From a virus, in IMG/VR virus record IMGVR_UViG_3300045988_161801, positions 2,506 to 66,505 of that record: a stretch of 64,000 nucleotides of DNA. One strand, given 5' to 3'. Below, in pieces: positions 1-64,000 of the stretch. A model generated the notes under the pieces. That model was not told the DNA's origin, did no database searches, and saw only the letters and a program-made list of their open reading frames with translations. Position numbers and translations under genes: made by a program. The first letter of the stretch is position 1. Each line of letters begins with the position of its first letter.

Positions 1-187
1 TGTCGAGTCCCTTGTCAAAGTAACCCATTTCTTCAAGACCATAGATAATAGGAATTCCAATAATAATAAAAAAAATGAAAGTAACGAATAAAATTCCAAT
101 ACCTCCTATGATTGTGGCAACTCCCCAAATTATAACAAATCCTACAAGGAATTGTATTAGCACTTTTAGACCTTCATCAATTTTCAT
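1..187 (-). CDS. partial membrane protein (N-terminal 62 codons; ORF runs off the window start)
   Basis: ATG at 187 on the - strand is open to position 1. Translation MKIDEGLKVLIQFLVGFVIIWGVATIIGGIGILFVTFIFFIIIGIPIIYGLEEMGYF gives two hydrophobic helices. Absent from the ORF track because it is truncated. Confidence 0.5.
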   Translation of the reverse strand, partial: MKIDEGLKVLIQFLVGFVIIWGVATIIGGIGILFVTFIFFIIIGIPIIYGLEEMGYFDKGLD

Positions 188-243
188 GATAATATATTTT
201 AATTAATAGTACAAATATACAGAGAAAATCTCTGAAATTTAAA

Positions 244-783
244 ATGAATGATATGTATAAAACAAAAAGTATTGTTGGAGCGAGATTAGTTGAATATATC
301 ACGCACAAAGGAATGTCTATAAATTCATTTGAAATAGAATGGGGCGTTTCGAAAAACTATATAAAAAATATTGTTAGAAATATAAAACCAGAGTATTTAG
401 AATCGTTAATAGAGAAATGGCCTGATATAAATCTTAATTGGCTTATAATGGGTAAAGGGAATATGCTTAATGAATCTAAATCTGATTCTGATATTCCCGG
501 TATGTCATTGCCTCAAATGCCCGAAGTGCCAAAAATTCCGGTTAATCAAGAAGGTAATAATGCCATATTCGAGGCGTTGATCAAAACTCTTAACGTGCAA
601 AAAGATGCCTTCGATATTGTCGTGAATAATTTGAAAAATCAATTAGAAGATGAACGGAAGTTTAGAAATGAAAAAATGAACGAACTAGAAAGACACATAT
701 TGAATCAAAGTTCTCAAATAAGTACTTTAATAGAGAAGGTAAATTTGATCACGAAAGACAAAAATGGTAAAAAAGCTAGTTGA
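244..783 (+). CDS. HTH DNA-binding protein, phage CI-repressor-like
   Basis: N-terminus GARLVEYITHKGMSINSFEIEWGVSKNYIKNI...NLNWLIMGKG resembles the Bacteroidales CI-type HTH (PF07022-like, from memory). C-terminus is coiled-coil. Confidence 0.6.
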   Translation: MNDMYKTKSIVGARLVEYITHKGMSINSFEIEWGVSKNYIKNIVRNIKPEYLESLIEKWPDINLNWLIMGKGNMLNESKSDSDIPGMSLPQMPEVPKIPVNQEGNNAIFEALIKTLNVQKDAFDIVVNNLKNQLEDERKFRNEKMNELERHILNQSSQISTLIEKVNLITKDKNGKKAS

Positions 784-888
784 GAGCCTATTTTATTGAA
801 ATTATAACAATTATTATGAAACATAATAGATGGTGTGTCGTAAAATGAAAAACTAATAACCAAAATTATGAACTAAAAGAAAAATCTT

Positions 889-1110
889 ATGAGCGATTTT
901 ACCGAAGTAATAGAAAAACTGACTGTTGTCATGAACACTCAATTAGCTATAATTAAAGAACAATGTGCGGAAAAAGAATCCACGATAACAAAGCAACTTG
1001 AGTTTATGGAAAAACAACATGGTTTACTAGAAAATATGCTAAAAGTTTCGGTTGCGGAATTTAAAGAGGGAAAGGTCGTTTCGATGCCGAAAACTGCAAA
1101 ACAGCAATAA
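889..1110 (+). CDS. hypothetical small coiled-coil protein
   Basis: 73-aa ORF with no better competing frame. No recognisable motif. Confidence 0.4.
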   Translation: MSDFTEVIEKLTVVMNTQLAIIKEQCAEKESTITKQLEFMEKQHGLLENMLKVSVAEFKEGKVVSMPKTAKQQ

Positions 1111-1221
1111 TGCAGGTGTTATTATTTTAAAATAGTATAAATTACAAGTTAATAGTTCTTCCATGGAACGTGTTTTGATCGTTTGTATATATATTTGTAG
1201 CACCAATTAAAGAGGAATGTT

Positions 1222-1788
1222 ATGCAGACACGTGATGAAATATTGAAAATGAAAGCAGCAATGCTTTATATTATCAACAAGGTTGATAGTATTGACACGT
1301 TGCATCTGTTCAAAATATTGTATTTCGCGGACAGGGAACATCTTGCGAAATACGGTAGACATATCATTCATGATGATTTCAGGGCTATTGACATGGGACC
1401 AATCCCGTCATGTATATATAGTGCGATTAAGGTTGTGCAAGGAAAGAATCGTCCTGAAGATTATTCAAGCTTGGAAGATTTGTTTAATAGTATCGAAATT
1501 AGCGATAGGTTACACTACGTTATAAAAGCGAAAGAACAGCCAGACATGGATGAATTGTCTGTTAGCGATGTAAAATGCTTGGATGATTCATTTGAAGAAA
1601 ATCGCTTGGTTGATACTTATGATTTATCCAAAAAATCTCATGATTATGCTTGGTGTAAAGCTAGAGATGGAGGATATAGTAATAATCCATCAATGAACAC
1701 TCTTGACATCGCTCGTGCGGGAGGTGCTAGTGATGCAATGCTTGAATACATTAAAGAATCCGAGATTGTTGATTCTATATTAAGGTAA
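1222..1788 (+). CDS. Panacea (DUF4065 / SocA-GepA-like) antitoxin-domain protein
   Basis: LHLFKILYFADREHLAKYGRHIIHDDFRAIDMGPIPSCIYSAIK is the hallmark N-terminal core of DUF4065. A promoter-like TAtaTTTG lies upstream. A small partner ORF starts 5 nt downstream. Confidence 0.7.
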   Translation: MQTRDEILKMKAAMLYIINKVDSIDTLHLFKILYFADREHLAKYGRHIIHDDFRAIDMGPIPSCIYSAIKVVQGKNRPEDYSSLEDLFNSIEISDRLHYVIKAKEQPDMDELSVSDVKCLDDSFEENRLVDTYDLSKKSHDYAWCKARDGGYSNNPSMNTLDIARAGGASDAMLEYIKESEIVDSILR

Positions 1789-1793
1789 TCATC

Positions 1794-2264
1794 ATGGGGT
1801 TGGGGGATTTACTAAGTGATGAAATAAAGGACAAGTTAATAAGTTCTGTTCTTGACATCGGGTGTGTTTATCGTATGAAATTAACGGAAGAAGAAGGCGT
1901 GACACCCAAAAACGAAGGGGATGATTCAAGGAATAAATTTTTTATTATTGTCGGTTTTGATAACGAAGGTAATGCTCTCGGTTTTTTATTAATAAATACG
2001 AATCTTCGAAATGAATATACCGAGGAAATACTTGCCCTTCAATACCCGTTATCTCATGAAAAGTATGATTTTCTTGGAGGTAAATCAAGGTATGTAGATT
2101 GTAGTCAAATAAAGTCTATCAAGAAAGAAAAATTTAATTCGTTGTTCGGGGGTGAAAAATCTCGTGGCGTTATATTAGAAGAGGATTTAGAGCTAATTCT
2201 TGATTGCGTGAAAAATGCCCCGACTATAACTCGCAAGGAATTGAAGAAATACGGGCTTTTATAA
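1794..2264 (+). CDS. putative toxin partner of the Panacea antitoxin (unassigned family)
   Basis: Operonic with 1222-1788. Paralogous to 48954-49379: KFFIIVGFDNEGNALGFLLINTN..LALQYPL..YDFL versus KFFVIMGVNEDKVAGFFFINSN..LALQYPL..YNFL. Confidence 0.5.
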   Translation: MGLGDLLSDEIKDKLISSVLDIGCVYRMKLTEEEGVTPKNEGDDSRNKFFIIVGFDNEGNALGFLLINTNLRNEYTEEILALQYPLSHEKYDFLGGKSRYVDCSQIKSIKKEKFNSLFGGEKSRGVILEEDLELILDCVKNAPTITRKELKKYGLL

Positions 2265-2374
2265 TTCTTATTATTTGAATTCGTTCTAAAATACGTGCAA
2301 AACAATCCTTTGCGGTGTACGTCTCGATTTAATTGTATATCTTTGTATTATTATATTAACTAATGTATGAGTGT

Positions 2375-2977
2375 ATGAAAAGAATCTTAATTATGTGCTT
2401 GTGTATCTTTGTTGTATTTACATCAATTGCACAAAATATAAAAGAACAACAAGATAGTATTCTCAAACATCTTGAGTTCAAAGGTATAGAAATAAATGGA
2501 AACATTGACACTTTCATTCAAAAATTAGAAGATGAAGGATTTGTATACAAGCAAAAAGTAAGAGATGACCTACTAACTATAATGGAAGGTGAATTTATTG
2601 GGAAAAAATGTGTTCTTATCATAGCCTGCAGTCCCAAAACCAAAATTACATCAAAAGTGTCTGTGTTATTAGAAAAATCTGAATCGTGGACCTCTCTTAA
2701 AGTCGCCTATAATTATTACAAAGAATTGTTTAGTAAAAAATACGGTACATCTAAAAGTTTTGAATTTTTCTCAAAACCATATTATGAAGGAGATGGATAT
2801 GAACTTCAAGCAATAAGAAAAGACAAGTGTACCTACATATCTCGATGGGAAACAAAAAGAGGAACTATATCTGTTGGGATCGCAAGTACGAATGCGATAA
2901 TAATAGATTATGAGGATAAAATAAATTCAAAGAAAGCTTCTGAAGAACAAGATAAAAAAATATTGGACGAAATTTAA
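2375..2977 (+). CDS. secreted protein of unknown function
   Basis: The internal ATG at 2375 gives MKRILIMCLCIFVVFTSIAQN, a signal-peptide-like N-terminus. The track start at 2363 is also possible. Confidence 0.55.
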   Translation: MKRILIMCLCIFVVFTSIAQNIKEQQDSILKHLEFKGIEINGNIDTFIQKLEDEGFVYKQKVRDDLLTIMEGEFIGKKCVLIIACSPKTKITSKVSVLLEKSESWTSLKVAYNYYKELFSKKYGTSKSFEFFSKPYYEGDGYELQAIRKDKCTYISRWETKRGTISVGIASTNAIIIDYEDKINSKKASEEQDKKILDEI

Positions 2978-3104
2978 TGATATAATACCATCTTCTTGGT
3001 GTTTTTATTCTTCATGGAATCTTTGTTTTAAACTCAGCAAAAGGCATTTGATACATAACATGATAGTATTAGTTGGGAATAAATGACTGCAAATTTTATC
3101 ATTT

Positions 3105-3638
3105 ATGAGAATTATTTTAATTGCATTGGTTATATTATTGGTATGTAGTTGTTCTGATGATATGGAAAGATCTATTTTTGAATCTTTCCCTTTAGATGAA
3201 TTAAACAAGGTAATGGTAAAACATCCAAAGTTCGAGGAATTATATGATGATATACAAAAAACTAATATGCTTTTAAAAGATACTCAAAAAGCAAAATTCT
3301 TGGAATTGACTTACAAGAGAGTTTTTCATATAGATACCTTGTTGGAATGGATACAAGAAAAACAATTAGATGATTTTCGAAAAGTATGTAAAATGTATGA
3401 ATACAAGATTGATTCCATTGCCAATTCATTTATCGGTCGTGAAGATATACCTGAATATATTAATGAATATATAAAAAATAGATACATGGATGATGGGGCA
3501 ATTATTATTAAGGAGTTTATAAATCCTCAATTCAAGATATTTAATGAATTAGTTTACGAGTTAAAAGATTCATTGGCTAAAACAGATAGTTTAGCATTTG
3601 AATATTGGTTGTTGTTAAATCCATTGTATATGGATTAA
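3105..3638 (+). CDS. putative lipoprotein
   Basis: MRIILIALVILLVCSCSDD has a hydrophobic h-region followed by Cys, which is lipobox-like. Confidence 0.55.
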   Translation: MRIILIALVILLVCSCSDDMERSIFESFPLDELNKVMVKHPKFEELYDDIQKTNMLLKDTQKAKFLELTYKRVFHIDTLLEWIQEKQLDDFRKVCKMYEYKIDSIANSFIGREDIPEYINEYIKNRYMDDGAIIIKEFINPQFKIFNELVYELKDSLAKTDSLAFEYWLLLNPLYMD

Positions 3639-3648
3639 TTCTATTAAA

Positions 3649-3673
3649 AAGAACTTGGAATACCCAAGTTCTT
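3649..3673. terminator. hairpin between convergent genes
   Basis: aagaacttgg / ccaagttctt is a 10-bp stem with a 5-nt loop. It lies between the stop of 3105-3638 (+) and the stop of 3672-3938 (-). Confidence 0.45.
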
Positions 3674-3938
3674 ATTCGTCTTTTTCTACAGAATTTTTGT
3701 ACTTGAATCCCGTGAAAAGGCACTTGATATTCTTGATCATGCCATTGTTCCCTTCCGGGTCAAAAGTGATCCTCGGTTTTCCAGTTTTCTCGTCCCAACG
3801 GGCTATAACGTAACTTTCCGTGCCATTTCTTCTAACAACAAGAGCCGGGACATCACCTTCCCACTTGTCGCTGATGGCCGTTTTTTTACCTATCGTTGAA
3901 AGGTTTAGCCTTTCCATTACTAATTGTTTGCTATTCAT
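3672..3938 (-). CDS. hypothetical protein (last gene of the TerL-portal operon)
   Basis: 88-aa ORF whose start overlaps the portal stop by 8 nt. Confidence 0.45.
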   Translation of the reverse strand: MNSKQLVMERLNLSTIGKKTAISDKWEGDVPALVVRRNGTESYVIARWDEKTGKPRITFDPEGNNGMIKNIKCLFTGFKYKNSVEKDE

Positions 3939-5454
3939 TTTCTTCGGTATTTGGGTTATTTACTTTTTTCTTGTTCTCGTTGTCATACACCTCTTCCACC
4001 TTTTTGGTATCAAGCTCCGTCTCCGCTTGGTTCTCTAATCTCTTGTACTCGTCATTCGTTCCAAGCCCGCTTTTGGTGGCGGCAGATTCGATAGAAAGGA
4101 ATTTAGCTTGTACTGCCTTGTATAACATTTCGATGTATTCGGCCTCGTTTTGATGTATGTAAACCTTGATGGAAGCGTTCACGTCAAGATCATCGTAATC
4201 GCTAACGTTACCTTTTTCTATCCCGTAACCGTGCTTGAATATTCTAAGCATATCATCAACGGGTTGGTTGAAAAAATTGGCATCCGTCTTGGCGATCTCG
4301 ATGGAGGGGGAGTATTTTATCTTTATCGATGCGCCGCTTTCATCCCCGCTTCTCTCTTCGGGAGGTAAAACGATGAAACTACCCATTAAAATGAACTTGA
4401 GTAATTTTTCTATCTCGAGCGTGAAAGATTGAGATGTTTCACCGCCATCCAGTATTTTAGCGTTTCCCGCCGGGTCATTTATTTTTATGACGCTCACGGG
4501 CTTGTTCAAGTTACCCCTGACGATTTTAACTGAATTAGCGGTAACCACAAGTGTCGGGAATGCCCTTGACTTGTTTACTTCCCTTAATCTCGATAGTGAT
4601 ACTTCCAGTTTCTCGATATTATCTTGCGAGAAAGACCAACAAGCCCCGTTGGGATCGTACGAGTAAGCTACCGGCACGAAATCGAATCCATGAAGACCAC
4701 TTTTGATTAACTCCCACCCGTCAAGACCAAATAATTGATCCGTTTTTATTTTCTTTCTCTTGGAATTAACGCCAGCATACCGGTACGTGTAAATTTTTTG
4801 GTTGTCCCATACGTTCATGTATTCACCCGATTCATTCCCGCTAGGATCGTACTGTTTAAATCTTCTCCCGAAGACCTCCAATTCCCCCGTCACGAAATCT
4901 CTTTTGCGATATAGCGTGTCCCCGTCAAGAAAAGAAAATACACGCCACCCGAACTTCTTGTTATTAATGTACCCGCAAAACGCCCCGTTACCCGTGATAT
5001 AAACCGATCTAGCAAGGTAAAAAAACGCCGTGTTCATGTTTTTGTTTTCCCATCCTTGCGACAAGTTATATATCAGGTCTTTTTGTTTCTTGCTAGTTTT
5101 AAGCCCTGAATAGGTGATCTGTATAGGATTCCCGCACAAGTGGGTTAATCTTTTTTCCACGATAACCCTTTGCATGGAAACTGATACCCTTTCCACGGGG
5201 ACAAAACAATAGTGTTCTTCACCCGTTTCCTCGTCTTTTATTTTCTTTATCTCGTCTTGATACCAGCTACTGTCGTTAATACGATGCCCGGACGGGTAAA
5301 ATTCACGAATGAAATCAGCTTGTGTCACGATTTGATAACTCACGTTATCCACCGGTAGCGAACATGATTCGTTACCGGTAATCACGTTCCCTTGCATGTA
5401 GTTATCAGGAAGTACCCTCTTGAACACGTCTTGATATTGTAATATTCTTACCAT
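3931..5454 (-). CDS. portal protein
   Basis: 507 aa, immediately downstream of TerL and overlapping it by 7 nt. Size and position are typical of portals. No motif was checked. Confidence 0.65.
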   Translation of the reverse strand: MVRILQYQDVFKRVLPDNYMQGNVITGNESCSLPVDNVSYQIVTQADFIREFYPSGHRINDSSWYQDEIKKIKDEETGEEHYCFVPVERVSVSMQRVIVEKRLTHLCGNPIQITYSGLKTSKKQKDLIYNLSQGWENKNMNTAFFYLARSVYITGNGAFCGYINNKKFGWRVFSFLDGDTLYRKRDFVTGELEVFGRRFKQYDPSGNESGEYMNVWDNQKIYTYRYAGVNSKRKKIKTDQLFGLDGWELIKSGLHGFDFVPVAYSYDPNGACWSFSQDNIEKLEVSLSRLREVNKSRAFPTLVVTANSVKIVRGNLNKPVSVIKINDPAGNAKILDGGETSQSFTLEIEKLLKFILMGSFIVLPPEERSGDESGASIKIKYSPSIEIAKTDANFFNQPVDDMLRIFKHGYGIEKGNVSDYDDLDVNASIKVYIHQNEAEYIEMLYKAVQAKFLSIESAATKSGLGTNDEYKRLENQAETELDTKKVEEVYDNENKKKVNNPNTEENE

Positions 5455-7064
5455 GCCTCTAAATTTTCATCGTTATTGTTATTGTGTTTAGTAAAGTAAG
5501 CGTGCATTAACAGCATCTCTATTATGTCCGGGGAGTGCCCGATCTGTATTTTCATGTCATATTTTTGGATTAAAGTGTATTTCCCGTTCGTGACAATTTT
5601 CCTTTTTAAAGCGGGTCTTTCGGACGTGACTAGATCTTCAAGCGTTAATAGCAAATCTTTAAAGTAGGGTGTCTTGAATTTCCTGTTTTTTAAATTTGGG
5701 TCAACGCTATACTTTCCTTCCTTCACGTCTGTAACCCATTGTTCCGCGCATTCTGATTTCAAGTTTCCCCATATCTCCGGGTTGGAAGCCCTCGAGTTGT
5801 TGTTAAATTTTTGTGATTCAGAGAAGGGTTCGACTAGATATTGCCCGATTCCGTTAAGGTCGAAAAGAAAGTTCTCTTTTCTTATATTGTTCTTCTTGAG
5901 GAAGTTTTTTACTTTTTCTTTCGCTGTTTCACTCCCAACACCTGTAAATATCTCTATATCGTAAAGGTGTTTCCCGTTGAAGGCTCCTATCACGAAATTG
6001 TCAAGGGTCAATGCCACGTCCGCTACTGCCGTCCTGAACCCGGTGGTTTGCGGCGTGTTATTGAACATTAATTCTATATCTTGTGATGTTAGCAACGCTT
6101 CTGATTCCTCGTCATCGCCCCATATCCCGTTGATGTCCTTAATTGACTGCCTTCCCCCTTGTTGGGCTAGCCGCCCCAGGTAATTCGGGTCTTTTTTTCT
6201 GAATATCTTGTTATCAGCATATTCTCCCTCGATAAAGCAAAAAGACGTGATTAAATCGTATTTGCTACCCCCGCTATCGCTTAATCTCTCGTCGTAAATC
6301 ATGTCAATGTACGCTTTTGCCTTCTCGTAAACTTCCTCTTTTGAATCTCCCCACGCGATCTCGGTGATGTCACTGCCGTACTTGTAAAAATATCGTGTAA
6401 CACCGGATCTTTCTTTTATAATCTGGTTAGTGTTCTCGTCAATGTACCACGATATAAACTTGTACACCCAATTTTTTCTACTTACCGGGTTGCAAGATGC
6501 AACAAATTTATTTTTAATCCCTAACCCGTTCCTGTTGGAAGCAAGTAGGGTAAAAAACGTTTTAAAACTGATTTGCGGTAGCTCGTCGATTAACATGCAA
6601 GGAATTTCTACCCCACGAAAACGACGGTCAATCTCGTTCTCGTTCTGCAAGTGTTCGAATATGACCTTGGCTCCCGACGGGAATTCCCACGTGAAATACG
6701 ATTCTTTGGGCGTGGCGTAGCCGGTATATATTTGCTTGCTTGTATTCCATAATCCCTTTTTAATATCTTTTTCTTCCTTCCTGAAACCATAGCAGGTGAA
6801 CAATGGATTCTCGATATATTCTAACGGAACTAGCTCCATAACGGCTGTTTTTCCGCCACCTCGTTTCCCTCCTATAATAAGCACGTCCGCGTCACATGTC
6901 AAAACTTTTTCTTGAAATCCAGTTTGCGGGATGATGTTGTACATCTTGGAACCGGGTGGTAAGGATAAATTATCCTCTCGTAAAGTCTCCACGTACTCCC
7001 TGGTGTAAACTTCCATTCCCATTCTTAGAAAATCAGGATCTAGTATTTGAACATTTACTTCCAT
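5448..7064 (-). CDS. terL: terminase large subunit
   Basis: Walker A-like GGKRGGGKT, Walker B-like CMLIDEL, and a C-terminal nuclease-sized half. 538 aa. Confidence 0.85.
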   Translation of the reverse strand: MEVNVQILDPDFLRMGMEVYTREYVETLREDNLSLPPGSKMYNIIPQTGFQEKVLTCDADVLIIGGKRGGGKTAVMELVPLEYIENPLFTCYGFRKEEKDIKKGLWNTSKQIYTGYATPKESYFTWEFPSGAKVIFEHLQNENEIDRRFRGVEIPCMLIDELPQISFKTFFTLLASNRNGLGIKNKFVASCNPVSRKNWVYKFISWYIDENTNQIIKERSGVTRYFYKYGSDITEIAWGDSKEEVYEKAKAYIDMIYDERLSDSGGSKYDLITSFCFIEGEYADNKIFRKKDPNYLGRLAQQGGRQSIKDINGIWGDDEESEALLTSQDIELMFNNTPQTTGFRTAVADVALTLDNFVIGAFNGKHLYDIEIFTGVGSETAKEKVKNFLKKNNIRKENFLFDLNGIGQYLVEPFSESQKFNNNSRASNPEIWGNLKSECAEQWVTDVKEGKYSVDPNLKNRKFKTPYFKDLLLTLEDLVTSERPALKRKIVTNGKYTLIQKYDMKIQIGHSPDIIEMLLMHAYFTKHNNNNDENLEAW

Positions 7065-7065
7065 A

Positions 7066-7127
7066 ACAAAAAAGCCCGGAATACTTTTTTAAAAGTACAC
7101 CGGGCGGTTCGCCTCTTTATGCTATTT
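7066..7127 (-). promoter_or_regulatory. late-operon leader: conserved box plus intrinsic terminator directly upstream of terL
   Basis: The - strand reads aaatagcataaagaggcgaaccgccc, then hairpin gcccggtgtactttt/aaaagtattccgggc, then T6, ending 2 nt before the terL ATG. Confidence 0.6.
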
Positions 7128-7157
7128 ATATGCAATCTAAATAATGTGCAATAAAAT

Positions 7158-7188
7158 TTTGTTTTTAAAAGTGTATTGCTTACATTTG
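7158..7188 (+). promoter_or_regulatory. Bacteroidota-type promoter (TTTG -33 / TAcaTTTG -7)
   Basis: TTTG at 7158-7161 and TACATTTG at 7181-7188, with a 19-nt spacer. Confidence 0.5.
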
Positions 7189-7211
7189 TGATACAAATAT
7201 ATAGTAAAAAT

Positions 7212-7427
7212 ATGGGAACTGCAAGTAGATCGTTATTTGGATTGCATATAAATAAAATGGAGAGCCATAGAAAGGCGATTTTGTGTTCAAGTGATCAATG
7301 CAGGCACAAGATAATTTGCGAGGTAGAGGGGAATAGCGTGTACATTAAATGCAAGCGTTGTCCTTCCATGTACAAGCTTACTTATAACGAAAGCACGAGA
7401 ACGTTTGACATGAAAAAAGTTGAATAA
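7212..7427 (+). CDS. small zinc-ribbon protein, Com-like
   Basis: CSSDQCRHKIICEVEGNSVYIKCKRCPSMY has the CxxC..17..CxxC pattern of Mu Com-type zinc ribbons. The ATG at 7212 is preferred to the TTG at 7176 because the -7 box overlaps 7181-7188. Confidence 0.4.
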   Translation: MGTASRSLFGLHINKMESHRKAILCSSDQCRHKIICEVEGNSVYIKCKRCPSMYKLTYNESTRTFDMKKVE

Positions 7428-7438
7428 AATTTGATCTA

Positions 7439-7497
7439 AAATAGCATAAAGAGGCGAACCGCCCGTGAGTACCGAAAGGTGTCACGGGCGGTTTTTT
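7439..7497 (+). promoter_or_regulatory. late-operon leader: conserved box plus intrinsic terminator upstream of the head/tail operon
   Basis: aaatagcataaagaggcgaaccgccc (7439-7464), hairpin ccgcccgtga/tcacgggcgg (7459-7491), then T6 (7492-7497). Confidence 0.6.
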
Positions 7498-7510
7498 AAT
7501 ACATAATGAA

Positions 7511-8149
7511 ATGGATAAAGAAAAAATCTTACCAGAAATCAAGAAAAGAATCGAGGCTCAAGGTAAAAAAATTACTTTGACAGACAGAACGATAGAAGAC
7601 TACATCACGAAAGTTATTTCTCGTATCGTGAAAGATGATAGCGAGTTAACGGATGAATTTTACAACGATCATATAGATATGCTGTTTAGCATGAATGGTC
7701 AAGTGAATAGCGAGGTAGCCAGTATCGTTAAAGAAAAAGGGAAAAACCCGAACGAAACACAACTTCCCAAAACTACCATTAATCCAGAAATCGAGGAATT
7801 AAAAAAAACCGTGAAGCAAATGCAGGACGAGAAGGAATCCGAAAAACGGAAGATTGAATTTCAGTCCCGCGTGAATTCTGCCCGTAACTTCACGAAAAAC
7901 GAGAAGTGGGCGAAGAACGAGAAAATCATCAAGTACGCTATTGAGCTTGTTCCCTTTGAAGAAGAGATGACTCAAGAACAGTATTCTGAAAAGTGCAAGA
8001 AAAAATACGACGAGTTGATGACTGATTTCTACGGTGATGGTATCGCTCCAGAACTCGGTGGTGTAAATGCTACCCCAACGATCAGCGAGGAAGAAAGGGA
8101 TAAGGCCGCTCGGGAAAGAGCGCAGAGAACTAAAAATATTATCGTTTAA
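7511..8149 (+). CDS. scaffolding-like protein
   Basis: 212 aa, highly charged Glu/Lys-rich coiled coil. First gene of the head operon, two genes before the capsid gene. Confidence 0.45.
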   Translation: MDKEKILPEIKKRIEAQGKKITLTDRTIEDYITKVISRIVKDDSELTDEFYNDHIDMLFSMNGQVNSEVASIVKEKGKNPNETQLPKTTINPEIEELKKTVKQMQDEKESEKRKIEFQSRVNSARNFTKNEKWAKNEKIIKYAIELVPFEEEMTQEQYSEKCKKKYDELMTDFYGDGIAPELGGVNATPTISEEERDKAARERAQRTKNIIV

Positions 8150-8164
8150 TCAAAATTAAAAGAC

Positions 8165-8803
8165 ATGCCGCAGTATATTAATCAAATTTCGTCTCGCAAG
8201 GAGGAAGTAGGTGGGATGATTCCTGTCTACATAAATGCCCCGTTGACGAGAGTAGGTAGTGGTCTGCTGGGGAACAAGCTAAAATACATGGAAAAACTTT
8301 CCGTGGGATCCCCGTTTGAATACAATTACAAGACGAGAGTAAGTAAAATTTTAAAGTGTTTCGAGGTGAAGGAAGCTAGCACTTCTGACACGAACACGAT
8401 TATAACGCTCAAGAGGACTTTTCTTACTCCCATGTTGTACCCGGGAATGAACTTGATGGTGGAACCTTCCACGATCAACGGTACCGGTAAAGCTGTCACG
8501 ATCACGAGTGTTGACGAGAGTAAGTCTAACGAGTACAAGATAACAGTCACCACGGCTGATATTGATGCCGTTTCTAAAGGAAAATTCTTGGTAGAAGCAG
8601 AAGGTTCGGGATCTGGGAAAAAAATGTTCTGTATTCCAGATAACTTGACTATCAAGGATACTATAGGTGGTGATCAAAACTTGCTAGGTGTCCCTTACAC
8701 GCGCAAGTACTTGTACGAGAATTGTATCCCGGCGATGCCGAAGATTGTGAAAGACAACATTAAAGATGTTGTATGGGAATGGTTTGACGAAAATAACGAG
8801 TAA
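8165..8803 (+). CDS. hypothetical head protein (decoration-protein position)
   Basis: 212-aa ORF between the scaffold-like and capsid genes. Called by position only. Confidence 0.35.
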   Translation: MPQYINQISSRKEEVGGMIPVYINAPLTRVGSGLLGNKLKYMEKLSVGSPFEYNYKTRVSKILKCFEVKEASTSDTNTIITLKRTFLTPMLYPGMNLMVEPSTINGTGKAVTITSVDESKSNEYKITVTTADIDAVSKGKFLVEAEGSGSGKKMFCIPDNLTIKDTIGGDQNLLGVPYTRKYLYENCIPAMPKIVKDNIKDVVWEWFDENNE

Positions 8804-8805
8804 TT

Positions 8806-9999
8806 ATGGCACAGTTACCAGCAGGGGCTTTCGAGTCCCAATTTTACAAAATGCTTAACGCTTCTCTCATGTCGGAATTCGGTTACGGGAACGTTAGAAG
8901 CTTTTTCGAGAGAGAGTTTTTGAATTATTTCCCTGATGCCAAATGGAGAGAACTATTTGACGTGGCAGAGGAAAACAGATCCGGTAAATACACGCAAGTG
9001 ATCGGTAAGAACAACCGTCCAGTGATGGCATCTTACGTGGCCTTTGACGCGGATGGTCACTTGATCAGCAGGAAAGGGTTTGAAGTTAGTAGCAAGGATA
9101 TGCCGGTGTCCAAATTGGCAATGAATTTCAACGAGCAAAGCGTTGAGAATAGCGAGTACTTGCAAATGAACGGGGGACGGATATTAACAGGCCCGATAGC
9201 TAATAATTTCCTTGTAGATTCTACTAGTTTACTAGCGGGTATTCACACGTTGAGAAGTTATACCGGGTTACAGATCGAGAGTACGGGAAAGTACGTGTCC
9301 ACCAAGAAGAATAACGGTGGTGGAGCCGAAGGATTGGAGTACAATTTTATCGGTGATTACGAGGCAAGCAACATGAAGGGTGCGGGAGGTTACGGAACTA
9401 GAGGTAAGAAGGTAGCGTGGTCTGACGAGTCAGCAAGCCCTATCGGGGATTTGATGGACATGGTGAAATTTGCCCGTGACAACGGTTTCATCGTTGGGAT
9501 GTTCCGTATGAACGAGAACACGTATAACCAGCTTATCGAACACCCGAACACCAAACAGCAAGTGGCAGCGTGGCGAACCCAAGGGATGATCTTGAAAGAA
9601 AACATGGCAGACTATATCATCACGGATGACGTGATGCAAGCTTACATCAAATCTTTACGATTACCCCCGATTAGCGTTGAAAACTGGACGGCCTTCCATC
9701 AATGTTTGGATCCGGAAACCCAGAAGATGATGGAAAAACCGTTAACGGCATTTGCCGATAACATGGTCGTTTTACGTCCTGCCGGGAAAATTGGAACGAT
9801 TCAATGGAAACAGGTAACGAACTTGTTTAGCACGGTTGATAACCCGTTGTATTACGCCGAGAATGGTCTTGTTGCGATCCAGCAAGTGGTGGAATCTAAA
9901 CAAAGATTCATGCAATTCACTGCCGAAAGTCATAGTTTACCAGTCCCGGATAATATCAATAACTTCCTGTACTTGAAAACTAACGAGGCTGATTCTTAG
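8806..9999 (+). CDS. major capsid protein
   Basis: 397 aa. Position after scaffold/decoration-type genes and before connector genes, with a size typical of lambda-E/HK97-like capsid proteins. Confidence 0.65.
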   Translation: MAQLPAGAFESQFYKMLNASLMSEFGYGNVRSFFEREFLNYFPDAKWRELFDVAEENRSGKYTQVIGKNNRPVMASYVAFDADGHLISRKGFEVSSKDMPVSKLAMNFNEQSVENSEYLQMNGGRILTGPIANNFLVDSTSLLAGIHTLRSYTGLQIESTGKYVSTKKNNGGGAEGLEYNFIGDYEASNMKGAGGYGTRGKKVAWSDESASPIGDLMDMVKFARDNGFIVGMFRMNENTYNQLIEHPNTKQQVAAWRTQGMILKENMADYIITDDVMQAYIKSLRLPPISVENWTAFHQCLDPETQKMMEKPLTAFADNMVVLRPAGKIGTIQWKQVTNLFSTVDNPLYYAENGLVAIQQVVESKQRFMQFTAESHSLPVPDNINNFLYLKTNEADS

Positions 10000-10000
10000 C

Positions 10001-10663
10001 ATGAATATCTCTATTGACATATTGAATGGCAACGGTAGCGTTGAAGGGGTGGGTACTTACGAGAGTGGTACCCCAGTTTCCATTATTATCTCGCCTAGCC
10101 CTGGTTTTGACGTGAAGCACGTGACGATCAAGGAAGGAGATAAAGAACCAGTGCAAGTAGAGAAGTCAGCCATGATAAATTTGGATGACGATGGGAGTAT
10201 GGGTTTTGATATAACCACGGGAGCCGAGGACATGATCGTTGGTGTTTATTTTTACGTGTCAATAGAGAGTTACTTGCAAACGAAAACATCGATAGATGTA
10301 TCTCGTTTCTTACAAGGGATACGTACTGATAGGAATATCGAGTACGGGGCAGACGTGGATTCGATCGGTGATATTGACAAGAAATTGTGCGAGGCAGACT
10401 TGTACATGTGCTTGAGTTCATTGCCAACTACTAGAACCGCCGCTAAAGATGCTGATGGTGGATGGAGTCATCAAGGGGAGGGGATAACCGTTTCTTTATC
10501 GGACAAGCAAGGTTTTATAGCTAGAGCGATGGCCGTGTACAAGAAATACGATCCCGAAAAATACGAGGAAGTAGAGCAATCCATGCAGTACAAGAAAACT
10601 ATCGTGGAGTACTCGTATTCCAGACCTAGTGATTCAAAGGAGATAATCGCGGAATTTTACTAG
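10001..10663 (+). CDS. hypothetical virion protein
   Basis: 220-aa ORF tightly packed after the capsid gene. Confidence 0.4.
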   Translation: MNISIDILNGNGSVEGVGTYESGTPVSIIISPSPGFDVKHVTIKEGDKEPVQVEKSAMINLDDDGSMGFDITTGAEDMIVGVYFYVSIESYLQTKTSIDVSRFLQGIRTDRNIEYGADVDSIGDIDKKLCEADLYMCLSSLPTTRTAAKDADGGWSHQGEGITVSLSDKQGFIARAMAVYKKYDPEKYEEVEQSMQYKKTIVEYSYSRPSDSKEIIAEFY

Positions 10664-10666
10664 TAT

Positions 10667-10981
10667 ATGAAAAATCCAAGGTTTAGCGGTAAAGTGACTA
10701 TAAAAAGAATCCTGGACACGGGAGAATACCCGAATATACAAAAAACGGTAAAGACAATTCTTGTTTCTAAATGCGGGTACAGGAACTTGTCTAGCGAGGA
10801 TATTTCTTTTTCTTCCGGGGTTTACATTTCTCAATATAAGATCGCTTTGCCCAGGTTCTCGGCAAACGTGATAACGGGAGACTTAATCGAGGTGATTGAC
10901 AAGAACGAAACTAGAGTGGGTACAGTGGTAAAAGCCAAGAATAATAACCTTGGTGCTTACGTGTGGTTTAACGAGGTATGA
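10667..10981 (+). CDS. head-tail connector candidate
   Basis: 104 aa, in the run of small overlapping ORFs between the capsid and tail genes. Confidence 0.35.
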   Translation: MKNPRFSGKVTIKRILDTGEYPNIQKTVKTILVSKCGYRNLSSEDISFSSGVYISQYKIALPRFSANVITGDLIEVIDKNETRVGTVVKAKNNNLGAYVWFNEV

Positions 10982-11379
10982 TCATGAGTAACAAGACTAA
11001 CATAAACAAGGGTATCAAGCTGACGAGTAATGTCATTAATGACGTGATCAAGATAGGTCTTGTTTCTTTGTGTGATGACGCGGTAAAAGTAGCCTTGGCT
11101 ATTCATGATGACGGTGAGAATCACTTGGCAAACAAGGGGTCTTATGGTTACGGGATATTTCATGATGGGAAACTTCTGAAAAGAAGGACGTGGGGACGTG
11201 ATTCCAGTGCAAAGGATACCATATCATCTTTCGAACCTAGAAACAAGGGTTTTGAGGCTGTTATCGTGGCCGGGATGAATCCCGTTTTTTTGTTTAACGT
11301 GGAACACGAGGTCGATATTCTTGTTAACACCATAAGCGTGACGAGAGCGAATTTTTACAAGTATTTCAAGAAAGTATGA
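10978..11379 (+). CDS. head-tail joining candidate
   Basis: 133 aa, with 4-nt overlaps on both sides. Confidence 0.35.
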   Translation: MIMSNKTNINKGIKLTSNVINDVIKIGLVSLCDDAVKVALAIHDDGENHLANKGSYGYGIFHDGKLLKRRTWGRDSSAKDTISSFEPRNKGFEAVIVAGMNPVFLFNVEHEVDILVNTISVTRANFYKYFKKV

Positions 11380-11762
11380 ATAATATTTACGATCCGGCTA
11401 AAATCAAGGAGGCGTTAATCAAGGTTCTCAAGGGAAATGTATCATGTGATAATATTTACCCGGATAGACCCAAGTTAAAGAATGACAAGTTATCGCCTTT
11501 TATCGTGATAACAACGAGCGTTATAAATGACGAGTACGCTTTGGGGCGTACCGTGACGCAAGTAAAAGTGTTCGCCAGGGACTTGAATAGCGGTCCGGAT
11601 GACATGATCATTTCAGGAATATGTAATTCGATTCAAGGTTTATTGCCAATAGAGGAAGGAAGGTACACGTTTGATTTTATATCCATTTCAGATAGTATCA
11701 TTGATAGTAGCACGTCTTTTCATTACAGGACAATTTTATTAAACACGGATATTATTAATTAA
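11376..11762 (+). CDS. tail-completion candidate
   Basis: 128 aa. Called by position only. Confidence 0.35.
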   Translation: MNNIYDPAKIKEALIKVLKGNVSCDNIYPDRPKLKNDKLSPFIVITTSVINDEYALGRTVTQVKVFARDLNSGPDDMIISGICNSIQGLLPIEEGRYTFDFISISDSIIDSSTSFHYRTILLNTDIIN

Positions 11763-11775
11763 AAAAAGAATAATT

Positions 11776-12333
11776 ATGGCTTACACATCAAAGCAAAGGG
11801 TTATCGCCAAAGGAACTGGTGATATTTACATAGCGGACCCGGTAGTCAGTGGGAAAATATCAGATGCCGAGTGGGAAAATATAATGGTATCGTTAAAAGG
11901 ATCCTTCACGATCACCCAGGAAGAAGGTGATACCACCACGGTCGAGATCGATCAATCCGACTTGCCTGTTTTATCAGAAACGCAGCCCGGTAACTTGACA
12001 ATATCATGGAACGCCCCCAACACATCAAAAAAGATGTGGGAATTGTTGTACAACACGGTGGCGAGCATGGAATCCATCTACACCGGGAGTGCCGGGGAGG
12101 AAGTTATCGGGGTAAGAATGAACACTAAAGAGATAAAGAAGATGTTGAAAGTGAAAATGAGGGTTGGTGGATCAACCTACGTGTTCCCGAATCTTCAATG
12201 GTCTCGTTTGTTCATGAAAGACAGTGACGATGATCCCACTTATTTCACCATCACTTGCACGGTGTTGGCAGCAGTAGACACGTCGCAACCTGATTTCATC
12301 GTGATAAATCAAATGGACGGTTCTGCCGATTAA
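11776..12333 (+). CDS. major tail protein candidate
   Basis: 185 aa, immediately upstream of the chaperone pair and the tape measure gene. Confidence 0.5.
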   Translation: MAYTSKQRVIAKGTGDIYIADPVVSGKISDAEWENIMVSLKGSFTITQEEGDTTTVEIDQSDLPVLSETQPGNLTISWNAPNTSKKMWELLYNTVASMESIYTGSAGEEVIGVRMNTKEIKKMLKVKMRVGGSTYVFPNLQWSRLFMKDSDDDPTYFTITCTVLAAVDTSQPDFIVINQMDGSAD

Positions 12334-12397
12334 GAATTAAAATGTTTAACGTGAAGGGGTGGAGGTGTTGCTTCATCCCTTTTTAATAAACAAAAGA

Positions 12398-12934
12398 ATG
12401 AAAAACGTGCAACCAAGCGTTGAGGCTCAAAAAAAATTATGCGATATAGATGACGATGTTCATTTACCCTTCACGATTCCAGGAACTAATGATGTTTACA
12501 GGATTGGATTCTTGAAAAATTACACGTGTAACATGATTACCCGGCTTCTTGTAACTAGAAAAGTGTCCAAGCCTAAATCTGATAGCACGAAAGACGTGAT
12601 AGAAACGATGTCCGAGCATTCATCGATTCCTTACAAGGTCGCCGCTTACGGTATCTTAAATTCATGGTGGAAGATTAAATTGTTTCACCGGTTCCTCTGG
12701 CGAAGGCTAGCCATGAAGTATGATTATCAACAAGTGCTTTACATCGTTCAACGAGTGTACGATAATATTGATCTCGCCGCTTTTTTTTTGAGTATGGCGT
12801 TGGCGGAGAAGATGATGAACTCTATGAAGATGATGACCCAGAAGGAAGTAGGGCAATATGCAGCAGAACTAGAATCGGAATTAAAGGGGCATTCCTCAAA
12901 GAATTCCCGGCGTACACGGAAAAAGACTACTTGA
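12398..12934 (+). CDS. tail assembly chaperone (G-like, zero frame)
   Basis: Sits directly before the tape measure gene and contains the T9 slippery run. The ATG at 12398 is preferred over the non-ATG track start at 12359. Confidence 0.55.
   Translation: MKNVQPSVEAQKKLCDIDDDVHLPFTIPGTNDVYRIGFLKNYTCNMITRLLVTRKVSKPKSDSTKDVIETMSEHSSIPYKVAAYGILNSWWKIKLFHRFLWRRLAMKYDYQQVLYIVQRVYDNIDLAAFFLSMALAEKMMNSMKMMTQKEVGQYAAELESELKGHSSKNSRRTRKKTT
12781..12789 (+). other. candidate -1 programmed frameshift site (T TTT TTT)
   Basis: TTTTTTTTT fits X XXY YYZ in the zero frame (gcT TTT TTT TTG). The -1 frame is open from 12772 to 13131. Confidence 0.5.
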
Positions 12935-13131
12935 CACGGTTGAGTATTCCAAAGATCGCTATAATGCTGGCAGATCAACCTAGGGTGATATTCAAGAATA
13001 ACAAGAAGGACAAGGTTAAATTTACCGAGGAAGAACTGGAAACGTGTGCCAAGGAGAACGAGGTAATCATGAGGAAGTTTATCGAGAAACAAAAAGAGAA
13101 ATTATCTAAAAAAGGGCAAGATGGCAACTAA
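12787..13131 (+). CDS. -1 frame extension of the tail assembly chaperone (GT-like fusion C-terminus)
   Basis: The -1 frame reads ..FFEYGVGGEDDELYEDDDPEG..FLKEFPAYTEKDYLTRLSIPK.. and ends overlapping the TMP start. The track lists only its distal part (12931-13131). Confidence 0.5.
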   Translation, partial: FEYGVGGEDDELYEDDDPEGSRAICSRTRIGIKGAFLKEFPAYTEKDYLTRLSIPKIAIMLADQPRVIFKNNKKDKVKFTEEELETCAKENEVIMRKFIEKQKEKLSKKGQDGN

Positions 13132-16100
13132 AGTAGGGGACTTGGAATGGACTGTCGAGATTGATGACTCGAAGGCCAGGGAAAAACTTGAGAAATACAA
13201 GGATTACTTGAAACAAATGGATAACGATTTATCATCGTTACATAAATTTAAATTGCCTGATTTGAATTTTTCATCGTCTTCTAACGAGACTTTAAAGTTA
13301 CAAACGAGAATAAAAGAGCTATCTAATCAACTTGATTCTTTAAGGAAGAAATTCGAACAACTAGGACCTAAAGGTAATGCCCCTGACGGGGGAGATACAT
13401 TGAGCAAGTTGATGCTAATCAACAAGCAAATAAGTGATATTAACGGCAAGCTAGATCGGGCCGCCAAGTTAGCCAAGGCGCAAGATTCGAATTCCGGTCA
13501 GATGATAGATGATCTTGCCAAGGTTCAGTCGGAATTAATTAAAATAAGGGCGGTTCGTCAAGCGATTAACAAGGCCGAGAAAGAGGGTAGTATAACTTCA
13601 AAACAAGCTCTTGAGGCGAGGAAACAATTAATACAAGCTGATTTACAACACACTCAAACGGCTAAAACTTTAATGTCTTCCTTGAGAGCGGAAGAAAAGA
13701 TGTACCAGTCCGTTTCAGGTTCTATAAACGAGATGTCGGCAAACCTTGAAAAGATGCGTTTGATCTACCGGAATTTGAGCGACTCGGAGAGAAATTCAAG
13801 TTTTGGAACGGGGTTACTACAGAATATCCAGCAAGTAGACGCTCGCGTGAAAAGCTTGGACGCTAGTATCGGTAATCACCAGAGGAGCGTGGGGCATTAC
13901 GCCATGGCGTGGGACGGGCTTGGATTTTCTATACAACAAGTGGCGAGGGAAATTCCTAACGTGGCGTACGGGGCGAGGGTGTTTTTCATGGCCATATCGA
14001 ATAACATCCCAATCCTTGCTGACGAGATAAAAAGAGCCAGGTTAGAATTCGAGGCAGCAACGAAAGCCGGTCAAAAGGCGGTACCCGTTGGAAAACAGAT
14101 ATTGAAATCAATATTCTCGTGGCAAACGGCTCTCGTGGCTGGGATAACCTTGTTAACGGTGTACGGGGAAGATATAGTGGACTGGGTGGCAAACTTGTTC
14201 AAGGGAAAGAAGGCTTTGGATGCAGTCTCGGAGGCTCAGGAAAAATTGAACGAGGCCACAATAGAAGGTTATAAAAATTCTGCTGATGAGTTAACAAAAT
14301 TGAAGCTATTATATGATGCTGCTGTGGACACCAAAAAAGCACAAAAAGAAAGAAGTTTAGCGGTAGAGGAATTACAACGCTTGTATCCAGAATATCTAGG
14401 GAACATGAGAGCGGAAGAAATCATGTTGGGTAAAGCAGGAGTTAAATACGCTAACTTGGCTGAAAATATAAAAAAAGCGGCGCAATCTAAAGCTATATTA
14501 AGTAAAATGACAGAGGTGTATGCCGTTAAACTTGAAAAAGAAACTGTGTTAGAAGAAGCTCGCAAGATGAGAGAACGTTCTTTAAGAAACGAAATAAGTG
14601 ATAGAAAAGCTATTATTAAATATAATGATAAAGAATACAAGGGAGCGTATGAGATTGGTTTGTTGATAAACAAATTAAAAACAGATATTGCTGGATATAA
14701 TACAGAGATTGAGGAACTTTCTAAAAAAGTTCCAGTTGGTTCTATAATTGCTGATGGTAATGATAATAAAAAAATAAAATCCGTCACGGACTTGTTGCGC
14801 CAGCAAGTGGACACCATTGAGGCTGCCCAGCAACAATATGAGAAATACCTTGAAATCATGAGTTCTGAAGAAGCGGTGAGCAAGGTAAGGAGCTTGATGC
14901 AATTCAAGGATATAGGTTTCAATCCCAACGAGGTGGAAAAGCAAATTACCAAGATATACAAGAGGCTCGGTAATTCAGACGAGGAAAGAAAGTTAAGGGA
15001 GCATATCGAGGGTATTTTCACGCAGATTGATTTTTCCAAGTTGAAAAAGAATTTTGATGACGCTTTAAAATTAATATCCGGTGAAATTTCCGGTTACAAG
15101 GAAAAATACAACCTGTACGAGCAATTACTGGGACTTACCGGGGACAAGGATTTATCGTTAAACATAGCTTTCGGCGGGGACATGGAGGCTATAGGAGGGG
15201 GGATAGTTGAAAAGATCAAGCAAGGGATAAAGGACGCTCTAAAGGAGAACAAGGTTGATTTAACCCTAGATCAAGTCATGAACATTGATTTTAGCAAGAG
15301 TGCCGAGGCGTTAGGGATGGGAACCAAGTTGAAAGAATTCTTGGAAAACTCGGTGAAAGAGTTGAAACAAGTTGACGTGACAAACTTGATCGGTTTCCAG
15401 AAATTAATTCAAGAATACGCTTCTGCCGAGGATAAAATTAAAAATATAGAGGCAAACGGGGAGAGAGAGCGTTTGAAGATAAAAGAAACTTACGAGAAGT
15501 TAAAGGCTAGTGCCTCGGGGGAATATCTCGCTAATCTTGAAAAACAAGAACAGGCAGCGATAGACGCTAGCGAGCGAAAACAATCTGACGCTATATTCAA
15601 TCTTGAATCAGAGTTATTAAAAATGTCTGATTTTTGGAAAAAAGCATTTGGTGACATATCTAACATGGGATATGATAGCTTGATGGAAATGGCTGATAAA
15701 GCACAAAAAATAATTGATGAAAAAAAAGAACTAACAGACAAAGATGGTAGAGTGATCGGTTACGAGATAGATGTTGATGGCAAAAAAAACAAGGCTACCA
15801 TTGCCGACATGGAACGCCTACGTGCGATAATTATTAAATTGCAAAAAACAGCATCTGGTAAAAATCCTATCAAGGCATTTTTTGACGCTATACGAGAAGG
15901 CAAACGAGATGGAGAGTCATTTGCAGAATTCATGGTAAGGGTAACGGGGGATATGCAAAATGCGGTTGGTATTGCTAGTCAACTTGCCTCTGAGGTATCA
16001 AACGTGTTCTCTGCTTTAGGTGACGAGGATACGGCAGACAAGATTTCCGAAGTCATGGGATACGTGGAAGGTGGGGCTAACGCCGCCATGGGAATCGCGA

Positions 16101-17422
16101 AAGTCGCTACTGGGGATTTGACGGGTATAATTCAAGCCGCTCAAGGTATAACTCAAATCGTTTCTGGAATTGCCGAGGCTCACGATAAAAGGCTAGACAA
16201 GAAAATAAGAGAATCCGAGAGGAGGGTGAAACGATTGCAATGGGCTTACGAGGATCTTGAACGTGCGGTAGATAAAGCCTTGTCGGAGGACAAATACGCC
16301 GTCGTGGGCGATCAAATAAAGAACTTGGTTGTTCAGCAGAGGGAGTTATCTTACCAGGCCCAGAAAGAGCGGGACAAGAAGAAAACGGACAAGGATAAAG
16401 TGGCAGACCTTGAAAGGCAAGTCGTGGAATTAAATCAAGAGATTTCAGATTTGCTCGATAATATCAAGGAAGATATAATAGGGGGAACATCTCAATCCAT
16501 CGCTCAAGAGTTAGGGAATGCTTTTCTTGACGCTTTCTCGAAAGGTGAGGATGCCGCCGAGGCGTGGGGGAACAAGGTGAATGACATCGTTGGGAATATA
16601 GTTCGAAATCTTGTTATCCAGAAATTTCTGGAAAAACCCATAGAGGATGCGATCGATAATCTATACGCCAAGATAATGCCTGACGCTGTGGATGCGGAAA
16701 GAGTGAATAACTTGATCGCCGATGCTAAAAGACGGATCGACGAGATAGATGCCGGTACCAGTGGCTTGTCTAAAAAAGAAGCCAAAAAGCAGAGGCAGGC
16801 ACTGGAAGAAGCGATCGCTAAATGGCAAAAAGAACTGGAAGAAGTGGATTTAGAAAATCCAGTACTTGATGGGTCCGCGTTCAAGGATTTCGAGAATAGT
16901 CTATCGATGCTTGGTAATTCTTTCGAGGATATAGTGAACTCGCTACCGGATGACGTGAAGAAATGGTTAAAAGATAAAAGTGAATCCAGTAGTAGTTTGG
17001 AACGTGATATAAAGGGGATAACCGAAGATCAGGCAGGTTTGTTGGCATCTTACCTTAACGCTATCAGGCAACACGTGGCCTTGCAGCAGGCTCCCATCAA
17101 CATGATAAACGCTAACGTCGCCGCCATTCTAACCAAGTTGAGCGGGGAGGTAAGACAAACTACCGGCGGTGGAATATTGAAAGTAGAGAATCTGGATTCG
17201 ATTCGCCAGTTCTTGCTGCCTTCTGAAAATTACTTGAAAGACTTGGCTATTAACGTGGAGAGTATTTACGATATGCAAGTTAAATGTCAAGTCCACCTCG
17301 CGAACATTGAGGCTAACACTTTAAAAAACGCTCAAATCGCCTCGGACATAATGGATTTACTTCGCCGGGTATCGGGACCGGTTGGAAGCAGGCCATCTGG
17401 GTTCGGGTTAAAAATTGCTTGA
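13121..17422 (+). CDS. tail tape measure protein
   Basis: 1433 aa with long coiled coils and an internal hydrophobic block (..VFFMAISNNIPILADEI..ALVAGITLLTVYG..). Position after the chaperone pair. Confidence 0.85.
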   Translation: MATKVGDLEWTVEIDDSKAREKLEKYKDYLKQMDNDLSSLHKFKLPDLNFSSSSNETLKLQTRIKELSNQLDSLRKKFEQLGPKGNAPDGGDTLSKLMLINKQISDINGKLDRAAKLAKAQDSNSGQMIDDLAKVQSELIKIRAVRQAINKAEKEGSITSKQALEARKQLIQADLQHTQTAKTLMSSLRAEEKMYQSVSGSINEMSANLEKMRLIYRNLSDSERNSSFGTGLLQNIQQVDARVKSLDASIGNHQRSVGHYAMAWDGLGFSIQQVAREIPNVAYGARVFFMAISNNIPILADEIKRARLEFEAATKAGQKAVPVGKQILKSIFSWQTALVAGITLLTVYGEDIVDWVANLFKGKKALDAVSEAQEKLNEATIEGYKNSADELTKLKLLYDAAVDTKKAQKERSLAVEELQRLYPEYLGNMRAEEIMLGKAGVKYANLAENIKKAAQSKAILSKMTEVYAVKLEKETVLEEARKMRERSLRNEISDRKAIIKYNDKEYKGAYEIGLLINKLKTDIAGYNTEIEELSKKVPVGSIIADGNDNKKIKSVTDLLRQQVDTIEAAQQQYEKYLEIMSSEEAVSKVRSLMQFKDIGFNPNEVEKQITKIYKRLGNSDEERKLREHIEGIFTQIDFSKLKKNFDDALKLISGEISGYKEKYNLYEQLLGLTGDKDLSLNIAFGGDMEAIGGGIVEKIKQGIKDALKENKVDLTLDQVMNIDFSKSAEALGMGTKLKEFLENSVKELKQVDVTNLIGFQKLIQEYASAEDKIKNIEANGERERLKIKETYEKLKASASGEYLANLEKQEQAAIDASERKQSDAIFNLESELLKMSDFWKKAFGDISNMGYDSLMEMADKAQKIIDEKKELTDKDGRVIGYEIDVDGKKNKATIADMERLRAIIIKLQKTASGKNPIKAFFDAIREGKRDGESFAEFMVRVTGDMQNAVGIASQLASEVSNVFSALGDEDTADKISEVMGYVEGGANAAMGIAKVATGDLTGIIQAAQGITQIVSGIAEAHDKRLDKKIRESERRVKRLQWAYEDLERAVDKALSEDKYAVVGDQIKNLVVQQRELSYQAQKERDKKKTDKDKVADLERQVVELNQEISDLLDNIKEDIIGGTSQSIAQELGNAFLDAFSKGEDAAEAWGNKVNDIVGNIVRNLVIQKFLEKPIEDAIDNLYAKIMPDAVDAERVNNLIADAKRRIDEIDAGTSGLSKKEAKKQRQALEEAIAKWQKELEEVDLENPVLDGSAFKDFENSLSMLGNSFEDIVNSLPDDVKKWLKDKSESSSSLERDIKGITEDQAGLLASYLNAIRQHVALQQAPINMINANVAAILTKLSGEVRQTTGGGILKVENLDSIRQFLLPSENYLKDLAINVESIYDMQVKCQVHLANIEANTLKNAQIASDIMDLLRRVSGPVGSRPSGFGLKIA

Positions 17423-17924
17423 CATGAAAAAGGATATTGCTAGAGAATTGAAAAAGGAAGCCACTAGAATTGGCTTGTGTAACAAGTGGATCGAGGAATG
17501 GGGATCACCAGATCTCGATGAATTATGCGATAAATACGTTAAAGGGATAGATTTCTGCGTGGAGCATGATTTCCCCTCTTGCCAGTACATGAAGGAACAT
17601 TTTGACGGGATCATGCAAAAACACGGTATATTCGTGGATGAATCGTTTGTACTTACCAATCCTGGAACTCTTGTCGTTAACGGGAAATGCAATGGCAAGG
17701 TAAACGTGAACGGTTATGGAGTGTCTGATATTTACGCGCGTCATGATTCCGTGCTAGAGATTATCGTTTCCGGAAACGCCAGGGTGTCGGTGGAAACCTA
17801 TGATAATTGCGTTTTAGCGGTGAAAGCATCTGGAAATTCCAAGGTGTTCGTTTACGATCACGGGGGATGTATAAAAAAAGAAGGGAACGTGATCGTGAAA
17901 AATAGAAAGGACAAGAAAGGGTAA
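17415..17924 (+). CDS. hypothetical tail-module protein
   Basis: 169 aa, overlaps the TMP stop by 8 nt. Confidence 0.45.
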   Translation: MLDMKKDIARELKKEATRIGLCNKWIEEWGSPDLDELCDKYVKGIDFCVEHDFPSCQYMKEHFDGIMQKHGIFVDESFVLTNPGTLVVNGKCNGKVNVNGYGVSDIYARHDSVLEIIVSGNARVSVETYDNCVLAVKASGNSKVFVYDHGGCIKKEGNVIVKNRKDKKG

Positions 17925-17933
17925 TCTTGTCCT

Positions 17934-18296
17934 TTAAATTCCCAACATGGCCGCCGGGGGTATGTTAAGCACTTGACAAAGCGAACGAGCTATTTTTAAC
18001 GTTGGTTCTGAACGTCCAGTAATATAATCATTCACCCGGGATGGGCTTATCCCTATTTCTCCCGCAAGTTGTCTTTGTGTCATCCCCTTTTCCTGAAGGG
18101 AAAATTCAATCAATTCCGCTACCGATAGTTTACTTATCGGGAAATGCTCTTTCTCGTAGGCGATAACAACGTCGGACATCATGGTTAATTCCACGGCATT
18201 CTTGTCGTTAGCGGGGGTATTATCATCAACCAAAGGCAAAAGTTCTTCCACTCTTGCCAATGCAAACTCGTATTGTTCTCTAGTAATCTTATTCAT
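17934..18296 (-). CDS. higA: HigA-family antitoxin (XRE HTH)
   Basis: C-terminal GMTQRQLAGEIGISPSRVNDYITGRSEPTLKIARSLCQVL is an XRE HTH. Sits downstream of higB in the reverse TA order typical of HigBA. Confidence 0.85.
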   Translation of the reverse strand: MNKITREQYEFALARVEELLPLVDDNTPANDKNAVELTMMSDVVIAYEKEHFPISKLSVAELIEFSLQEKGMTQRQLAGEIGISPSRVNDYITGRSEPTLKIARSLCQVLNIPPAAMLGI

Positions 18297-18305
18297 GGCC
18301 TTTCT

Positions 18306-18605
18306 TTAAATGGTTGAACAATCTATCTTATCGTATTCCTCGTGAGTTCCTACAAAACGAATGAAAACGTATCCTATCGTGAATTTTATAACAACTACCA
18401 GTCTGTAATTGTTTCCCTTGATATTGAAAACGTAGTGTTGATTCCCCACGTAATCCGTGGCGGGAAAGTCTACCTTTATCTCGGATAAATTTTCCCATTC
18501 CGCTTTCTCCACGACATCATACCAACGTTCAAGAGCTACACGTGAATCCTCTCGTCCCTTGGTTTCGTAAAATTCTTTCAATTTCCTGTGTGATACAATT
18601 CTCAT
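18306..18605 (-). CDS. higB: HigB-family toxin (mRNA interferase)
   Basis: MRIVSHRKLKEFYE..ALERWYDVVEKAEWENLSEIK..VFNIKGNNYRLVVVIKF..VFIRFVGTHEEYDKID closely follows the HigB_toxin family pattern, as remembered. Confidence 0.85.
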   Translation of the reverse strand: MRIVSHRKLKEFYETKGREDSRVALERWYDVVEKAEWENLSEIKVDFPATDYVGNQHYVFNIKGNNYRLVVVIKFTIGYVFIRFVGTHEEYDKIDCSTI

Positions 18606-18637
18606 ATCTCATTTATTTGATGCAAATATAGATAATA

Positions 18638-18686
18638 ATTTTGGAATATAGAATTTACACGGGGATAAAATTCTATATTCCAAAAT
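18638..18686. promoter_or_regulatory. perfect 19-bp inverted repeat (operator and/or int terminator)
   Basis: attttggaatatagaattt (18638-18656) and aaattctatattccaaaat (18668-18686) with an 11-nt spacer. A - strand TAtaTTTG box lies at 18630-18623. Confidence 0.55.
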
Positions 18687-18716
18687 ATAGTGATGGTTGT
18701 TGTGGTGGTGAGAGGA

Positions 18717-19931
18717 TCAAATCACTTTTCTCATACTTATCACCTTGCCTTGGGGTTCTGGTTTCGTCACGAGATCAACAACCCTTCTATTTGCCTCGTC
18801 TATCTTGCCTTGATCGAATTCTATGTACACCCATGTAACGCTATCCCCCTCTTCCTCGTGTCCCAAGGCGGCACCGATCGTGTCCTTGCTAACGCCTATT
18901 TTATGCGCTATCGTGGCCCACGTGTGACGGCACCAGTACTGCGTGAGCTGGGGTAACGAAACCTTGTCCCTCAAGTCGTGGATCGCCTCGTTCATGGCGT
19001 TGTAAAATGACCCGTAGGAGCTGTATTTTTCGCACCACGATAATAATTTTTTCTCCCCCCTGTTGGCGTTAATAATTTTCATGGCGGGTTCAAGAACCTC
19101 GATACTGTACAGTCTTCTCGTTTTCTCCCTCTTGTACTTGATTCTTCCGTCCTCGATAGATGTCAAGTTGTACAGGTCCACGGAATTTATACCGATCAAG
19201 TAAAAACATAACATGAAATAATCCCTGGCCATGGCTACCTTCTCGTCCGTGGTTTCGAGGTTTTTTATCTTTCTCAAGTCCTCCATGGAAATGTTTCTTT
19301 TTATCGTTTTCTCCGTTTTTACCTGGAAGTCATCGAACGGGTATATGTCTTTACTTATGATCTTCTCTTTTTTGGCGGAGTTGAACGCGGACCTGATACA
19401 AGACATTATGGGCCTTCTCCCGTTAAGAGCGGGAGTCCCGTTTTTCGACAAGAATAAATCGAATTTCACCAGCCACTCGTAAGTGATGTCCTCGAATAGT
19501 AATATTTTCCCGTTCGTGAAAGCCTTGATCCTGGCTTGGGTGGTCTCGTATTTTATCCTGGTGTTTTTCTTGTCGAACCGGTTCTTGTACTCTTCCATGT
19601 AAGATGTGAATGTTTTCCTGGAATACACGTCTTTCTTGCTATCCTCGTAAGCGTATTTCACGTCTCTCGCTGACAACAGGGATAGTCTTCCGGTTTCCTC
19701 TAGCGATCGCACGAACATTCTAATATCGTTCACGATCTTGTCCAGGGACAGGTTTAACCTCTTGTAATCTGGCTTACGGTTCGTGAATTTGTCGTTTCCC
19801 CACTCTTCACCGGTCGCGTACAGCGATGTCGAGATCATGGAATTACTTCCCTTGTGGGTTATCAGTACCTTGACGGGGTATTTCTCCACGTTCTTTTTTC
19901 TTTTGTCCAGGTATAATTTTACAGATGCCAT
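18717..19931 (-). CDS. int: tyrosine integrase with Arm-type N-terminal domain
   Basis: N-terminus MASVKLYLDKRKKNVEKYPVKVLITHKGS is a Bacteroidales Arm-binding type. C-terminus has CRHTWATIAHKIGVSKDTIGAALGHEEEGDSVTWVYIE (HxxR ... Y catalytic region). Confidence 0.9.
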   Translation of the reverse strand: MASVKLYLDKRKKNVEKYPVKVLITHKGSNSMISTSLYATGEEWGNDKFTNRKPDYKRLNLSLDKIVNDIRMFVRSLEETGRLSLLSARDVKYAYEDSKKDVYSRKTFTSYMEEYKNRFDKKNTRIKYETTQARIKAFTNGKILLFEDITYEWLVKFDLFLSKNGTPALNGRRPIMSCIRSAFNSAKKEKIISKDIYPFDDFQVKTEKTIKRNISMEDLRKIKNLETTDEKVAMARDYFMLCFYLIGINSVDLYNLTSIEDGRIKYKREKTRRLYSIEVLEPAMKIINANRGEKKLLSWCEKYSSYGSFYNAMNEAIHDLRDKVSLPQLTQYWCRHTWATIAHKIGVSKDTIGAALGHEEEGDSVTWVYIEFDQGKIDEANRRVVDLVTKPEPQGKVISMRKVI

Positions 19932-20135
19932 GTTATTAGATTTATTTAACTATTACGTACGATTTGAAGGCTTGAAATGTTACCTTTTTAACACTTAAAA
20001 TTGAAAAAAAAATCGGTCTAGTTAAAATCGTCCTGTTTTTTAGGTTCACTTATTTTTCACTTTTTGTGGATTAAAAGTACCATTATATGCCACTATTTTC
20101 ACTTAAATGTTCACTTTTATGGACGTTTCAAGGAA

Positions 20136-20185
20136 TAAAAAAATCCCTTGAATCGATCTTGTAACTAATTCAATTCAAGGGATTT
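20136..20185 (-). terminator. intrinsic terminator just 3' of the tRNA-like segment
   Basis: 13-bp stem aaatcccttgaat/attcaagggattt, followed on the - strand by a T-run (A-run 20136-20143 on the + strand). Confidence 0.6.
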
Positions 20186-20189
20186 ATCT

Positions 20190-20249
20190 TGCGGAAAGAG
20201 GGGGATTCGAACCCCCGAATCCCTTTAGAGGATTACACGCTTTCCAGAA
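20190..20249 (-). other. att core: 3' ~58 nt of a tRNA-Ser(GGA)-like gene (anticodon loop to acceptor end), not a complete tRNA
   Basis: The - strand reads ctggaaa-gcgtg-taatcctctaaagggattc-ggggg-ttcgaat-ccccc-tctttcc-g. This spans anticodon loop, long variable arm, T-arm and acceptor 3' strand. No 5' half is present upstream. Confidence 0.65.
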
Positions 20250-20356
20250 GTTTATTCTTGCATTGAATATTATTGATTACCAGTGTGTTATAAAATTATT
20301 TGTTTTTGTTTCAATTTGGGTTCACTTTTTAATTTCATTTAAATGTCAAAATATGC

Positions 20357-20755
20357 TCACAAAAAACGTTTTATCTCGATCTCTTTATCTCTTATTCGTA
20401 TATGAAATATATCCGTGATAATTTCTTCGTCTTTACACTTGAAACCATTTTCTGCTAGCTTTTCCATCGTGACCTTTTTTATCTCGTCCTTGTTCTTGTA
20501 ATCCCATCCTCCAATAAATCCGAATTCATTCACGGGATGGTATATCTCCCCGATTTCTTTTTCCACTTCCGATTCTTTTATGGCTCGTAAACAATCGAAA
20601 TAGACTCTGGCGATATAAATTATGTCTCCCGCATTTTCCTTGCTTAAAACAACGGGGTTCGTGTTTCCTGTTGATCTTTTTTTGAGTTCCTCGTTAAACT
20701 TGTGCCTGTAACTATTTAACGTCATGTTCGCTGCCCTGTTTGTCCAATCTATCAT
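20357..20755 (-). CDS. hypothetical protein
   Basis: 132-aa ORF, the last of a - strand run of small genes. Confidence 0.5.
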   Translation of the reverse strand: MIDWTNRAANMTLNSYRHKFNEELKKRSTGNTNPVVLSKENAGDIIYIARVYFDCLRAIKESEVEKEIGEIYHPVNEFGFIGGWDYKNKDEIKKVTMEKLAENGFKCKDEEIITDIFHIRIRDKEIEIKRFL

Positions 20756-20888
20756 AACAGTATTATTTTAAATTTCAAATATAATAATTTTCTTTTTTCT
20801 TACCCCCGGGAGCGTGAAAACTCCCGGGACGCTCCCGGCTTAAAATACTTTTTAATGTCGCCGGGACGACTTACAACAGGGGTGGTAT

Positions 20889-21089
20889 TTAGCTATTATA
20901 CCCCCTTTGTTTGAAATAATCGTCGCACAAGGATAACTCTATTACGTGGTGTTCATTCACCCTTATAAATCCTTTTTCTTTTAGGCTATCAATAGCATTT
21001 CGTACACGGTTATTCATTTTAATATTTGTTCCGTTTATTATTGATAACAATAATTCTGTTTCTGTTTGATTAAGTTTATTTAATGTCAT
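20889..21089 (-). CDS. hypothetical small protein (possible winged-helix)
   Basis: 66 aa. ..RVRNAIDSLKEKGFIRV.. resembles a wHTH recognition segment. Weak evidence. Confidence 0.4.
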   Translation of the reverse strand: MTLNKLNQTETELLLSIINGTNIKMNNRVRNAIDSLKEKGFIRVNEHHVIELSLCDDYFKQRGYNS

Positions 21090-21110
21090 ATTTTAATTGT
21101 TATTATTATT

Positions 21111-21153
21111 TGTCCCCGCCCGGGAATCGAACCGGGGCGTAAACCGTTCGGGG
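21111..21153 (-). ncRNA. tRNA-like acceptor/T-arm minihelix (no D or anticodon arm)
   Basis: The - strand reads ccccg-aacggtttacg-cccgg-ttcgattc-ccggg-cgggg-aca. Folded by hand. Confidence 0.35.
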
Positions 21154-21166
21154 TTAAAAATCACAT

Positions 21167-21373
21167 TCAACACTTGTCTAACTCTTTTTCTAGTTCTTCC
21201 CTGTCAACCTCAGGGAAAGCGTTTAACACGATTTCAAGGGATTTACAATAATTGCCGCTAAACTCTGTCGTGTCCATTAACCGTAAAACCATAGTACATG
21301 GTAGGCTCTTGTAATTGTTCCCGCTCTCTATCTTGTAGCGCAACAAGTTTCTTTTATCTATAATTATTTCCAT
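21167..21373 (-). CDS. hypothetical small protein
   Basis: 68-aa ORF. Confidence 0.45.
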   Translation of the reverse strand: MEIIIDKRNLLRYKIESGNNYKSLPCTMVLRLMDTTEFSGNYCKSLEIVLNAFPEVDREELEKELDKC

Positions 21374-21410
21374 AGTGTGATTAATATTTTATTTATGTGT
21401 TTATCTTGAA

Positions 21411-21587
21411 TTAAAAATTGCACGGTGCTACATACATACAATAGTGAGCCGCTTTTTTCAAGCTGTAATCACTTCGATAGGCCACGTAATAATTATACGT
21501 CTTGTTTATTCTCCTCGTGGCTTCTGATTCGTTGCAACCCATTTTCACGGCTGCTTTAATCAATTGTTCCTTGGTATACTTTTTCAT
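21411..21587 (-). CDS. hypothetical small protein (58 aa, below the ORF-track cut-off)
   Basis: ATG at 21587 and TAA at 21413-21411. Translation MKKYTKEQLIKAAVKMGCNESEATRRINKTYNYYVAYRSDYSLKKAAHYCMYVAPCNF. It fills the gap between neighbouring - strand genes. Confidence 0.4.
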   Translation of the reverse strand: MKKYTKEQLIKAAVKMGCNESEATRRINKTYNYYVAYRSDYSLKKAAHYCMYVAPCNF

Positions 21588-21593
21588 AGCACG

Positions 21594-21836
21594 TTAATTG
21601 TTAAATAAATAATTACCAATCTTACGACCCGTTTTTGAAAAAATTTGATAAAATAATCCGCCTTGGGATTTGAAAATCTTGTGCGCCTTGTTAGAAGCAC
21701 TTCGCGGGTTGCTCGCCTTGATGACAAAATGACCGTTGTTAACTAATTCGTTTTTGATGTTCAACACTGAAATGTAATACGTTTTCATGATACTGTAATT
21801 TAATCGTTCGTTTTTTTTGATCGTTACAGCGTTCAT
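21594..21836 (-). CDS. hypothetical small protein (first gene of the - strand run)
   Basis: 80-aa ORF. Confidence 0.45.
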   Translation of the reverse strand: MNAVTIKKNERLNYSIMKTYYISVLNIKNELVNNGHFVIKASNPRSASNKAHKIFKSQGGLFYQIFSKTGRKIGNYLFNN

Positions 21837-21850
21837 TTAACACGAAATAT

Positions 21851-21916
21851 TTTGCGGGTGCCAGGGATTTAAATACCTTTGTCGTGGTTGGTGACTTGGG
21901 TATTTATTCCCTGGCA
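21851..21916 (+). promoter_or_regulatory. promoter (TTTG / TAccTTTG) embedded in an 18-19-bp imperfect inverted repeat (operator candidate)
   Basis: TTTG at 21851-21854 and TACCTTTG at 21874-21881. IR arms are tgccagggatttaaatacc (21859-21877) and ggtatttattccctggca (21899-21916). Confidence 0.45.
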
Positions 21917-21958
21917 TCCTCGGGGGTTATCTTGTTGCTAGCTTGATAACCCCTTTTT
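21888..21958 (+). ncRNA. candidate ~65-70-nt small RNA ending at an intrinsic terminator
   Basis: Terminator ggggttatc/gataacccc (21923-21953) plus T5. No + strand ORF is present. It would be antisense to the 5' leader of the - strand operon. Confidence 0.35.
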
Positions 21959-22283
21959 CACTCCATGATTTAAAGAACGTCTTTTTGTTATTTCCTTTTT
22001 TCTATACTTAAAGATACAACAATACCGGAAAATAACAAAATATTTTGATGTTTATTTGCTTGTAATCAAAGTGTTATGTGATTTCATTTGACGATAAAAC
22101 GATATTGTAAACATATAACGCTATAAATGCCGCCCTTCGCACCGTTTTTTCACGAGCAAGACCCGGAACGATCAAAAAAAATAATCGATATAAGACCATA
22201 TATGAAAGGATTATTGTTTAGAATAATTCTAAATTATTTGTACCTTTGAAAAAACAATTAAAAACACGTCATTTTTTTAGATC

Positions 22284-22733
22284 ATGCCGAGAAAAAAAAG
22301 AGATCAGAATATTATCACGGATATTGAAAAAGCGTTTGCAATACTCGTGATGTCTAAAGAGTTTACAATGTCAAAAGCGTACATGATCACGCATCCAGAT
22401 AATAAACAGGAACACGCTGCGATGTATTCTAATAGAATTTGGAACACGCCAAGAGTACAAGAGTTCACGAAAAAGAAGGAAGAAGAAAGAAAAGGGTTTA
22501 AGATCGAAAAAGGGGATGAGGATAAATACAACATCGAAAAAGAGGATCTAATTGTCTCTTTGTCTAAAATGTTTAAGGAGGTGACAGATCCTAAACTAAA
22601 GGCCGAAATCGGGATGAAAATTGCAGACCTTAAAGATTTTAAAAAGGAACAGTCAGATAAGGCAAAGCAAATGCATTATTATTTACAAGTTAAATGTGAA
22701 TCATGCCCATTTAAAAGTAAAAAAGTGAACTAA
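22284..22733 (+). CDS. terminase small subunit-like protein
   Basis: The N-terminal ~65 aa (..IEKAFAILVMSKEFTMSKAYMITHPDNKQEHAAMYSNRIWNTPRVQEF..) fits the HTH-plus-'A..A.RL..N..V' pattern of P27/Terminase_2-type TerS. Charged C-terminus. Recalled from memory, not searched. Confidence 0.45.
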   Translation: MPRKKRDQNIITDIEKAFAILVMSKEFTMSKAYMITHPDNKQEHAAMYSNRIWNTPRVQEFTKKKEEERKGFKIEKGDEDKYNIEKEDLIVSLSKMFKEVTDPKLKAEIGMKIADLKDFKKEQSDKAKQMHYYLQVKCESCPFKSKKVN

Positions 22734-22739
22734 ATACAT

Positions 22740-23460
22740 ATAACATTGCATTTGATGTTGTACGATATTGATTATTAGTGTGTTGATTATAAATATTGTA
22801 CGCTTGGTAGGCGTGTTATTATTGTTTGGTAGGTGTCGTGCTTGTTGGTGGGGTGCAGGGATGGGGTGGAGGGGGGAAGGCTATACCCATCTAGGTGGTG
22901 CGTGAGTATCGAGAAATTTTTTATTTTATTTTTTTTGATTCTCTCATTCGTTTTTAGGCTTGTTGTCTTCTTTATTGCAAGAACAATTTTATTTCGATAG
23001 CTAACACCAATAAAATTTTACGCTGTCTTATTTTTGATATTTGAGGTCTTATTTTTGATTCATGTTTTCGAGGTTTTATATTGTATTCATGTTTTATCGA
23101 GTTTGTCGTTATATTTATTCAGTCTATTTTAATTTCTAGTTGATTAATTTACTAGTTATCATGATATTTTCAAGCTAATTTATTGATTAATATATAACTA
23201 TTTATTCTGTATTTGTTCTTGTTTCTCTCTTTAACGATACACGTAATTATATTTTGAAAAGTAAATATTAGTAAAAATATCTACTGGTAATCAGTAATAT
23301 AAGTGTTTTAATTGTTATTTGTTTTTACCAATAGGGGGTATAAAAGTCAAAAAATGCCATGCCAAAAACGGGTTTTGAGAACGTATTTTTGTGCGAAAAT
23401 GGTATTTAAAATGGCTTATTTGGACAATATTATCCAAAAACTTGTATTAAAAGATATATT
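22740..23460. other. ORF-free ori-like tract: G-run block, 21-bp iterons, AT-rich DNA
   Basis: G-runs at 22850-22876, gtcttatttttgat twice (23025 and 23046), attcatgtttt twice and TTGGTAGG(C/T)GT twice. The rest is very AT-rich. Lies directly upstream of the primase-helicase operon. Confidence 0.45.
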
Positions 23461-23545
23461 TCGTACCTTTGTTTTGTCAATAAAGGCGTTCTAAAGTGCC
23501 GTTTTTGGCTAAAATCGCTTTTTGAACATAAAAATTTGGCAATGT

Positions 23546-23959
23546 ATGAGTAGGAATAACGATATACATGAGTTTAACCCGGTGATCTATCCTTTTAGAT
23601 TGTGGGTCGGGATAAATCCTTCTTTCGGTTCCGTGTCTGAACGTTTTTACACCTTGACTCCTTCAATGGAAAGGATTGATTTTACACGTGACATATATCA
23701 TGGTAGCAGGTTCGCTATAGCATCTACTTTTCCTGTATGCGACAAAGTAGGTGGATGGATCGGGACATTTATACCGATATATAGACCTTCCATGTTAACC
23801 GTTGGCACTATCGCTCATGAGGCGAGTCATTGCACGGATTTCATGTGCGATCAATTTGGAGTAGCTGGTTTTAATTTTAATGATGGTGAGGCTAGGGCTT
23901 ATTTCACAGAGTGGGTTGCTAATTGTATCAACAAGGTAAAAACGGGTAAATTAAAATAA
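23546..23959 (+). CDS. small HExxH putative zinc metallopeptidase
   Basis: TIAHEASHCTDFMCDQFG contains HExxH. Paralogous to 40764-41210 (SFSHELRHFTDHVAKAFG). The ATG at 23546 is preferred to the TTG at 23522. A TAccTTTG box lies at 23464-23471. Confidence 0.5.
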   Translation: MSRNNDIHEFNPVIYPFRLWVGINPSFGSVSERFYTLTPSMERIDFTRDIYHGSRFAIASTFPVCDKVGGWIGTFIPIYRPSMLTVGTIAHEASHCTDFMCDQFGVAGFNFNDGEARAYFTEWVANCINKVKTGKLK

Positions 23960-23961
23960 TT

Positions 23962-25317
23962 ATGTCCAAGATAGGAACATCGTTAAAAAGGAGCGTTTTG
24001 CGAAACAGGAAACTGTTTCAAAAATTCCAAGAATCTTTGACTAAATCATCCGAACGAGAGCGAGTGGGAGGGTATGGTTCAGTGTTGAAGCAAGTGATAC
24101 GTAAATCCTCTATTTCATGTTATAGCGGGGACGTGTTTTATTTTGATGGAGCTATATACAAGAAAATACTGTTGAGCGAACTGGATTCTTGTATTTTAAA
24201 CGTTTTGGAGGAACTCGGGGTATCGGATGCTGACCTTGTAAATTCCAGGTCTAAAATATTGAAAACTGCTCACGATGGTTTCTCCGGGAAGTTATTTACC
24301 CCGGACTCCAGGAGAATGTGTTTTAATAATTGTGTACTAGATCTTGATTCTTTTAGCACCTTTAATTTCAGCAGTAAATACAAGGTGATTTACAGGATCG
24401 ATTATGACTTTAGCCTGGATAACAAGAGTGTTGATTTGTGGATGAAATTTTTGGACAGGAGCCTACCGGACAAGCAAGTACAGAACGTGTTACAGGAAGC
24501 CATGGGGAGTATTCTAGTCAGGAAAAACACGCACAAGCAAGAAAAAATATTTTGCTTGTGGGGATTCGGGCAGAACGGTAAAAGTGTTATTCAAGAAACT
24601 TTAAGGGGAATCCTCGGGGGTAATAACAATTACTTTAGTGCTATCGCCATGAAAGACTTGATTAGCGAGAGTACCGGTCATTTTAACGTTGATCGAATTG
24701 TCGGTAAACTGGTTAATTTTTGCTCGGACATGAGTGCTAAAATGTTCGACTCTGAAACGGCGAAGATAATTATTAGCAGGGAAACCGTGCTTGCATCTCG
24801 AAAAAACAAGACCCCTTACGAGACTGATGATTTACCGGTACAATTTTGTTGCCTCAACAAATTACCGGAGACCAGGGATTTTGCCGAGGGGAGGAGGGTC
24901 ATGGTGATACCGTTTTACACTTCAATACCTGGCAACGAGGTTGACCCGTCCTTGTGTAACAAGTTAAGAAAGGAGTATCCCGGGATATTAAACTGGATGA
25001 TCTCGGGAGCTAAAAGGTATATTAAAAACGGGTACAAGTTTTCTTCTTGTCCCGCTATTGATAACGTGTTCATGGAGTACAAGAAAATAACGAGTCCTCC
25101 CGTTAATTTCATGTTGTCGGCAGGTTGGACCCCTAACCCTGAAAGCTATATTAAAGACCCGGACAAGAAAATAACCCCTCTTGCTCTTTATAACGAATAC
25201 GTTGATTTTTGCAACAGGACTAATATTGAAGACGTGGGAGAACGACGTTTTTACAAGGAAATACTTAAAGCAGGATACCGCAAAAGTGGTCAAGATTACG
25301 TTCTTTATTCTCGATAA
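23962..25317 (+). CDS. P4/D5-family primase-helicase (NTPase) protein
   Basis: Walker A CLWGFGQNGKSV and a downstream ..LVNFCSD.. (Walker B-like). The 451-aa size and layout match the phage/plasmid primase P4-family C-terminal domain. Confidence 0.7.
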   Translation: MSKIGTSLKRSVLRNRKLFQKFQESLTKSSERERVGGYGSVLKQVIRKSSISCYSGDVFYFDGAIYKKILLSELDSCILNVLEELGVSDADLVNSRSKILKTAHDGFSGKLFTPDSRRMCFNNCVLDLDSFSTFNFSSKYKVIYRIDYDFSLDNKSVDLWMKFLDRSLPDKQVQNVLQEAMGSILVRKNTHKQEKIFCLWGFGQNGKSVIQETLRGILGGNNNYFSAIAMKDLISESTGHFNVDRIVGKLVNFCSDMSAKMFDSETAKIIISRETVLASRKNKTPYETDDLPVQFCCLNKLPETRDFAEGRRVMVIPFYTSIPGNEVDPSLCNKLRKEYPGILNWMISGAKRYIKNGYKFSSCPAIDNVFMEYKKITSPPVNFMLSAGWTPNPESYIKDPDKKITPLALYNEYVDFCNRTNIEDVGERRFYKEILKAGYRKSGQDYVLYSR

Positions 25318-25344
25318 TTATTTGGAATAATTCTAAATAATAAA

Positions 25345-25411
25345 TATATTTGCGTAATACAACAGAGGCGAACCGCCCGTTACACTAGATGTTAGTGTGG
25401 CGGGCTTTTTT
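25345..25411 (+). promoter_or_regulatory. third late leader: TAtaTTTG box, conserved AGAGGCGAACCGCCCGT, intrinsic terminator
   Basis: The -7 box is at 25345-25352 and the conserved box at 25364-25380. Hairpin gcccgttacacta/tagtgtggcgggc spans 25375-25405 and T6 spans 25406-25411. Confidence 0.55.
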
Positions 25412-25419
25412 ATTTGGCT

Positions 25420-25866
25420 ATGATTGATATTGCAAGTTACAAGGGTTTCTACATAAAAAAGGGAGAAGAGGAAAAAGTTGAGAGTAATTCAACATGGAGT
25501 ATTCTTGTTAAAAGTATTCCGTTTAATATCGTTCCAGACGTGAAAGACTTTGCCTCTAACGATTGGAGTGACGAGAATGGAGATGATGTTTTTATTCCTT
25601 CTCAACCTTCTTACAAGGGGTATGACATGAAATTCGATTTTGTATATATAGGTGCCGAGGGAAGTGCCAACGCTAAAATTCATGATTTTTGGAGTTACTT
25701 GCAAGGTGCCGAGTTTAAATTTTATGAATCGTATTCTAAGATTGGAAGACAAGGTGTTTATTTCAAGTCTTTTGACCCCAATAGTTTCAGGAGAAGGAGT
25801 AAAGACGTTGTTCAATTTGCGATGGTGTTTAGGATAACTGATCCTGTAACAGATATTGTACTATGA
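25420..25866 (+). CDS. distal tail protein (Dit)-like
   Basis: Small ORF immediately upstream of, and overlapping, the giant Tal-like gene. The ATG at 25420 is preferred to the TTG at 25414. Confidence 0.45.
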   Translation: MIDIASYKGFYIKKGEEEKVESNSTWSILVKSIPFNIVPDVKDFASNDWSDENGDDVFIPSQPSYKGYDMKFDFVYIGAEGSANAKIHDFWSYLQGAEFKFYESYSKIGRQGVYFKSFDPNSFRRRSKDVVQFAMVFRITDPVTDIVL

Positions 25867-28800
25867 TAAAAGTTAAGGATATAAATGGTAGTACCATCAA
25901 GTTAGAAGTTCGATCTTTTAGCTACCAGGGGAATTTCATGGGCGAGAGTTACATCTCGTTTGACGTTAATTCTCCCGTTTATATAAATTTTGAAATAGGT
26001 GATTACATTGAATACAGGGGCGAGAGATTCGTTTTAAATTACATACCGTCTCCAATAAAAAATGGAACTCCTGGCAAGAGTGGGGATGCGTTCGTGTATA
26101 GGGATGTCAAGTTTAATTCCCTTGCTGACGAGTTAACAAGATGTGATTTCCTTGACGTCGTGCTGGCGGATAATCACGTTCATTTCACGTCGTTGTCTAA
26201 GTTTTCTTTTTACGCCGCCACGGTAAAAGACTTGGCAGACCGGATTCAAGCTAACTTGAACAGGTTGTACAACGGTGGCGAGGCGTGGACCGTTACCGTT
26301 GAAGAAGATGTAGCGGTTAAAGACAAGAGCTTGTCGGTGGATAACATTAATTGCTGGGAGGCCTTGTCGCTGGTAAACTCCGATTTTGATGCCAATTTCG
26401 TCATATCCGGAAGGACAATCAGGATCGGCACGGCTGGAATATCTGTCGGGACCGTCTTCGGGTACGGCAAGGGGAATGGCTTGATAAATATAGAGCAATC
26501 AACCAATAACGATAGCTTGATAGTTACCCGTCTTCGGGCTTACGGTAGTACTCGTAACATACCTTACCGTTACTACAATAACTTGAAGGATAGTAACGGG
26601 ACCCCGTTGATCCCCGAGAGCATGTACGTGAACACTTTGATGTTACCGGGTTTCGCCGAGAACGGTGGTGACGCTTACGTGGATTCACCTAATATCACTA
26701 GAATAGGGATCAGGGAGAAATCCGTGTATTTTGATGGATCGGAAGGCTTGCCAGAGATATACCCGTCGATAGAGGGGATGACGGCGGAAGAGTTGAAGGC
26801 GGCAGGGATAAACGTGAACGCTACCGGTCGGATAGATGAAATCGTGTCGGCGGAGCAGATGACGGATGACGGGATTGTACCGGAAGATAAAGAAGAGCTA
26901 GACAAGAAGACGTTCACGATAACGTTGAAGGATATAGGTTTTAACCCCGTGGACAAGAAACATCTCACTACAGAGACCCCCTTTATCTCCATGAAAACGG
27001 GGATGTGTGGTGGACGGGAGTTCGAGATTACCGGGTGCGAGGAGAAAGGAAACAATTACGTTCTAACCTGTAACAGGGAGATGGATAGTTCCATAAACAA
27101 GGCATTCCCGAATAACCCGTACCAGGTGTCTGCCGGAGACCAGTTCGTTTTCATCGGTATCGCCATGGATGATATTTACATCAAGGCAGCCGAGCAAAGG
27201 TTATTGACCGCCGCTAAAGATTACCTTTCTAACAACGACAAGAGCAAGTACACGTACTTGCCTAAAATTGACAAGGTTTTCATGGCACGTCACCCGGAGA
27301 TCGCCAGTTCATTGAAAGAGGGAAATATCCTTGATTTCAAGGATACCGATCTAGGTATAGACGCTTCGGTGATAATACAGTCTCTAGTGATAAAGGAAGG
27401 TGGTCCCGTCCCGGAATACGAGATAACCCTTTTCAACGACAAGGTTGTTTCCACGATCGAAAAAATACAAAATTCTATCACTAGCCTCGCCAGTAATACC
27501 GGGATAACTATCGAGCAAGCCAAAAGTTTGTTCGCCACGTGGGTCGAGGCATGGCGGGTAAAGTGGTTCGATCAAAAACTCCACACCTTCGATCCCGTCC
27601 AGTTCAATAGCGTTACATCCCCTCTTTTCGTCTTCAACGAGCTTACCACTCCCGAGTTCGTTTCGGGCCTTCTCGGTGCCGGGACAAGGCTAAAGGACAA
27701 TCACCTTGAACTCGACGAGATCACCGTGAGGAAGCGCATGAACGTCTTCGAGTTGTTTATCCAGCGTGTTCGTGCCGTGGGAGGACAGTTGCTCCTGTCC
27801 CCGGCAAGCATCAAGATTTCAACCGTGGAAGAGCTAGAGAACGGTTACAAGTGTTCATTCAACACCGATGACCAGACCATCCCTGAGCCTTTCGTGTTAA
27901 ACGACCAAGCCTTTCACCAGACGTTTACAGGGAAAGGTATAAACCGTTACTGGCGTTTGACAACCGAGGCGGGAGACGATTACTTCGTCTTGAGTAAAAC
28001 GGATTGCGAACCGGGTTCGGGGATACCACAACCCGGAGACGAGGTGATCCTGCTCGGTAACAGGACGGACAAGGCTCGTCAAAGTGCCATGATGCTCAGT
28101 GCTTACGGTAACGATGCCCCTTACCTTGACACTTACGACGGTATAAACGATTATAACCTTAGCGGTAAATTGCTCACTAGAGAGGGGAACCTAACCGGGA
28201 TAGTGGATGAAGTGTTCGGACAATTATCTGGATCTGGGTTTTACGGCAAGAACGTTTATTTGAGGGGAAAATTCGCCCTCTCTTCCGGTGTCAGCGTCGA
28301 TGACAAGTTCGGTCAAACCGATTCTCAAATGAACAACTTGCAAGGACAATTAACTAACCAGCAAGGGCAGTTAAACACGCAGCAGGGACAGATAACGAAC
28401 ATTCAAACGGACATACTCGCAATCCCCGGACAGATCAAGCAAGAGGTGTCGCAAACCGTGACGTACGAGGTTGGCAACCTCCAAATCGGCATGGTCAACT
28501 TGTTGAAGGGGAGTAACGTGGAAGGTAACCCTAACAATTACCTGGTATCTGTATATTATTACGATAAGAAACCGGAAGTTGGCAAGGAATACTCTCTAGT
28601 ATTGTGTTACACGTTAACAGAAAATAACACTAGTATCACAGTTTGCCAAAATGGCGGTTCTCACAAGATTCACTCTTTTACCAAAAAAGGAAATCACGTG
28701 ATAGAGAACTACACTTGGAAGTGTTCCATTGAAACGACTCAAGATCTCATGGGTTTTTTCCAACTCCCCAACGGCACCTACGGCAGTAAAGTACACTGGG

Positions 28801-31800
28801 CCGTACTCGTGGAAGGTAACAAGGGACCTAATAGCTGGATACCGTCACAGGCTGACAATGATGCTAAAGCCCAAGCCATCGCAAAGGCCGAGGCAGAACT
28901 AGCCGAGGTCAAGGCAAATGCCTATGCTGATGGTATCGTGACGGAAGCGGAGCAGAACGCTATCAACGAGGCACAGGCTAGGCTAGACGCTTTAAAAATA
29001 GGCTCGGTGAACTTGATTTCCAAGAAAATGATGCTAGCTTGGAACGAGAAAAAAGACGGCATAGCAGTGTGGGGACAGGATGCGGATGGGATATACTTGG
29101 GAATAAACCAAGAAGCACTTTACACGTATGTTTGTGGTGGTACCGCACATAATGACTTGTTTGGAGGGACGATAAAATATAAGGACAACACGCAATATGT
29201 CTTTCAAGTTAAATGGAAATTAGCGGGAGAACAAACTAATGATAATAGTGGAGTATCTTTTTGGGCGTTATACACGGATGGAACGAATGATGTAATGCGA
29301 CTTGGATCATTGCAAACATCTTTAATTGTAGAAAGTTTCATCACGAAAAAAGGGAAAACCGTTGAAAAGATATTTTCTTCTTACGGGACTAACACGTACC
29401 GTTCACTTGTTTACTCCCTCGCCCTCTACGAGGGTAACAAGGTCTTGGCCGAACCTCCTGTTGCGACTGAAGACCTAACCGGGCAGAGTAACGTGAACCT
29501 GGTGGACGGGGGGAAAGAGGTGACGGTAGCAAGTAGCTATTATAGCACGCTTAAAGTACCCGTGCTAAAGCCTAACACCGTGTACACGGTTCGGTTTACC
29601 AACGTGGAGGTAATATCTGGAGATACCCCTTCCGGGTACGAGTTCAGGTTATACGACACGAAAATATCCGCAAATTACGCCACAGTAAAAATAAAAGCTG
29701 GAGATAATCACGGGATATTAATTACCTCTAATAACTTTACCGTTCCAATAGAGGGAAGATTACTCTTTTATCCCGGTATACAATCCGAAGGGATAATACG
29801 GAGTGTTAAATACACCGAAATCATGCTCGTTGAAGGTTTCACCCCTCCTTCTTCTTACTCCCCCTCGCCTGGTGACGTGGCAAAGGATATTAAAGACGTG
29901 AGCGATGCCGTTTCTAATCTGGACACCACGATTAACACCACGTTCAAGGACGGTATCATCAGCGAGGCAGAGGCGAAAGCGATAGCTTCAAACATAAACG
30001 TGTTGAACGCTGAAAAGGCAGATATTGACGCTTACTATAACAAATTATACGCTAACACCTATCTAACCGGGACGGCTAAAACGAACCTTGCAAGTGCTAA
30101 AACGGCATACAACACCGCTCACACGAACTTGATCAACTCGATCAACACGGCTATCGCAGACGGGAAGACAACGGCAACGGAGAAAGCTGACGTGGACGCT
30201 AAATTCTCCGCTTACAATAACGCTTTATCCGCTTACCAAACGAGGGTCGGGGAAGCGGACAAGGCGATACAGGACACGATAAAGAAAGTTGCGGATAATG
30301 CTCAAACATCGGCCAATACTGCCCAATCAGCCGCCAATGCCGCTCAATCAACGGCGAATCAAGCGCAGGCTGATGCTAATGCAGCAAATTCAAAGCTAGC
30401 AACTTGGGCGAGCGATAACTACATCTCCCCGCAAGAGAAAACGGCATTGAGGCAGCAGAAGAGCGATATACAATCCGAGCAGAAGGACATCGAGGCGAAC
30501 GCCAACAGGTATGTAATCTCGTTAGCGTCTTACATGGCGGCATACAACGCAGCCATAGACGCTTTAAACAAGTACACCGCAACGTCACCGGAAAACATAG
30601 CGGTGGAGTCAGATTACAACAACATATCTGCCTACTACACCGCCCGTCAAACTATCCTTAACTCGATAGCGGCAGCGGCGAAAGCGCAAGCCGACAAGGC
30701 AACCTGGGCGATCGGCATGGACGGGGGAAAGATGCTGTACGATGACCCGGAGTTCAAGAAGGGATTAAACGGGACTAGAACTTATGGTGCGCAGAATGGC
30801 GGGGGAACCGTGGTAATATCTCGCACGAAAAAATCAACAGGTCAAAATCAAGCGGGATCGTTGACATCCACCGAGGCGGCCCAAATAAAGGAAAAACTAG
30901 CGGGTTCCCCGTACTCGGAATCGGATTGGTGCTTGTACATCAAGTGTCATGGTGGCACGTCAACAAATCATCTAGGGGGATTCTACTTCGGGAATCAATC
31001 GAGAGCGAATGCCGTGTTCATCGTGAAAGTGAGTGCCAAAATACCCGTCGGGTACACGCTTAAAAACGCTCATAATTCACATGGAGCTGGTTGGAAGCAA
31101 GAATTTCTAACCCCCATGGTGGGAACGGGGAAATACGAGACTTACATCTTCAAGGAAACGTGCGGTAGCATAGGTACTTTTAGCACGATTAATCACCTTT
31201 GCCTTTCCGGCCCGGTAAAACCGGATAGCGACCCTTTGGAATGGTTCGTGGACTACGCCACCGTTTTCGACCTGACCGCCGACGGGTACGGGGACATCGT
31301 GGAGATAGCCAAGACCGAGACCGTCGCAGGGATAAACAACAACCCGGACTCCGTGACCGTTTACGCCAAGAAGACCGATTTTAACTCGTTAAATCAAGTT
31401 GTCAACCAGCAAGGTTCTCAATTACAAGTCAACACGAACAGCATTGATGCTATCGTCACGAAGAACGGAAGCGGGACTATCGTTTCTATTAAACCGGAAA
31501 TGGTTGAGATTACCGGGGCCACGGTGATAAAAGACGGGAACGGGAACAAGGTTAACATTTTCGGTGTCGGGGACAAGGTTATTTCGGTGAATGGAGGGGT
31601 GTTCTCCGTTGACAAAGCTGGTAAGGTTATCATGCAAAACGCCGAGATTACCGGGAAGATTACAGCTAAAACCGGAGAAATAGGTGATTTCACGATAGAT
31701 GGGATATGGTTAAAAGGAAGTCAATTAAGAATATCCGGGAGTCAAATAACATTTGAAAACGGTAACAATCAAGTTTACTTAAATAGCCACCCGGACATGG

Positions 31801-32297
31801 CAACTGGCGGTGCAGTGAAGCTTGGGACATTCGTTTTGACGGGAGGTAGTTATAACGGACTGGAAAGTGCACGAGCTGTCGCCTTGATAGCTGCTGCCCC
31901 TAGCGATAATTATTCTTGCGCCATAGCAGTCACGAGCGGTAGGGTTCTCATGAAAGGCCAAATCCACTTTGACAACGTGGTTACTTATACTGGAAGCGGT
32001 GCGGTTACCATAACTGCTGACTCTGGACATTTCATTTATTTAACTCCCATAACTGGTAATCCAGTGGTTAGCGTGTCTTCTGGTTTGCCTATCGGGAGCT
32101 GGTTTATTATAGCACATGCAACAACTGCGGGAGGCTTTTATTACATCAAGCTGAGTGGATCGGATCGTTTTAGACGGAGAGGTAACGCGTATCAACAGGT
32201 AAACTCGAATAACCAAGATCCATCTTTGATATTTAAAGTCAATAATACCACGTGGGTCATTGGGAATTTACCCGTGAACTGGATAGATTGGAATTAA
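25863..32297 (+). CDS. tail-associated/central fibre protein (Tal-like), 2144 aa
   Basis: The N-terminus (MIKVKDINGSTIKLEVRSFSYQGNFMGESYISFDV..GDYIEYRGERFVLNY) resembles prophage-tail N-terminal domains. The middle has Q-rich heptads (QGQLTNQQGQLNTQQGQITNIQ) and Ala-rich coiled coils. Confidence 0.7.
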   Translation: MIKVKDINGSTIKLEVRSFSYQGNFMGESYISFDVNSPVYINFEIGDYIEYRGERFVLNYIPSPIKNGTPGKSGDAFVYRDVKFNSLADELTRCDFLDVVLADNHVHFTSLSKFSFYAATVKDLADRIQANLNRLYNGGEAWTVTVEEDVAVKDKSLSVDNINCWEALSLVNSDFDANFVISGRTIRIGTAGISVGTVFGYGKGNGLINIEQSTNNDSLIVTRLRAYGSTRNIPYRYYNNLKDSNGTPLIPESMYVNTLMLPGFAENGGDAYVDSPNITRIGIREKSVYFDGSEGLPEIYPSIEGMTAEELKAAGINVNATGRIDEIVSAEQMTDDGIVPEDKEELDKKTFTITLKDIGFNPVDKKHLTTETPFISMKTGMCGGREFEITGCEEKGNNYVLTCNREMDSSINKAFPNNPYQVSAGDQFVFIGIAMDDIYIKAAEQRLLTAAKDYLSNNDKSKYTYLPKIDKVFMARHPEIASSLKEGNILDFKDTDLGIDASVIIQSLVIKEGGPVPEYEITLFNDKVVSTIEKIQNSITSLASNTGITIEQAKSLFATWVEAWRVKWFDQKLHTFDPVQFNSVTSPLFVFNELTTPEFVSGLLGAGTRLKDNHLELDEITVRKRMNVFELFIQRVRAVGGQLLLSPASIKISTVEELENGYKCSFNTDDQTIPEPFVLNDQAFHQTFTGKGINRYWRLTTEAGDDYFVLSKTDCEPGSGIPQPGDEVILLGNRTDKARQSAMMLSAYGNDAPYLDTYDGINDYNLSGKLLTREGNLTGIVDEVFGQLSGSGFYGKNVYLRGKFALSSGVSVDDKFGQTDSQMNNLQGQLTNQQGQLNTQQGQITNIQTDILAIPGQIKQEVSQTVTYEVGNLQIGMVNLLKGSNVEGNPNNYLVSVYYYDKKPEVGKEYSLVLCYTLTENNTSITVCQNGGSHKIHSFTKKGNHVIENYTWKCSIETTQDLMGFFQLPNGTYGSKVHWAVLVEGNKGPNSWIPSQADNDAKAQAIAKAEAELAEVKANAYADGIVTEAEQNAINEAQARLDALKIGSVNLISKKMMLAWNEKKDGIAVWGQDADGIYLGINQEALYTYVCGGTAHNDLFGGTIKYKDNTQYVFQVKWKLAGEQTNDNSGVSFWALYTDGTNDVMRLGSLQTSLIVESFITKKGKTVEKIFSSYGTNTYRSLVYSLALYEGNKVLAEPPVATEDLTGQSNVNLVDGGKEVTVASSYYSTLKVPVLKPNTVYTVRFTNVEVISGDTPSGYEFRLYDTKISANYATVKIKAGDNHGILITSNNFTVPIEGRLLFYPGIQSEGIIRSVKYTEIMLVEGFTPPSSYSPSPGDVAKDIKDVSDAVSNLDTTINTTFKDGIISEAEAKAIASNINVLNAEKADIDAYYNKLYANTYLTGTAKTNLASAKTAYNTAHTNLINSINTAIADGKTTATEKADVDAKFSAYNNALSAYQTRVGEADKAIQDTIKKVADNAQTSANTAQSAANAAQSTANQAQADANAANSKLATWASDNYISPQEKTALRQQKSDIQSEQKDIEANANRYVISLASYMAAYNAAIDALNKYTATSPENIAVESDYNNISAYYTARQTILNSIAAAAKAQADKATWAIGMDGGKMLYDDPEFKKGLNGTRTYGAQNGGGTVVISRTKKSTGQNQAGSLTSTEAAQIKEKLAGSPYSESDWCLYIKCHGGTSTNHLGGFYFGNQSRANAVFIVKVSAKIPVGYTLKNAHNSHGAGWKQEFLTPMVGTGKYETYIFKETCGSIGTFSTINHLCLSGPVKPDSDPLEWFVDYATVFDLTADGYGDIVEIAKTETVAGINNNPDSVTVYAKKTDFNSLNQVVNQQGSQLQVNTNSIDAIVTKNGSGTIVSIKPEMVEITGATVIKDGNGNKVNIFGVGDKVISVNGGVFSVDKAGKVIMQNAEITGKITAKTGEIGDFTIDGIWLKGSQLRISGSQITFENGNNQVYLNSHPDMATGGAVKLGTFVLTGGSYNGLESARAVALIAAAPSDNYSCAIAVTSGRVLMKGQIHFDNVVTYTGSGAVTITADSGHFIYLTPITGNPVVSVSSGLPIGSWFIIAHATTAGGFYYIKLSGSDRFRRRGNAYQQVNSNNQDPSLIFKVNNTTWVIGNLPVNWIDWN

Positions 32298-32328
32298 TTA
32301 TAAATTCAATAATTTTTAAATAAATATC

Positions 32329-32625
32329 ATGGAAATAAATTATTACATTTCAGCAAGAGGAGAGTCACTGGTACAAGGTATCAACGTGTCTTTATCCGCC
32401 GAGTTTCAAAAAAACAACATCCCCGCTACTGTATCTTTCAGCTCTAGCGGTAATTTCGACGTGAACGGGGAACCAGTTTTCATGAACATCAATGGCGGCT
32501 ATAACGTCGAGAAGAGAATATTCAATAACTTGAACAGTTCTTTCCTACCTTCCGGTTTTGTTGCGGAACTTGAAACTACGGTTATAGAATTCTTTAACCA
32601 AATTAAAATCGATCAAGCGTTATGA
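32329..32625 (+). CDS. hypothetical tail-module protein
   Basis: 98-aa ORF. Confidence 0.45.
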   Translation: MEINYYISARGESLVQGINVSLSAEFQKNNIPATVSFSSSGNFDVNGEPVFMNINGGYNVEKRIFNNLNSSFLPSGFVAELETTVIEFFNQIKIDQAL

Positions 32626-32915
32626 GGTACGAATTTGACGTGAACAAGCTAGACCTAGTTGATCTTGACGGTCACGACTGGAGAAACGGTTTTCCGGATG
32701 ATAAGCCTTTGAACAAACACATCGCTAGTAGCGTGTATAATCAAGTGAGAGACGTTGGACTTGATGACAAGTGCAAGGCCATTTACAATGGAGAAAAGGT
32801 CGAGTTTGATGATAGGGAGAAAGAATTATTCGAGAAAACAATCAAGGAACTCGGGATAAGTCCCGGCTTGGTCGAGCGCAGGATATTGCAACAAATCGTG
32901 AAGATCGGGGAATAA
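32622..32915 (+). CDS. hypothetical protein
   Basis: 97-aa ORF with a 4-nt overlap with the upstream ORF. Confidence 0.45.
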   Translation: MRYEFDVNKLDLVDLDGHDWRNGFPDDKPLNKHIASSVYNQVRDVGLDDKCKAIYNGEKVEFDDREKELFEKTIKELGISPGLVERRILQQIVKIGE

Positions 32916-33006
32916 AAAAGGGGCGTTCCGTCTCGGAACAGACCCCGCTTATGCAAGAGGCTACCTTGTAACCCCGAGACAAAGGTATAACTTAAATTTA
33001 AATATC

Positions 33007-33183
33007 ATGAAGAAGAAGCAAATTTTTTGGTTGATCGTTACTCTAGCGGCGGTGGCGTTGATCGTTCTCGTGAAGGTAGTCCCGGCTTGGGTGTCGTTGA
33101 CGAGTGTTATTTCCTTCGGTTGCGGCGTGGTGCTGGGATACTGGGTCAAGATGTTTCGTGACAAGCACGTTAAAGCGGAATAG
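33007..33183 (+). CDS. small two-TM membrane protein (holin/antiholin candidate; 58 aa, not in the ORF track)
   Basis: ATG at 33007 and TAG at 33181. Translation MKKKQIFWLIVTLAAVALIVLVKVVPAWVSLTSVISFGCGVVLGYWVKMFRDKHVKAE. Preferred over the antisense track ORF 32961-33164. Confidence 0.5.
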   Translation: MKKKQIFWLIVTLAAVALIVLVKVVPAWVSLTSVISFGCGVVLGYWVKMFRDKHVKAE

Positions 33184-33185
33184 TC

Positions 33186-33611
33186 ATGGAAGAGAGAAAC
33201 GTGATAGGTGGGTTCATGGCGGCGATCATGAGTAACCTGCTAGATTTCATGGAGCCCTTGAAATGGTTCTTGCTGCTGGGTTTCATACTGATCATCGTTG
33301 ACCTTCGTTTCGGTATACTGGCGGCTAAAGCACGTGGGGAGGTAATACGCCCGTCTAGGGCGATACGCCGCACTGCCAACAAGATCATAGATTACCTGTG
33401 CTGGATACTCGTGGCGGGGGCGATGGGGAAAGCCTTCGGTATTCCTTTTGACGTGCCGATATTGCCGTCTATCGTTTTGCTGGTGGTGTACGGTTGCGAG
33501 ATAAACAGTTGTTACGGGAACTACTTCGAGGCTCACGGGAAGAAGGTCAAGATCAACATTTTCAAATTATTCGCCAAGAAGGCGGACATAATAGAGGTTA
33601 AAGATGAATAA
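33186..33611 (+). CDS. holin-like multi-TM protein
   Basis: 141 aa with 3-4 hydrophobic helices. Overlaps the endolysin start. Confidence 0.55.
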   Translation: MEERNVIGGFMAAIMSNLLDFMEPLKWFLLLGFILIIVDLRFGILAAKARGEVIRPSRAIRRTANKIIDYLCWILVAGAMGKAFGIPFDVPILPSIVLLVVYGCEINSCYGNYFEAHGKKVKINIFKLFAKKADIIEVKDE

Positions 33612-34020
33612 CGAGAAATTAAGCGAGAATTTTACCATAGAGGAGTTCACAAGGAGTGATAAGGCTAAAGAACTAGGGATAACAAACGAGCCGGGAGAGA
33701 AAGAACTGGCGGCGTTACGTGTACTGGTTAGCCGGACGATACAGCCCTTGCGGGACAAGCTAGGTGTTCCAATCCATGTTAATTCGGGATACAGGTGTCC
33801 GGAGCTGAACAAGGCGGTGGGCGGTGTACCCATGTCGCAACACCAGAAAGGCGAGGCGGCAGATTTGAGTATTGACGGGAAGGCGAATGACATTCTAGAG
33901 GCGTTAGAGAATAACAATATCCCCTTCGATCAAGCGATTCTTTACAGGAAACAGAACTTTCTTCACGTTTCGTTAAAGCTTGACGGGGTACAAAGGAGTA
34001 ACGTTATAATAAAGATGTGA
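33604..34020 (+). CDS. endolysin, peptidase M15 (D-Ala-D-Ala carboxypeptidase-like)
   Basis: ENFTIEEFTRS..VNSGYRCPELNKAVGG..SQHQKGEAADL..FLHVS matches the M15 H/D/H zinc-site pattern. Confidence 0.85.
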   Translation: MNNEKLSENFTIEEFTRSDKAKELGITNEPGEKELAALRVLVSRTIQPLRDKLGVPIHVNSGYRCPELNKAVGGVPMSQHQKGEAADLSIDGKANDILEALENNNIPFDQAILYRKQNFLHVSLKLDGVQRSNVIIKM

Positions 34021-34021
34021 C

Positions 34022-35851
34022 ATGAGAATAAGGGTAGGCAAAAACATATTTTTCAAGATAACGGTGAACCGGCTGAACGACGAGCCGGAAGATTTCACGG
34101 ACGCTAGAAACGTGAAATTGACGATAAACCGGAAGTACAGCAGTTATCAAGTATCTCCCCCTCTAACGATACACGACAACATTATCGAGTTCGAGTTCGT
34201 TGGCGGAGGTAACGCAACGTCAGGACAGTACGAGATACACCTGTATTACGAGAAGCTGAACGAGGCCAGCGTGACCGGTATTGACAAGTTCTACCTTGAC
34301 TTCTGTAACGCTTTCATTCTCGTTGACTTGACTTGCAAGGAAGACACCGGGTTCGAGAGCGAATCACCGTCTATCAACTTGAAAGGGATTATCGAGCGTA
34401 ACAGAGACGGGAAAGACGGGGTGACACCGAGAATAGACCCGGAGACGAAGCACTGGTTAATCGGTTTCGAGGATACCGGGATCGTAGCGGAGGGGAAAGA
34501 CGGGTTAACCCCTTACATCGGGGAGAACGGTAACTGGTTTATCGGGGACGTTGACACCGGCAAACCTTCCCGTGGTAAGGCTTTCGAGTATTCCGATTTC
34601 ACGGAAGAGCAAATCAAGGAGTTACAGGAGCCGGCTAGAGCCATGATCGATGCCTTGGATACCCTTGATAAAGCGGTGACTGCAAACGAGCAACAGCGAA
34701 TCAATAACGAGAATACACGTGTTTCCAGCGAGAATGCCCGAAAAGAATCCGAGAGCCTGAGAAAAAGTGCAGAGGATACCCGTGCCAGCAACGAGGAAGC
34801 TAGAAAAAAGGCAGAGACTGGCAGGGCGAGTGCCGAGGATAACAGGGTAAAAGCCGAGCAATCGAGGGTTGAATCGGAAAGCAACAGGGTGAAAGCGGAA
34901 AACACCCGTGTCGAGAAAGAGAACGAGCGTCAAACGGCGGAGAACACCCGTGACACGAACGAGCAATCACGAAAAGAAGCCGAAACGAACCGGGTAACGG
35001 CAGAAGAAGGACGTGTTACCGAGTTCAACCGCTTGAAATCCGAATCGGAAACGGCAACGCAAAACGCCACCGAGCAAGCCGATTACGCCAAGCAGCAAGG
35101 GGATAACGTCGCGGGGACGGTGAATGAGATAAAGACAGCGCAAGATGAATTAACGACAAGTATAAACAACCTCACCACCATTCTCAACACCCAACAGGGA
35201 AACAGGGCCTTGTACGTTGCCGCCGGGGCTGTTTATAATCAAAATACAGGCTTCTACGAGCTGAACGGGTTGACGGATATAACGGAGGAGCAGATGAGAG
35301 AGATTTATGTTCAAACGAATCCAACCAAAAGAGTTGCTGATTTATGTTCCGTTTTAAACGCTTCTTCTATTAGGACAAATTTCCCATTTTTAAATAGAGG
35401 GGGGTATAAAAATATCGATTGCTACGCAGCTTTTGCTAATTGTACTAATTTAGAAGTTGTTGCTTTTGGCGCAAGAGATAGAGATAATTTTTTCCCAAGT
35501 AGAATTATCTATGCGTTCATTAATTGTATTAAATTACGTGAAATCAAAAGCGTTTTAAATGTAACATCACTTGAATCATATAATAATAAATTTTTAAATA
35601 CTTTTTCAGCCTGTAGAGCATTAGAAAAAATTTTAATATTGAATTTAAAGGACAATATTTCATTCCCTGATTCTCCATTACTTTCTCTTGAATCATTGCA
35701 ATACCTGATCACCAACGCCGCCAACACGTCACCGATCACGGTTACCGTTCATGCTGGCGTGTACGCAAAGATTCAAGATGAAACAAACGCTGAATGGCAC
35801 GCCTTGATCGAGACCGCAGCAGCTAAACAGATAACATTCGCAACCGCTTAA
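34022..35851 (+). CDS. tail fibre / receptor-binding protein with C-terminal BspA-type leucine-rich repeats
   Basis: Repeated GKDG(V/L)TP..W.IG..DTG motifs, then a long E..R coiled coil (ENTRVSSENARKESE...). C-terminus has NIDCYAAFANCTNLEVVAF..FINCIKLREI LRR units. Confidence 0.7.
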   Translation: MRIRVGKNIFFKITVNRLNDEPEDFTDARNVKLTINRKYSSYQVSPPLTIHDNIIEFEFVGGGNATSGQYEIHLYYEKLNEASVTGIDKFYLDFCNAFILVDLTCKEDTGFESESPSINLKGIIERNRDGKDGVTPRIDPETKHWLIGFEDTGIVAEGKDGLTPYIGENGNWFIGDVDTGKPSRGKAFEYSDFTEEQIKELQEPARAMIDALDTLDKAVTANEQQRINNENTRVSSENARKESESLRKSAEDTRASNEEARKKAETGRASAEDNRVKAEQSRVESESNRVKAENTRVEKENERQTAENTRDTNEQSRKEAETNRVTAEEGRVTEFNRLKSESETATQNATEQADYAKQQGDNVAGTVNEIKTAQDELTTSINNLTTILNTQQGNRALYVAAGAVYNQNTGFYELNGLTDITEEQMREIYVQTNPTKRVADLCSVLNASSIRTNFPFLNRGGYKNIDCYAAFANCTNLEVVAFGARDRDNFFPSRIIYAFINCIKLREIKSVLNVTSLESYNNKFLNTFSACRALEKILILNLKDNISFPDSPLLSLESLQYLITNAANTSPITVTVHAGVYAKIQDETNAEWHALIETAAAKQITFATA

Positions 35852-35862
35852 ATTTAGAAACA

Positions 35863-36219
35863 ATGATACAGATCACGAGCAAAGAAGTGTACAGCGATTC
35901 CGGCAAGTTCGTTCATCGACTTGGCACGGAATCTTATTTCAAACGATCTACCTTGTTACCGGGTGATACAGTAGATAAATTCGAGGAAGTTGATGAAATA
36001 CCGGAAGAAACGGGAACTAACTACAATGAAGAGGTGAATAGCATGATTCGACAGAGATACTCTCTTTCTGAAGAGTTAGCCATCCTCCGACAAAGGGATT
36101 CAAAGCCGGACGAGTTCGAGGCTTACAACGAGTACGCCGAGTATTGTAAAGTGGAAGTAAAAAATAGAAAGCATGAAACCAACGATACTTTTAATGATCT
36201 TGTTGATGTCGGGTTGTAA
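35863..36219 (+). CDS. hypothetical protein
   Basis: 118-aa ORF. Confidence 0.45.
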   Translation: MIQITSKEVYSDSGKFVHRLGTESYFKRSTLLPGDTVDKFEEVDEIPEETGTNYNEEVNSMIRQRYSLSEELAILRQRDSKPDEFEAYNEYAEYCKVEVKNRKHETNDTFNDLVDVGL

Positions 36220-36559
36220 GAGCGTGAAGTACATCCCCGTTAAAACGACGGAAACGAGGACTGAATACGTTGACCGTTTCAAGACGGATAGCGTTCACGT
36301 CCGGGATAGCGTGTTCGTGATGATGCAAGGTGACACGGTGTACAGGGACAGGTGGCATACCGAGTACAGGGAAGTGTACATTAGAGACACTATCCATGTC
36401 AGCGAGCGAGATACCATCCGGGAACCTTACCCTGTTGAGATAGTGAAAGAAAAATACAAGGTGCCTAAATCGTTATGGTGGCTCGTTATCCTGCTAGCCG
36501 GGTTAAGCGTCCCGTCCATCCTTAAAATACTACGTAAACTAAAGCTGATAAAAATATAG
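36173..36559 (+). CDS. unimolecular spanin-like lipoprotein (N-terminal lipobox plus C-terminal TM)
   Basis: MKPTILLMILLMSGC lipobox and C-terminal LWWLVILLAGLSVPSIL helix. This is the architecture of T1 gp11-type u-spanins. Confidence 0.5.
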   Translation: MKPTILLMILLMSGCKSVKYIPVKTTETRTEYVDRFKTDSVHVRDSVFVMMQGDTVYRDRWHTEYREVYIRDTIHVSERDTIREPYPVEIVKEKYKVPKSLWWLVILLAGLSVPSILKILRKLKLIKI

Positions 36560-36696
36560 AAAAAGGGGAGAGAGAGTTTTTCTCCCAAAAGACCAGTACC
36601 ACCCAATCCTGTTGTAAGATTTCCTCTCCCTCTCCCTCTCTCTCTTGGAAAATATTACGACAGGATTTTTATTTTGTTTCAATAAAACGAGAAAAA

Positions 36697-36996
36697 ATGG
36701 AAAAAATTTTTCAAGAGGTGGTAAAAATAGTCTCCGAGGGAACCGGGATAAACGGTAACGATTTAATACATAGCAAGAAAGAGGAATGCGTTGACGCTCG
36801 CTCTATCTTGATAAATTTACTATCAGAACTCGGTTTTACCGATACTTTAATATCAAGGTACACTTGTTTAACCCGTCAAGGTGTCAACAAGCTCAAGAAC
36901 ACGTTCAACGACAGGAAGAGGAATTCTTTCATCTTGTCAACGAATTATCAACAAATAAGAAACAAACTAGCAACCAATGATTTAATTAGCAACTAG
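36697..36996 (+). CDS. DnaA-C-terminal-like HTH protein
   Basis: ..KKEECVDARSILINLLSELGFTDTLISRYTCLTRQGVNKL.. resembles the Bac_DnaA_C-type HTH seen in many Bacteroidales phages (from memory). Confidence 0.4.
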   Translation: MEKIFQEVVKIVSEGTGINGNDLIHSKKEECVDARSILINLLSELGFTDTLISRYTCLTRQGVNKLKNTFNDRKRNSFILSTNYQQIRNKLATNDLISN

Positions 36997-37055
36997 TTAT
37001 AACTGAAATTTGTGATACCCGGTAATGGTGCCGGGCGATTATAAATTTCAAGAAT

Positions 37056-38015
37056 ATGAGTGAAACTAAAACTTTTGTATTCCCGAACGAAGGAGGTAGC
37101 GGAAACGGGATGCTGGGTATGCTTGCCCCGCTTCTCCAGAAAAACGGGCTTGACCCGAACTTGCTTTTAGCCATGAACAACCGTGGAAACGGTGGATTCG
37201 GTGGCGAGGGAGGCTGGTTCCTTTGGGTTATATTTTTGTTTTTCCTCTTCCCGCTCATGGGACGTGGCGGGCTCTGGGGAGGAAACGGCGAGAACGGTGG
37301 ATTAGGTGCCATCCCGAACCTTATCAACAATGACAACGGTAGAGAATTGCTGATGTCCGCCATCCAAGGTAACGGGCAAGCCATCAACACGCTGGCAACC
37401 AACTTGAATTGCTCGGTGGGACAAATCCAGCAAGCCATCAACGGTGTCATGTCTCAAGTTCAGCAAGTTGGCAATCAAGTCGGACAAAGCTCCATGCAGA
37501 TCATCAACGCCATCCAGCAAGGGAATTGCCAGATCGCCCAACAGATCGCTTCTTGCTGTTGCGAGAGCCGCCTTGCAATCTGTCAACAAACCAACACCTT
37601 GCAAACCGCCATCAACGGCGTGGCCACGGGCCAAGAGAGAGGTTTCGCCTCGCTTGCCTTCGAGAGTGAACGCCAGACTTGCGCTTTGAAGGGAGCGATA
37701 AACGATTCAACGCAAGCCATCCTTGCCGGGCAACGGGCGGCAGAAATGCGCGAAATGCAGAACAAGATTGACCATTTGCGTGAAGAGAACAGCACGTTCA
37801 AGAGCTCGGCAATGACCTCGCAAATCGTTGCGCAGGCAACGGCACCGTTAGGAGCGGCATTGAGTGACTTGAGCGGGCGTTTAGCAAAAATCGAGTGTAA
37901 CCAGCCGGAAGTGGCCAAGGTACCTTACAGCCCGGTCGTGGGTGTTCCCACTTGCGTGGCGGCACAATACGGGTTAGGATACGGCTTGCCATACGGTAAC
38001 GGGTACTGGGGATAA
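37056..38015 (+). CDS. low-complexity Gly/Gln-rich membrane protein
   Basis: Gly-rich segments flank a TM helix (GWFLWVIFLFFLFPLMG). A Q/N/A-rich region contains a CCC motif. The C-terminal tail is YGLGYGLPYGNGYWG. Confidence 0.55.
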   Translation: MSETKTFVFPNEGGSGNGMLGMLAPLLQKNGLDPNLLLAMNNRGNGGFGGEGGWFLWVIFLFFLFPLMGRGGLWGGNGENGGLGAIPNLINNDNGRELLMSAIQGNGQAINTLATNLNCSVGQIQQAINGVMSQVQQVGNQVGQSSMQIINAIQQGNCQIAQQIASCCCESRLAICQQTNTLQTAINGVATGQERGFASLAFESERQTCALKGAINDSTQAILAGQRAAEMREMQNKIDHLREENSTFKSSAMTSQIVAQATAPLGAALSDLSGRLAKIECNQPEVAKVPYSPVVGVPTCVAAQYGLGYGLPYGNGYWG

Positions 38016-38032
38016 AGAAAGGGGGGGTAAAT

Positions 38033-38377
38033 ATGCCGTTTATAAATCCTTTCATAATGGCTAACAAGAACGGGATCCCGAGGCTTGAAAGCACGGGAAT
38101 TACGGTAGGAACCGCCAACGTGCGTTTCTCGTTCCGTAATCACCCTTTCCTGTCCGCTCCTTTCAGTGGCTTGATCCTTTTCAAGCTGGCACAACCCGTT
38201 CCAGCTGGCACCACGGGAACGCTCCCGGTGGTTTTCGACACGAACGGGACGACTCAAGACCTCACGACGATAGCGGGTGCCAACGTGACGGCCTCGGATA
38301 TAACAGGAACGGGTATTTACCTGTGTTATTACGAGTCTGGAAGTAACACCTTGCAAATATTGACAGGAGTAGTGTAG
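38033..38377 (+). CDS. hypothetical small beta-rich protein
   Basis: 114-aa ORF, T/G/V-rich. Confidence 0.5.
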   Translation: MPFINPFIMANKNGIPRLESTGITVGTANVRFSFRNHPFLSAPFSGLILFKLAQPVPAGTTGTLPVVFDTNGTTQDLTTIAGANVTASDITGTGIYLCYYESGSNTLQILTGVV

Positions 38378-38422
38378 AACCGAAAGCGGGAGTTATCCCG
38401 CTTGTTAAAGAGTTAATTAATC

Positions 38423-38956
38423 ATGTTTCAAAGTCTAAGACAACAGAATATATTTTACATCCTTCAAAAAGGCGACAATCCCAGTTTGAAGGTCGGTCAG
38501 GTGGTTTCCGTGAGTAACCCGCAACCCAAGTACGGCCAACTCGTGCCGGGTCAAGCCTTCGGGCAAAACGTGGAAACGGTAGTTGACGTGTCGGTGAAGG
38601 TCGGGGAGGAAACGATGGAGTTCAAGCAACTCCCGGCAACCTTGTCTATCGCCAATTTCGGTTCTAGCGGTGTCGTGGTATCCGAGAGCAGGGAGGCGAT
38701 GAACGCAGAGGTTGAAGCGATGCTAAGAACGAGCAAGCAAGTGCTAGAGAGCATCCCTTATCATGAAAGCGTCATAGCCTCTTGTGATGACATGCTAAAG
38801 GTGTTAAACCCGCAACTCGCTAAAGAGAAAGCGCAAGAAGAGAAAATCGGGCAGCTGGAACAAAAGGTTTCCGGCATGGAAGGCACGCTGACGGATATAA
38901 GAGAGATGCTGTCGAAAGCTTTAAACGGTAGTAGTAACAGTAAAAAAACAAGTTAA
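38423..38956 (+). CDS. hypothetical protein with C-terminal coiled coil
   Basis: 177-aa ORF. Confidence 0.5.
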   Translation: MFQSLRQQNIFYILQKGDNPSLKVGQVVSVSNPQPKYGQLVPGQAFGQNVETVVDVSVKVGEETMEFKQLPATLSIANFGSSGVVVSESREAMNAEVEAMLRTSKQVLESIPYHESVIASCDDMLKVLNPQLAKEKAQEEKIGQLEQKVSGMEGTLTDIREMLSKALNGSSNSKKTS

Positions 38957-39214
38957 ATGGTTATGATCGAAATATCAGAGAGCAAGGTCGAGAAAATGTC
39001 CGACTACGCTGAAAAAATGGTTCGTTACGGGGGCAAGCTGATGCAGTGCCTTGAAGAACTTTCCAACGGTGAAAGCATGGGTGAACGCTGGGACGATGAC
39101 GAGGATTACGATGACATGGGAGAACGTGGCGGTTACGGCGGCGGCTCCGGTCGTGGTAGTTACGGGAATCGCAGGGGTGTTCGTGGAACCGGCAGGTATT
39201 CACGTTACCGGTAG
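38957..39214 (+). CDS. small protein with acidic middle and RGG/Gly-Arg-rich tail
   Basis: ..WDDDEDYDDMGERGGYGGGSGRGSYGNRRGVRGTGRYSRYR. Confidence 0.5.
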   Translation: MVMIEISESKVEKMSDYAEKMVRYGGKLMQCLEELSNGESMGERWDDDEDYDDMGERGGYGGGSGRGSYGNRRGVRGTGRYSRYR

Positions 39215-39224
39215 TGTTTAACCG

Positions 39225-39250
39225 GGAGGCGGGTCATCTCGCCTCCTTTT
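39225..39250 (+). terminator. intrinsic terminator
   Basis: ggaggcg/cgcctcc stem followed by TTTT. Confidence 0.6.
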
Positions 39251-39263
39251 AAAATTAATTACG

Positions 39264-39689
39264 ATGAAACAAAGAGAGCCGTTAGACATATATGACACGA
39301 AACCACAGAATATGATTAATTATTTGAAATACAATGGTTATCATTTCAATAAAAAAATGTGTGACTTCGCTATCAGTAAAATGAGAAAAATGAACTCTTC
39401 TACAGGCAAATTAGAGCGAGTCGAAATATTTGATAAGAATAAAATCGACGAACTATTGTCCAAATATGGAATAACACTGAATAATAATATAATGTACGAT
39501 TATATTTATGTGTTTCACATGGCTATGAGCGATTTTTATCATAGTTCTTTACCTGACGAAAAAAGCCTTGTATTATTCGTGAAAGATTACGTGGATGACG
39601 AAGATCAAGCGGATGGATTCATATTCAATCGTTGGTATGCTGATTCTGTGCGAAATGGAGTGGCAATCGAATTTGGAGAGATGATTTGA
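39264..39689 (+). CDS. hypothetical protein
   Basis: 141-aa ORF in an AT-rich segment. Confidence 0.5.
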   Translation: MKQREPLDIYDTKPQNMINYLKYNGYHFNKKMCDFAISKMRKMNSSTGKLERVEIFDKNKIDELLSKYGITLNNNIMYDYIYVFHMAMSDFYHSSLPDEKSLVLFVKDYVDDEDQADGFIFNRWYADSVRNGVAIEFGEMI

Positions 39690-39751
39690 TAATGTATTTG
39701 TTATTAATAACAATTACATTATCTTTGTAATGTAATCAATTGTTTATTAAT

Positions 39752-40555
39752 ATGGAAAACGAAACATGGAAAACTATTAGTGGCTATGAAGGATATTATA
39801 AAATATCAAGTAAAGGTAGAGTAAAATCACTTGACAGAACAGTAAAACAAGGTTGTTCTTTTAGAAAGGTAAAGTCAAGATACAAAAAAATACATATTGG
39901 AACTCACGGGTACCCTTGTGTTACTCTTTGTAAAGACAGAAAATCTAGAAGTATTCCTATTCACCTACTTTTAGCGAAGGCTTTTATCCCTAATCCATTA
40001 AACAAGCCATACGTAGACCATATTAATACGAATAAAATGGATTACAAGTTGGAGAACCTACGATGGGTTACCCCAAAAGAGAACGCAAATAATCCATTAA
40101 CATTAAAACATTGTAAAGAAAACACTTACATAAGTAGCGTTTCGTCGAGAGCCAACGATACGAAAAGAAAAAGAAATACAAAAACAGCCCCTCGGATTGT
40201 ATATCAATTTGATAAAATAGGTCATTTGATTAATCAATATGAAAGTTCTAGAGAGGCACAAAGATACACGGGAATACAGGCTAGTTCAATAAGAGATGTT
40301 TGTGTTGGTAAAAGGTATTCATGTGGAGGTTTTTTATGGAGTTATTCCAAGGAAATTGTCCCCCAATATTTAAAGCCAACCCACACAAACGCCAAGACTG
40401 TATTACAATTTGATAAAAACGGTATTTTTATCAAAGAGTGGAAATCTTTGAGGGCAGTATGCGAAGTGTATGGATCATCTCCATCTAATCTTTCAAGAAG
40501 TATAAAAAATGGGAAGTTTAGAGGAAAATATATTTGGAAGTTTAAAAATAAATAA
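39752..40555 (+). CDS. free-standing HNH-family homing endonuclease (NUMOD4 / HNH_3-like)
   Basis: N-terminus MENETWKTISGYEGYYKISSKGRVKSLDR (NUMOD4-like). ..VDHINTNKMDYKLENLRWVTPKEN.. (HNH_3-like). Two C-terminal IENR/NUMOD1-like repeats (..YESSREAQRYTGIQASSIRDV.. and ..WKSLRAVCEVYGSSPSNLSRS..). Confidence 0.75.
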   Translation: MENETWKTISGYEGYYKISSKGRVKSLDRTVKQGCSFRKVKSRYKKIHIGTHGYPCVTLCKDRKSRSIPIHLLLAKAFIPNPLNKPYVDHINTNKMDYKLENLRWVTPKENANNPLTLKHCKENTYISSVSSRANDTKRKRNTKTAPRIVYQFDKIGHLINQYESSREAQRYTGIQASSIRDVCVGKRYSCGGFLWSYSKEIVPQYLKPTHTNAKTVLQFDKNGIFIKEWKSLRAVCEVYGSSPSNLSRSIKNGKFRGKYIWKFKNK

Positions 40556-40557
40556 CG

Positions 40558-40767
40558 ATGTGTTATTTCGTTAAATTTAATACTATGAAAGGATTTAAAT
40601 ATATACTGCGCCTCATTCGTGGGGAAAGCCCGGAGAGTATCATTAAATCGATGCCAGAGGAGGATTTTAACAAGATAAAGGGATTCGCTCAAGGTATTGA
40701 TAAACGTGCCTTAAATCGAGCGCAAAGGCGTAGATTGGAGAAACAACTTGCGAAATTGAACAGATGA
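40558..40767 (+). CDS. hypothetical small protein
   Basis: 69-aa ORF. Confidence 0.4.
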   Translation: MCYFVKFNTMKGFKYILRLIRGESPESIIKSMPEEDFNKIKGFAQGIDKRALNRAQRRRLEKQLAKLNR

Positions 40768-41210
40768 TAGTTAGAGACCTGTATATCGACCGTTACGACT
40801 GGCACTTGAGGGTGTTCTACGCCGTGGATTGCTATTACACCCGTGATATAATCGACGAGTTAAAAGCTATCCAGTGTCCTAGGAAGAATCTCGAACGAGC
40901 CTACCGGAACATGTCTTCATGCAGGTTGAACACGGGTCTCACTTACTCGAATAACGCCCTGCGTGAAACGGTGATGGTTATCGGGACGTGGTCAAGTCCG
41001 GCAGAGTTCGATAACTCTTTCTCGCACGAGTTGAGACACTTTACCGACCACGTTGCTAAAGCCTTCGGGTTAGAAACAGGCGGGGAGGATGTCGCTTACC
41101 TGTCCGGGGAGATCCGGAGGGAGTTGTTCCCGGTGAACAAGATGTTCCTGTGTACCTGTTGTAATCACGACAAAGATATAGAGAGGGAAATTTGTAGATG
41201 TAAAACTTGA
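40764..41210 (+). CDS. small HExxH putative zinc metallopeptidase (paralogue of 23546-23959)
   Basis: SFSHELRHFTDHVAKAFG contains HExxH. The tail is Cys-rich. Confidence 0.5.
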   Translation: MIVRDLYIDRYDWHLRVFYAVDCYYTRDIIDELKAIQCPRKNLERAYRNMSSCRLNTGLTYSNNALRETVMVIGTWSSPAEFDNSFSHELRHFTDHVAKAFGLETGGEDVAYLSGEIRRELFPVNKMFLCTCCNHDKDIEREICRCKT

Positions 41211-41376
41211 AAAACACGCTCCATGAAAAACGATGCTAATTTAGTGTATTTAATGGACTTGCTGGATAACGAGTGTATCGCCGGGGTCGCTGCTATAATC
41301 ATAGCGGAGATGCTCGCTATCGTTTGAAAGCGGTTAAACAGTTACTTGAAGTGTGGCACGATTGGAGACGTGTTAG

Positions 41377-41402
41377 AGGGGCGGGATGCCCCTTTATTTT
41401 TT
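41377..41402 (+). terminator. intrinsic terminator at the end of the + strand late arm
   Basis: aggggc/gcccct stem followed by TTATTTTTT. Confidence 0.6.
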
Positions 41403-41412
41403 GGGGCAAATG

Positions 41413-41457
41413 AAAAGAAAGTGAATTAAAGACAGCAATCCTGATTCACTTTCTTTT
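41413..41457. terminator. bidirectional hairpin terminator
   Basis: gaaagtgaat/attcactttc 10-bp stem with an A-run on one side and a T-run on the other. Lies between convergent arms. Confidence 0.55.
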
Positions 41458-41481
41458 AGACTATTATCTAATAAAAATAGT

Positions 41482-41754
41482 TTATAACGTCGTTTCAGAG
41501 AAATCTAGCTCGTATACAACCTCTCCATTTTTGTCCTTGCTAAAATAAGCTACCCCGATAAGTTCGGAGAACTGGTAAGCAGTCAAAAAAGGAATCGAAA
41601 CCTTCCCGTGATCAGGAACCTCGATGGTTGCCCGTAATTTTTCAGCTTCTTCTTTGCACAATCTTTCTAGCATCTCAAAACTATCCGTTCTTTTCCCAAG
41701 TTTAATAGAGATTCCAGAGTCAATACTATCATCCTCGATATATTCTTCTTCCAT
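41482..41754 (-). CDS. small acidic protein (moron gene 2)
   Basis: 90 aa, Glu/Asp-rich N-terminus. Confidence 0.5.
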   Translation of the reverse strand: MEEEYIEDDSIDSGISIKLGKRTDSFEMLERLCKEEAEKLRATIEVPDHGKVSIPFLTAYQFSELIGVAYFSKDKNGEVVYELDFSETTL

Positions 41755-41820
41755 AAATTTTAATTTTAGGTTATTGGCAGTATTTTAAAAGTTCATGTAT
41801 CACTTTGATGCTAAAATATT

Positions 41821-42420
41821 TTATTCAGACATCGGATCTATCTCTGGATGCAATTTCAAGTATTCATTTCTTAACTCGATACCCATTAACATAGCAATAG
41901 TGTTAATGGTTATATTCGTGCCTTCAAATACTGGATGAGTGTACACGAAATCTTTGATTTTTTTGAAATCTTTATTGTTAGATACACTGAAACATATCCT
42001 TGCCGCACAAGAATCAACATCTAATGCTGTTTTGTTTCTCATTTCTGATATTTCAGAATTTAACAAACGAAGTAGAGGTTGCTTGTTGTTTTCAAAGAAA
42101 TCGTTTGCTCCACTCTCGTTAAATAATTTACGTCCCTTTTCATTTAGTTGTCTAGGGCTATTCATTCTGGTGAACTCATCATAGTCAGCCCCACCTCTTT
42201 TTATAAGAAATCTTTCAAGGGTGTCAATTTTAAATAGAGCTTTATTAACCAATTCAATAAGTTTGTCGTGTTCCTTGTCGTTGTCATTATGCATGTTATT
42301 GTGCTTATCTTCCCATTTCGTGAATTTTCTTGCTATACGATAACACGTGATGCTAACGATGAAGATGATGGCAAATGTTGGCCAATTATCTACAATATAT
42401 TGTAATGCAACGCTTTCCAT
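41821..42420 (-). CDS. membrane-anchored protein of unknown function (moron gene 1)
   Basis: N-terminal TM helix (WPTFAIIFIVSITCYRIA). Own - strand promoter, with TAcaTTTG at 42451-42444 and TTTG at about 42475-42472. Confidence 0.55.
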   Translation of the reverse strand: MESVALQYIVDNWPTFAIIFIVSITCYRIARKFTKWEDKHNNMHNDNDKEHDKLIELVNKALFKIDTLERFLIKRGGADYDEFTRMNSPRQLNEKGRKLFNESGANDFFENNKQPLLRLLNSEISEMRNKTALDVDSCAARICFSVSNNKDFKKIKDFVYTHPVFEGTNITINTIAMLMGIELRNEYLKLHPEIDPMSE

Positions 42421-42573
42421 AATATATTATTAAAATTGGTGCGCAAATGTATAATCATTTATCAAATATAGCAAATTTATTTTATTATCCAATGCTACTT
42501 TCACATAGTGGTATATTATACGATAGCAAATAACAAAAGTTTATTTGATTATAAATTTAAAATTAGTCTATAT

Positions 42574-43001
42574 AAAAAAGCGGCCCCCGTTTCCAGAAGC
42601 CGCTACGTTGCCACCTAACTTGCATCACTCGCCATGCGGCACATCTAGCATAGTACGTCAATTATCACATACAGGGTATTTCTCTAAAACCAGAGCGGGA
42701 TCCAATGGTATTTCGGCGAGACACCAAATGTCGAACCTCTCGCTAATCACGAGGGGCGAGATGTCGATTATAACTTGTTTTGTTTCGTTATCCATAAAAA
42801 AAGTGGCTTAACGTTCGCTGTCAGCAAGGAATCGCCAGAGACCTAACAATCAAACTACTAGCCAAGCCACCGTATAGGAAGCCCAACTAGCTCATTTGAT
42901 TGTTCAAATTTGAAGCTGGCGATTTCTGCTGAACAATGAACTAGTTCGTAATATTTTCGTGGCACACCTTCACGTGCCGTGGTGCAAAGATATAAAATAT
43001 T
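42574..43001 (-). ncRNA. candidate structured non-coding RNA(s), ~430 nt, with two intrinsic terminators
   Basis: No credible ORF. - strand terminators are gcggc/gccgc (42580-42603) plus U6, and gtggctt/aagccac (42803-42870) plus U7. Several 8-10-bp complementary segments are present. Confidence 0.4.
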
Positions 43002-43187
43002 TTAATAACACTTGTCGGAGATGAAATTCTCCTTCCCGTACTTTCCAAACCACTCCCACATGATTTTAATCCTGTGCTGCGAGTAGTAAAATTGACGGGA
43101 TTCGACGGTAAACCAGAGGATTCCTAGCCTTCTCCGGTAGAGGGTAATCAAGCTACCCTTGGTTTCGATCTTGTACACTCTTTTCAT
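43002..43187 (-). CDS. hypothetical small protein
   Basis: 61-aa ORF. Confidence 0.4.
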   Translation of the reverse strand: MKRVYKIETKGSLITLYRRRLGILWFTVESRQFYYSQHRIKIMWEWFGKYGKENFISDKCY

Positions 43188-43464
43188 CTCGTTCTTTTTG
43201 TGATTTAAGTTCCAATTCTATCAACTTTTGCATTTGTGCCGCTTGTTCGTATTGTTCTGCCGCGGCGAACATTTGCCGGAGTGATAATAATTGATTCACG
43301 TACATGGTATCTATCCTACGTAATTGCACGTCGATAGCCTTGTTTAACAGGTCTATCTTTTGTTCAACTCTCCTTATCCATCGGGAAACGATAACGCAAA
43401 TAAAGCCGATTACGCAGCAATTCACGATAAAGATAAAGGTGTTGATTATCGTGGTCGTCGTCAT
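43153..43464 (-). CDS. small membrane protein with coiled-coil tail
   Basis: The N-terminal TM helix is IINTFIFIVNCCVIGFICVIV. Confidence 0.5.
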   Translation of the reverse strand: MTTTTIINTFIFIVNCCVIGFICVIVSRWIRRVEQKIDLLNKAIDVQLRRIDTMYVNQLLSLRQMFAAAEQYEQAAQMQKLIELELKSQKERDEKSVQDRNQG

Positions 43465-43682
43465 AACTTCCCCTCCCTATTTTTAACTATTTTGAAATCC
43501 TCTCTCTTGAAAAAGAAGTTGCTGATTTTCTTTTCACTATCAACAATCATCCCGGTTAACTCCCAACCGGATTGTCCAAGCTCGTTTAACCGTTGCTCGT
43601 CCGGTATCATGCCATAACCGAATGTTAACACCTTGTACTCGAATTTTTTCATGTTGTATTGATTATTTTGAGATACTGTCAT
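43461..43682 (-). CDS. DUF4177-like small protein
   Basis: KKFEYKVLTF...LNELGQSGWELTGMI fits the remembered DUF4177 pattern. Confidence 0.45.
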   Translation of the reverse strand: MTVSQNNQYNMKKFEYKVLTFGYGMIPDEQRLNELGQSGWELTGMIVDSEKKISNFFFKREDFKIVKNREGKL

Positions 43683-43683
43683 T

Positions 43684-43887
43684 TTATTCTTCTGTTACTT
43701 CAATAAATATAACTCCTGTTTTATCCGACCTATCTCTAATAGCGCATGCTCCCACGTACCTTGATATAAATTCGCACCCTTCAACATCAAGTGGGTTCAT
43801 GGCACAATCTCTACAACTACAACCTTCCACGCATTTCAGTTTAATTTTCCCGAACTGGAACACTTCGCCTACTTTATATTCTTCCAT
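43684..43887 (-). CDS. small Cys-rich protein
   Basis: 67 aa with 8 Cys (CVEGCSCRDC..C..C). Confidence 0.45.
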   Translation of the reverse strand: MEEYKVGEVFQFGKIKLKCVEGCSCRDCAMNPLDVEGCEFISRYVGACAIRDRSDKTGVIFIEVTEE

Positions 43888-43889
43888 GA

Positions 43890-44588
43890 TTATTCAAAAA
43901 TTATTGCCTTATTGATTAATTCCTCCGATAACTTTTCAATCTTATTTTGAGATAATTGGGTAAATTCAGGGAAATTCACACGCATCCAATTTCTTATTTT
44001 CATCCCTTCACGTAATCCAACAGGGTGAGCTGTAACCCCCTTCTTGTGGTAATTTAACTTTAGTACTGGAAAAACTTCACCTTTCAATCCTTTAAGGTGA
44101 CGAAAGTATCTTAAATTTTCTTCCCCAAGATACTTCCTTACTGAATCAACGTGTCTCTGTTCAATCATAATCTTATCCATCTCAAACCACATAACACCTT
44201 CTTGCAACTTGGTTAAACGGTCATTTAAAATATCCAAATAACACTGCATATAATGTAATTGTTCACGTAAAAGGAATCCTTGTTTATTGCTAACATGATC
44301 AAACGTTTTAGAATTAATGAAATCTCTCAACTTCGTAACTCTAATCAACAATTCATCCCGTTCAATAACTAGCCTGTCCTTCCAAGTTTCAACACACTTA
44401 AATTCATTCTCGAAATCTTCTTTCGGCATCCATTTCACTGTACCAGAAACCTTAATAAAATACCCTGTCTCGATTTCGGAATACAACTCTCCTTTTGCAT
44501 TTCTTAACTGAAAGCCCATTTCCTGATTATATTCACCCGCTGTCATAGGTTTAGCAAGCACTTCAATTTTAGTTTCGTATGTTTTCAT
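43890..44588 (-). CDS. hypothetical protein
   Basis: 232-aa ORF. Confidence 0.55.
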   Translation of the reverse strand: MKTYETKIEVLAKPMTAGEYNQEMGFQLRNAKGELYSEIETGYFIKVSGTVKWMPKEDFENEFKCVETWKDRLVIERDELLIRVTKLRDFINSKTFDHVSNKQGFLLREQLHYMQCYLDILNDRLTKLQEGVMWFEMDKIMIEQRHVDSVRKYLGEENLRYFRHLKGLKGEVFPVLKLNYHKKGVTAHPVGLREGMKIRNWMRVNFPEFTQLSQNKIEKLSEELINKAIIFE

Positions 44589-44719
44589 ATTACTTGATCA
44601 TTAAATAATCCTTAACTAATTGTTCGTTGTTTTAAAATTCAAAACACCTTATTCCAATCTCTATTATCCTTGGATGGAAATATCAAACATTCCCCGTTAG
44701 TGTTGTACGCTTGATCTCA

Positions 44720-45040
44720 TTATTGCTTAGATTTAAGTTGTTTGATTAGCTTGTCAGCGTATTTTATTGCTCTACTTACATCTTCGTCAAAATAATGATA
44801 AGGATCAGCACCGGGAATACTTTCCTCTGCTATAATCCCGGTTAGAGCATCTCTCGCTATCTCGTACCTGCGTTGTTCCCAGTCAATTTCTTTTTTCTCC
44901 CAATCATCAATCATTTCGATCTCGTCGGATGCAACGTTTGTAAACTTGTTATCTTCATGAAGGACAGTAATATATCCCATTTCGAATTTACTTGACACGA
45001 TTTGAATGATCTCTCCCGTGCTAATTATCTTTGCTTTCAT
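44720..45040 (-). CDS. hypothetical protein
   Basis: 106-aa ORF. Confidence 0.5.
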   Translation of the reverse strand: MKAKIISTGEIIQIVSSKFEMGYITVLHEDNKFTNVASDEIEMIDDWEKKEIDWEQRRYEIARDALTGIIAEESIPGADPYHYFDEDVSRAIKYADKLIKQLKSKQ

Positions 45041-45053
45041 GATTATCTATTGT

Positions 45054-45278
45054 TTAATCCCAAAATCCTACCTGTATTAAATCAGAACCATTTTTTACAG
45101 CTATAATGTTTTTACCTTCTTCTGTTTTCTTGAAAGTATAATCATCATTCAGTATTCTAAGAAATACTTTCCTGTAGTTTGAAAACTCTGGTTTCTGATC
45201 ACTGTGCAATGCCACAGCTTTCACCACGTTACCATTCCTGTCTGTATATTTAAAAATTACGCCTTTGCTCATGATCAT
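45054..45278 (-). CDS. hypothetical small protein
   Basis: 74-aa ORF. Confidence 0.45.
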   Translation of the reverse strand: MIMSKGVIFKYTDRNGNVVKAVALHSDQKPEFSNYRKVFLRILNDDYTFKKTEEGKNIIAVKNGSDLIQVGFWD

Positions 45279-45390
45279 TCAGTTTAGGTGAACACCAATC
45301 AGATACCGTGATAATCTGACCTTCATATATTTTATTCGTGGTCATTTTAACCACCTGTGCCCAGATGTATTCTTCCATGATTCAAATTGT

Positions 45391-45741
45391 TTAACAACCT
45401 AATTTCTTTATAAGTTCTTCGTCACCAACTAATACCAGATTTGCACCAGCATCGCTAGGATCACATTCACAGTCTTTCCATTCGTCGTAACGTTCTTGGT
45501 CGTACTCTTTCAAGTCTTGTAAATCGCACTCTGTCGCCAATGGACAAGACCAAGCGTAACACATTCCTTGCTTAACCTTTGGCTCTTTGTCCTCTCTATG
45601 CGTGTAACCTTTGTTGTCTTGATACAACATTTCAAACTCTTCCTGATCAGGATGATTACACCCGTAACCATTGTTAGCATCCGTTTGCGTTGCAAAATAC
45701 CCGCAAACATTGGCAAGTTCATCTATATGTACTACTTTCAT
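45391..45741 (-). CDS. hypothetical Cys-containing protein
   Basis: 116-aa ORF. The overlapping 70-aa ORF in another frame was rejected. Confidence 0.5.
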   Translation of the reverse strand: MKVVHIDELANVCGYFATQTDANNGYGCNHPDQEEFEMLYQDNKGYTHREDKEPKVKQGMCYAWSCPLATECDLQDLKEYDQERYDEWKDCECDPSDAGANLVLVGDEELIKKLGC

Positions 45742-45849
45742 GATTTATTTGAATTATCAGTTAACTCGAATTCGTAAACCCATACCCACGGGTTAGATTC
45801 CCACATTCCCTTGCCGGAAACACGATCAATCAAACCATAATTAATTGCT

Positions 45850-46029
45850 TTATTTCTTCCCGAACAATATATCATAGCATACCCATGTTAAGGCGCACAA
45901 TGATATAATAATTATCACACCTTGACATACTTGACTAATCTTGATCAAATAGCCTATTAATGCTACCGTGAAAAAAAGCCCCATAACGACGAGGAAAGAC
46001 ACGATAATTTTTGCAACTTTATTCTTCAT
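45850..46029 (-). CDS. small two-TM membrane protein (59 aa, below the track cut-off)
   Basis: ATG at 46029 and TAA at 45852-45850. Translation MKNKVAKIIVSFLVVMGLFFTVALIGYLIKISQVCQGVIIIISLCALTWVCYDILFGKK. Confidence 0.4.
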   Translation of the reverse strand: MKNKVAKIIVSFLVVMGLFFTVALIGYLIKISQVCQGVIIIISLCALTWVCYDILFGKK

Positions 46030-46139
46030 ATATTTCGATTTAGTAATTAATTTACTTTTATTTTAGTCACCTTATTTGTAAGGCGACCAGATTATTAAAT
46101 TTTGCTCCCGACATTCATGTCGGGAGCAGGGGTGTTTTA

Positions 46140-46466
46140 TTATTTGAATTTTTCAATAATTTTATCAAGATAGTTCCTTAGTTTCAATATCTCTTCTTTG
46201 CTTGAACAAATCTCGGAAACTTCTTTTTCATACACTTGGTCGCACGTTGAGATCATTAACGTTGGTGTTTCAGTCCCTATAATTCTTATCCCGTGTTCAT
46301 CTACTGAATACATTTCGCAATATTGTATTTCAAGACATCCACCGTTATCAAACGCCACGCTCACGGCGTTGTGTTCTTTTTCCCATTCGGAAATTTCGTC
46401 AAAGGTCATATCTGACGTGCAGATGTATTCAAACTCTTCTGATTTATCCATGTATTTTCTTCCCAT
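46140..46466 (-). CDS. hypothetical protein
   Basis: 108-aa ORF. Confidence 0.5.
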   Translation of the reverse strand: MGRKYMDKSEEFEYICTSDMTFDEISEWEKEHNAVSVAFDNGGCLEIQYCEMYSVDEHGIRIIGTETPTLMISTCDQVYEKEVSEICSSKEEILKLRNYLDKIIEKFK

Positions 46467-46494
46467 GTTGTTTGATTTATAATTATTTTAAAAA

Positions 46495-47199
46495 TTATGC
46501 TTGTAACACTTTAGGTGTCCAATTTTTCCGCCATTGCGATCTCAAATATTCTTCTAGCTGATCGAAAGACCTGATAAACCCCTCGTTTATGAGATCCGTA
46601 ACTTTAGTTTCCAAGTGAAATAATTCTCTTTGCTTATTTTCCTCCCCGTGCTTGTTCCTGATCCCACTCTCGTGTTCGTTAAATATTACCCAGTTTAAAG
46701 CTTCCGCTATTTTCTTCATCGCCGTTGGCATGAAATCTCTCGGTACTATTTTCATCACGGCAGAACTTAATTGCTTGTAAGCGTCCCCTGCATCGTTCCG
46801 GTAGCGGATCATCTCGTCAGCAACGAACTTTAAAACGTGATACTCGAAACGTGGGCTTAAGTACATGGCAAATTTTATAAATAACACCGGGTGCATCCAT
46901 GTCCCACCGTTTTTCTTTCCTCTACACGTCTTGGATAGGGCATTTTTTAAATCCCCGAAATTCTGGGATTTAAAATTGAGTTCATTTTCAGCTATTTCAG
47001 ACATTAATTGATCCAAGTTCGTGGAATCCCAAAAAGCATCAAGTCTTCGCTCTTTTAAATCCGTAGAATTTACGGGTTTAGATTTTGCATTTTCATTCCA
47101 CTGTCTCAATAGATGAGTGGCGTTAAAATACCCGTCACTTGTCCTTTGGATAACGTTAAAATTACCCATGGGACGAATCATTTCTTGATTTGTTTTCAT
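46495..47199 (-). CDS. KilA-N domain DNA-binding protein
   Basis: ..NVIQRTSDGYFNATHLLRQWNE..LDAFWDSTNLDQLMSEI.. follows the KilA-N pattern. Confidence 0.65.
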   Translation of the reverse strand: MKTNQEMIRPMGNFNVIQRTSDGYFNATHLLRQWNENAKSKPVNSTDLKERRLDAFWDSTNLDQLMSEIAENELNFKSQNFGDLKNALSKTCRGKKNGGTWMHPVLFIKFAMYLSPRFEYHVLKFVADEMIRYRNDAGDAYKQLSSAVMKIVPRDFMPTAMKKIAEALNWVIFNEHESGIRNKHGEENKQRELFHLETKVTDLINEGFIRSFDQLEEYLRSQWRKNWTPKVLQA

Positions 47200-47214
47200 G
47201 ATTTTAATTTATTG

Positions 47215-47889
47215 TTAGTAATAGTAGTTTAAAAATTTACTTGCGAACTCGGCGGCGGTTTTTCTCATACCCTCCGTCTTTTTCTCGATAAATTCAAGTT
47301 TAGACCAAGCGAACATTCCGGACATGATGTTGTTGTTCAACGTGGCAAATATGTCCGTTAGCCTTTCCTCTATCGTGTTGTTCCGGCAGTAGACCGGGGA
47401 GAAAATCCCGCTCACGGGTGCTTTCATCCCGAATAATTTTTCAAGTTTCTTTTCTTGGGCGTTCATGTTTTCCTCGATTTTCCCGCATAGTTTGTCGATA
47501 AGGTCTGACATCGCTTTCTCGGTGATCGTTTCTCCCGCTAGTTTCTTTTCCATCTCGTTGAAGGCGTTAATATAGGCTTCCTTGAATCGAGCGGCTATCT
47601 TTCCGGTAAACCCCATGGCGAGGAAAGTGAAACCGTCACGGGTGATGTAGTACATGGGTTGTTTCTTGTACCCGCCATTTAGTAACTTGCTGTGATAGAA
47701 CGAAAGCGAAAAATTTCGCTCTTGAAAAATGGGACTACAATCAAGTTTTCTTATAGAACTTAACACGTCTTTATGTGGACGCTGAAAATGTTCTGCAACT
47801 TGTAAAGATGTGGTTACTACTTTTCCGTCATTTACGGATACGAGATTTTTAGCACACGTGGTGCTAGTTAATGTAATTTGTGTTGCCAT
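47215..47889 (-). CDS. Rha-family phage regulatory protein
   Basis: ..KVVTTSLQVAEHFQRPHKDVLSSIRKL.. is the Rha N-terminal signature. Confidence 0.75.
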   Translation of the reverse strand: MATQITLTSTTCAKNLVSVNDGKVVTTSLQVAEHFQRPHKDVLSSIRKLDCSPIFQERNFSLSFYHSKLLNGGYKKQPMYYITRDGFTFLAMGFTGKIAARFKEAYINAFNEMEKKLAGETITEKAMSDLIDKLCGKIEENMNAQEKKLEKLFGMKAPVSGIFSPVYCRNNTIEERLTDIFATLNNNIMSGMFAWSKLEFIEKKTEGMRKTAAEFASKFLNYYY

Positions 47890-48087
47890 AATTGTAAGAC
47901 GTTAATTTGGCATTACAGAACAGAAACGGCTGTTCACTTCCCGTCGTCTTACACCTCATAGGCAGTGGACGCATTAACGTTCCACACGGGGTTAAACAGC
48001 CGCTATGTTATAGCAACAAAATTACAAGCATTAAAAATGCCCGCATTTAGCAGGCTTCCGCTTGCCTATGAGTATGTAAGACAAGGC

Positions 48088-48134
48088 AAACATACAACTA
48101 TTATCTTTAAATTCCAAATTCCACGAAAAAAGCG
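48088..48134 (-). repeat. 47-bp direct repeat copy 1 (promoter TTTG/TAtgTTTG plus start of terminator)
   Basis: aaacatacaactattatctttaaattccaaattccacgaaaaaagcg has one mismatch to 48857-48903. The adjacent - strand terminator is agcggtg/caccgct (48131-48153). Confidence 0.7.
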
Positions 48135-48205
48135 GTGAATAAATTCCACCGCTTGTATTCCTCGAAGAGGACTTTTGCAAACAAATGCCCTAGATTATAA
48201 TTACA

Positions 48206-48445
48206 CTATGATTTCCGCTCCACGAAAGAGATGAATTCTTTAACTGTTAATCCCATGGTTCTCAAGTTAGAACGAATTATAAACTCGGGAACCGGGTCAA
48301 CGTGGGATTGAAGAACGATACTTCTTCCCAGTCCACTTTTCGCCCATATCTCGTGACCTCCCTTTTTCCTTATGATTTTCAACCCTTGCGATTCCAAGAA
48401 TTTGCGGAACAAGGCTATTGATATGTTCTGCAACGTTCCCATCAA
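48206..48445 (-). CDS. hicA: HicA-family toxin
   Basis: 79 aa. ..FRKFLESQGLKIIRKKGGHEIWAK.. is HicA/YcfA-like. 4-nt overlap with the upstream HicB-like ORF. Confidence 0.65.
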   Translation of the reverse strand: MMGTLQNISIALFRKFLESQGLKIIRKKGGHEIWAKSGLGRSIVLQSHVDPVPEFIIRSNLRTMGLTVKEFISFVERKS

Positions 48446-48831
48446 GCAAATGCCGGGATGTTAATGTTTTGATCTATTTTTTTGAAATCGTGATTGTTAA
48501 ATATGTTACTAAATGTCTCGTTAGCTTTTAGTAACTTGCTGAACAACGGGGGCGTGAATTTCTTTTTCTTTATCGTCCAGCCCATCTTGACCATCTCGGA
48601 ATGCAACGTTCCCTTGTTTATCGTGTATTTGAGAAACTCGCCAAGGCAAATTTTGAAAGAATCCAACGCTTCTTCTTCCGTGGAGCCGTACCCGTACACG
48701 TCGAGAGCGGGACAATAAACGATCTTGGAACCGCAATCCTCGAACACGATAAGGGATAATTTCACTTCTACCTGCTTGTTGGCTCCTTCCCATTTTCCCT
48801 CGAACTGAACGTTTTTTGACTTTTTTTCCAT
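48442..48831 (-). CDS. hicB: HicB-family antitoxin
   Basis: ..KIVYCPALDVYGYGSTEEEALDSFKICLGEFL.. is the HicB/UPF0150 fold signature. Confidence 0.65.
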   Translation of the reverse strand: MEKKSKNVQFEGKWEGANKQVEVKLSLIVFEDCGSKIVYCPALDVYGYGSTEEEALDSFKICLGEFLKYTINKGTLHSEMVKMGWTIKKKKFTPPLFSKLLKANETFSNIFNNHDFKKIDQNINIPAFA

Positions 48832-48856
48832 GATGTCTCCTCCATTTTGAGGGCAT

Positions 48857-48903
48857 AAACATACAACTATTATATTTAAATTCCAAATTCCACGAAAAAA
48901 GCG
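48857..48903 (-). repeat. 47-bp direct repeat copy 2 (promoter of hicBA plus start of terminator)
   Basis: aaacatacaactattatatttaaattccaaattccacgaaaaaagcg. The adjacent terminator is gcgagta/tactcgc (48901-48919). Confidence 0.7.
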
Positions 48904-48953
48904 AGTAGAATTTACTCGCCTTGATACTAAAAATATAAATATGGAAGGGTTAG

Positions 48954-49379
48954 TTACTCGTAAAAAAATCGTTCCTTTTCAATCTTGGAAAATACCCTTG
49001 AATTTCTAACCATTTCAAGCACCTCCTCGACGTGATCATCTCTAAGGTTACTTATCACCAGCGTGTCTCCAAGCATGATACTATTACACAAGAACTTCTT
49101 GCTTAACGTTAGCACTTGGGTCGCGCACAAGAAAGAGTCGTGATCGAGAAAATTGTAATCCGAACGTTTCAACGGGTATTGAAGAGCGAGTTGTTCTGGT
49201 TTTTGATATATACTCCGGTGAACATTCGAGTTTATGAAAAAGAACCCCGCTACTTTATCCTCGTTTACACCCATGATAACGAAAAATTTACCGTGATCTA
49301 TATTCTCGAACCCGGTAGAATGTAGTATCACTCCTCTCGTTATTGATGACTCTATTAATGATTCCGGTAATTCCATCAC
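48954..49379 (-). CDS. putative toxin partner of the second Panacea antitoxin (paralogue of 1794-2264)
   Basis: Shares the FF(I/V)I.G...G(F)..IN.N and LALQYPL..Y.FL blocks. 4-nt overlap with the upstream antitoxin gene. Confidence 0.5.
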   Translation of the reverse strand: MMELPESLIESSITRGVILHSTGFENIDHGKFFVIMGVNEDKVAGFFFINSNVHRSIYQKPEQLALQYPLKRSDYNFLDHDSFLCATQVLTLSKKFLCNSIMLGDTLVISNLRDDHVEEVLEMVRNSRVFSKIEKERFFYE

Positions 49380-49924
49380 TTGAACGATCTTGCTAGTTGT
49401 ACTTGACTATCGATGTAATTCACGTAGTCCTCGTCATCTCCAATTTCCCGAAGTATGTCTTTCACCGACATCGCTCGATCTTTTTGAGTATTTTCCCACG
49501 CCAAGTCGTGTGACATGATTGTCAATTCCTTGAATGATTTATCTTTACATTTTAATATTGCGGAATCAAGGCATTCAACATCACTATCCGACAAAAAATC
49601 CATGTCTGGTTCTTTTTTTGTTTTCAATATATACTTGTTGACAAAATAAAAATATTCCTTGATGTCATCTACTTGATCAGAAAAATAGCTATCTCCTCTC
49701 ATGGCCTTGAATATATCCTCAATATTAGAAGGTACCGGACCGTAATTCATGGCAATGTAAACATCTCCTGTTATACTTCTTCCGTATTTAGACAGATGCA
49801 TCTGATCCGCGTAATAGAGAGTTTTGCATATTTTGTGTATGTCTTTCCTCTCGCCAATGGCGTGCGCCACGTACAAGATGGCTTGGATAGCGACATCCTT
49901 TCTGAATAAAACCCTAGTTTTCAT
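49376..49924 (-). CDS. Panacea (DUF4065) antitoxin-domain protein, second copy
   Basis: IHKICKTLYYADQMHLSKYGRSITGDVYIAMNYGPVPSNIEDIFK. The ATG at 49924 is preferred to the TTG at 49990. Confidence 0.7.
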   Translation of the reverse strand: MKTRVLFRKDVAIQAILYVAHAIGERKDIHKICKTLYYADQMHLSKYGRSITGDVYIAMNYGPVPSNIEDIFKAMRGDSYFSDQVDDIKEYFYFVNKYILKTKKEPDMDFLSDSDVECLDSAILKCKDKSFKELTIMSHDLAWENTQKDRAMSVKDILREIGDDEDYVNYIDSQVQLARSFK

Positions 49925-50112
49925 GATATTCCTGATATTCTGTTCTCTTGTTTGGTGATGTAAAGATATGATAATCGAGTTAAACAACAAATTTATTTTG
50001 AATTTTTAAACCCTTCGAATTCGATGCTTTTAAAATAATTATATCTTTGGACCGCATGTTATCAGGAGTACTTACACCTGTTTTAGAGGAGATGCCTGCA
50101 CGTCTCCTTTTT

Positions 50113-50511
50113 TTATGCACGTGATCTTTGTTGCTTAGCGTGATCGAAATCCTCTTTCCTTACCTCCGTGCAAGAGATTATCGTAACATGACAATCGTCA
50201 GGAATATCATCCCCATCATCCCTTAAACTCTCTCGAACTATTTTACCGGCTAGAACGGCTGTGTAATGCTCGCCTGCAAACATGACGTTGCCGATCATAT
50301 TATTTACATAGTAACACACGGAGAAGTACCTCCTTTTAGGTTTCATCGCCCTGTAAACTGACCACGTCCCGGTAATGATAAAGATACCTGACACGATCCA
50401 CTCTCCACCCGGCAGGAAGTATTTTAACACTGACGATAACAAGGCGAGAAACACCACTGCTGAGGATACAACGATGAACGCCTTCAATAAAGTTTCTATT
50501 TTCTCTCTCAT
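50113..50511 (-). CDS. membrane protein
   Basis: Two N-terminal TM helices (AFIVVSSAVVFLALLSSVL and WIVSGIFIITGTWSVY). Confidence 0.5.
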   Translation of the reverse strand: MREKIETLLKAFIVVSSAVVFLALLSSVLKYFLPGGEWIVSGIFIITGTWSVYRAMKPKRRYFSVCYYVNNMIGNVMFAGEHYTAVLAGKIVRESLRDDGDDIPDDCHVTIISCTEVRKEDFDHAKQQRSRA

Positions 50512-50957
50512 GATTTTTGTGATTGAAAATAATCTATAATTTCATTTACAGTGGCACGATGAAATTTAGGGGTCGTGTTATCAGGATCTAAATAGTATTT
50601 ATCTACTAAACATTTAAACAAGCTACCCTTAGGTATATACGCACCTTGATTAACCCAATGTATTTCTTCATCATGCACGAAATACTGATCCTTATCGGTG
50701 TCATCCCTCATTGCGGCGAGGGCTAGAAATAGTTGCTCGTTGTCCCCGCAATCAATTAGCTTGCATTCCCCAGATTTTACCTCGTCCTCGAATATGTCTA
50801 CCGATTCATCGTGAACGGCGTGAATATCCCCGTGTCCCGCCATCAAGTACACGGCGGTTGCTTCCCCGGTGCAACGGCAAACCCGGTATCCCATCTTTCC
50901 CAATTTGCCTCTTAATTCCGGGGTATTCTTTCTTATAAAGCACTTTGTCTTGAACAT
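50508..50957 (-). CDS. hypothetical protein
   Basis: 149-aa ORF. Confidence 0.5.
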   Translation of the reverse strand: MFKTKCFIRKNTPELRGKLGKMGYRVCRCTGEATAVYLMAGHGDIHAVHDESVDIFEDEVKSGECKLIDCGDNEQLFLALAAMRDDTDKDQYFVHDEEIHWVNQGAYIPKGSLFKCLVDKYYLDPDNTTPKFHRATVNEIIDYFQSQKS

Positions 50958-50959
50958 GA

Positions 50960-51217
50960 CTATTTTATTTTATCTGAATAAAAATCTATTATCTCTTTCA
51001 ACGTGTCACGTGCTTTCTCGGCGCATCTCCTGTTAGAAAGATTTTCGTTATCCTTGTTCGAATCGTACACGTTATAAACTTCTAAAAACAAAGTATTTAG
51101 CAGCTTGCATTGATCTAATAGATTACAATATCTCTCTTTATTAGTACCATCATCACTGATAGGAGTGATATTACCGATCAACTTGCGTACCACATAGTAA
51201 ATATCGAAATAATTCAT
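50960..51217 (-). CDS. hypothetical small protein
   Basis: 85-aa ORF. Confidence 0.45.
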   Translation of the reverse strand: MNYFDIYYVVRKLIGNITPISDDGTNKERYCNLLDQCKLLNTLFLEVYNVYDSNKDNENLSNRRCAEKARDTLKEIIDFYSDKIK

Positions 51218-51219
51218 TG

Positions 51220-51615
51220 TTATTGTTTTGATTGTTCAACTTCCGTTATCGAGTTCAGATCGTACACGTTGCATTTAAGCAGGTGTACCAGCTCTATGTT
51301 GGCGTCGTAACACAGGCTCTTGAACTTGCAATTATCACAGCTAGTCTGTCCTTTTTGAACCGTGAAGGTGACGGGTTCCGGTTCTTCGATCTCGACTTCT
51401 TCCCAGTGTTCGATGATTAATTGCCCCCAAATGCTATTGATTGCGGCAAAACTGATTACATCTCTCATCGGGTCGATAAAGAAAACATAATCTTCATTTA
51501 CAAATGAACGATCTTTAGTATCTTTCGCTCCAAGAGATTTTAATTTATCGATTACCAGTTCCGGGTGTTTCTTGTTACCCCTGATGTAATAGTGTTTTTC
51601 TTTTTTCATGATCAC
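51220..51615 (-). CDS. hypothetical protein
   Basis: 131-aa ORF. Confidence 0.5.
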   Translation of the reverse strand: MIMKKEKHYYIRGNKKHPELVIDKLKSLGAKDTKDRSFVNEDYVFFIDPMRDVISFAAINSIWGQLIIEHWEEVEIEEPEPVTFTVQKGQTSCDNCKFKSLCYDANIELVHLLKCNVYDLNSITEVEQSKQ

Positions 51616-51639
51616 TTTCTCTTTTTAGCCAGCTTCCGT

Positions 51640-52593
51640 TTACCTGAACATCTTTTTTAACCCGCTGTTTACAGCTTCCATTTTTGTTTGATCCGATGGA
51701 TGCACGTAGATGTCCATCGTTGTGCTTATATCGGAATGCCCTAGTAGCATTGAAACTGTTTTCACGTCAACCTTATTCTCTATAAGCGTGGTAGCGAAAG
51801 TATGACGGAGCCCGTGGAACTTGATACAATGATCCAGTTTCACCCTTTTTAATATAAAATCACGGTAATAATTTCTGAACGTGCGTGGTTCCGTGAACTT
51901 GTTAGAGCAAGTACACACGTAGTAATCAGGGTTGCATACCGCGGAAAATTTCTTGATTATTGGCATAACGTTTTTCATGATAGGTATGTACCTGTCAGAC
52001 GATGATGTTTTTGGAGGTCCTATTTCGATTCTTGATTTTTTATCATGATCGCTGTCGTTGCCATCCATCATGTATATTCTTCCCAAAGTTTTACTAACGT
52101 GGATGGTCTTGTTGCTAATATCTATGTCACTCCATTGTAACGCGCATATTTCACCTATTCTCATCCCGGTGCAAATTGTCAACAGTATCCCGAGGTTGAG
52201 CGGTGAAGGGTTTTCAAGAACGTAATCCACTATAGCACGATATTCTGACGGCGTGTATCTTTCTATTTTTGTCGCTAAAATCTTGTTCTTGGTTGGCCAT
52301 GTCATTTTCCAGCTCGTATCAGGGACTATTATATCAAGTTCATCCGATGCAAACTTGATAAGCATCTTTAGAACTATGAGTATATCAGAACAATATTTTT
52401 TTGATTTCCCGGAATCCATCAATTTATAGATAAAAGGGATTATCACCTTCTTGTTTAACGTTTCCACGTCCAAGTTCCCAATGCCTGGGTCTATGATGTT
52501 AATGTATAGCATTTGGTAACAGCTTAACGTGGATATTTTCACTTGACGTTTTTTAAACGGCACCCAAGTGTCGTACACTTCTCTAAGTTTCAT
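51640..52593 (-). CDS. tyrosine recombinase (XerC/D-like, 317 aa)
   Basis: ..[17 protein letters not shown].. and ..[39 protein letters not shown].. give the R..HxxR..H..Y catalytic pattern. Confidence 0.85.
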
Positions 52594-53165
52594 TTTTGAA
52601 CTATTTTCATGTTAGCACTAGCTTTAATTATTTCCGAGAACGCCAGGGTGTCATCCCTCTGATTCAGTAGTATGTATTTTTGTTTTATCTCGTTTTCAAG
52701 CACGTCCCCGTGATACACGTACCCCATGATTCCACGAATTGACAGGTTCAGTAACAGTATCGGGATAGATCTCGATGACAACTCCCAGCACGTTACCATG
52801 TGTTGAGACGGGAAATGTTCCCACGGGATCAACTTGTTGCAACGCTGCCACCAGTCTGCTATTATCATAGAACCGTTCCCGGCGGTTGGCTCGTGAAGGT
52901 GTCCATGTTGTCCGGTTAATTCCGAGCATAGAATCCCTAGAGAATCTGGCGTGAAATCTTGTTTTTTCTGTTTTCTCTCGGATAGCTCGCTCTCGTACAA
53001 TTCTTGGAACCAATCGTGAGACATATCGTAATTGTTCAATCTAATTAATTCCTTGTACATATCGTTTCGGTCGTTTAAATCACCCTCTATAATTTTTGTA
53101 ACGGCATCTGGAAGATCCCTTAGATCGTCTATGCCGAAAAGTTTAAACACGTCTTCTTTTTTCAT
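52590..53165 (-). CDS. truncated N6-adenine methyltransferase-like protein (HsdM-type N-terminal half, no NPPF/Y motif)
   Basis: FTPDSL (motif X), [12 protein letters not shown] (motif I) and [27 protein letters not shown] (GxE..Nl.lhG..gDxL block). The ORF stops about 30 aa later without motif IV. ATGA overlap with the recombinase gene. Confidence 0.5.
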
Positions 53166-54051
53166 AATATTCCAGGTCTTTTTTTAATATTTTCTTGATC
53201 AAGGTTAATGATCTTGATATTCTAGCATCCACGTTCCCTTTACTAATAGACAATATTTTAGCAATTTCCGTGTTCTTGTATCCCTTGTATCTCATCTCTA
53301 GTATCTCCCTGTCTCTCTTCACGGGCAACAAGTCGTAAAGGGGAAACTCGAAATCCTTGTTGAAAAAATACGGGTCGTAATCAAAACACGATAACGAGCA
53401 TCTCTTTTGAATAAAATCTTTTACTCTTTGTTTGCAATACCACACCCACGTTACGAGAATGTCTTCACAATCCCTGTTGCATGTCACGTGAATAAAAGCG
53501 TCTTGAACAATATCTTCTGCATCTTCCTTTGATAAGTTAAACGTCCTTGACAAGTATAACCGTACCCGTTCAAAATGTGATTTATACAATCCAGCGTACA
53601 TGCCCATTTTGCTTGATGATATGACTTGGGAGGCCTCGAAAGGTAATACTAAATTATCTAACGAGTAATCAAGCTTGTTACCGTTCTTGTAGCATGGCCT
53701 GACATCAAGCCACTTGCCAATCACGAACGAGTTGTACAGGCATTGCGCCACCGTCACTTGAATTTCACGGTGTTTCCCGATTGATAGCTTGACAAATTTC
53801 TCAGACAAAGGACGCCTCACGTGTTCTTTTTGAATCACGAATCCTTTCCCGCTAATCGTTTTAGCAAAGAATACTTTCCCGCTGATCGTTATATAATAAC
53901 TCTTGTCACTTGAATCCATTAGATAAGGAATTTGGGCCGTTTTTTCATTTGTTATCTTTTCGATAAAAGATTGAGCTTCATCCACGTGATTTATAAAATA
54001 TCCTTTTTTTGTGTCCATGGTCTCTAGCCAGCTTTCGCTGGTATTCTTCAC
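53143..54051 (-). CDS. sigma-70/ECF-like protein with an N-terminal degenerate HNH_3/NUMOD-like domain
   Basis: Region 2-like ..SKEDAEDIVQDAFIHV.. and region 4-like ..REILEMRYKGYKNTEIAKILSISKGNVDARISRSLTLIKKIL... The N-terminal part has ..CYKNGNKLDYSLDNLVL... Confidence 0.55.
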   Translation of the reverse strand: MKNTSESWLETMDTKKGYFINHVDEAQSFIEKITNEKTAQIPYLMDSSDKSYYITISGKVFFAKTISGKGFVIQKEHVRRPLSEKFVKLSIGKHREIQVTVAQCLYNSFVIGKWLDVRPCYKNGNKLDYSLDNLVLPFEASQVISSSKMGMYAGLYKSHFERVRLYLSRTFNLSKEDAEDIVQDAFIHVTCNRDCEDILVTWVWYCKQRVKDFIQKRCSLSCFDYDPYFFNKDFEFPLYDLLPVKRDREILEMRYKGYKNTEIAKILSISKGNVDARISRSLTLIKKILKKDLEYYEKRRRV

Positions 54052-54062
54052 TTAATTTCTTG

Positions 54063-54764
54063 TTACGCCGTTTGTTTTAATATCTCGTGAATCTTGTTCA
54101 TCTTCTTGTCAATGATCGAGAAGGCCGTGAATATCTCCTCGCAATTATTCAAGTCTATATCCACCTCACCGTAAATAGAGGCGAAGTAACCGGTGAATTT
54201 CTTCGATTCGAAGTTTATAGCCTTGATGTTAACGTCATCCAGGCAAACGTCACGCATCATAACCTTGCTCATGATCCTCGATACCTTCTCGTCATTCATG
54301 ATCGAGTAGCCGGAAAGGACGTTGATAATTGACGCTCTCGCTATGCAAGTGACGTGATCCTGGTTATCGATGAACTTCTGCACGTATCTCTTGATCGAGT
54401 GAAATAATATCTTGATGTCGTTCCCGAACTCGTCATCAAGCGTGTCAAGGTTACTTGTCAACTCTCTCTTTGAAGATTCAGTTATGCATACCGAGTCATA
54501 CATGATTGACTTGTACTTGTCAATCCGGCGTTTCATCTCGTTTAACGATCCCTTGAACCCTTGCCGGTACAGGTTAGACCGTTTCGTGTCGTTGATCAAT
54601 TCCAGTATATACCCATCGATCGTGTCGGCGACGATCAAGCCGGAATAAATATACTTTTTCCTGTTATCCAAACCCATGGCGGAGATGGCGTCAATCCCGT
54701 TTCTCCTCGGAATGACTACCGGTATCCTAAATTTGCCTGGTTTGATATTTATCGTTGTTCCCAT
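54063..54764 (-). CDS. hypothetical protein
   Basis: 233-aa ORF. Confidence 0.55.
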   Translation of the reverse strand: MGTTINIKPGKFRIPVVIPRRNGIDAISAMGLDNRKKYIYSGLIVADTIDGYILELINDTKRSNLYRQGFKGSLNEMKRRIDKYKSIMYDSVCITESSKRELTSNLDTLDDEFGNDIKILFHSIKRYVQKFIDNQDHVTCIARASIINVLSGYSIMNDEKVSRIMSKVMMRDVCLDDVNIKAINFESKKFTGYFASIYGEVDIDLNNCEEIFTAFSIIDKKMNKIHEILKQTA

Positions 54765-54765
54765 G

Positions 54766-54990
54766 TTAATCCATTCTTTTAAAATACCTTGATTTAAACT
54801 CTTTGGTGTGGATGATCGAGTTCTTCATCCGCTCTTCCGTTTTGAAAAAGTAGGTGGCGTTCCCATCCTTGACCCGGAACTCACCTAGTTCCGGTGCCTT
54901 GATCTTCTTCTGTTTTATAGTTTCACTGTCACGCCGGGCCAGTTCCTTTGAATTCTGGAAGTCCGGGTGTTCTATACCGTTTGCTGTCAT
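54766..54990 (-). CDS. hypothetical small protein
   Basis: 74-aa ORF. Confidence 0.45.
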   Translation of the reverse strand: MTANGIEHPDFQNSKELARRDSETIKQKKIKAPELGEFRVKDGNATYFFKTEERMKNSIIHTKEFKSRYFKRMD

Positions 54991-55006
54991 GATATGTTAT
55001 TAAATT

Positions 55007-57085
55007 TTAAAATGGTGCTTTCTCCGAATCATCCTCGAACGGGTTAATATCAAAACTCCTGTCCGGTTCGATTCTCTTGAATAATTCTGTTTGTTTAGGT
55101 TGTTCTTGCCACCCGTACACGATGTACTCTGCCCTTGAATTTTTAAACCTCCTGCTTTCCACCTCGTAATACATCCCGACGAGATAGTCAACAACTCCCA
55201 TGCTCCGGTTCTTGCAAACCTCTAACACGTTCGAGTACTCGGCGTACCTTAACGTTTTCTCTTTCCCGAAGAACTCGCTCGCCCTTCTCACGAAATCCTC
55301 TCCGACCCGATGAACAAGAAAACAATTATCAACAGCGTTAGTCAAGTCTGCCGTGCCGCTAATCGATTCCTTGCGCAGTAACGTGGTTTCTTTCCTCGGG
55401 TGAGCGACGAGTATCACGTGAATGTTCATCTGTTTCGCCATGTCGCAAATGTCGATGATGAATTTCTTCTGTTTCCCGTACTTGTCACCGTCAAGTCCAT
55501 CTATGTCGAGAGCCATGAGGTTATCGATAACGACCAGTTTCACGCCCTTGTTCGTCACCACGTCCTTCACGTCGTGAACGATCTGTTCCCACTTGCACCC
55601 GTAGTTGTTGTTGTACAGGAAAAACTTGTTTTCCATCCACTCGCTGATCTTCTCGGATATGTTTCTAGGGGTGTAATAAACGTTGTCGTACGACGTGTTT
55701 TTCACCACGTGATTCTTTCCCGCCGCCACTTGATCTAGCCATCCTTTCAGCTTGAAATCGACCAGCTCTCCCGACCACAACGCCACGTTAAAACCACGTT
55801 GCACGGCGTTCATCATCACCACGTTCAACCAGCTAGATTTACCGGAACCGTTGACACCAGAAACTAGCGAAACCTCGCCGAGTATTAACCCGGTGATGGC
55901 CTTGTCTAGATCGAGAAACCCGGTTGGTATGGAGATCACTTTAGAGGGGTCGTAAAATTTAATATCCCTCATGGATAACCATTTCTTCCCCTTGTCCTCC
56001 GTTTCCTCCCTTGGCTTGAACTCTTCCCGTTGCACGTGGCCGTAATATTGCTGCTTGTGTACGAATTCCCGGTAATCTTTCTTGTCGTAAGCGTCCGGCT
56101 CGTACTTCAACCGCAAGTCCTTCCACGTGTAACTTGAACATGAATTATGAAAACAGGTGAATCCTATCGCCCCGGAAGGGGACACGAATATCGCCGAATC
56201 CGGGGCCTTGTGGGACGGGTCAAACGGGCATTCTTTCAAGATAATTTTTCTCAACCCCGCCACGGACGTGTCCCGGTAAACCTGTATCCCGTGCTTGTTG
56301 ATAAAATCATCGATGTTGAAAGTTTCCTGGTTGAAACGATTGCTGTACGTGGGTTTTTCTTCCACGGGCAGTATCTTGTTCACCTTGAGAAACAATTCCT
56401 TGTCGGTCGGTTTTATCTCGTCCGGCACGGTTAGAATCTTGCTCAGCCTGTGCGGCCTGTCTTGATCGTTCGCCCCCTTCCTCGCCACCGTGCCGTACAG
56501 TTTCGTGATTCTAGCTGCGTTACCTACCTTGACGTCAATATCAACGTTATCATCCGTGAAAAGTAACGCTAACGCTTTCAGGAAATCCGAAACTATCTTG
56601 TCGTTCTCCGGGGTGTTCGCCCAGCTATCAACCTTGTACATGAGATGTAAACCGTTACCGGAAGAGCAAACCACCGGGAAAGAGAAACCGTTGTCCCGCA
56701 AGAACTTCCACACTTGCCCAGCCTTCGTTCTGGCCGCTTGCCACTCGGCGTTTGAACTCGATATTTTCTTGTGTCCCCGGACTGGATCAAGGTCAATCAA
56801 GACCCAGTCACGGCAAACGACATCCGTGTCCTTCGTGCTCTCTGCACCGAGAAGCATCTTGTCTTTCTGCGCCATGGAGTAGCACATCTCGCTTATCGAG
56901 TTGAACACGAAGTAGATATTGTACTCGGCATCGAAACGCTGTATGGCATCGCACGCTAGCTGATGGTCTTTGAAGTACCCGCTCCAGATGTCCTGTTTCC
57001 TCGTCACGTGCATGGCTCGAATCTCGAACAACCTATCATCCGGGCAGAACACCTCCAAGGCTCTCATCGCTTCAATTCGATCCAT
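55007..57085 (-). CDS. bifunctional AEP primase-polymerase / DnaB-RecA-type (SF4) helicase
   Basis: N-terminus has ..WVLIDLDP.. (DxD) and ..SSGNGLHLMYKV.. (sGnGxH). C-terminus has Walker A VSGVNGSGKSS and Walker B VVIDNLMAL. Confidence 0.8.
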   Translation of the reverse strand: MDRIEAMRALEVFCPDDRLFEIRAMHVTRKQDIWSGYFKDHQLACDAIQRFDAEYNIYFVFNSISEMCYSMAQKDKMLLGAESTKDTDVVCRDWVLIDLDPVRGHKKISSSNAEWQAARTKAGQVWKFLRDNGFSFPVVCSSGNGLHLMYKVDSWANTPENDKIVSDFLKALALLFTDDNVDIDVKVGNAARITKLYGTVARKGANDQDRPHRLSKILTVPDEIKPTDKELFLKVNKILPVEEKPTYSNRFNQETFNIDDFINKHGIQVYRDTSVAGLRKIILKECPFDPSHKAPDSAIFVSPSGAIGFTCFHNSCSSYTWKDLRLKYEPDAYDKKDYREFVHKQQYYGHVQREEFKPREETEDKGKKWLSMRDIKFYDPSKVISIPTGFLDLDKAITGLILGEVSLVSGVNGSGKSSWLNVVMMNAVQRGFNVALWSGELVDFKLKGWLDQVAAGKNHVVKNTSYDNVYYTPRNISEKISEWMENKFFLYNNNYGCKWEQIVHDVKDVVTNKGVKLVVIDNLMALDIDGLDGDKYGKQKKFIIDICDMAKQMNIHVILVAHPRKETTLLRKESISGTADLTNAVDNCFLVHRVGEDFVRRASEFFGKEKTLRYAEYSNVLEVCKNRSMGVVDYLVGMYYEVESRRFKNSRAEYIVYGWQEQPKQTELFKRIEPDRSFDINPFEDDSEKAPF

Positions 57086-57112
57086 GTTCTCGTTAATTTT
57101 AATCGTTTAACG

Positions 57113-57916
57113 TCAATTTAGCCACCTGTTCAGTTGCTCGCTCCACACTTGTCCCTTGTCGTTACGGTCACCATCTCGTGGTTTTGAAGGTGAAGATGAC
57201 ATGGATTGATCTCCTAAATCAAACTCTTGCTCCCAGCAGCGTTTATTGATCCACGTTTGTAGCATCTTGTACTCCGGGCAAAACTCTTTTTTTCTCTGTT
57301 TCTCCTCGTGCCATGCAATCTCTTTTTGGATAGCTGGAAGCAACAAGGGAATAACATATTTCCAGTCCTTGTGTTTTTTCTTGAAATTTTCAAATTCCGT
57401 GATTAAACCTCTTTTTGTACCGGGATATGACCTGCGGAATTTATCAAATTCTTTTTCTAACGAATCATCCCCGGGGGAAATTACAGGGGGTATTATATCT
57501 TGTCTTATCTTATCTTGTCTATTTACTGTATCCGACTGATAGTACGACTGACCCCCCGACTGATCCCCCGACTGATAGTACGACTGACCCCCTTTATGAT
57601 TATCTAAATTTGACTGTCTTTCGGGTAGTCTTAACGTGTATTGAGTTTTGTTGTTTATATCTCCAGAATATCCACTTTTCCCTTCTTTCCAAGAAATGAG
57701 ACCTGCTTGTTCAAGTTTGTTTCGAGCCGATTTAATCGTGTTTACTCCCAGATTTGCACCTAGTGAAATCTGCCTGTATGAAAGCCTGATGGTATCCTTC
57801 CAACCTAACGAGTTTGAAGTATGTATCAAAAAGAAGTATAGCTTGGCCTCGTTCCCAGTAAAAGAATATTCGACATCTACTTTCCAAAAATTATTAATCA
57901 GATCGATATAACTCAT
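57113..57916 (-). CDS. replisome-organiser / initiator-like HTH protein with internal tandem repeat
   Basis: The N-terminal ~100 aa (..GNEAKLYFFLIHTSNSLGW..SYRQISLGANLGVNTIKSARNKLEQAGLISW..) resembles phage replisome-organiser N-domains. A GGQSYYQSGDQS repeat is present. Confidence 0.55.
   Translation of the reverse strand: MSYIDLINNFWKVDVEYSFTGNEAKLYFFLIHTSNSLGWKDTIRLSYRQISLGANLGVNTIKSARNKLEQAGLISWKEGKSGYSGDINNKTQYTLRLPERQSNLDNHKGGQSYYQSGDQSGGQSYYQSDTVNRQDKIRQDIIPPVISPGDDSLEKEFDKFRRSYPGTKRGLITEFENFKKKHKDWKYVIPLLLPAIQKEIAWHEEKQRKKEFCPEYKMLQTWINKRCWEQEFDLGDQSMSSSPSKPRDGDRNDKGQVWSEQLNRWLN
57533..57592. repeat. five 12-bp-spaced CGACTGA iterons inside the organiser gene (ori candidate)
   Basis: cgactgatagta cgactgaccccc cgactgatcccc cgactgatagta cgactgaccccc. 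An AT-rich cttatcttatcttgtct tract is adjacent. Confidence 0.45.
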
Positions 57917-57919
57917 TAC

Positions 57920-58132
57920 TTACCCTTTTCTTTCTGTTATTATCCTTTCTAATTCTTTTCTCTTTTCAGTCAAAAAGTCTATTAATTCTTGAATTTCATC
58001 TTCTGTAATTTTAACTGATAAATAATTGTAATCATCATCGTTGGATGATATTGAAATATCCATGTACCCATCTACACACCCAACTTCTAAATGATTGTTC
58101 TCGTCTACTATTTTTAAAAATGTTCGTTTCAT
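57920..58132 (-). CDS. hypothetical small protein
   Basis: 70-aa ORF. Confidence 0.45.
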   Translation of the reverse strand: MKRTFLKIVDENNHLEVGCVDGYMDISISSNDDDYNYLSVKITEDEIQELIDFLTEKRKELERIITERKG

Positions 58133-58260
58133 GTTTTTCGATTTTTAAGTCTGTAAAACCTCCCGCCCCTACCTTTAAGAGCGATTATTGAAACCCCGTG
58201 GGTGTATCCCTTGCCACGGAGTTTCAAGTACCACATGATGAATTTTATTTTTCTAATCAT
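58129..58260 (-). CDS. very small basic ORF (43 aa, below the track cut-off)
   Basis: ATG at 58260. The TGA overlaps the next ATG (ATGA). Translation MIRKIKFIMWYLKLRGKGYTHGVSIIALKGRGGRFYRLKNRKT. Confidence 0.3.
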   Translation of the reverse strand: MIRKIKFIMWYLKLRGKGYTHGVSIIALKGRGGRFYRLKNRKT

Positions 58261-58267
58261 GTATCTT

Positions 58268-58561
58268 TTATTTCTCGTTTGAAAACGCTTGAAGGTACAA
58301 CTCGGCCACGCTCGCCCCGTGATAATCGAGAGTGGCGGGGTGTTTCTTGCAGAACTCGGCGAACCTGTTAAAGTTACCGGAACTGATGATGAAGTAGTAC
58401 GCCTTGTTCTTGGCGTTCTTCTCTACCTCTAGGGCGTTCCTGCAAGATTCAAGCTGTCCTTGTAACGAATTGATTTTAGATAGCAATTTACCCGTTTCGT
58501 GGGTAGACGTGCGTTTAATCGTACCTTGTACGTTGTCGGCAAATTTCAAGTTCTTGGTCAT
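58268..58561 (-). CDS. hypothetical protein
   Basis: 97-aa ORF. Confidence 0.5.
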   Translation of the reverse strand: MTKNLKFADNVQGTIKRTSTHETGKLLSKINSLQGQLESCRNALEVEKNAKNKAYYFIISSGNFNRFAEFCKKHPATLDYHGASVAELYLQAFSNEK

Positions 58562-58793
58562 TAGCTTTGAAATTTGTATTTAAAAAGGGCTACTCAACCC
58601 CGATTGTTCGACCAAGAACACCATTTACATATTTGCAAACGGCAGCTACGGGTATTGAATAGCCCTATATCTTTGCTGATATAAACTATCAAACGGCATA
58701 AAAATACCATTTGCAATTATATGTATGTGTTCTTGGTCTGAACACCACAAAGATACAACAAATTTCAAAATGCCAATTAATCAATCGAATATT

Positions 58794-58991
58794 TTATTCT
58801 TTAATCAATTCCTGTATTCTCGCCAGCTTGGCTCTTAACATGGTTATCTCGTCCATCGCTGCATTGAAAGCGTTGGCCAGCATATCGTAAGCTGTCATGT
58901 TAACAAATTCTTCTTCACGTTTTGCCGTCTTGAACTCTACTGGGATAATCGTGATTATTCTCCGGATGTCGTTTTTTCTTTTCTTGCTCAT
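58794..58991 (-). CDS. hypothetical small protein
   Basis: 65-aa ORF. Confidence 0.45.
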   Translation of the reverse strand: MSKKRKNDIRRIITIIPVEFKTAKREEEFVNMTAYDMLANAFNAAMDEITMLRAKLARIQELIKE

Positions 58992-58996
58992 ATAGT

Positions 58997-59203
58997 TTAT
59001 TTTTTATAGTTTATACACGTAATATTATTATCCTTGCAATTCGGCTGCGGGCAAACCCTGTACTTGCACTCGATCAAGTTGTACTTCCAAACTGAATGAT
59101 GAATACAGGTAAGGCAGTCCGTGGGAGGGGATGTAGCGATGATCACTATACCACGATCCGGTAGGTTAGAGGGTGGTTTGGGTGGTCTGGTAGGACGTTT
59201 CAT
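58997..59203 (-). CDS. small Cys-rich (zinc-binding?) protein
   Basis: 68 aa with CLTCIH..C..C..C..C. Confidence 0.45.
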   Translation of the reverse strand: MKRPTRPPKPPSNLPDRGIVIIATSPPTDCLTCIHHSVWKYNLIECKYRVCPQPNCKDNNITCINYKK

Positions 59204-59706
59204 CGTGCCTTTATTTTAATAGGCAACCCGGCATATTCCCAAGCGATCAAGCAAGAATCACGACAATCCTGCGATTGTCGCTTGTCCAAACCGCCCACGA
59301 TGTAAGATAATTCCTCGTGTGTTATCTTGCCATCGGTCCCTTTCCAACACTTTTTTAACGGCATTATCTCGTCGACTTCAAGACCGTAATGCCTTGCCAT
59401 TTCAGCTATTTTGCGTGCTACCTCGTGATTCCTTCCAGTGTTATTCCCGGTTTTTGCGGCAGCAGCAATACTTCTCGTGTTCGTGGTATGCCAGTTTGAT
59501 TGTCTTTTCCATCCAGCCTCAATAACCACGATCACGTTTTCCCCTTTATCCATGAACTTTTTTTTCATGTATTGCAGGTAATCCATTAGATCGGGAAAGG
59601 ATAATGACGCTATATTTAACATTCTAGTTTCAACGTGCAATTCTGTCACGCCACTCTTGTTTACATCCGGGTCTATACCGATGACCCTGTCGTATTTTGT
59701 TTTCAT
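59200..59706 (-). CDS. RuvC-like Holliday junction resolvase (RNase H fold)
   Basis: VIGIDPDVNKSGV (first catalytic Asp block), ..VVIEAGW.. and C-terminal ..QDCRDSCLIAW... Confidence 0.55.
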   Translation of the reverse strand: MKTKYDRVIGIDPDVNKSGVTELHVETRMLNIASLSFPDLMDYLQYMKKKFMDKGENVIVVIEAGWKRQSNWHTTNTRSIAAAAKTGNNTGRNHEVARKIAEMARHYGLEVDEIMPLKKCWKGTDGKITHEELSYIVGGLDKRQSQDCRDSCLIAWEYAGLPIKIKAR

Positions 59707-59727
59707 GTTTAGTTGTTTTTAATTAGT

Positions 59728-59790
59728 GAAGGAGGCAGGATTTGAACCTGCAATGATAGGTTTAGCGACTGAGCTGTTGTTAGCCTCCTC
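59728..59790 (-). ncRNA. tRNA-like element: acceptor-type stem plus T-arm, D-loop-like AGCTCAGT, no anticodon arm
   Basis: The - strand reads gaggagg-ctaacaacagctcagtcgctaaacctatcattg-cagg-ttcaaat-cctg-cctcctt-ca. Folded by hand. Confidence 0.35.
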
Positions 59791-59874
59791 GGCGTCCTAT
59801 TCAGTACTATCTACCGCAATGTAGCGTCTTCCAATTCCGCCATACCACCAGATGCCCGGAAATCGGGCGATGAT

Positions 59875-60324
59875 TTATTCTTGTCTATCCTCGAAATAAG
59901 GGAACACGTCCATTATATTGGAATCACCAACTTGCACGATCTCGAACGGGACAACGTAAGTGGATAACGCTTTCTGTAAATTTTCCAACGACTTGTCAAC
60001 GTCGGAACCGGCAACGAGAAAATACTGGTTCGATCTCTTCTCCTTGCCGGAAATGCTGTCAGCGTCAATGATCGCTACTTTCGCTTTGAACCACTTGTCA
60101 TCATTACCGTCTTTAGATTCTACCAACTCGGTAATGTTGGATTTCTTTATCGCCTCTATGTAGAAATCGCCCTGAATTATCTCTCTTAATTCCTCGATAA
60201 TTCTACTCTCCGCTTCCGTGAAGCTAACGGCATCCAATAGGTATAATTTGGACACTTTTCTTTGCCTGCCGTCTTCATCTACTTTCGTGTATTTTACTTT
60301 TACTTCAAACCAATTCGCTGTCAT
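59875..60324 (-). CDS. DUF4494-like protein
   Basis: MTANWFEVKVKYTKVDEDGRQRKVSKLYLLDAVSFTEAESRI.. matches the remembered DUF4494 N-terminus. Confidence 0.5.
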   Translation of the reverse strand: MTANWFEVKVKYTKVDEDGRQRKVSKLYLLDAVSFTEAESRIIEELREIIQGDFYIEAIKKSNITELVESKDGNDDKWFKAKVAIIDADSISGKEKRSNQYFLVAGSDVDKSLENLQKALSTYVVPFEIVQVGDSNIMDVFPYFEDRQE

Positions 60325-60329
60325 AATTT

Positions 60330-60533
60330 TTATTGTTTTAAAATTTTAATCTTTCCAATCATGTCCATGCCCCGAAGGACAAGGTGTTCGTTATCTTCCT
60401 TGCCAGAGGGTGACAACTCCCAGCAAGTGGTTAACACGTGCTTGTTGATTATCCTCTGCAAGACTTTCATGTCAGCCGGGTAAACGATCTCGTTCACCTT
60501 GTTCCGGCCGAGGTTTATTAGCTGTACTTTCAT
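60330..60533 (-). CDS. hypothetical small protein
   Basis: 67-aa ORF. Confidence 0.4.
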   Translation of the reverse strand: MKVQLINLGRNKVNEIVYPADMKVLQRIINKHVLTTCWELSPSGKEDNEHLVLRGMDMIGKIKILKQ

Positions 60534-60687
60534 GTGTTATGTCCTTACATCTTTCAAGTTTCCTTCTCAATAACGCCGCCTTCCGCCTTAACTCCCGATC
60601 TTGAATCGAATCACCCGGCAAGCGTTCGGGTAAAGAATCGAGAATCTTTAGCAGGGAAGCGTGTAGGGTGTTCGATATGATTTTCAT
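60472..60687 (-). CDS. hypothetical small protein (62-nt overlap with the next ORF)
   Basis: 71-aa ORF. The start abuts the stop of 60687-61121. Confidence 0.35.
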   Translation of the reverse strand: MKIISNTLHASLLKILDSLPERLPGDSIQDRELRRKAALLRRKLERCKDITHESTANKPRPEQGERDRLPG

Positions 60688-61121
60688 TAGAAATTGATTA
60701 AGTTTTTCACGAACTCTTCTTCATCTATATGCCGGAGAAACGTTTGGAATAACACTCTCTTCACGTTATCGTACAAGTCCATGAACTCCGCTTCATCCAT
60801 CTTGTCGAAGGCGATAGACTTGGGAGCCTGTGACCACTCTTTTTTGCCGATCAAGTAAACCGGTTCATACAACCCTGCCGCAATCTCTACCGTTTTCCGG
60901 AAAGCATCCTTGTTATGATGAAAAAACTCGACAACCTTTTCGTTCTGGTATTCCCAAGCACAGTTGATCAAGGCGAAATACTTTTTGTGAAATTTGAGAT
61001 TCCTCGCCAATGTGATTTTAGCCTTGTACGTTTCCCCTATTTTTAGCTTTTTCTTCTCCTCGTAGTCTTCATCGTAACATGGTTTCAAGCCGCTTGTCGT
61101 GTTAAGCAAGTAAAGTTCCAT
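60687..61121 (-). CDS. hypothetical protein (DUF1367-like?)
   Basis: 144 aa. ..RNLKFHKKYFALINCAWEYQ.. is reminiscent of DUF1367 phage proteins. Weak evidence. Confidence 0.45.
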   Translation of the reverse strand: MELYLLNTTSGLKPCYDEDYEEKKKLKIGETYKAKITLARNLKFHKKYFALINCAWEYQNEKVVEFFHHNKDAFRKTVEIAAGLYEPVYLIGKKEWSQAPKSIAFDKMDEAEFMDLYDNVKRVLFQTFLRHIDEEEFVKNLINF

Positions 61122-61123
61122 GA

Positions 61124-61495
61124 TCAGAAGGGTAAATCATCTTCATCTTGCGGGATGTTATCCAACCCTCTACCGTTGCCTTCTTCCTTTTTCATCCCTC
61201 CTTGAAATTCGAGTTCGTTCATCACCCATATCGTCAGGGTTGAAACGATGTCACCGTTCTTGTTCGTGTAACCGGACGTGGTCGGTTTACCTATAACTTG
61301 AACCCGGACACCCTTCTTCAAGTAAGGGGTTAATTTCCCTTCCTTGTCGTACTTCACGACATCAACCCATGTCGTTCGTGATTCCCCTTTTACCTTCTCC
61401 GTGATGGCGATGGAAAAGCAAGCGTAATTATTGCCCCCGATTTGTTTCAGTTCGGCATCCTTGCCGATGTTTCCTGTTGCTATAATCTTTATCAT
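61124..61495 (-). CDS. ssb: single-stranded DNA-binding protein
   Basis: OB-fold N-terminus (IIATGNIGKDAELKQIGGNNYACFSIA..TTWVDVV..) and acidic C-terminal tip DEDDLPF. Confidence 0.85.
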   Translation of the reverse strand: MIKIIATGNIGKDAELKQIGGNNYACFSIAITEKVKGESRTTWVDVVKYDKEGKLTPYLKKGVRVQVIGKPTTSGYTNKNGDIVSTLTIWVMNELEFQGGMKKEEGNGRGLDNIPQDEDDLPF

Positions 61496-61514
61496 CTTGT
61501 CTGAATTTTAATTA

Positions 61515-62195
61515 TTAAGCACATTGCAACTTGATGATCTCATCCATCACCTTTTCCTTGTACTCGTTTGCCTTCGCTAGTTTTTTGATACAATTCTCGA
61601 TAAATTCTTGATCAGGCAAAACACGTATCACTTTGAGTGCAAAAAGTTCACTTTGGCATCTAGGGTCATAGCTAATGAAATCACACCATTTGCGTCCCGT
61701 TGCGATAAAATTACCTTGTATCTGCACGTAATACTCGTAATGCTCTTTTTTCAAGTCATTCTCGTCCTTTAAGCGAAGATGCTTAACGTGAATCGAGGTG
61801 TTAAACGGGCATTTTATCTCGATAAAACCGTCTTGACCGACAAGTCCATCCGGGGATCCACCGAAGTAATCATTAAACTCGAAAAAACCGCAGTCGTTTA
61901 CCTCCACGCCTTTTTTCTTCTCGTAAGCGTGTCTTGCACTTATCTCTAGTTCCTTACCCCACGCCACCTCTCTAGTGTTAATATCCTTGTAATCTAGGCA
62001 AGTTCCATTAGTTATGTACTCTGAAATTTTATCGTACACGTACGATTTTGAAGTTTCGGAAAGCTCTCCAGCTTCTTTCTTTACCTTTTCACGTGGCTCG
62101 GAAAGTAGCTTGTACAATTCCGAGCTGGTGAAATGGAATAACCTGTCTCTGTACCATTCAGGATTGTCCTGAAGGTTGTTCTTTTGTCTCTCCAT
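61515..62195 (-). CDS. YqaJ-type (lambda Exo-like, PD-(D/E)XK) recombination exonuclease
   Basis: ..FGGSPDGLVGQDGFIEIKCP.. is the catalytic motif. Confidence 0.75.
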   Translation of the reverse strand: MERQKNNLQDNPEWYRDRLFHFTSSELYKLLSEPREKVKKEAGELSETSKSYVYDKISEYITNGTCLDYKDINTREVAWGKELEISARHAYEKKKGVEVNDCGFFEFNDYFGGSPDGLVGQDGFIEIKCPFNTSIHVKHLRLKDENDLKKEHYEYYVQIQGNFIATGRKWCDFISYDPRCQSELFALKVIRVLPDQEFIENCIKKLAKANEYKEKVMDEIIKLQCA

Positions 62196-63069
62196 TGCTT
62201 AATGAATTTGCCTGTTTTAAATTCTCGATCAACTTGTCGGCCTCCTCTTTGGTTACTTGGCCTTTCAACAAGGCGGCCTTCACGTCAGATTCCGTTTTGA
62301 GAGTTGAGGGATCGAGAGAAGTGTCAACAACCGTCTCGAACTTGTTCCCGAACGTTTCTTTTACCGACGTGGTACCTTCTTTTATAGCGTTGGCGAGGCT
62401 CCTGAGGTATATTATGTTTTCCTTGTCGATTTGATCAACGCCTTTCACCTCCAAATGATCAAGAAGTTGTTCTTGGGTTACACCGATTTTCGAGAAATAA
62501 TCGATCATTCTCTTGCGACTAGTTTCTAAATCGATACTTTGACCTAATGCAACTTGTTTCACGTTAGCGATCACCTTTTTCGTCACCGCTTTCGGGATAA
62601 CCTTGAAAACGGCGTTTCTGAAAGCGATAGCCGAAGCGGCGTTTCCCGTGACTACTTGCATATCCTCGGAGAATGTTTTCCCGTACTTATCAGTTATCCT
62701 GCGTTTCACTTCAACGGAAGCGGCAAAATTCGTTTCAAGGTCGTGACAAATACCCATCGCCGTGATCGTCTTCCCGTCATTGCCTATTATCCTAGTTTGA
62801 ACCCTGATGTTTCCCCACGCCCCCGCCACGATCTCGGCCATGCGAACCGATAACCCCTCGATCACGGCTGCATCATTACCTCGTCCTCTTCGTAAAGCGT
62901 AAAAACAATCTTCTGCCGTTTCCGTGTCCATCGTGGCGTAAGTCTCTATAGTGCTTAACACCTTGTGTATATCCCGTGGGTATTGTTTCGCTGTCGATAT
63001 TTGAATATCCACTTCTGCCTTGTTGATAGCCTGTATCATCTCGGCTTGATTAATTTGAATTATTTCCAT
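62158..63069 (-). CDS. putative single-strand annealing protein (recombinase partner of the exonuclease)
   Basis: 303 aa, immediately upstream of and overlapping the exonuclease gene, with SSB next. Family not recognised from sequence. Confidence 0.45.
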   Translation of the reverse strand: MEIIQINQAEMIQAINKAEVDIQISTAKQYPRDIHKVLSTIETYATMDTETAEDCFYALRRGRGNDAAVIEGLSVRMAEIVAGAWGNIRVQTRIIGNDGKTITAMGICHDLETNFAASVEVKRRITDKYGKTFSEDMQVVTGNAASAIAFRNAVFKVIPKAVTKKVIANVKQVALGQSIDLETSRKRMIDYFSKIGVTQEQLLDHLEVKGVDQIDKENIIYLRSLANAIKEGTTSVKETFGNKFETVVDTSLDPSTLKTESDVKAALLKGQVTKEEADKLIENLKQANSLSNGETKEQPSGQS

Positions 63070-63098
63070 ATCTTTGTGTTTGAATTAATTAATAATTG

Positions 63099-63146
63099 AC
63101 AACCCCCGGGGAGTCGAACCCCGGTAACGTGACCCGGCACGGGTTG
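63099..63146 (-). ncRNA. tRNA-like acceptor/T-arm minihelix
   Basis: The - strand reads caacccg-tgccgggtcacgttac-cgggg-ttcgact-ccccg-ggggttg-t. It has a 6-bp acceptor-type stem and a canonical 5-bp/7-nt T-arm. Confidence 0.4.
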
Positions 63147-63308
63147 TACGCTGGCATAATGCACCTTTGACGTGCGACTTTCGCCACTCCCGGAGTGTTG
63201 CCCGGAAGTTCACCAGCCCCGCTCGACTATGGCGGTATATGTTATAGTCTACCAGTATTTCAAAGAACTTAACCGCTATCGTTCAAAGTAGGCGGTTTTC
63301 TTTTTTTA

Positions 63309-63393
63309 GCGGAGAGGATGGAATCGAACCATCGGCAAATTGTAGAAGGTGTCGTGCGCAAAGAATTGAAGGTGCCAACGCCAGTTCTCCCCG
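63309..63393 (-). ncRNA. 85-nt tRNA-like element with good acceptor stem and T-arm but no foldable D/anticodon arms
   Basis: The - strand reads cggggag-(53 nt)-gatgg-ttcgatt-ccatc-ctctccg-c. The stem is 7 bp with one G-U. The interior carries the direct repeat caccttc twice. Confidence 0.4.
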
Positions 63394-63447
63394 TGTGCCG
63401 GGACTTCCACCCGGCCGTTTTTAATTACCAACAAACAAATAACAGAA

Positions 63448-63597
63448 CTAAAGAACCTTGCGTAGAGAGCTAACGGGAACCTTGAACATCAATCCTCTCT
63501 GCTGCTTGATCGTGGCGATCCCGCTTTTTTCGTCAATGCTTTTCACCGTGAATATCCCTTCCACGTGTGTTGTAGTTACTTTATCACCTTTTTTCAT
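63448..63597 (-). CDS. small protein (49 aa, below the track cut-off)
   Basis: ATG at 63597 and TAG at 63450-63448. Translation MKKGDKVTTTHVEGIFTVKSIDEKSGIATIKQQRGLMFKVPVSSLRKVL (KOW/SH3-like look). Confidence 0.4.
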   Translation of the reverse strand: MKKGDKVTTTHVEGIFTVKSIDEKSGIATIKQQRGLMFKVPVSSLRKVL

Positions 63598-63609
63598 ATA
63601 CTTAAATTA

Positions 63610-64000
63610 TTATCTATCAACTTCCGTGAATACCCCGTTGACTAACTTGTAATAAGTGTCTTCTTTTATCTCGACCCCGTCAACCCTTTTTGTTACCACG
63701 TTTATCGGGATCCAATCTCCATTATCGTCTCTTCCCCATTCAGCAAGTGTTATCCAAGAGCCAATTTTTGCCTTCGCTATTGAATTATTCCCGGCACACA
63801 TTACCACGCTATTTTTACCCGATGACCCGATCTTTGCGCCATAACCCGATGACCCGATCTTTGCGTCATCACCCGATGACCCGATCTTTGCGTAATTACC
63901 CGATGACCCGATCTTTGCGCCATAACCCGATGACCCGATCTTTGCGTCATCACCCGATGACCCGATCTTTGCGCCATAACCCGATGACCCGATCTTTGCG
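63610..64000 (-). CDS. partial ORF (C-terminal part; start beyond the window) with nonapeptide tandem repeats
   Basis: The frame of track ORF 63610-63807 stays open upstream to the window edge. It reads ..(AKIGSSGxx)n..KNSVVMCAGNNSIAKAKIGSWITLAEWGRDDNGDWIPINVV... Confidence 0.6.
   Translation of the reverse strand, partial: AKIGSSGYGAKIGSSGDDAKIGSSGYGAKIGSSGNYAKIGSSGDDAKIGSSGYGAKIGSSGKNSVVMCAGNNSIAKAKIGSWITLAEWGRDDNGDWIPINVVTKRVDGVEIKEDTYYKLVNGVFTEVDR
63817..64000. repeat. 27-bp tandem repeat, at least 7 copies, running off the window
   Basis: The unit is acccgatgacccgatctttgcg plus a 5-nt variable block (ccata / tcatc / taatt). It is in frame and coding on the - strand. Confidence 0.9.

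Follow-up and report, generated by a model that had tools for sequence, protein, structure and literature searches.

The N, Q and put models of phage antitermination derive from enterobacterial phages. In the lambdoid Q/qut-tR′ system, a phage factor made earlier allows read-through of tR′; Q attaches to DNA inside the promoter, where it engages the sigma-paused polymerase. N, acting at nut (boxA-boxB), and HK022 put are processive and affect distant terminators by modification of RNA polymerase, and put consists of two larger stem-loops and needs no protein. When bound, proteins of the BglG/SacY/LicT type stabilize an antiterminator hairpin and prevent termination. Ogr of P2 and Delta of P4 recognize DNA at ∼−55, upstream of the late promoters that they activate, and make contact with RNA polymerase. 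Temperate Bacteroidota phages abound in the guts of humans and animals; to our knowledge, almost nothing is known about late-gene timing in them. Com of phage Mu, a small four-cysteine zinc finger encoded directly upstream of the gene that it regulates, binds an experimentally defined hairpin with a 4-bp stem, the motif CC(N)2-3GAG and a loop of the form C...GA that lies beside or partly overlaps a larger inhibitory hairpin, and opens the latter; the native site, AUGC-CUGCGA-GCAU, adjoins the inhibitory hairpin (PMC6483171).

Anatomy of three late-operon leaders

We analyzed a stretch of viral DNA of 64,000 nucleotides (the window), for which a preliminary description had proposed that two divergent late operons begin with the same 26-nt box fused to an intrinsic terminator. 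The features that concern us are the following.

7101 to 7127, minus strand: box A, one arm of a 27-nt inverted repeat, with its core AGAGGCGAACCGCCCG running from 7116 to 7101 on the minus strand.
7439 to 7465, plus strand: box B, the other 27-nt arm, with its core at 7450 to 7465.
25364 to 25379, plus strand: box C, a third exact copy of AGAGGCGAACCGCCCG / AGAGGCGAACCGCCC(G), absent from the preliminary description.
7068 to 7105, minus strand: predicted terminator A, hairpin GCCCGGUGUACUUUU/AAAAGUAUUCCGGGC at 7105 to 7074 (dG −18.7), U6 at 7073 to 7068.
7459 to 7497, plus strand: predicted terminator B, CCGCCCGUGAGUACC-gaaa-GGUGUCACGGGCGG, hairpin at 7459 to 7491 (dG −26.1, z = −7.3), U6 at 7492 to 7497.
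25375 to 25411, plus strand: predicted terminator C, GCCCGUUACACUA-gaugu-UAGUGUGGCGGGC, hairpin at 25375 to 25405 (dG −21.4), followed by U6.
7158 to 7188, plus strand: predicted rightward promoter, TTTG-N19-TACATTTG, a consensus match.
7194 to 7201, minus strand: putative leftward −7 box for the terL leader, TATATTTG, inferred and lacking a perfect −33 TTTG.
25318 to 25352, plus strand: promoter C, a full promoter with TTTG-N20-TATATTTG at 25321 to 25352, 11 nt before box C.
7123 to 7144, minus strand: 22-nt near-palindrome TTATTTAGATTGCATATAAATA, 6 nt upstream of box A.
7233 to 7254, plus strand: second copy of the near-palindrome, within the 5′ end of the zinc-ribbon ORF.
7212 to 7427, plus strand: zinc-ribbon ORF, 71 aa, basic, C-x4-C-x5-C-x10-C-x2-C, the candidate trans-acting factor.

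The position of the box and terminator at the heads of late operons was borne out, with three operons involved rather than two: terL/portal behind box A, scaffold/capsid/tail behind box B, and distal tail/lysis behind box C (distal tail genes including a 2144-aa ORF, holin and endolysin). Each copy abuts a terminator located 3 to 13 nt before the first start codon of its operon. The hairpins and T6 tracts described earlier on the two strands are present as stated, but the gap to the terL ATG (7064) is 3 nt (gtt) instead of 2, and that to the ATG of the scaffold-like ORF (7511) is 13 nt instead of 14; the U-run of terminator C ends 8 nt before the ATG at 25420. These spaces between U-runs and start codons are too short for any promoter.

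The inverted repeat formed by boxes A and B is perfect, as had been reported, and is one base longer than the 26 nt given previously; its arms are 100% complementary and flank a 311-nt spacer, and a pair of this kind is expected about 1e-7 times by chance in 64 kb. The core has three exact copies in the window, and shuffled sequences average 0.72 matches even when 3 mismatches are allowed. Judged by sequence comparison, the functional unit is this core of 16 to 17 nt. The 26/27-nt repeat is not conserved in the sister phage L211, so the extra 11 nt of the repeat probably reflect recent copying between the two leaders. A scan of IMG/VR with the exact 15-mer returned 37 matches, all in G+C-rich coding sequence and attributable to chance. 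The complement of the box, GCCUCUU, also occurs at 32955 to 32961 in a possible minus-strand small RNA, and the frequency of this 7-mer is that of chance.

Perfect 27-bp inverted repeats around 311 bp that carry promoters, the presence of two tyrosine recombinase genes and the dyad symmetry of GGCG-N3-CGCC within the box would suit an element acting at the DNA level, whether an invertible promoter segment, an operator for a dimeric protein, or the −7/−35 of a phage-sigma promoter with its start inside the hairpin. We regard such an element as very improbable, since the long repeat is not conserved in L211, the polarity of the box relative to its gene is constant, G-U pairs make the sense RNA of the hairpins more stable than the antisense, and we found no conserved partner promoter element at a fixed spacing from the box. 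The invertible promoter was rejected on finding the same orientation in 13/13 independent assemblies (the window, L044, L210 and 10 places of P0121), which report the majority form and would miss a rare inversion. The phage-sigma promoter was rejected for want of a partner at fixed spacing and because the would-be −10 sequences within the hairpins are not conserved.

The box-linked hairpins are the three most stable among 41 terminator candidates in the window. Each has the anatomy of an intrinsic terminator, i.e., a G+C-rich stem with a U-run directly after it, on the transcribed strand only. On the opposite strand, the stem has no U-run after it. Folding energies of sense and antisense strands were −21.1 versus −17.4, −30.8 versus −25.8, and −22.7 versus −16.8 kcal/mol for the three hairpins. 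Their one-directional character and the more stable sense strand indicate a function at the RNA level, and we take all three to be predicted intrinsic terminators at which transcription would end or read through.

The promoter-like TTTG-N19-TACATTTG noticed earlier at 7158 to 7188 was confirmed: the window contains only 8 full Bacteroidota-type promoters, of which this is one. It would drive the zinc-ribbon ORF, box B with its terminator, and the scaffold operon, and it overlaps face to face with the putative leftward −7 box. The box lies 11 nt downstream of the −7 element at C, ∼78 nt downstream at A, and ∼255 nt from the predicted start at B. The near-palindromes at 7123 to 7144 and 7233 to 7254 are mirror-symmetric about the divergent promoters, and the third copy in the window (25318 to 25339) overlaps promoter C; the element is also found upstream of the terL leaders in L211, L204 and L155, and a cassette of the promoter C type precedes the terL leaders of L204 and L155. 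This 22-nt element is a candidate operator for a DNA-binding regulator.

At copy C, the box is only ∼6 to 9 nt from the predicted 5′ end of the transcript. Such a layout, with a promoter, ∼8 nt, box and terminator, is the classic arrangement of a small RNA, and the terminated leaders might themselves be the product: small RNAs of 60 to 300 nt with a common single-stranded seed, AGAGGCGAACC, and a terminator hairpin, directed at host or phage targets, with read-through as a by-product. We consider this highly unlikely, given that the 6 nt (AGAGGC) conserved across relatives are too short for a seed, that no complementary target occurs in the window beyond chance, and that the late genes have no other promoter.

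Within the box, GGCG-aac-CGCC can form a mini-hairpin of 3 to 4 bp with an AAC triloop (−2.5 to −3.7 kcal/mol), which overlaps the 5′ arm of the terminator by 3 to 6 nt: the GCC of box A is common to terminator A, and the CGCC of box B doubles as the start of the 5′ arm of terminator B. Forcing the mini-hairpin to form costs 5 to 14 kcal/mol and makes the terminator stem retract by 3 to 7 nt from the U-tract, a cost that a bound protein could pay.

This anatomy better fits a protein-stabilized hairpin overlapping a terminator (RAT-like or Mu Com/mom-like) than the lambda Q/qut and HK022 put systems invoked in the preliminary description. With Q the locus shares a strong terminator between the late promoter and the late genes, but the conserved box is 6 to ∼255 nt into the transcript and fused to the terminator, not inside the promoter. 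Leader RNAs with small hairpins that lead to terminator read-through in phage operons are also features of N/nut and put; in contrast to put, the window has one 4-bp mini-hairpin that overlaps its own terminator and yields no Rfam match, and a constitutive cis element would make that terminator pointless. The resemblance to the RAT of BglG, SacY and LicT consists of a weak antiterminator hairpin that overlaps the 5′ arm of the leader terminator by a few nucleotides, whereas the leaders of the window belong to phage late operons, lack a RAT sequence and have a zinc ribbon as their candidate binder, and no CAT/PRD protein was found (Pfam, ∼70 ORFs). As with Ogr and Delta, a small phage zinc-finger protein, several late operons and a common sequence element come together, but here the box is found downstream of the promoters in a constant polarity, attached to an RNA hairpin. 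Rfam searches at gathering and permissive thresholds gave no match at the leaders of the window or of 10 relatives.

Conservation of the leader element in relatives

Together with the third copy in the window, related genomes uphold the reading of the box as a conserved recognition element that is fused to an intrinsic terminator and separates the promoter from the late genes. L211 preserves the core completely (100%), with 16 to 17 of 17 positions identical in both leaders, and the sequence upstream of box B is only ∼50% identical to the window. The interiors of both hairpins have been rewritten in that phage, with pairing kept by compensating changes; the counterpart of terminator A before terL, for example, differs in its interior and preserves its pairing. 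In L204 and L205, whose TerL proteins are 67% and 61% identical to that of the window, AAGAGGC-(4-5 nt)-G(C/U)CC followed by a hairpin and U5-8 precedes both terL and the scaffold gene; L204 carries two tandem units. More distant relatives keep AGAGGC, a 3-bp mini-hairpin, the terminator and the U-run, those six being the only box nucleotides conserved across relatives. The upper stem of their terminators covaries, with double changes in 10/16 pairs, and the mini-hairpin has undergone no true compensatory change within the close subgroup. A DNA similarity search against GenBank phages found no match, and a TerL single-protein scan of GTDB genomes found one distant match; the module of box, terminator and zinc-ribbon gene recurs in dozens of metagenomic phages.

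Many relatives' leaders contain two hairpins of the Mu Com-site design. Hairpins of this type (4-bp stem, loop C...GA) number 30 in 17/35 of the relatives' leaders, compared to ∼1 in shuffled sequences (maximum of 4 in 500 shuffles); the mini-hairpin of the window has an AAC loop, unlike the Com type. The small hairpins P1 and P2 did not emerge from RNAalifold on the MAFFT alignment and were scored by script. In distant relatives, 6 to 8 nt separate the small hairpins from the terminator downstream, with no overlap, and these phages may therefore use a mechanism different from that in the window. Long-range pairing of the AGAGGC linker with the base of the terminator was also considered for distant relatives; GGC/GCC versus GAC/GUC looked compensatory, but the AGAGCC group agrees with a direct repeat and not with complementarity.

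The same comparison bears on whether there is a switch at all. The hairpins could be constitutive attenuators, stabilizers of mRNA 5′ ends, or a translation block comparable to the inhibitory structure of Mu and relieved by the zinc-ribbon protein as a Com-like translational activator, with the box serving processing, stability or translation. Hairpin A ends 9 nt and hairpin C 14 nt ahead of the AUG, near enough to hinder ribosome loading in Bacteroidota, where initiation does not depend on Shine-Dalgarno pairing; the U-run is weak, degenerate or interrupted in about a third of relatives, and Mu Com works on translation (PMC6483171). Against these points, the hairpin in most relatives ends 25 to 35 nt from the AUG, which is never included in it; U5-8 directly follows the stem in the window, L211, L204, L205 and most relatives, a feature that neither a stabilizer nor a translation block needs; and the occurrence of one and the same 16-nt box at three operons speaks for a common trans-acting reader. 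We judge the absence of a switch to be quite unlikely.

The zinc-ribbon gene and its linkage to the leader

The candidate for such a reader is the first gene of the scaffold operon, upstream of terminator B. Its ATG at 7212 is the preferred start, as L044 and P0121 have Ile at the position of the internal Met, and counterparts of the protein are 99% identical in P0121 and 77% identical in P0122. The product (K+R 13, D+E 7, net charge +6) has in common with the Com family a small size, a basic charge and four zinc-binding cysteines arranged as two knuckles. The earlier designation as a Com-like zinc ribbon stands as regards a cysteine-rich protein of 71 aa, predicted to be all-beta (pLDDT 70-82 over residues 30 to 70, a moderate confidence); family membership is not borne out, with no Pfam match for the window protein even at E ≤ 1. 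By hhalign, the window protein reached a probability of 2% against the relatives' family and, as alignment A6, 9% against Mu Com, neither being significant. The window protein is linked to the relatives' family through a chain, namely the L204 ortholog (hhalign 97%) and the L205 protein (62% to each side), and the relatives' alignment A3 matched Mu Com with a probability of 63% and E = 7e-5; the Mu Com query was checked against phage Mu. The sole Pfam match of the L204 ortholog was to Zn_ribbon_Com (PF10122) at 13.1 bits, below the cut-off of 22.9, compared to 36.8 bits for Mu Com itself. For eight relatives' proteins, Com was absent from the four complete Pfam lists and from the best 25 matches of the other four. 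Pfam and PHROGs provided no informative family for the zinc-ribbon proteins, and neither a sequence search of the PDB nor a Foldseek search with the predicted model returned anything significant.

Across relatives, the leader element co-occurs with a four-cysteine zinc-ribbon gene of 45 to 71 aa located immediately before the scaffold-operon leader. Loci with the gene had a strong terminator in the scaffold direction in 28/42 cases, those without it in 5/44 (Fisher p = 1.4e-7; 86 non-redundant loci, uncorrected for phylogeny, with some genes missed by the ORF detector). Of 14 apparent exceptions, 13 were inspected, and in these the hairpin is present with a shorter U-run; L206, L207 and L208 have neither the gene nor the box. 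Since copies A and C have the same box with no zinc-ribbon ORF upstream, the factor must act in trans.

Among the regulators nominated previously, only the zinc-ribbon ORF shows linkage to the element in the relatives; the sigma-like ORF, Rha and KilA-N do not. The same cis switch could nonetheless respond to one of those others (the sigma-70-like ORF at 53143 to 54051, Rha or KilA-N) or to a host NusG/UpxY-type paralog that reads an ops-like non-template hairpin. The window does encode Rha, KilA-N and a protein with sigma-70 regions 2 and 4, and the window zinc-ribbon protein has no demonstrable membership in an RNA-binding family. In the RfaH/ops system, ops forms a small hairpin on the non-template DNA strand, and GGCGAACCGCC could fold in this manner. 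However, only the zinc-ribbon gene is linked physically and phylogenetically to the leader, ops elements are not fused to terminators, and the Pfam scan of ∼70 window ORFs detected no NusG/KOW, Q, N or CAT-type antiterminator. A different factor is unlikely in our estimation.

As with Mu Com, a small four-cysteine zinc-finger protein is encoded directly ahead of the gene under control, and the relatives have leaders with hairpins of Com design and proteins that resemble Com. Several differences are apparent: no protein here passes the Pfam Zn_ribbon_Com cut-off, and the loop of the window box is dissimilar; there are three targets per genome, all structural operons, whereas Com has one DNA-modification gene; and the inhibitory hairpin has a U-run and excludes the start codon, so that the controlled step would be termination and not translation.

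A putative zinc-ribbon-dependent antitermination switch

We propose, with about even confidence, that antitermination dependent on the zinc-ribbon protein operates at the box and terminator leaders of the three late operons. The cis-acting architecture, its conservation and its association with the zinc-ribbon gene are established by the sequences; termination, read-through, RNA binding and the role of this protein as the factor are inferred. Transcription of each operon would start at a host-type promoter and first yield a short leader composed of the box, AGA-GGCG-aac-CGCC-C, and immediately thereafter the strong intrinsic terminator. By default, RNA polymerase would halt at the U-run and the structural and lysis genes would be off. 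The zinc-ribbon protein would be made whenever the rightward promoter fires, because it is encoded upstream of terminator B. As it accumulates, it would bind the box RNA, contacting the single-stranded AGA(G) and the mini-hairpin, whose 3′ strand is the first 3 to 6 nt of the terminator 5′ arm. With the mini-hairpin held in place, the base of the terminator stem could not form beside the U-tract, and read-through would follow at all three leaders. The protein would thereby act on an intrinsic terminator, with an outcome akin to BglG/LicT-RAT antitermination.

The wider generalization is somewhat more tentative: a Com-like lineage of zinc-ribbon RNA-binding proteins in Bacteroidota phages may serve as late-gene antiterminators, the protein being the first product of the head operon and acting at every structural operon through AGA-prefixed mini-hairpins that abut or overlap a terminator. 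N, Q and put have no recognizable homologs in this phage, and searches of Rfam, Pfam and the literature uncovered nothing equivalent to the switch of box and terminator. The model is compact and testable, comprising a 16-nt RNA box, a 33-nt terminator and a 71-aa protein, and, if confirmed, would supply small orthogonal protein-RNA switches for Bacteroides engineering. If the proposal is true, these phages would possess a new antitermination class that is not related to N, Q, put or CAT/RAT and in which a Com fold acts on transcription rather than translation; its confirmation would extend the mechanism of Mu Com from translation to termination.

Box copies and terminators at the late operons

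The preliminary description of this DNA had placed a 26-nt inverted box, followed in both directions by a strong hairpin and T6, before two divergent late operons. The inverted pair is real and forms a perfect 27-nt repeat (arms 7101-7127 and 7439-7465, spacing 311 nt). Both arms, read toward the flanking genes, end in CCGCCCG, the opening of a strong hairpin that is followed by T6. The assignment to these two operons (leaders A and B) stood, and a third exact copy of the 16-nt core, box C, had been overlooked; it begins 11 nt past a promoter of the Bacteroidota type.

Leader elements in the window
7105-7074 (-): leader A terminator hairpin; T6 at 7073-7068; the terL ATG at 7064 lies 3 nt on
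7459-7491 (+): leader B terminator hairpin; T6 at 7492-7497; ATG 7511 lies 13 nt on
25321-25352: promoter of leader C, TTTG-N20-TATATTTG
25364-25379 (+): box C, third exact copy of AGAGGCGAACCGCCCG
25375-25405 (+): leader C terminator hairpin with T6, joined to box C, 8 nt before ATG 25420

A scan made for this analysis returned 41 hairpin-plus-T-run candidates in the window, and the three most stable are the box-linked ones (-26.1, -21.4 and -18.7 kcal/mol). The sense RNA folds better than the antisense RNA at all three, and on the opposite strand their stems lack a following U-run; they are thus predicted to be one-directional terminators directed into the genes. With each U-run only 3-13 nt short of a start codon, there is no room for a promoter downstream of any terminator; all late-gene transcripts would have to cross a terminator with its box. 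At copies A and C, whose hairpins end 9 nt and 14 nt, respectively, before the AUG, the hairpins could act solely on translation or as stabilisers; the U-run directly after the stem argues for termination, as does the wider distance to the AUG (25-35 nt) found in most relatives.

Operons behind the three leaders
Leader A: terL 5448-7064, portal 3931-5454
Leader B: scaffold-like ORF, major capsid protein 8806-9999 (Phage_cap_E), tail genes to a 1433-aa tape-measure-sized ORF
Leader C: distal tail genes including a 2144-aa ORF, holin 33186-33611, M15 endolysin 33604-34020

A leftward module carrying HigA/HigB, the integrase and a 3' tRNA fragment separates operons B and C, and this accounts for the separate promoter of the distal tail genes. 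The integration and addiction genes of the module span 17934-20230 (-). The tRNA fragment is probably attP; ARAGORN found no complete tRNA in the window. A self-cleaving ribozyme of the Pistol class (Rfam RF02679, 57.7 bits versus a gathering score of 34.5) also lies in this module, after the tape-measure-sized ORF and before the distal tail genes.

Leftward module
17934-18296 (-): HigA-like HTH protein
18306-18605 (-): HigB toxin
18717-19931 (-): Bacteroides-type integrase with Arm-DNA-binding domain
about 20222-20190 (-): 3' tRNA fragment GGGGGTTCGAATCCCCC TCTTTCCGCA
20182-20137 (-): terminator after the tRNA fragment
20798-20871 (-): Pistol ribozyme

Other hairpins were seen among the late genes. 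Inside operon B, a terminator-like hairpin with T5 (12356-12384, +; dG -13.5) lies between ORFs 11776-12333 and 12359-12934, and relatives carry GGGGCGGGG...CCCUGCCCC plus U5 directly upstream of an ORF ~5 kb into the scaffold operon; the window hairpin may set the head-to-tail expression ratio or demand processive read-through. Within 32914-32990, a strong hairpin (32914-32946) has a U-run on the - strand only, preceded there by TACCTTTG, and is a possible guard terminator or small antisense RNA. The + strand of this spacer has AGAGGC (32955-32960) ahead of the holin and of an ORF for a small membrane protein (about 33009). This might be a degenerate box, the fourth, although it is also compatible with chance. 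A homing endonuclease gene (HNH/NUMOD) is found among the late genes at 39740-40555 (+).

Conservation of the leader element and its linkage to a zinc-ribbon gene

Since no DNA relatives were found among GenBank phages and exact 15-mer matches in IMG/VR proved to be chance, relatives were collected through homologs of TerL and of the small ORF 7212-7427 (+), which encodes a 71-aa zinc-ribbon protein. Many TerL homologs of ~900 aa (among P0019-P0050) contain LAGLIDADG (PF14528) insertions, and the terminases of this phage group may thus harbour inteins or homing elements.

The most informative relative is the sister phage L211, whose small ORF is 77% identical to that of the window. The core (G)AGAGGCGAACCGCCCG is identical in both L211 leaders, contrary to the possibility, raised in the preliminary description, that the box might not be conserved. 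Over the ~40 nt preceding box B the two phages agree at only about half of the positions, and the interiors of both hairpins are rewritten with pairing and U-run kept. The 11 extra nt behind the window's 27-nt repeat are not common to L211's two leaders, so the long inverted repeat appears incidental and the functional unit is predicted to be the 16-17 nt core. The nearer relatives L204 and L205 (TerL 67% and 61% identical) have, ahead of both terL and the scaffold gene, AAGAGGC and, after a further 4-5 nt, G(C/U)CC opening a strong hairpin with U5-8. L204 has a tandem pair of box-plus-terminator units; tRNA-gene-like sequences (L204 9343-9670) lie between these and its zinc-ribbon ORF, so the leader module accommodates insertions that separate the protein gene from the site on which the protein presumably acts.

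In some 20 relatives at greater distance (TerL 39-51% identical) the leader before the scaffold gene is longer: small hairpin P1, a linker that is usually UAGAGGCUA, AGA-prefixed hairpin P2, and a conserved terminator, GCCCGGAGUAG...CCGCUUCGGGC, with its U-run. Covariation, proposed earlier as a check, is evident in the upper stem of this terminator (double changes in 10 of 16 pairs). P1 and P2 stems also vary with pairing kept (GCGC/GCGC, GCAC/GUGC, GUGU/ACAC, GUUA/UAAC, GUUC/GAAC, GUUG/CAAC and GACC/GGUC). All these distant loci have a gene that reaches P1 or stops just short of it and encodes a zinc-ribbon protein of 45-58 aa with four cysteines (alignment A3); like ORF 7212-7427, it is the scaffold operon's first gene, divergent from terL.

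Among 86 non-redundant loci, a strong terminator was present in 28 of the 42 with the zinc-ribbon gene, whereas only 5 of the 44 without it had one (Fisher p = 1.4e-7, in a test that ignores phylogeny). Of the 14 apparent exceptions, the 13 inspected all have a hairpin with a weaker U-run. Loci L206, L207 and L208 are without both gene and leader element. When the loci are ordered by TerL identity, presence and absence of gene and terminator alternate, suggesting that the two have repeatedly been gained or lost jointly. With 95 protein clusters and dozens of loci, the family is widespread in metagenomes.

A DNA-level element is disfavoured by a single orientation common to 13 independent assemblies, a box polarity fixed relative to the gene, and a long inverted repeat that is not conserved; a partner promoter element at constant spacing was not found. 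That the terminated leaders function as small RNAs is unlikely, since conservation across the family extends to only 6 nt.

Distant relatives also have a second class of leader (L064 ~17697, L073 ~16790, L059 ~7372, L193 ~18196, L179 ~7193; +), which precedes another operon downstream of terL. Its order is promoter, cAUAUAAG, a small G+C-rich GCAA-loop hairpin (GCCGG-gcaa-CCGGC, with covariation), strong terminator with U-run, and ATG; the layout corresponds to that of copy C, but the hairpin is unlike the Com-type ones.

Likeness of the zinc-ribbon protein to phage Mu Com

In phage Mu the gene for the zinc-finger protein Com lies just upstream of mom, and Com binds a short hairpin next to the one that inhibits translation, its native site being GAAUGCCUGCGAGCAUCCC (AUGC-CUGCGA-GCAU) and its SELEX motif CC(N)2-3GAG in the loop (PMC6483171). 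Alignment A3 resembled Mu Com with an hhalign probability of 63% (E = 7e-5); the Com sequence used for this comparison is 100% identical to gpCom of the Mu genome. The Mu site design (4-bp stem, loop C...GA) recurs as 30 hairpins in 17 of 35 relatives' leaders, versus about 1 in shuffled controls (maximum 4 in 500).

The Com link is weaker for the window's own protein, which gave no significant match to A3 or to Com directly. Its homolog in L204 (hhalign 97%) has Zn_ribbon_Com, under cut-off, as its single Pfam match, and the L205 protein is intermediate (hhalign 62% to the window subgroup and 62% to A3). No Pfam family scored above cut-off for the zinc-ribbon proteins of the window or its relatives. 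We therefore describe the window protein as Com-like in architecture and gene position, without assigning it to the Com family.

A candidate antitermination mechanism and late control

The box of the window, L211, L204 and L205 is able to fold into a mini-hairpin (AGA-GGCG-aac-CGCC-C or GGC-N4-5-GCC; -2.5 to -3.7 kcal/mol alone) whose 3' strand is also the first 3-6 nt of the terminator 5' arm. Enforcing it costs 5-14 kcal/mol and pulls the terminator stem base 3-7 nt off the U-tract. An intrinsic terminator works only if its stem reaches the U-tract, so a protein binding AGA(G) and the mini-hairpin would antiterminate. Copies A and C have the box but no zinc-ribbon ORF upstream, and a diffusible factor would thus be required. 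The zinc-ribbon protein, made before read-through because its gene lies upstream of terminator B, could act in trans on all three leaders as a delay timer. The analysis establishes the arrangement in cis, how it is conserved and its linkage to the zinc-ribbon gene; termination, its relief and the identity of the responsible protein are what we infer here from sequence. Another factor could possibly read the same cis switch, such as a host NusG paralog or, from the phage, the sigma-70-like ORF 53143-54051, Rha or KilA-N; the zinc-ribbon gene is, however, the only one that follows the element across relatives.

Early region, three genes together at 51640-54051 (-)
51640-52593 (-): second tyrosine recombinase
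52590-53165 (-): DNA methyltransferase
53143-54051 (-): 302-aa protein with sigma-70 regions 2 and 4

Two SocA/Panacea antitoxin-domain proteins are encoded at separate sites, 1222-1788 (+) and 49376-49990 (-).

The proposed system resembles lambdoid Q/tR' in outcome. In RNA logic it resembles RAT antitermination (BglG/LicT-RAT), where likewise a protein bound to a small leader hairpin prevents termination, and Com/mom ("bind small hairpin, open big one"). No protein that defines the N, Q, CAT/PRD or NusG-paralog family was found among about 70 window ORFs, in agreement with the earlier failure to recognize a Q-like protein. No Rfam family matched the leaders, and no description of such a system was found in the full-text literature. 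We rate the system as a putative case of a known kind, protein-dependent antitermination at a leader terminator, with a new candidate reader.

The divergent promoters have face-to-face -7 boxes at 7181-7201 (rightward TACATTTG, 7181-7188; leftward TATATTTG, 7201-7194), each downstream of the other's predicted start. Binding at both would be mutually exclusive, and RNA polymerase should occupy one at a time. The window has exactly three copies of a 22-nt near-palindrome, TTATTT(A/G)GA(A/T)T...TAAATA (7123-7144, -; 7233-7254, +; 25318-25339, +), all in control regions of late operons: two flank the divergent promoters, at about -57 and -62, and the third overlaps promoter C at its -33 element. 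The near-palindrome is kept in relatives (L211 8434-8455, L204 9931-9952, L155 9883-9904) and may serve as the operator of a late regulator that binds DNA; if so, it would constitute a second tier of late control.
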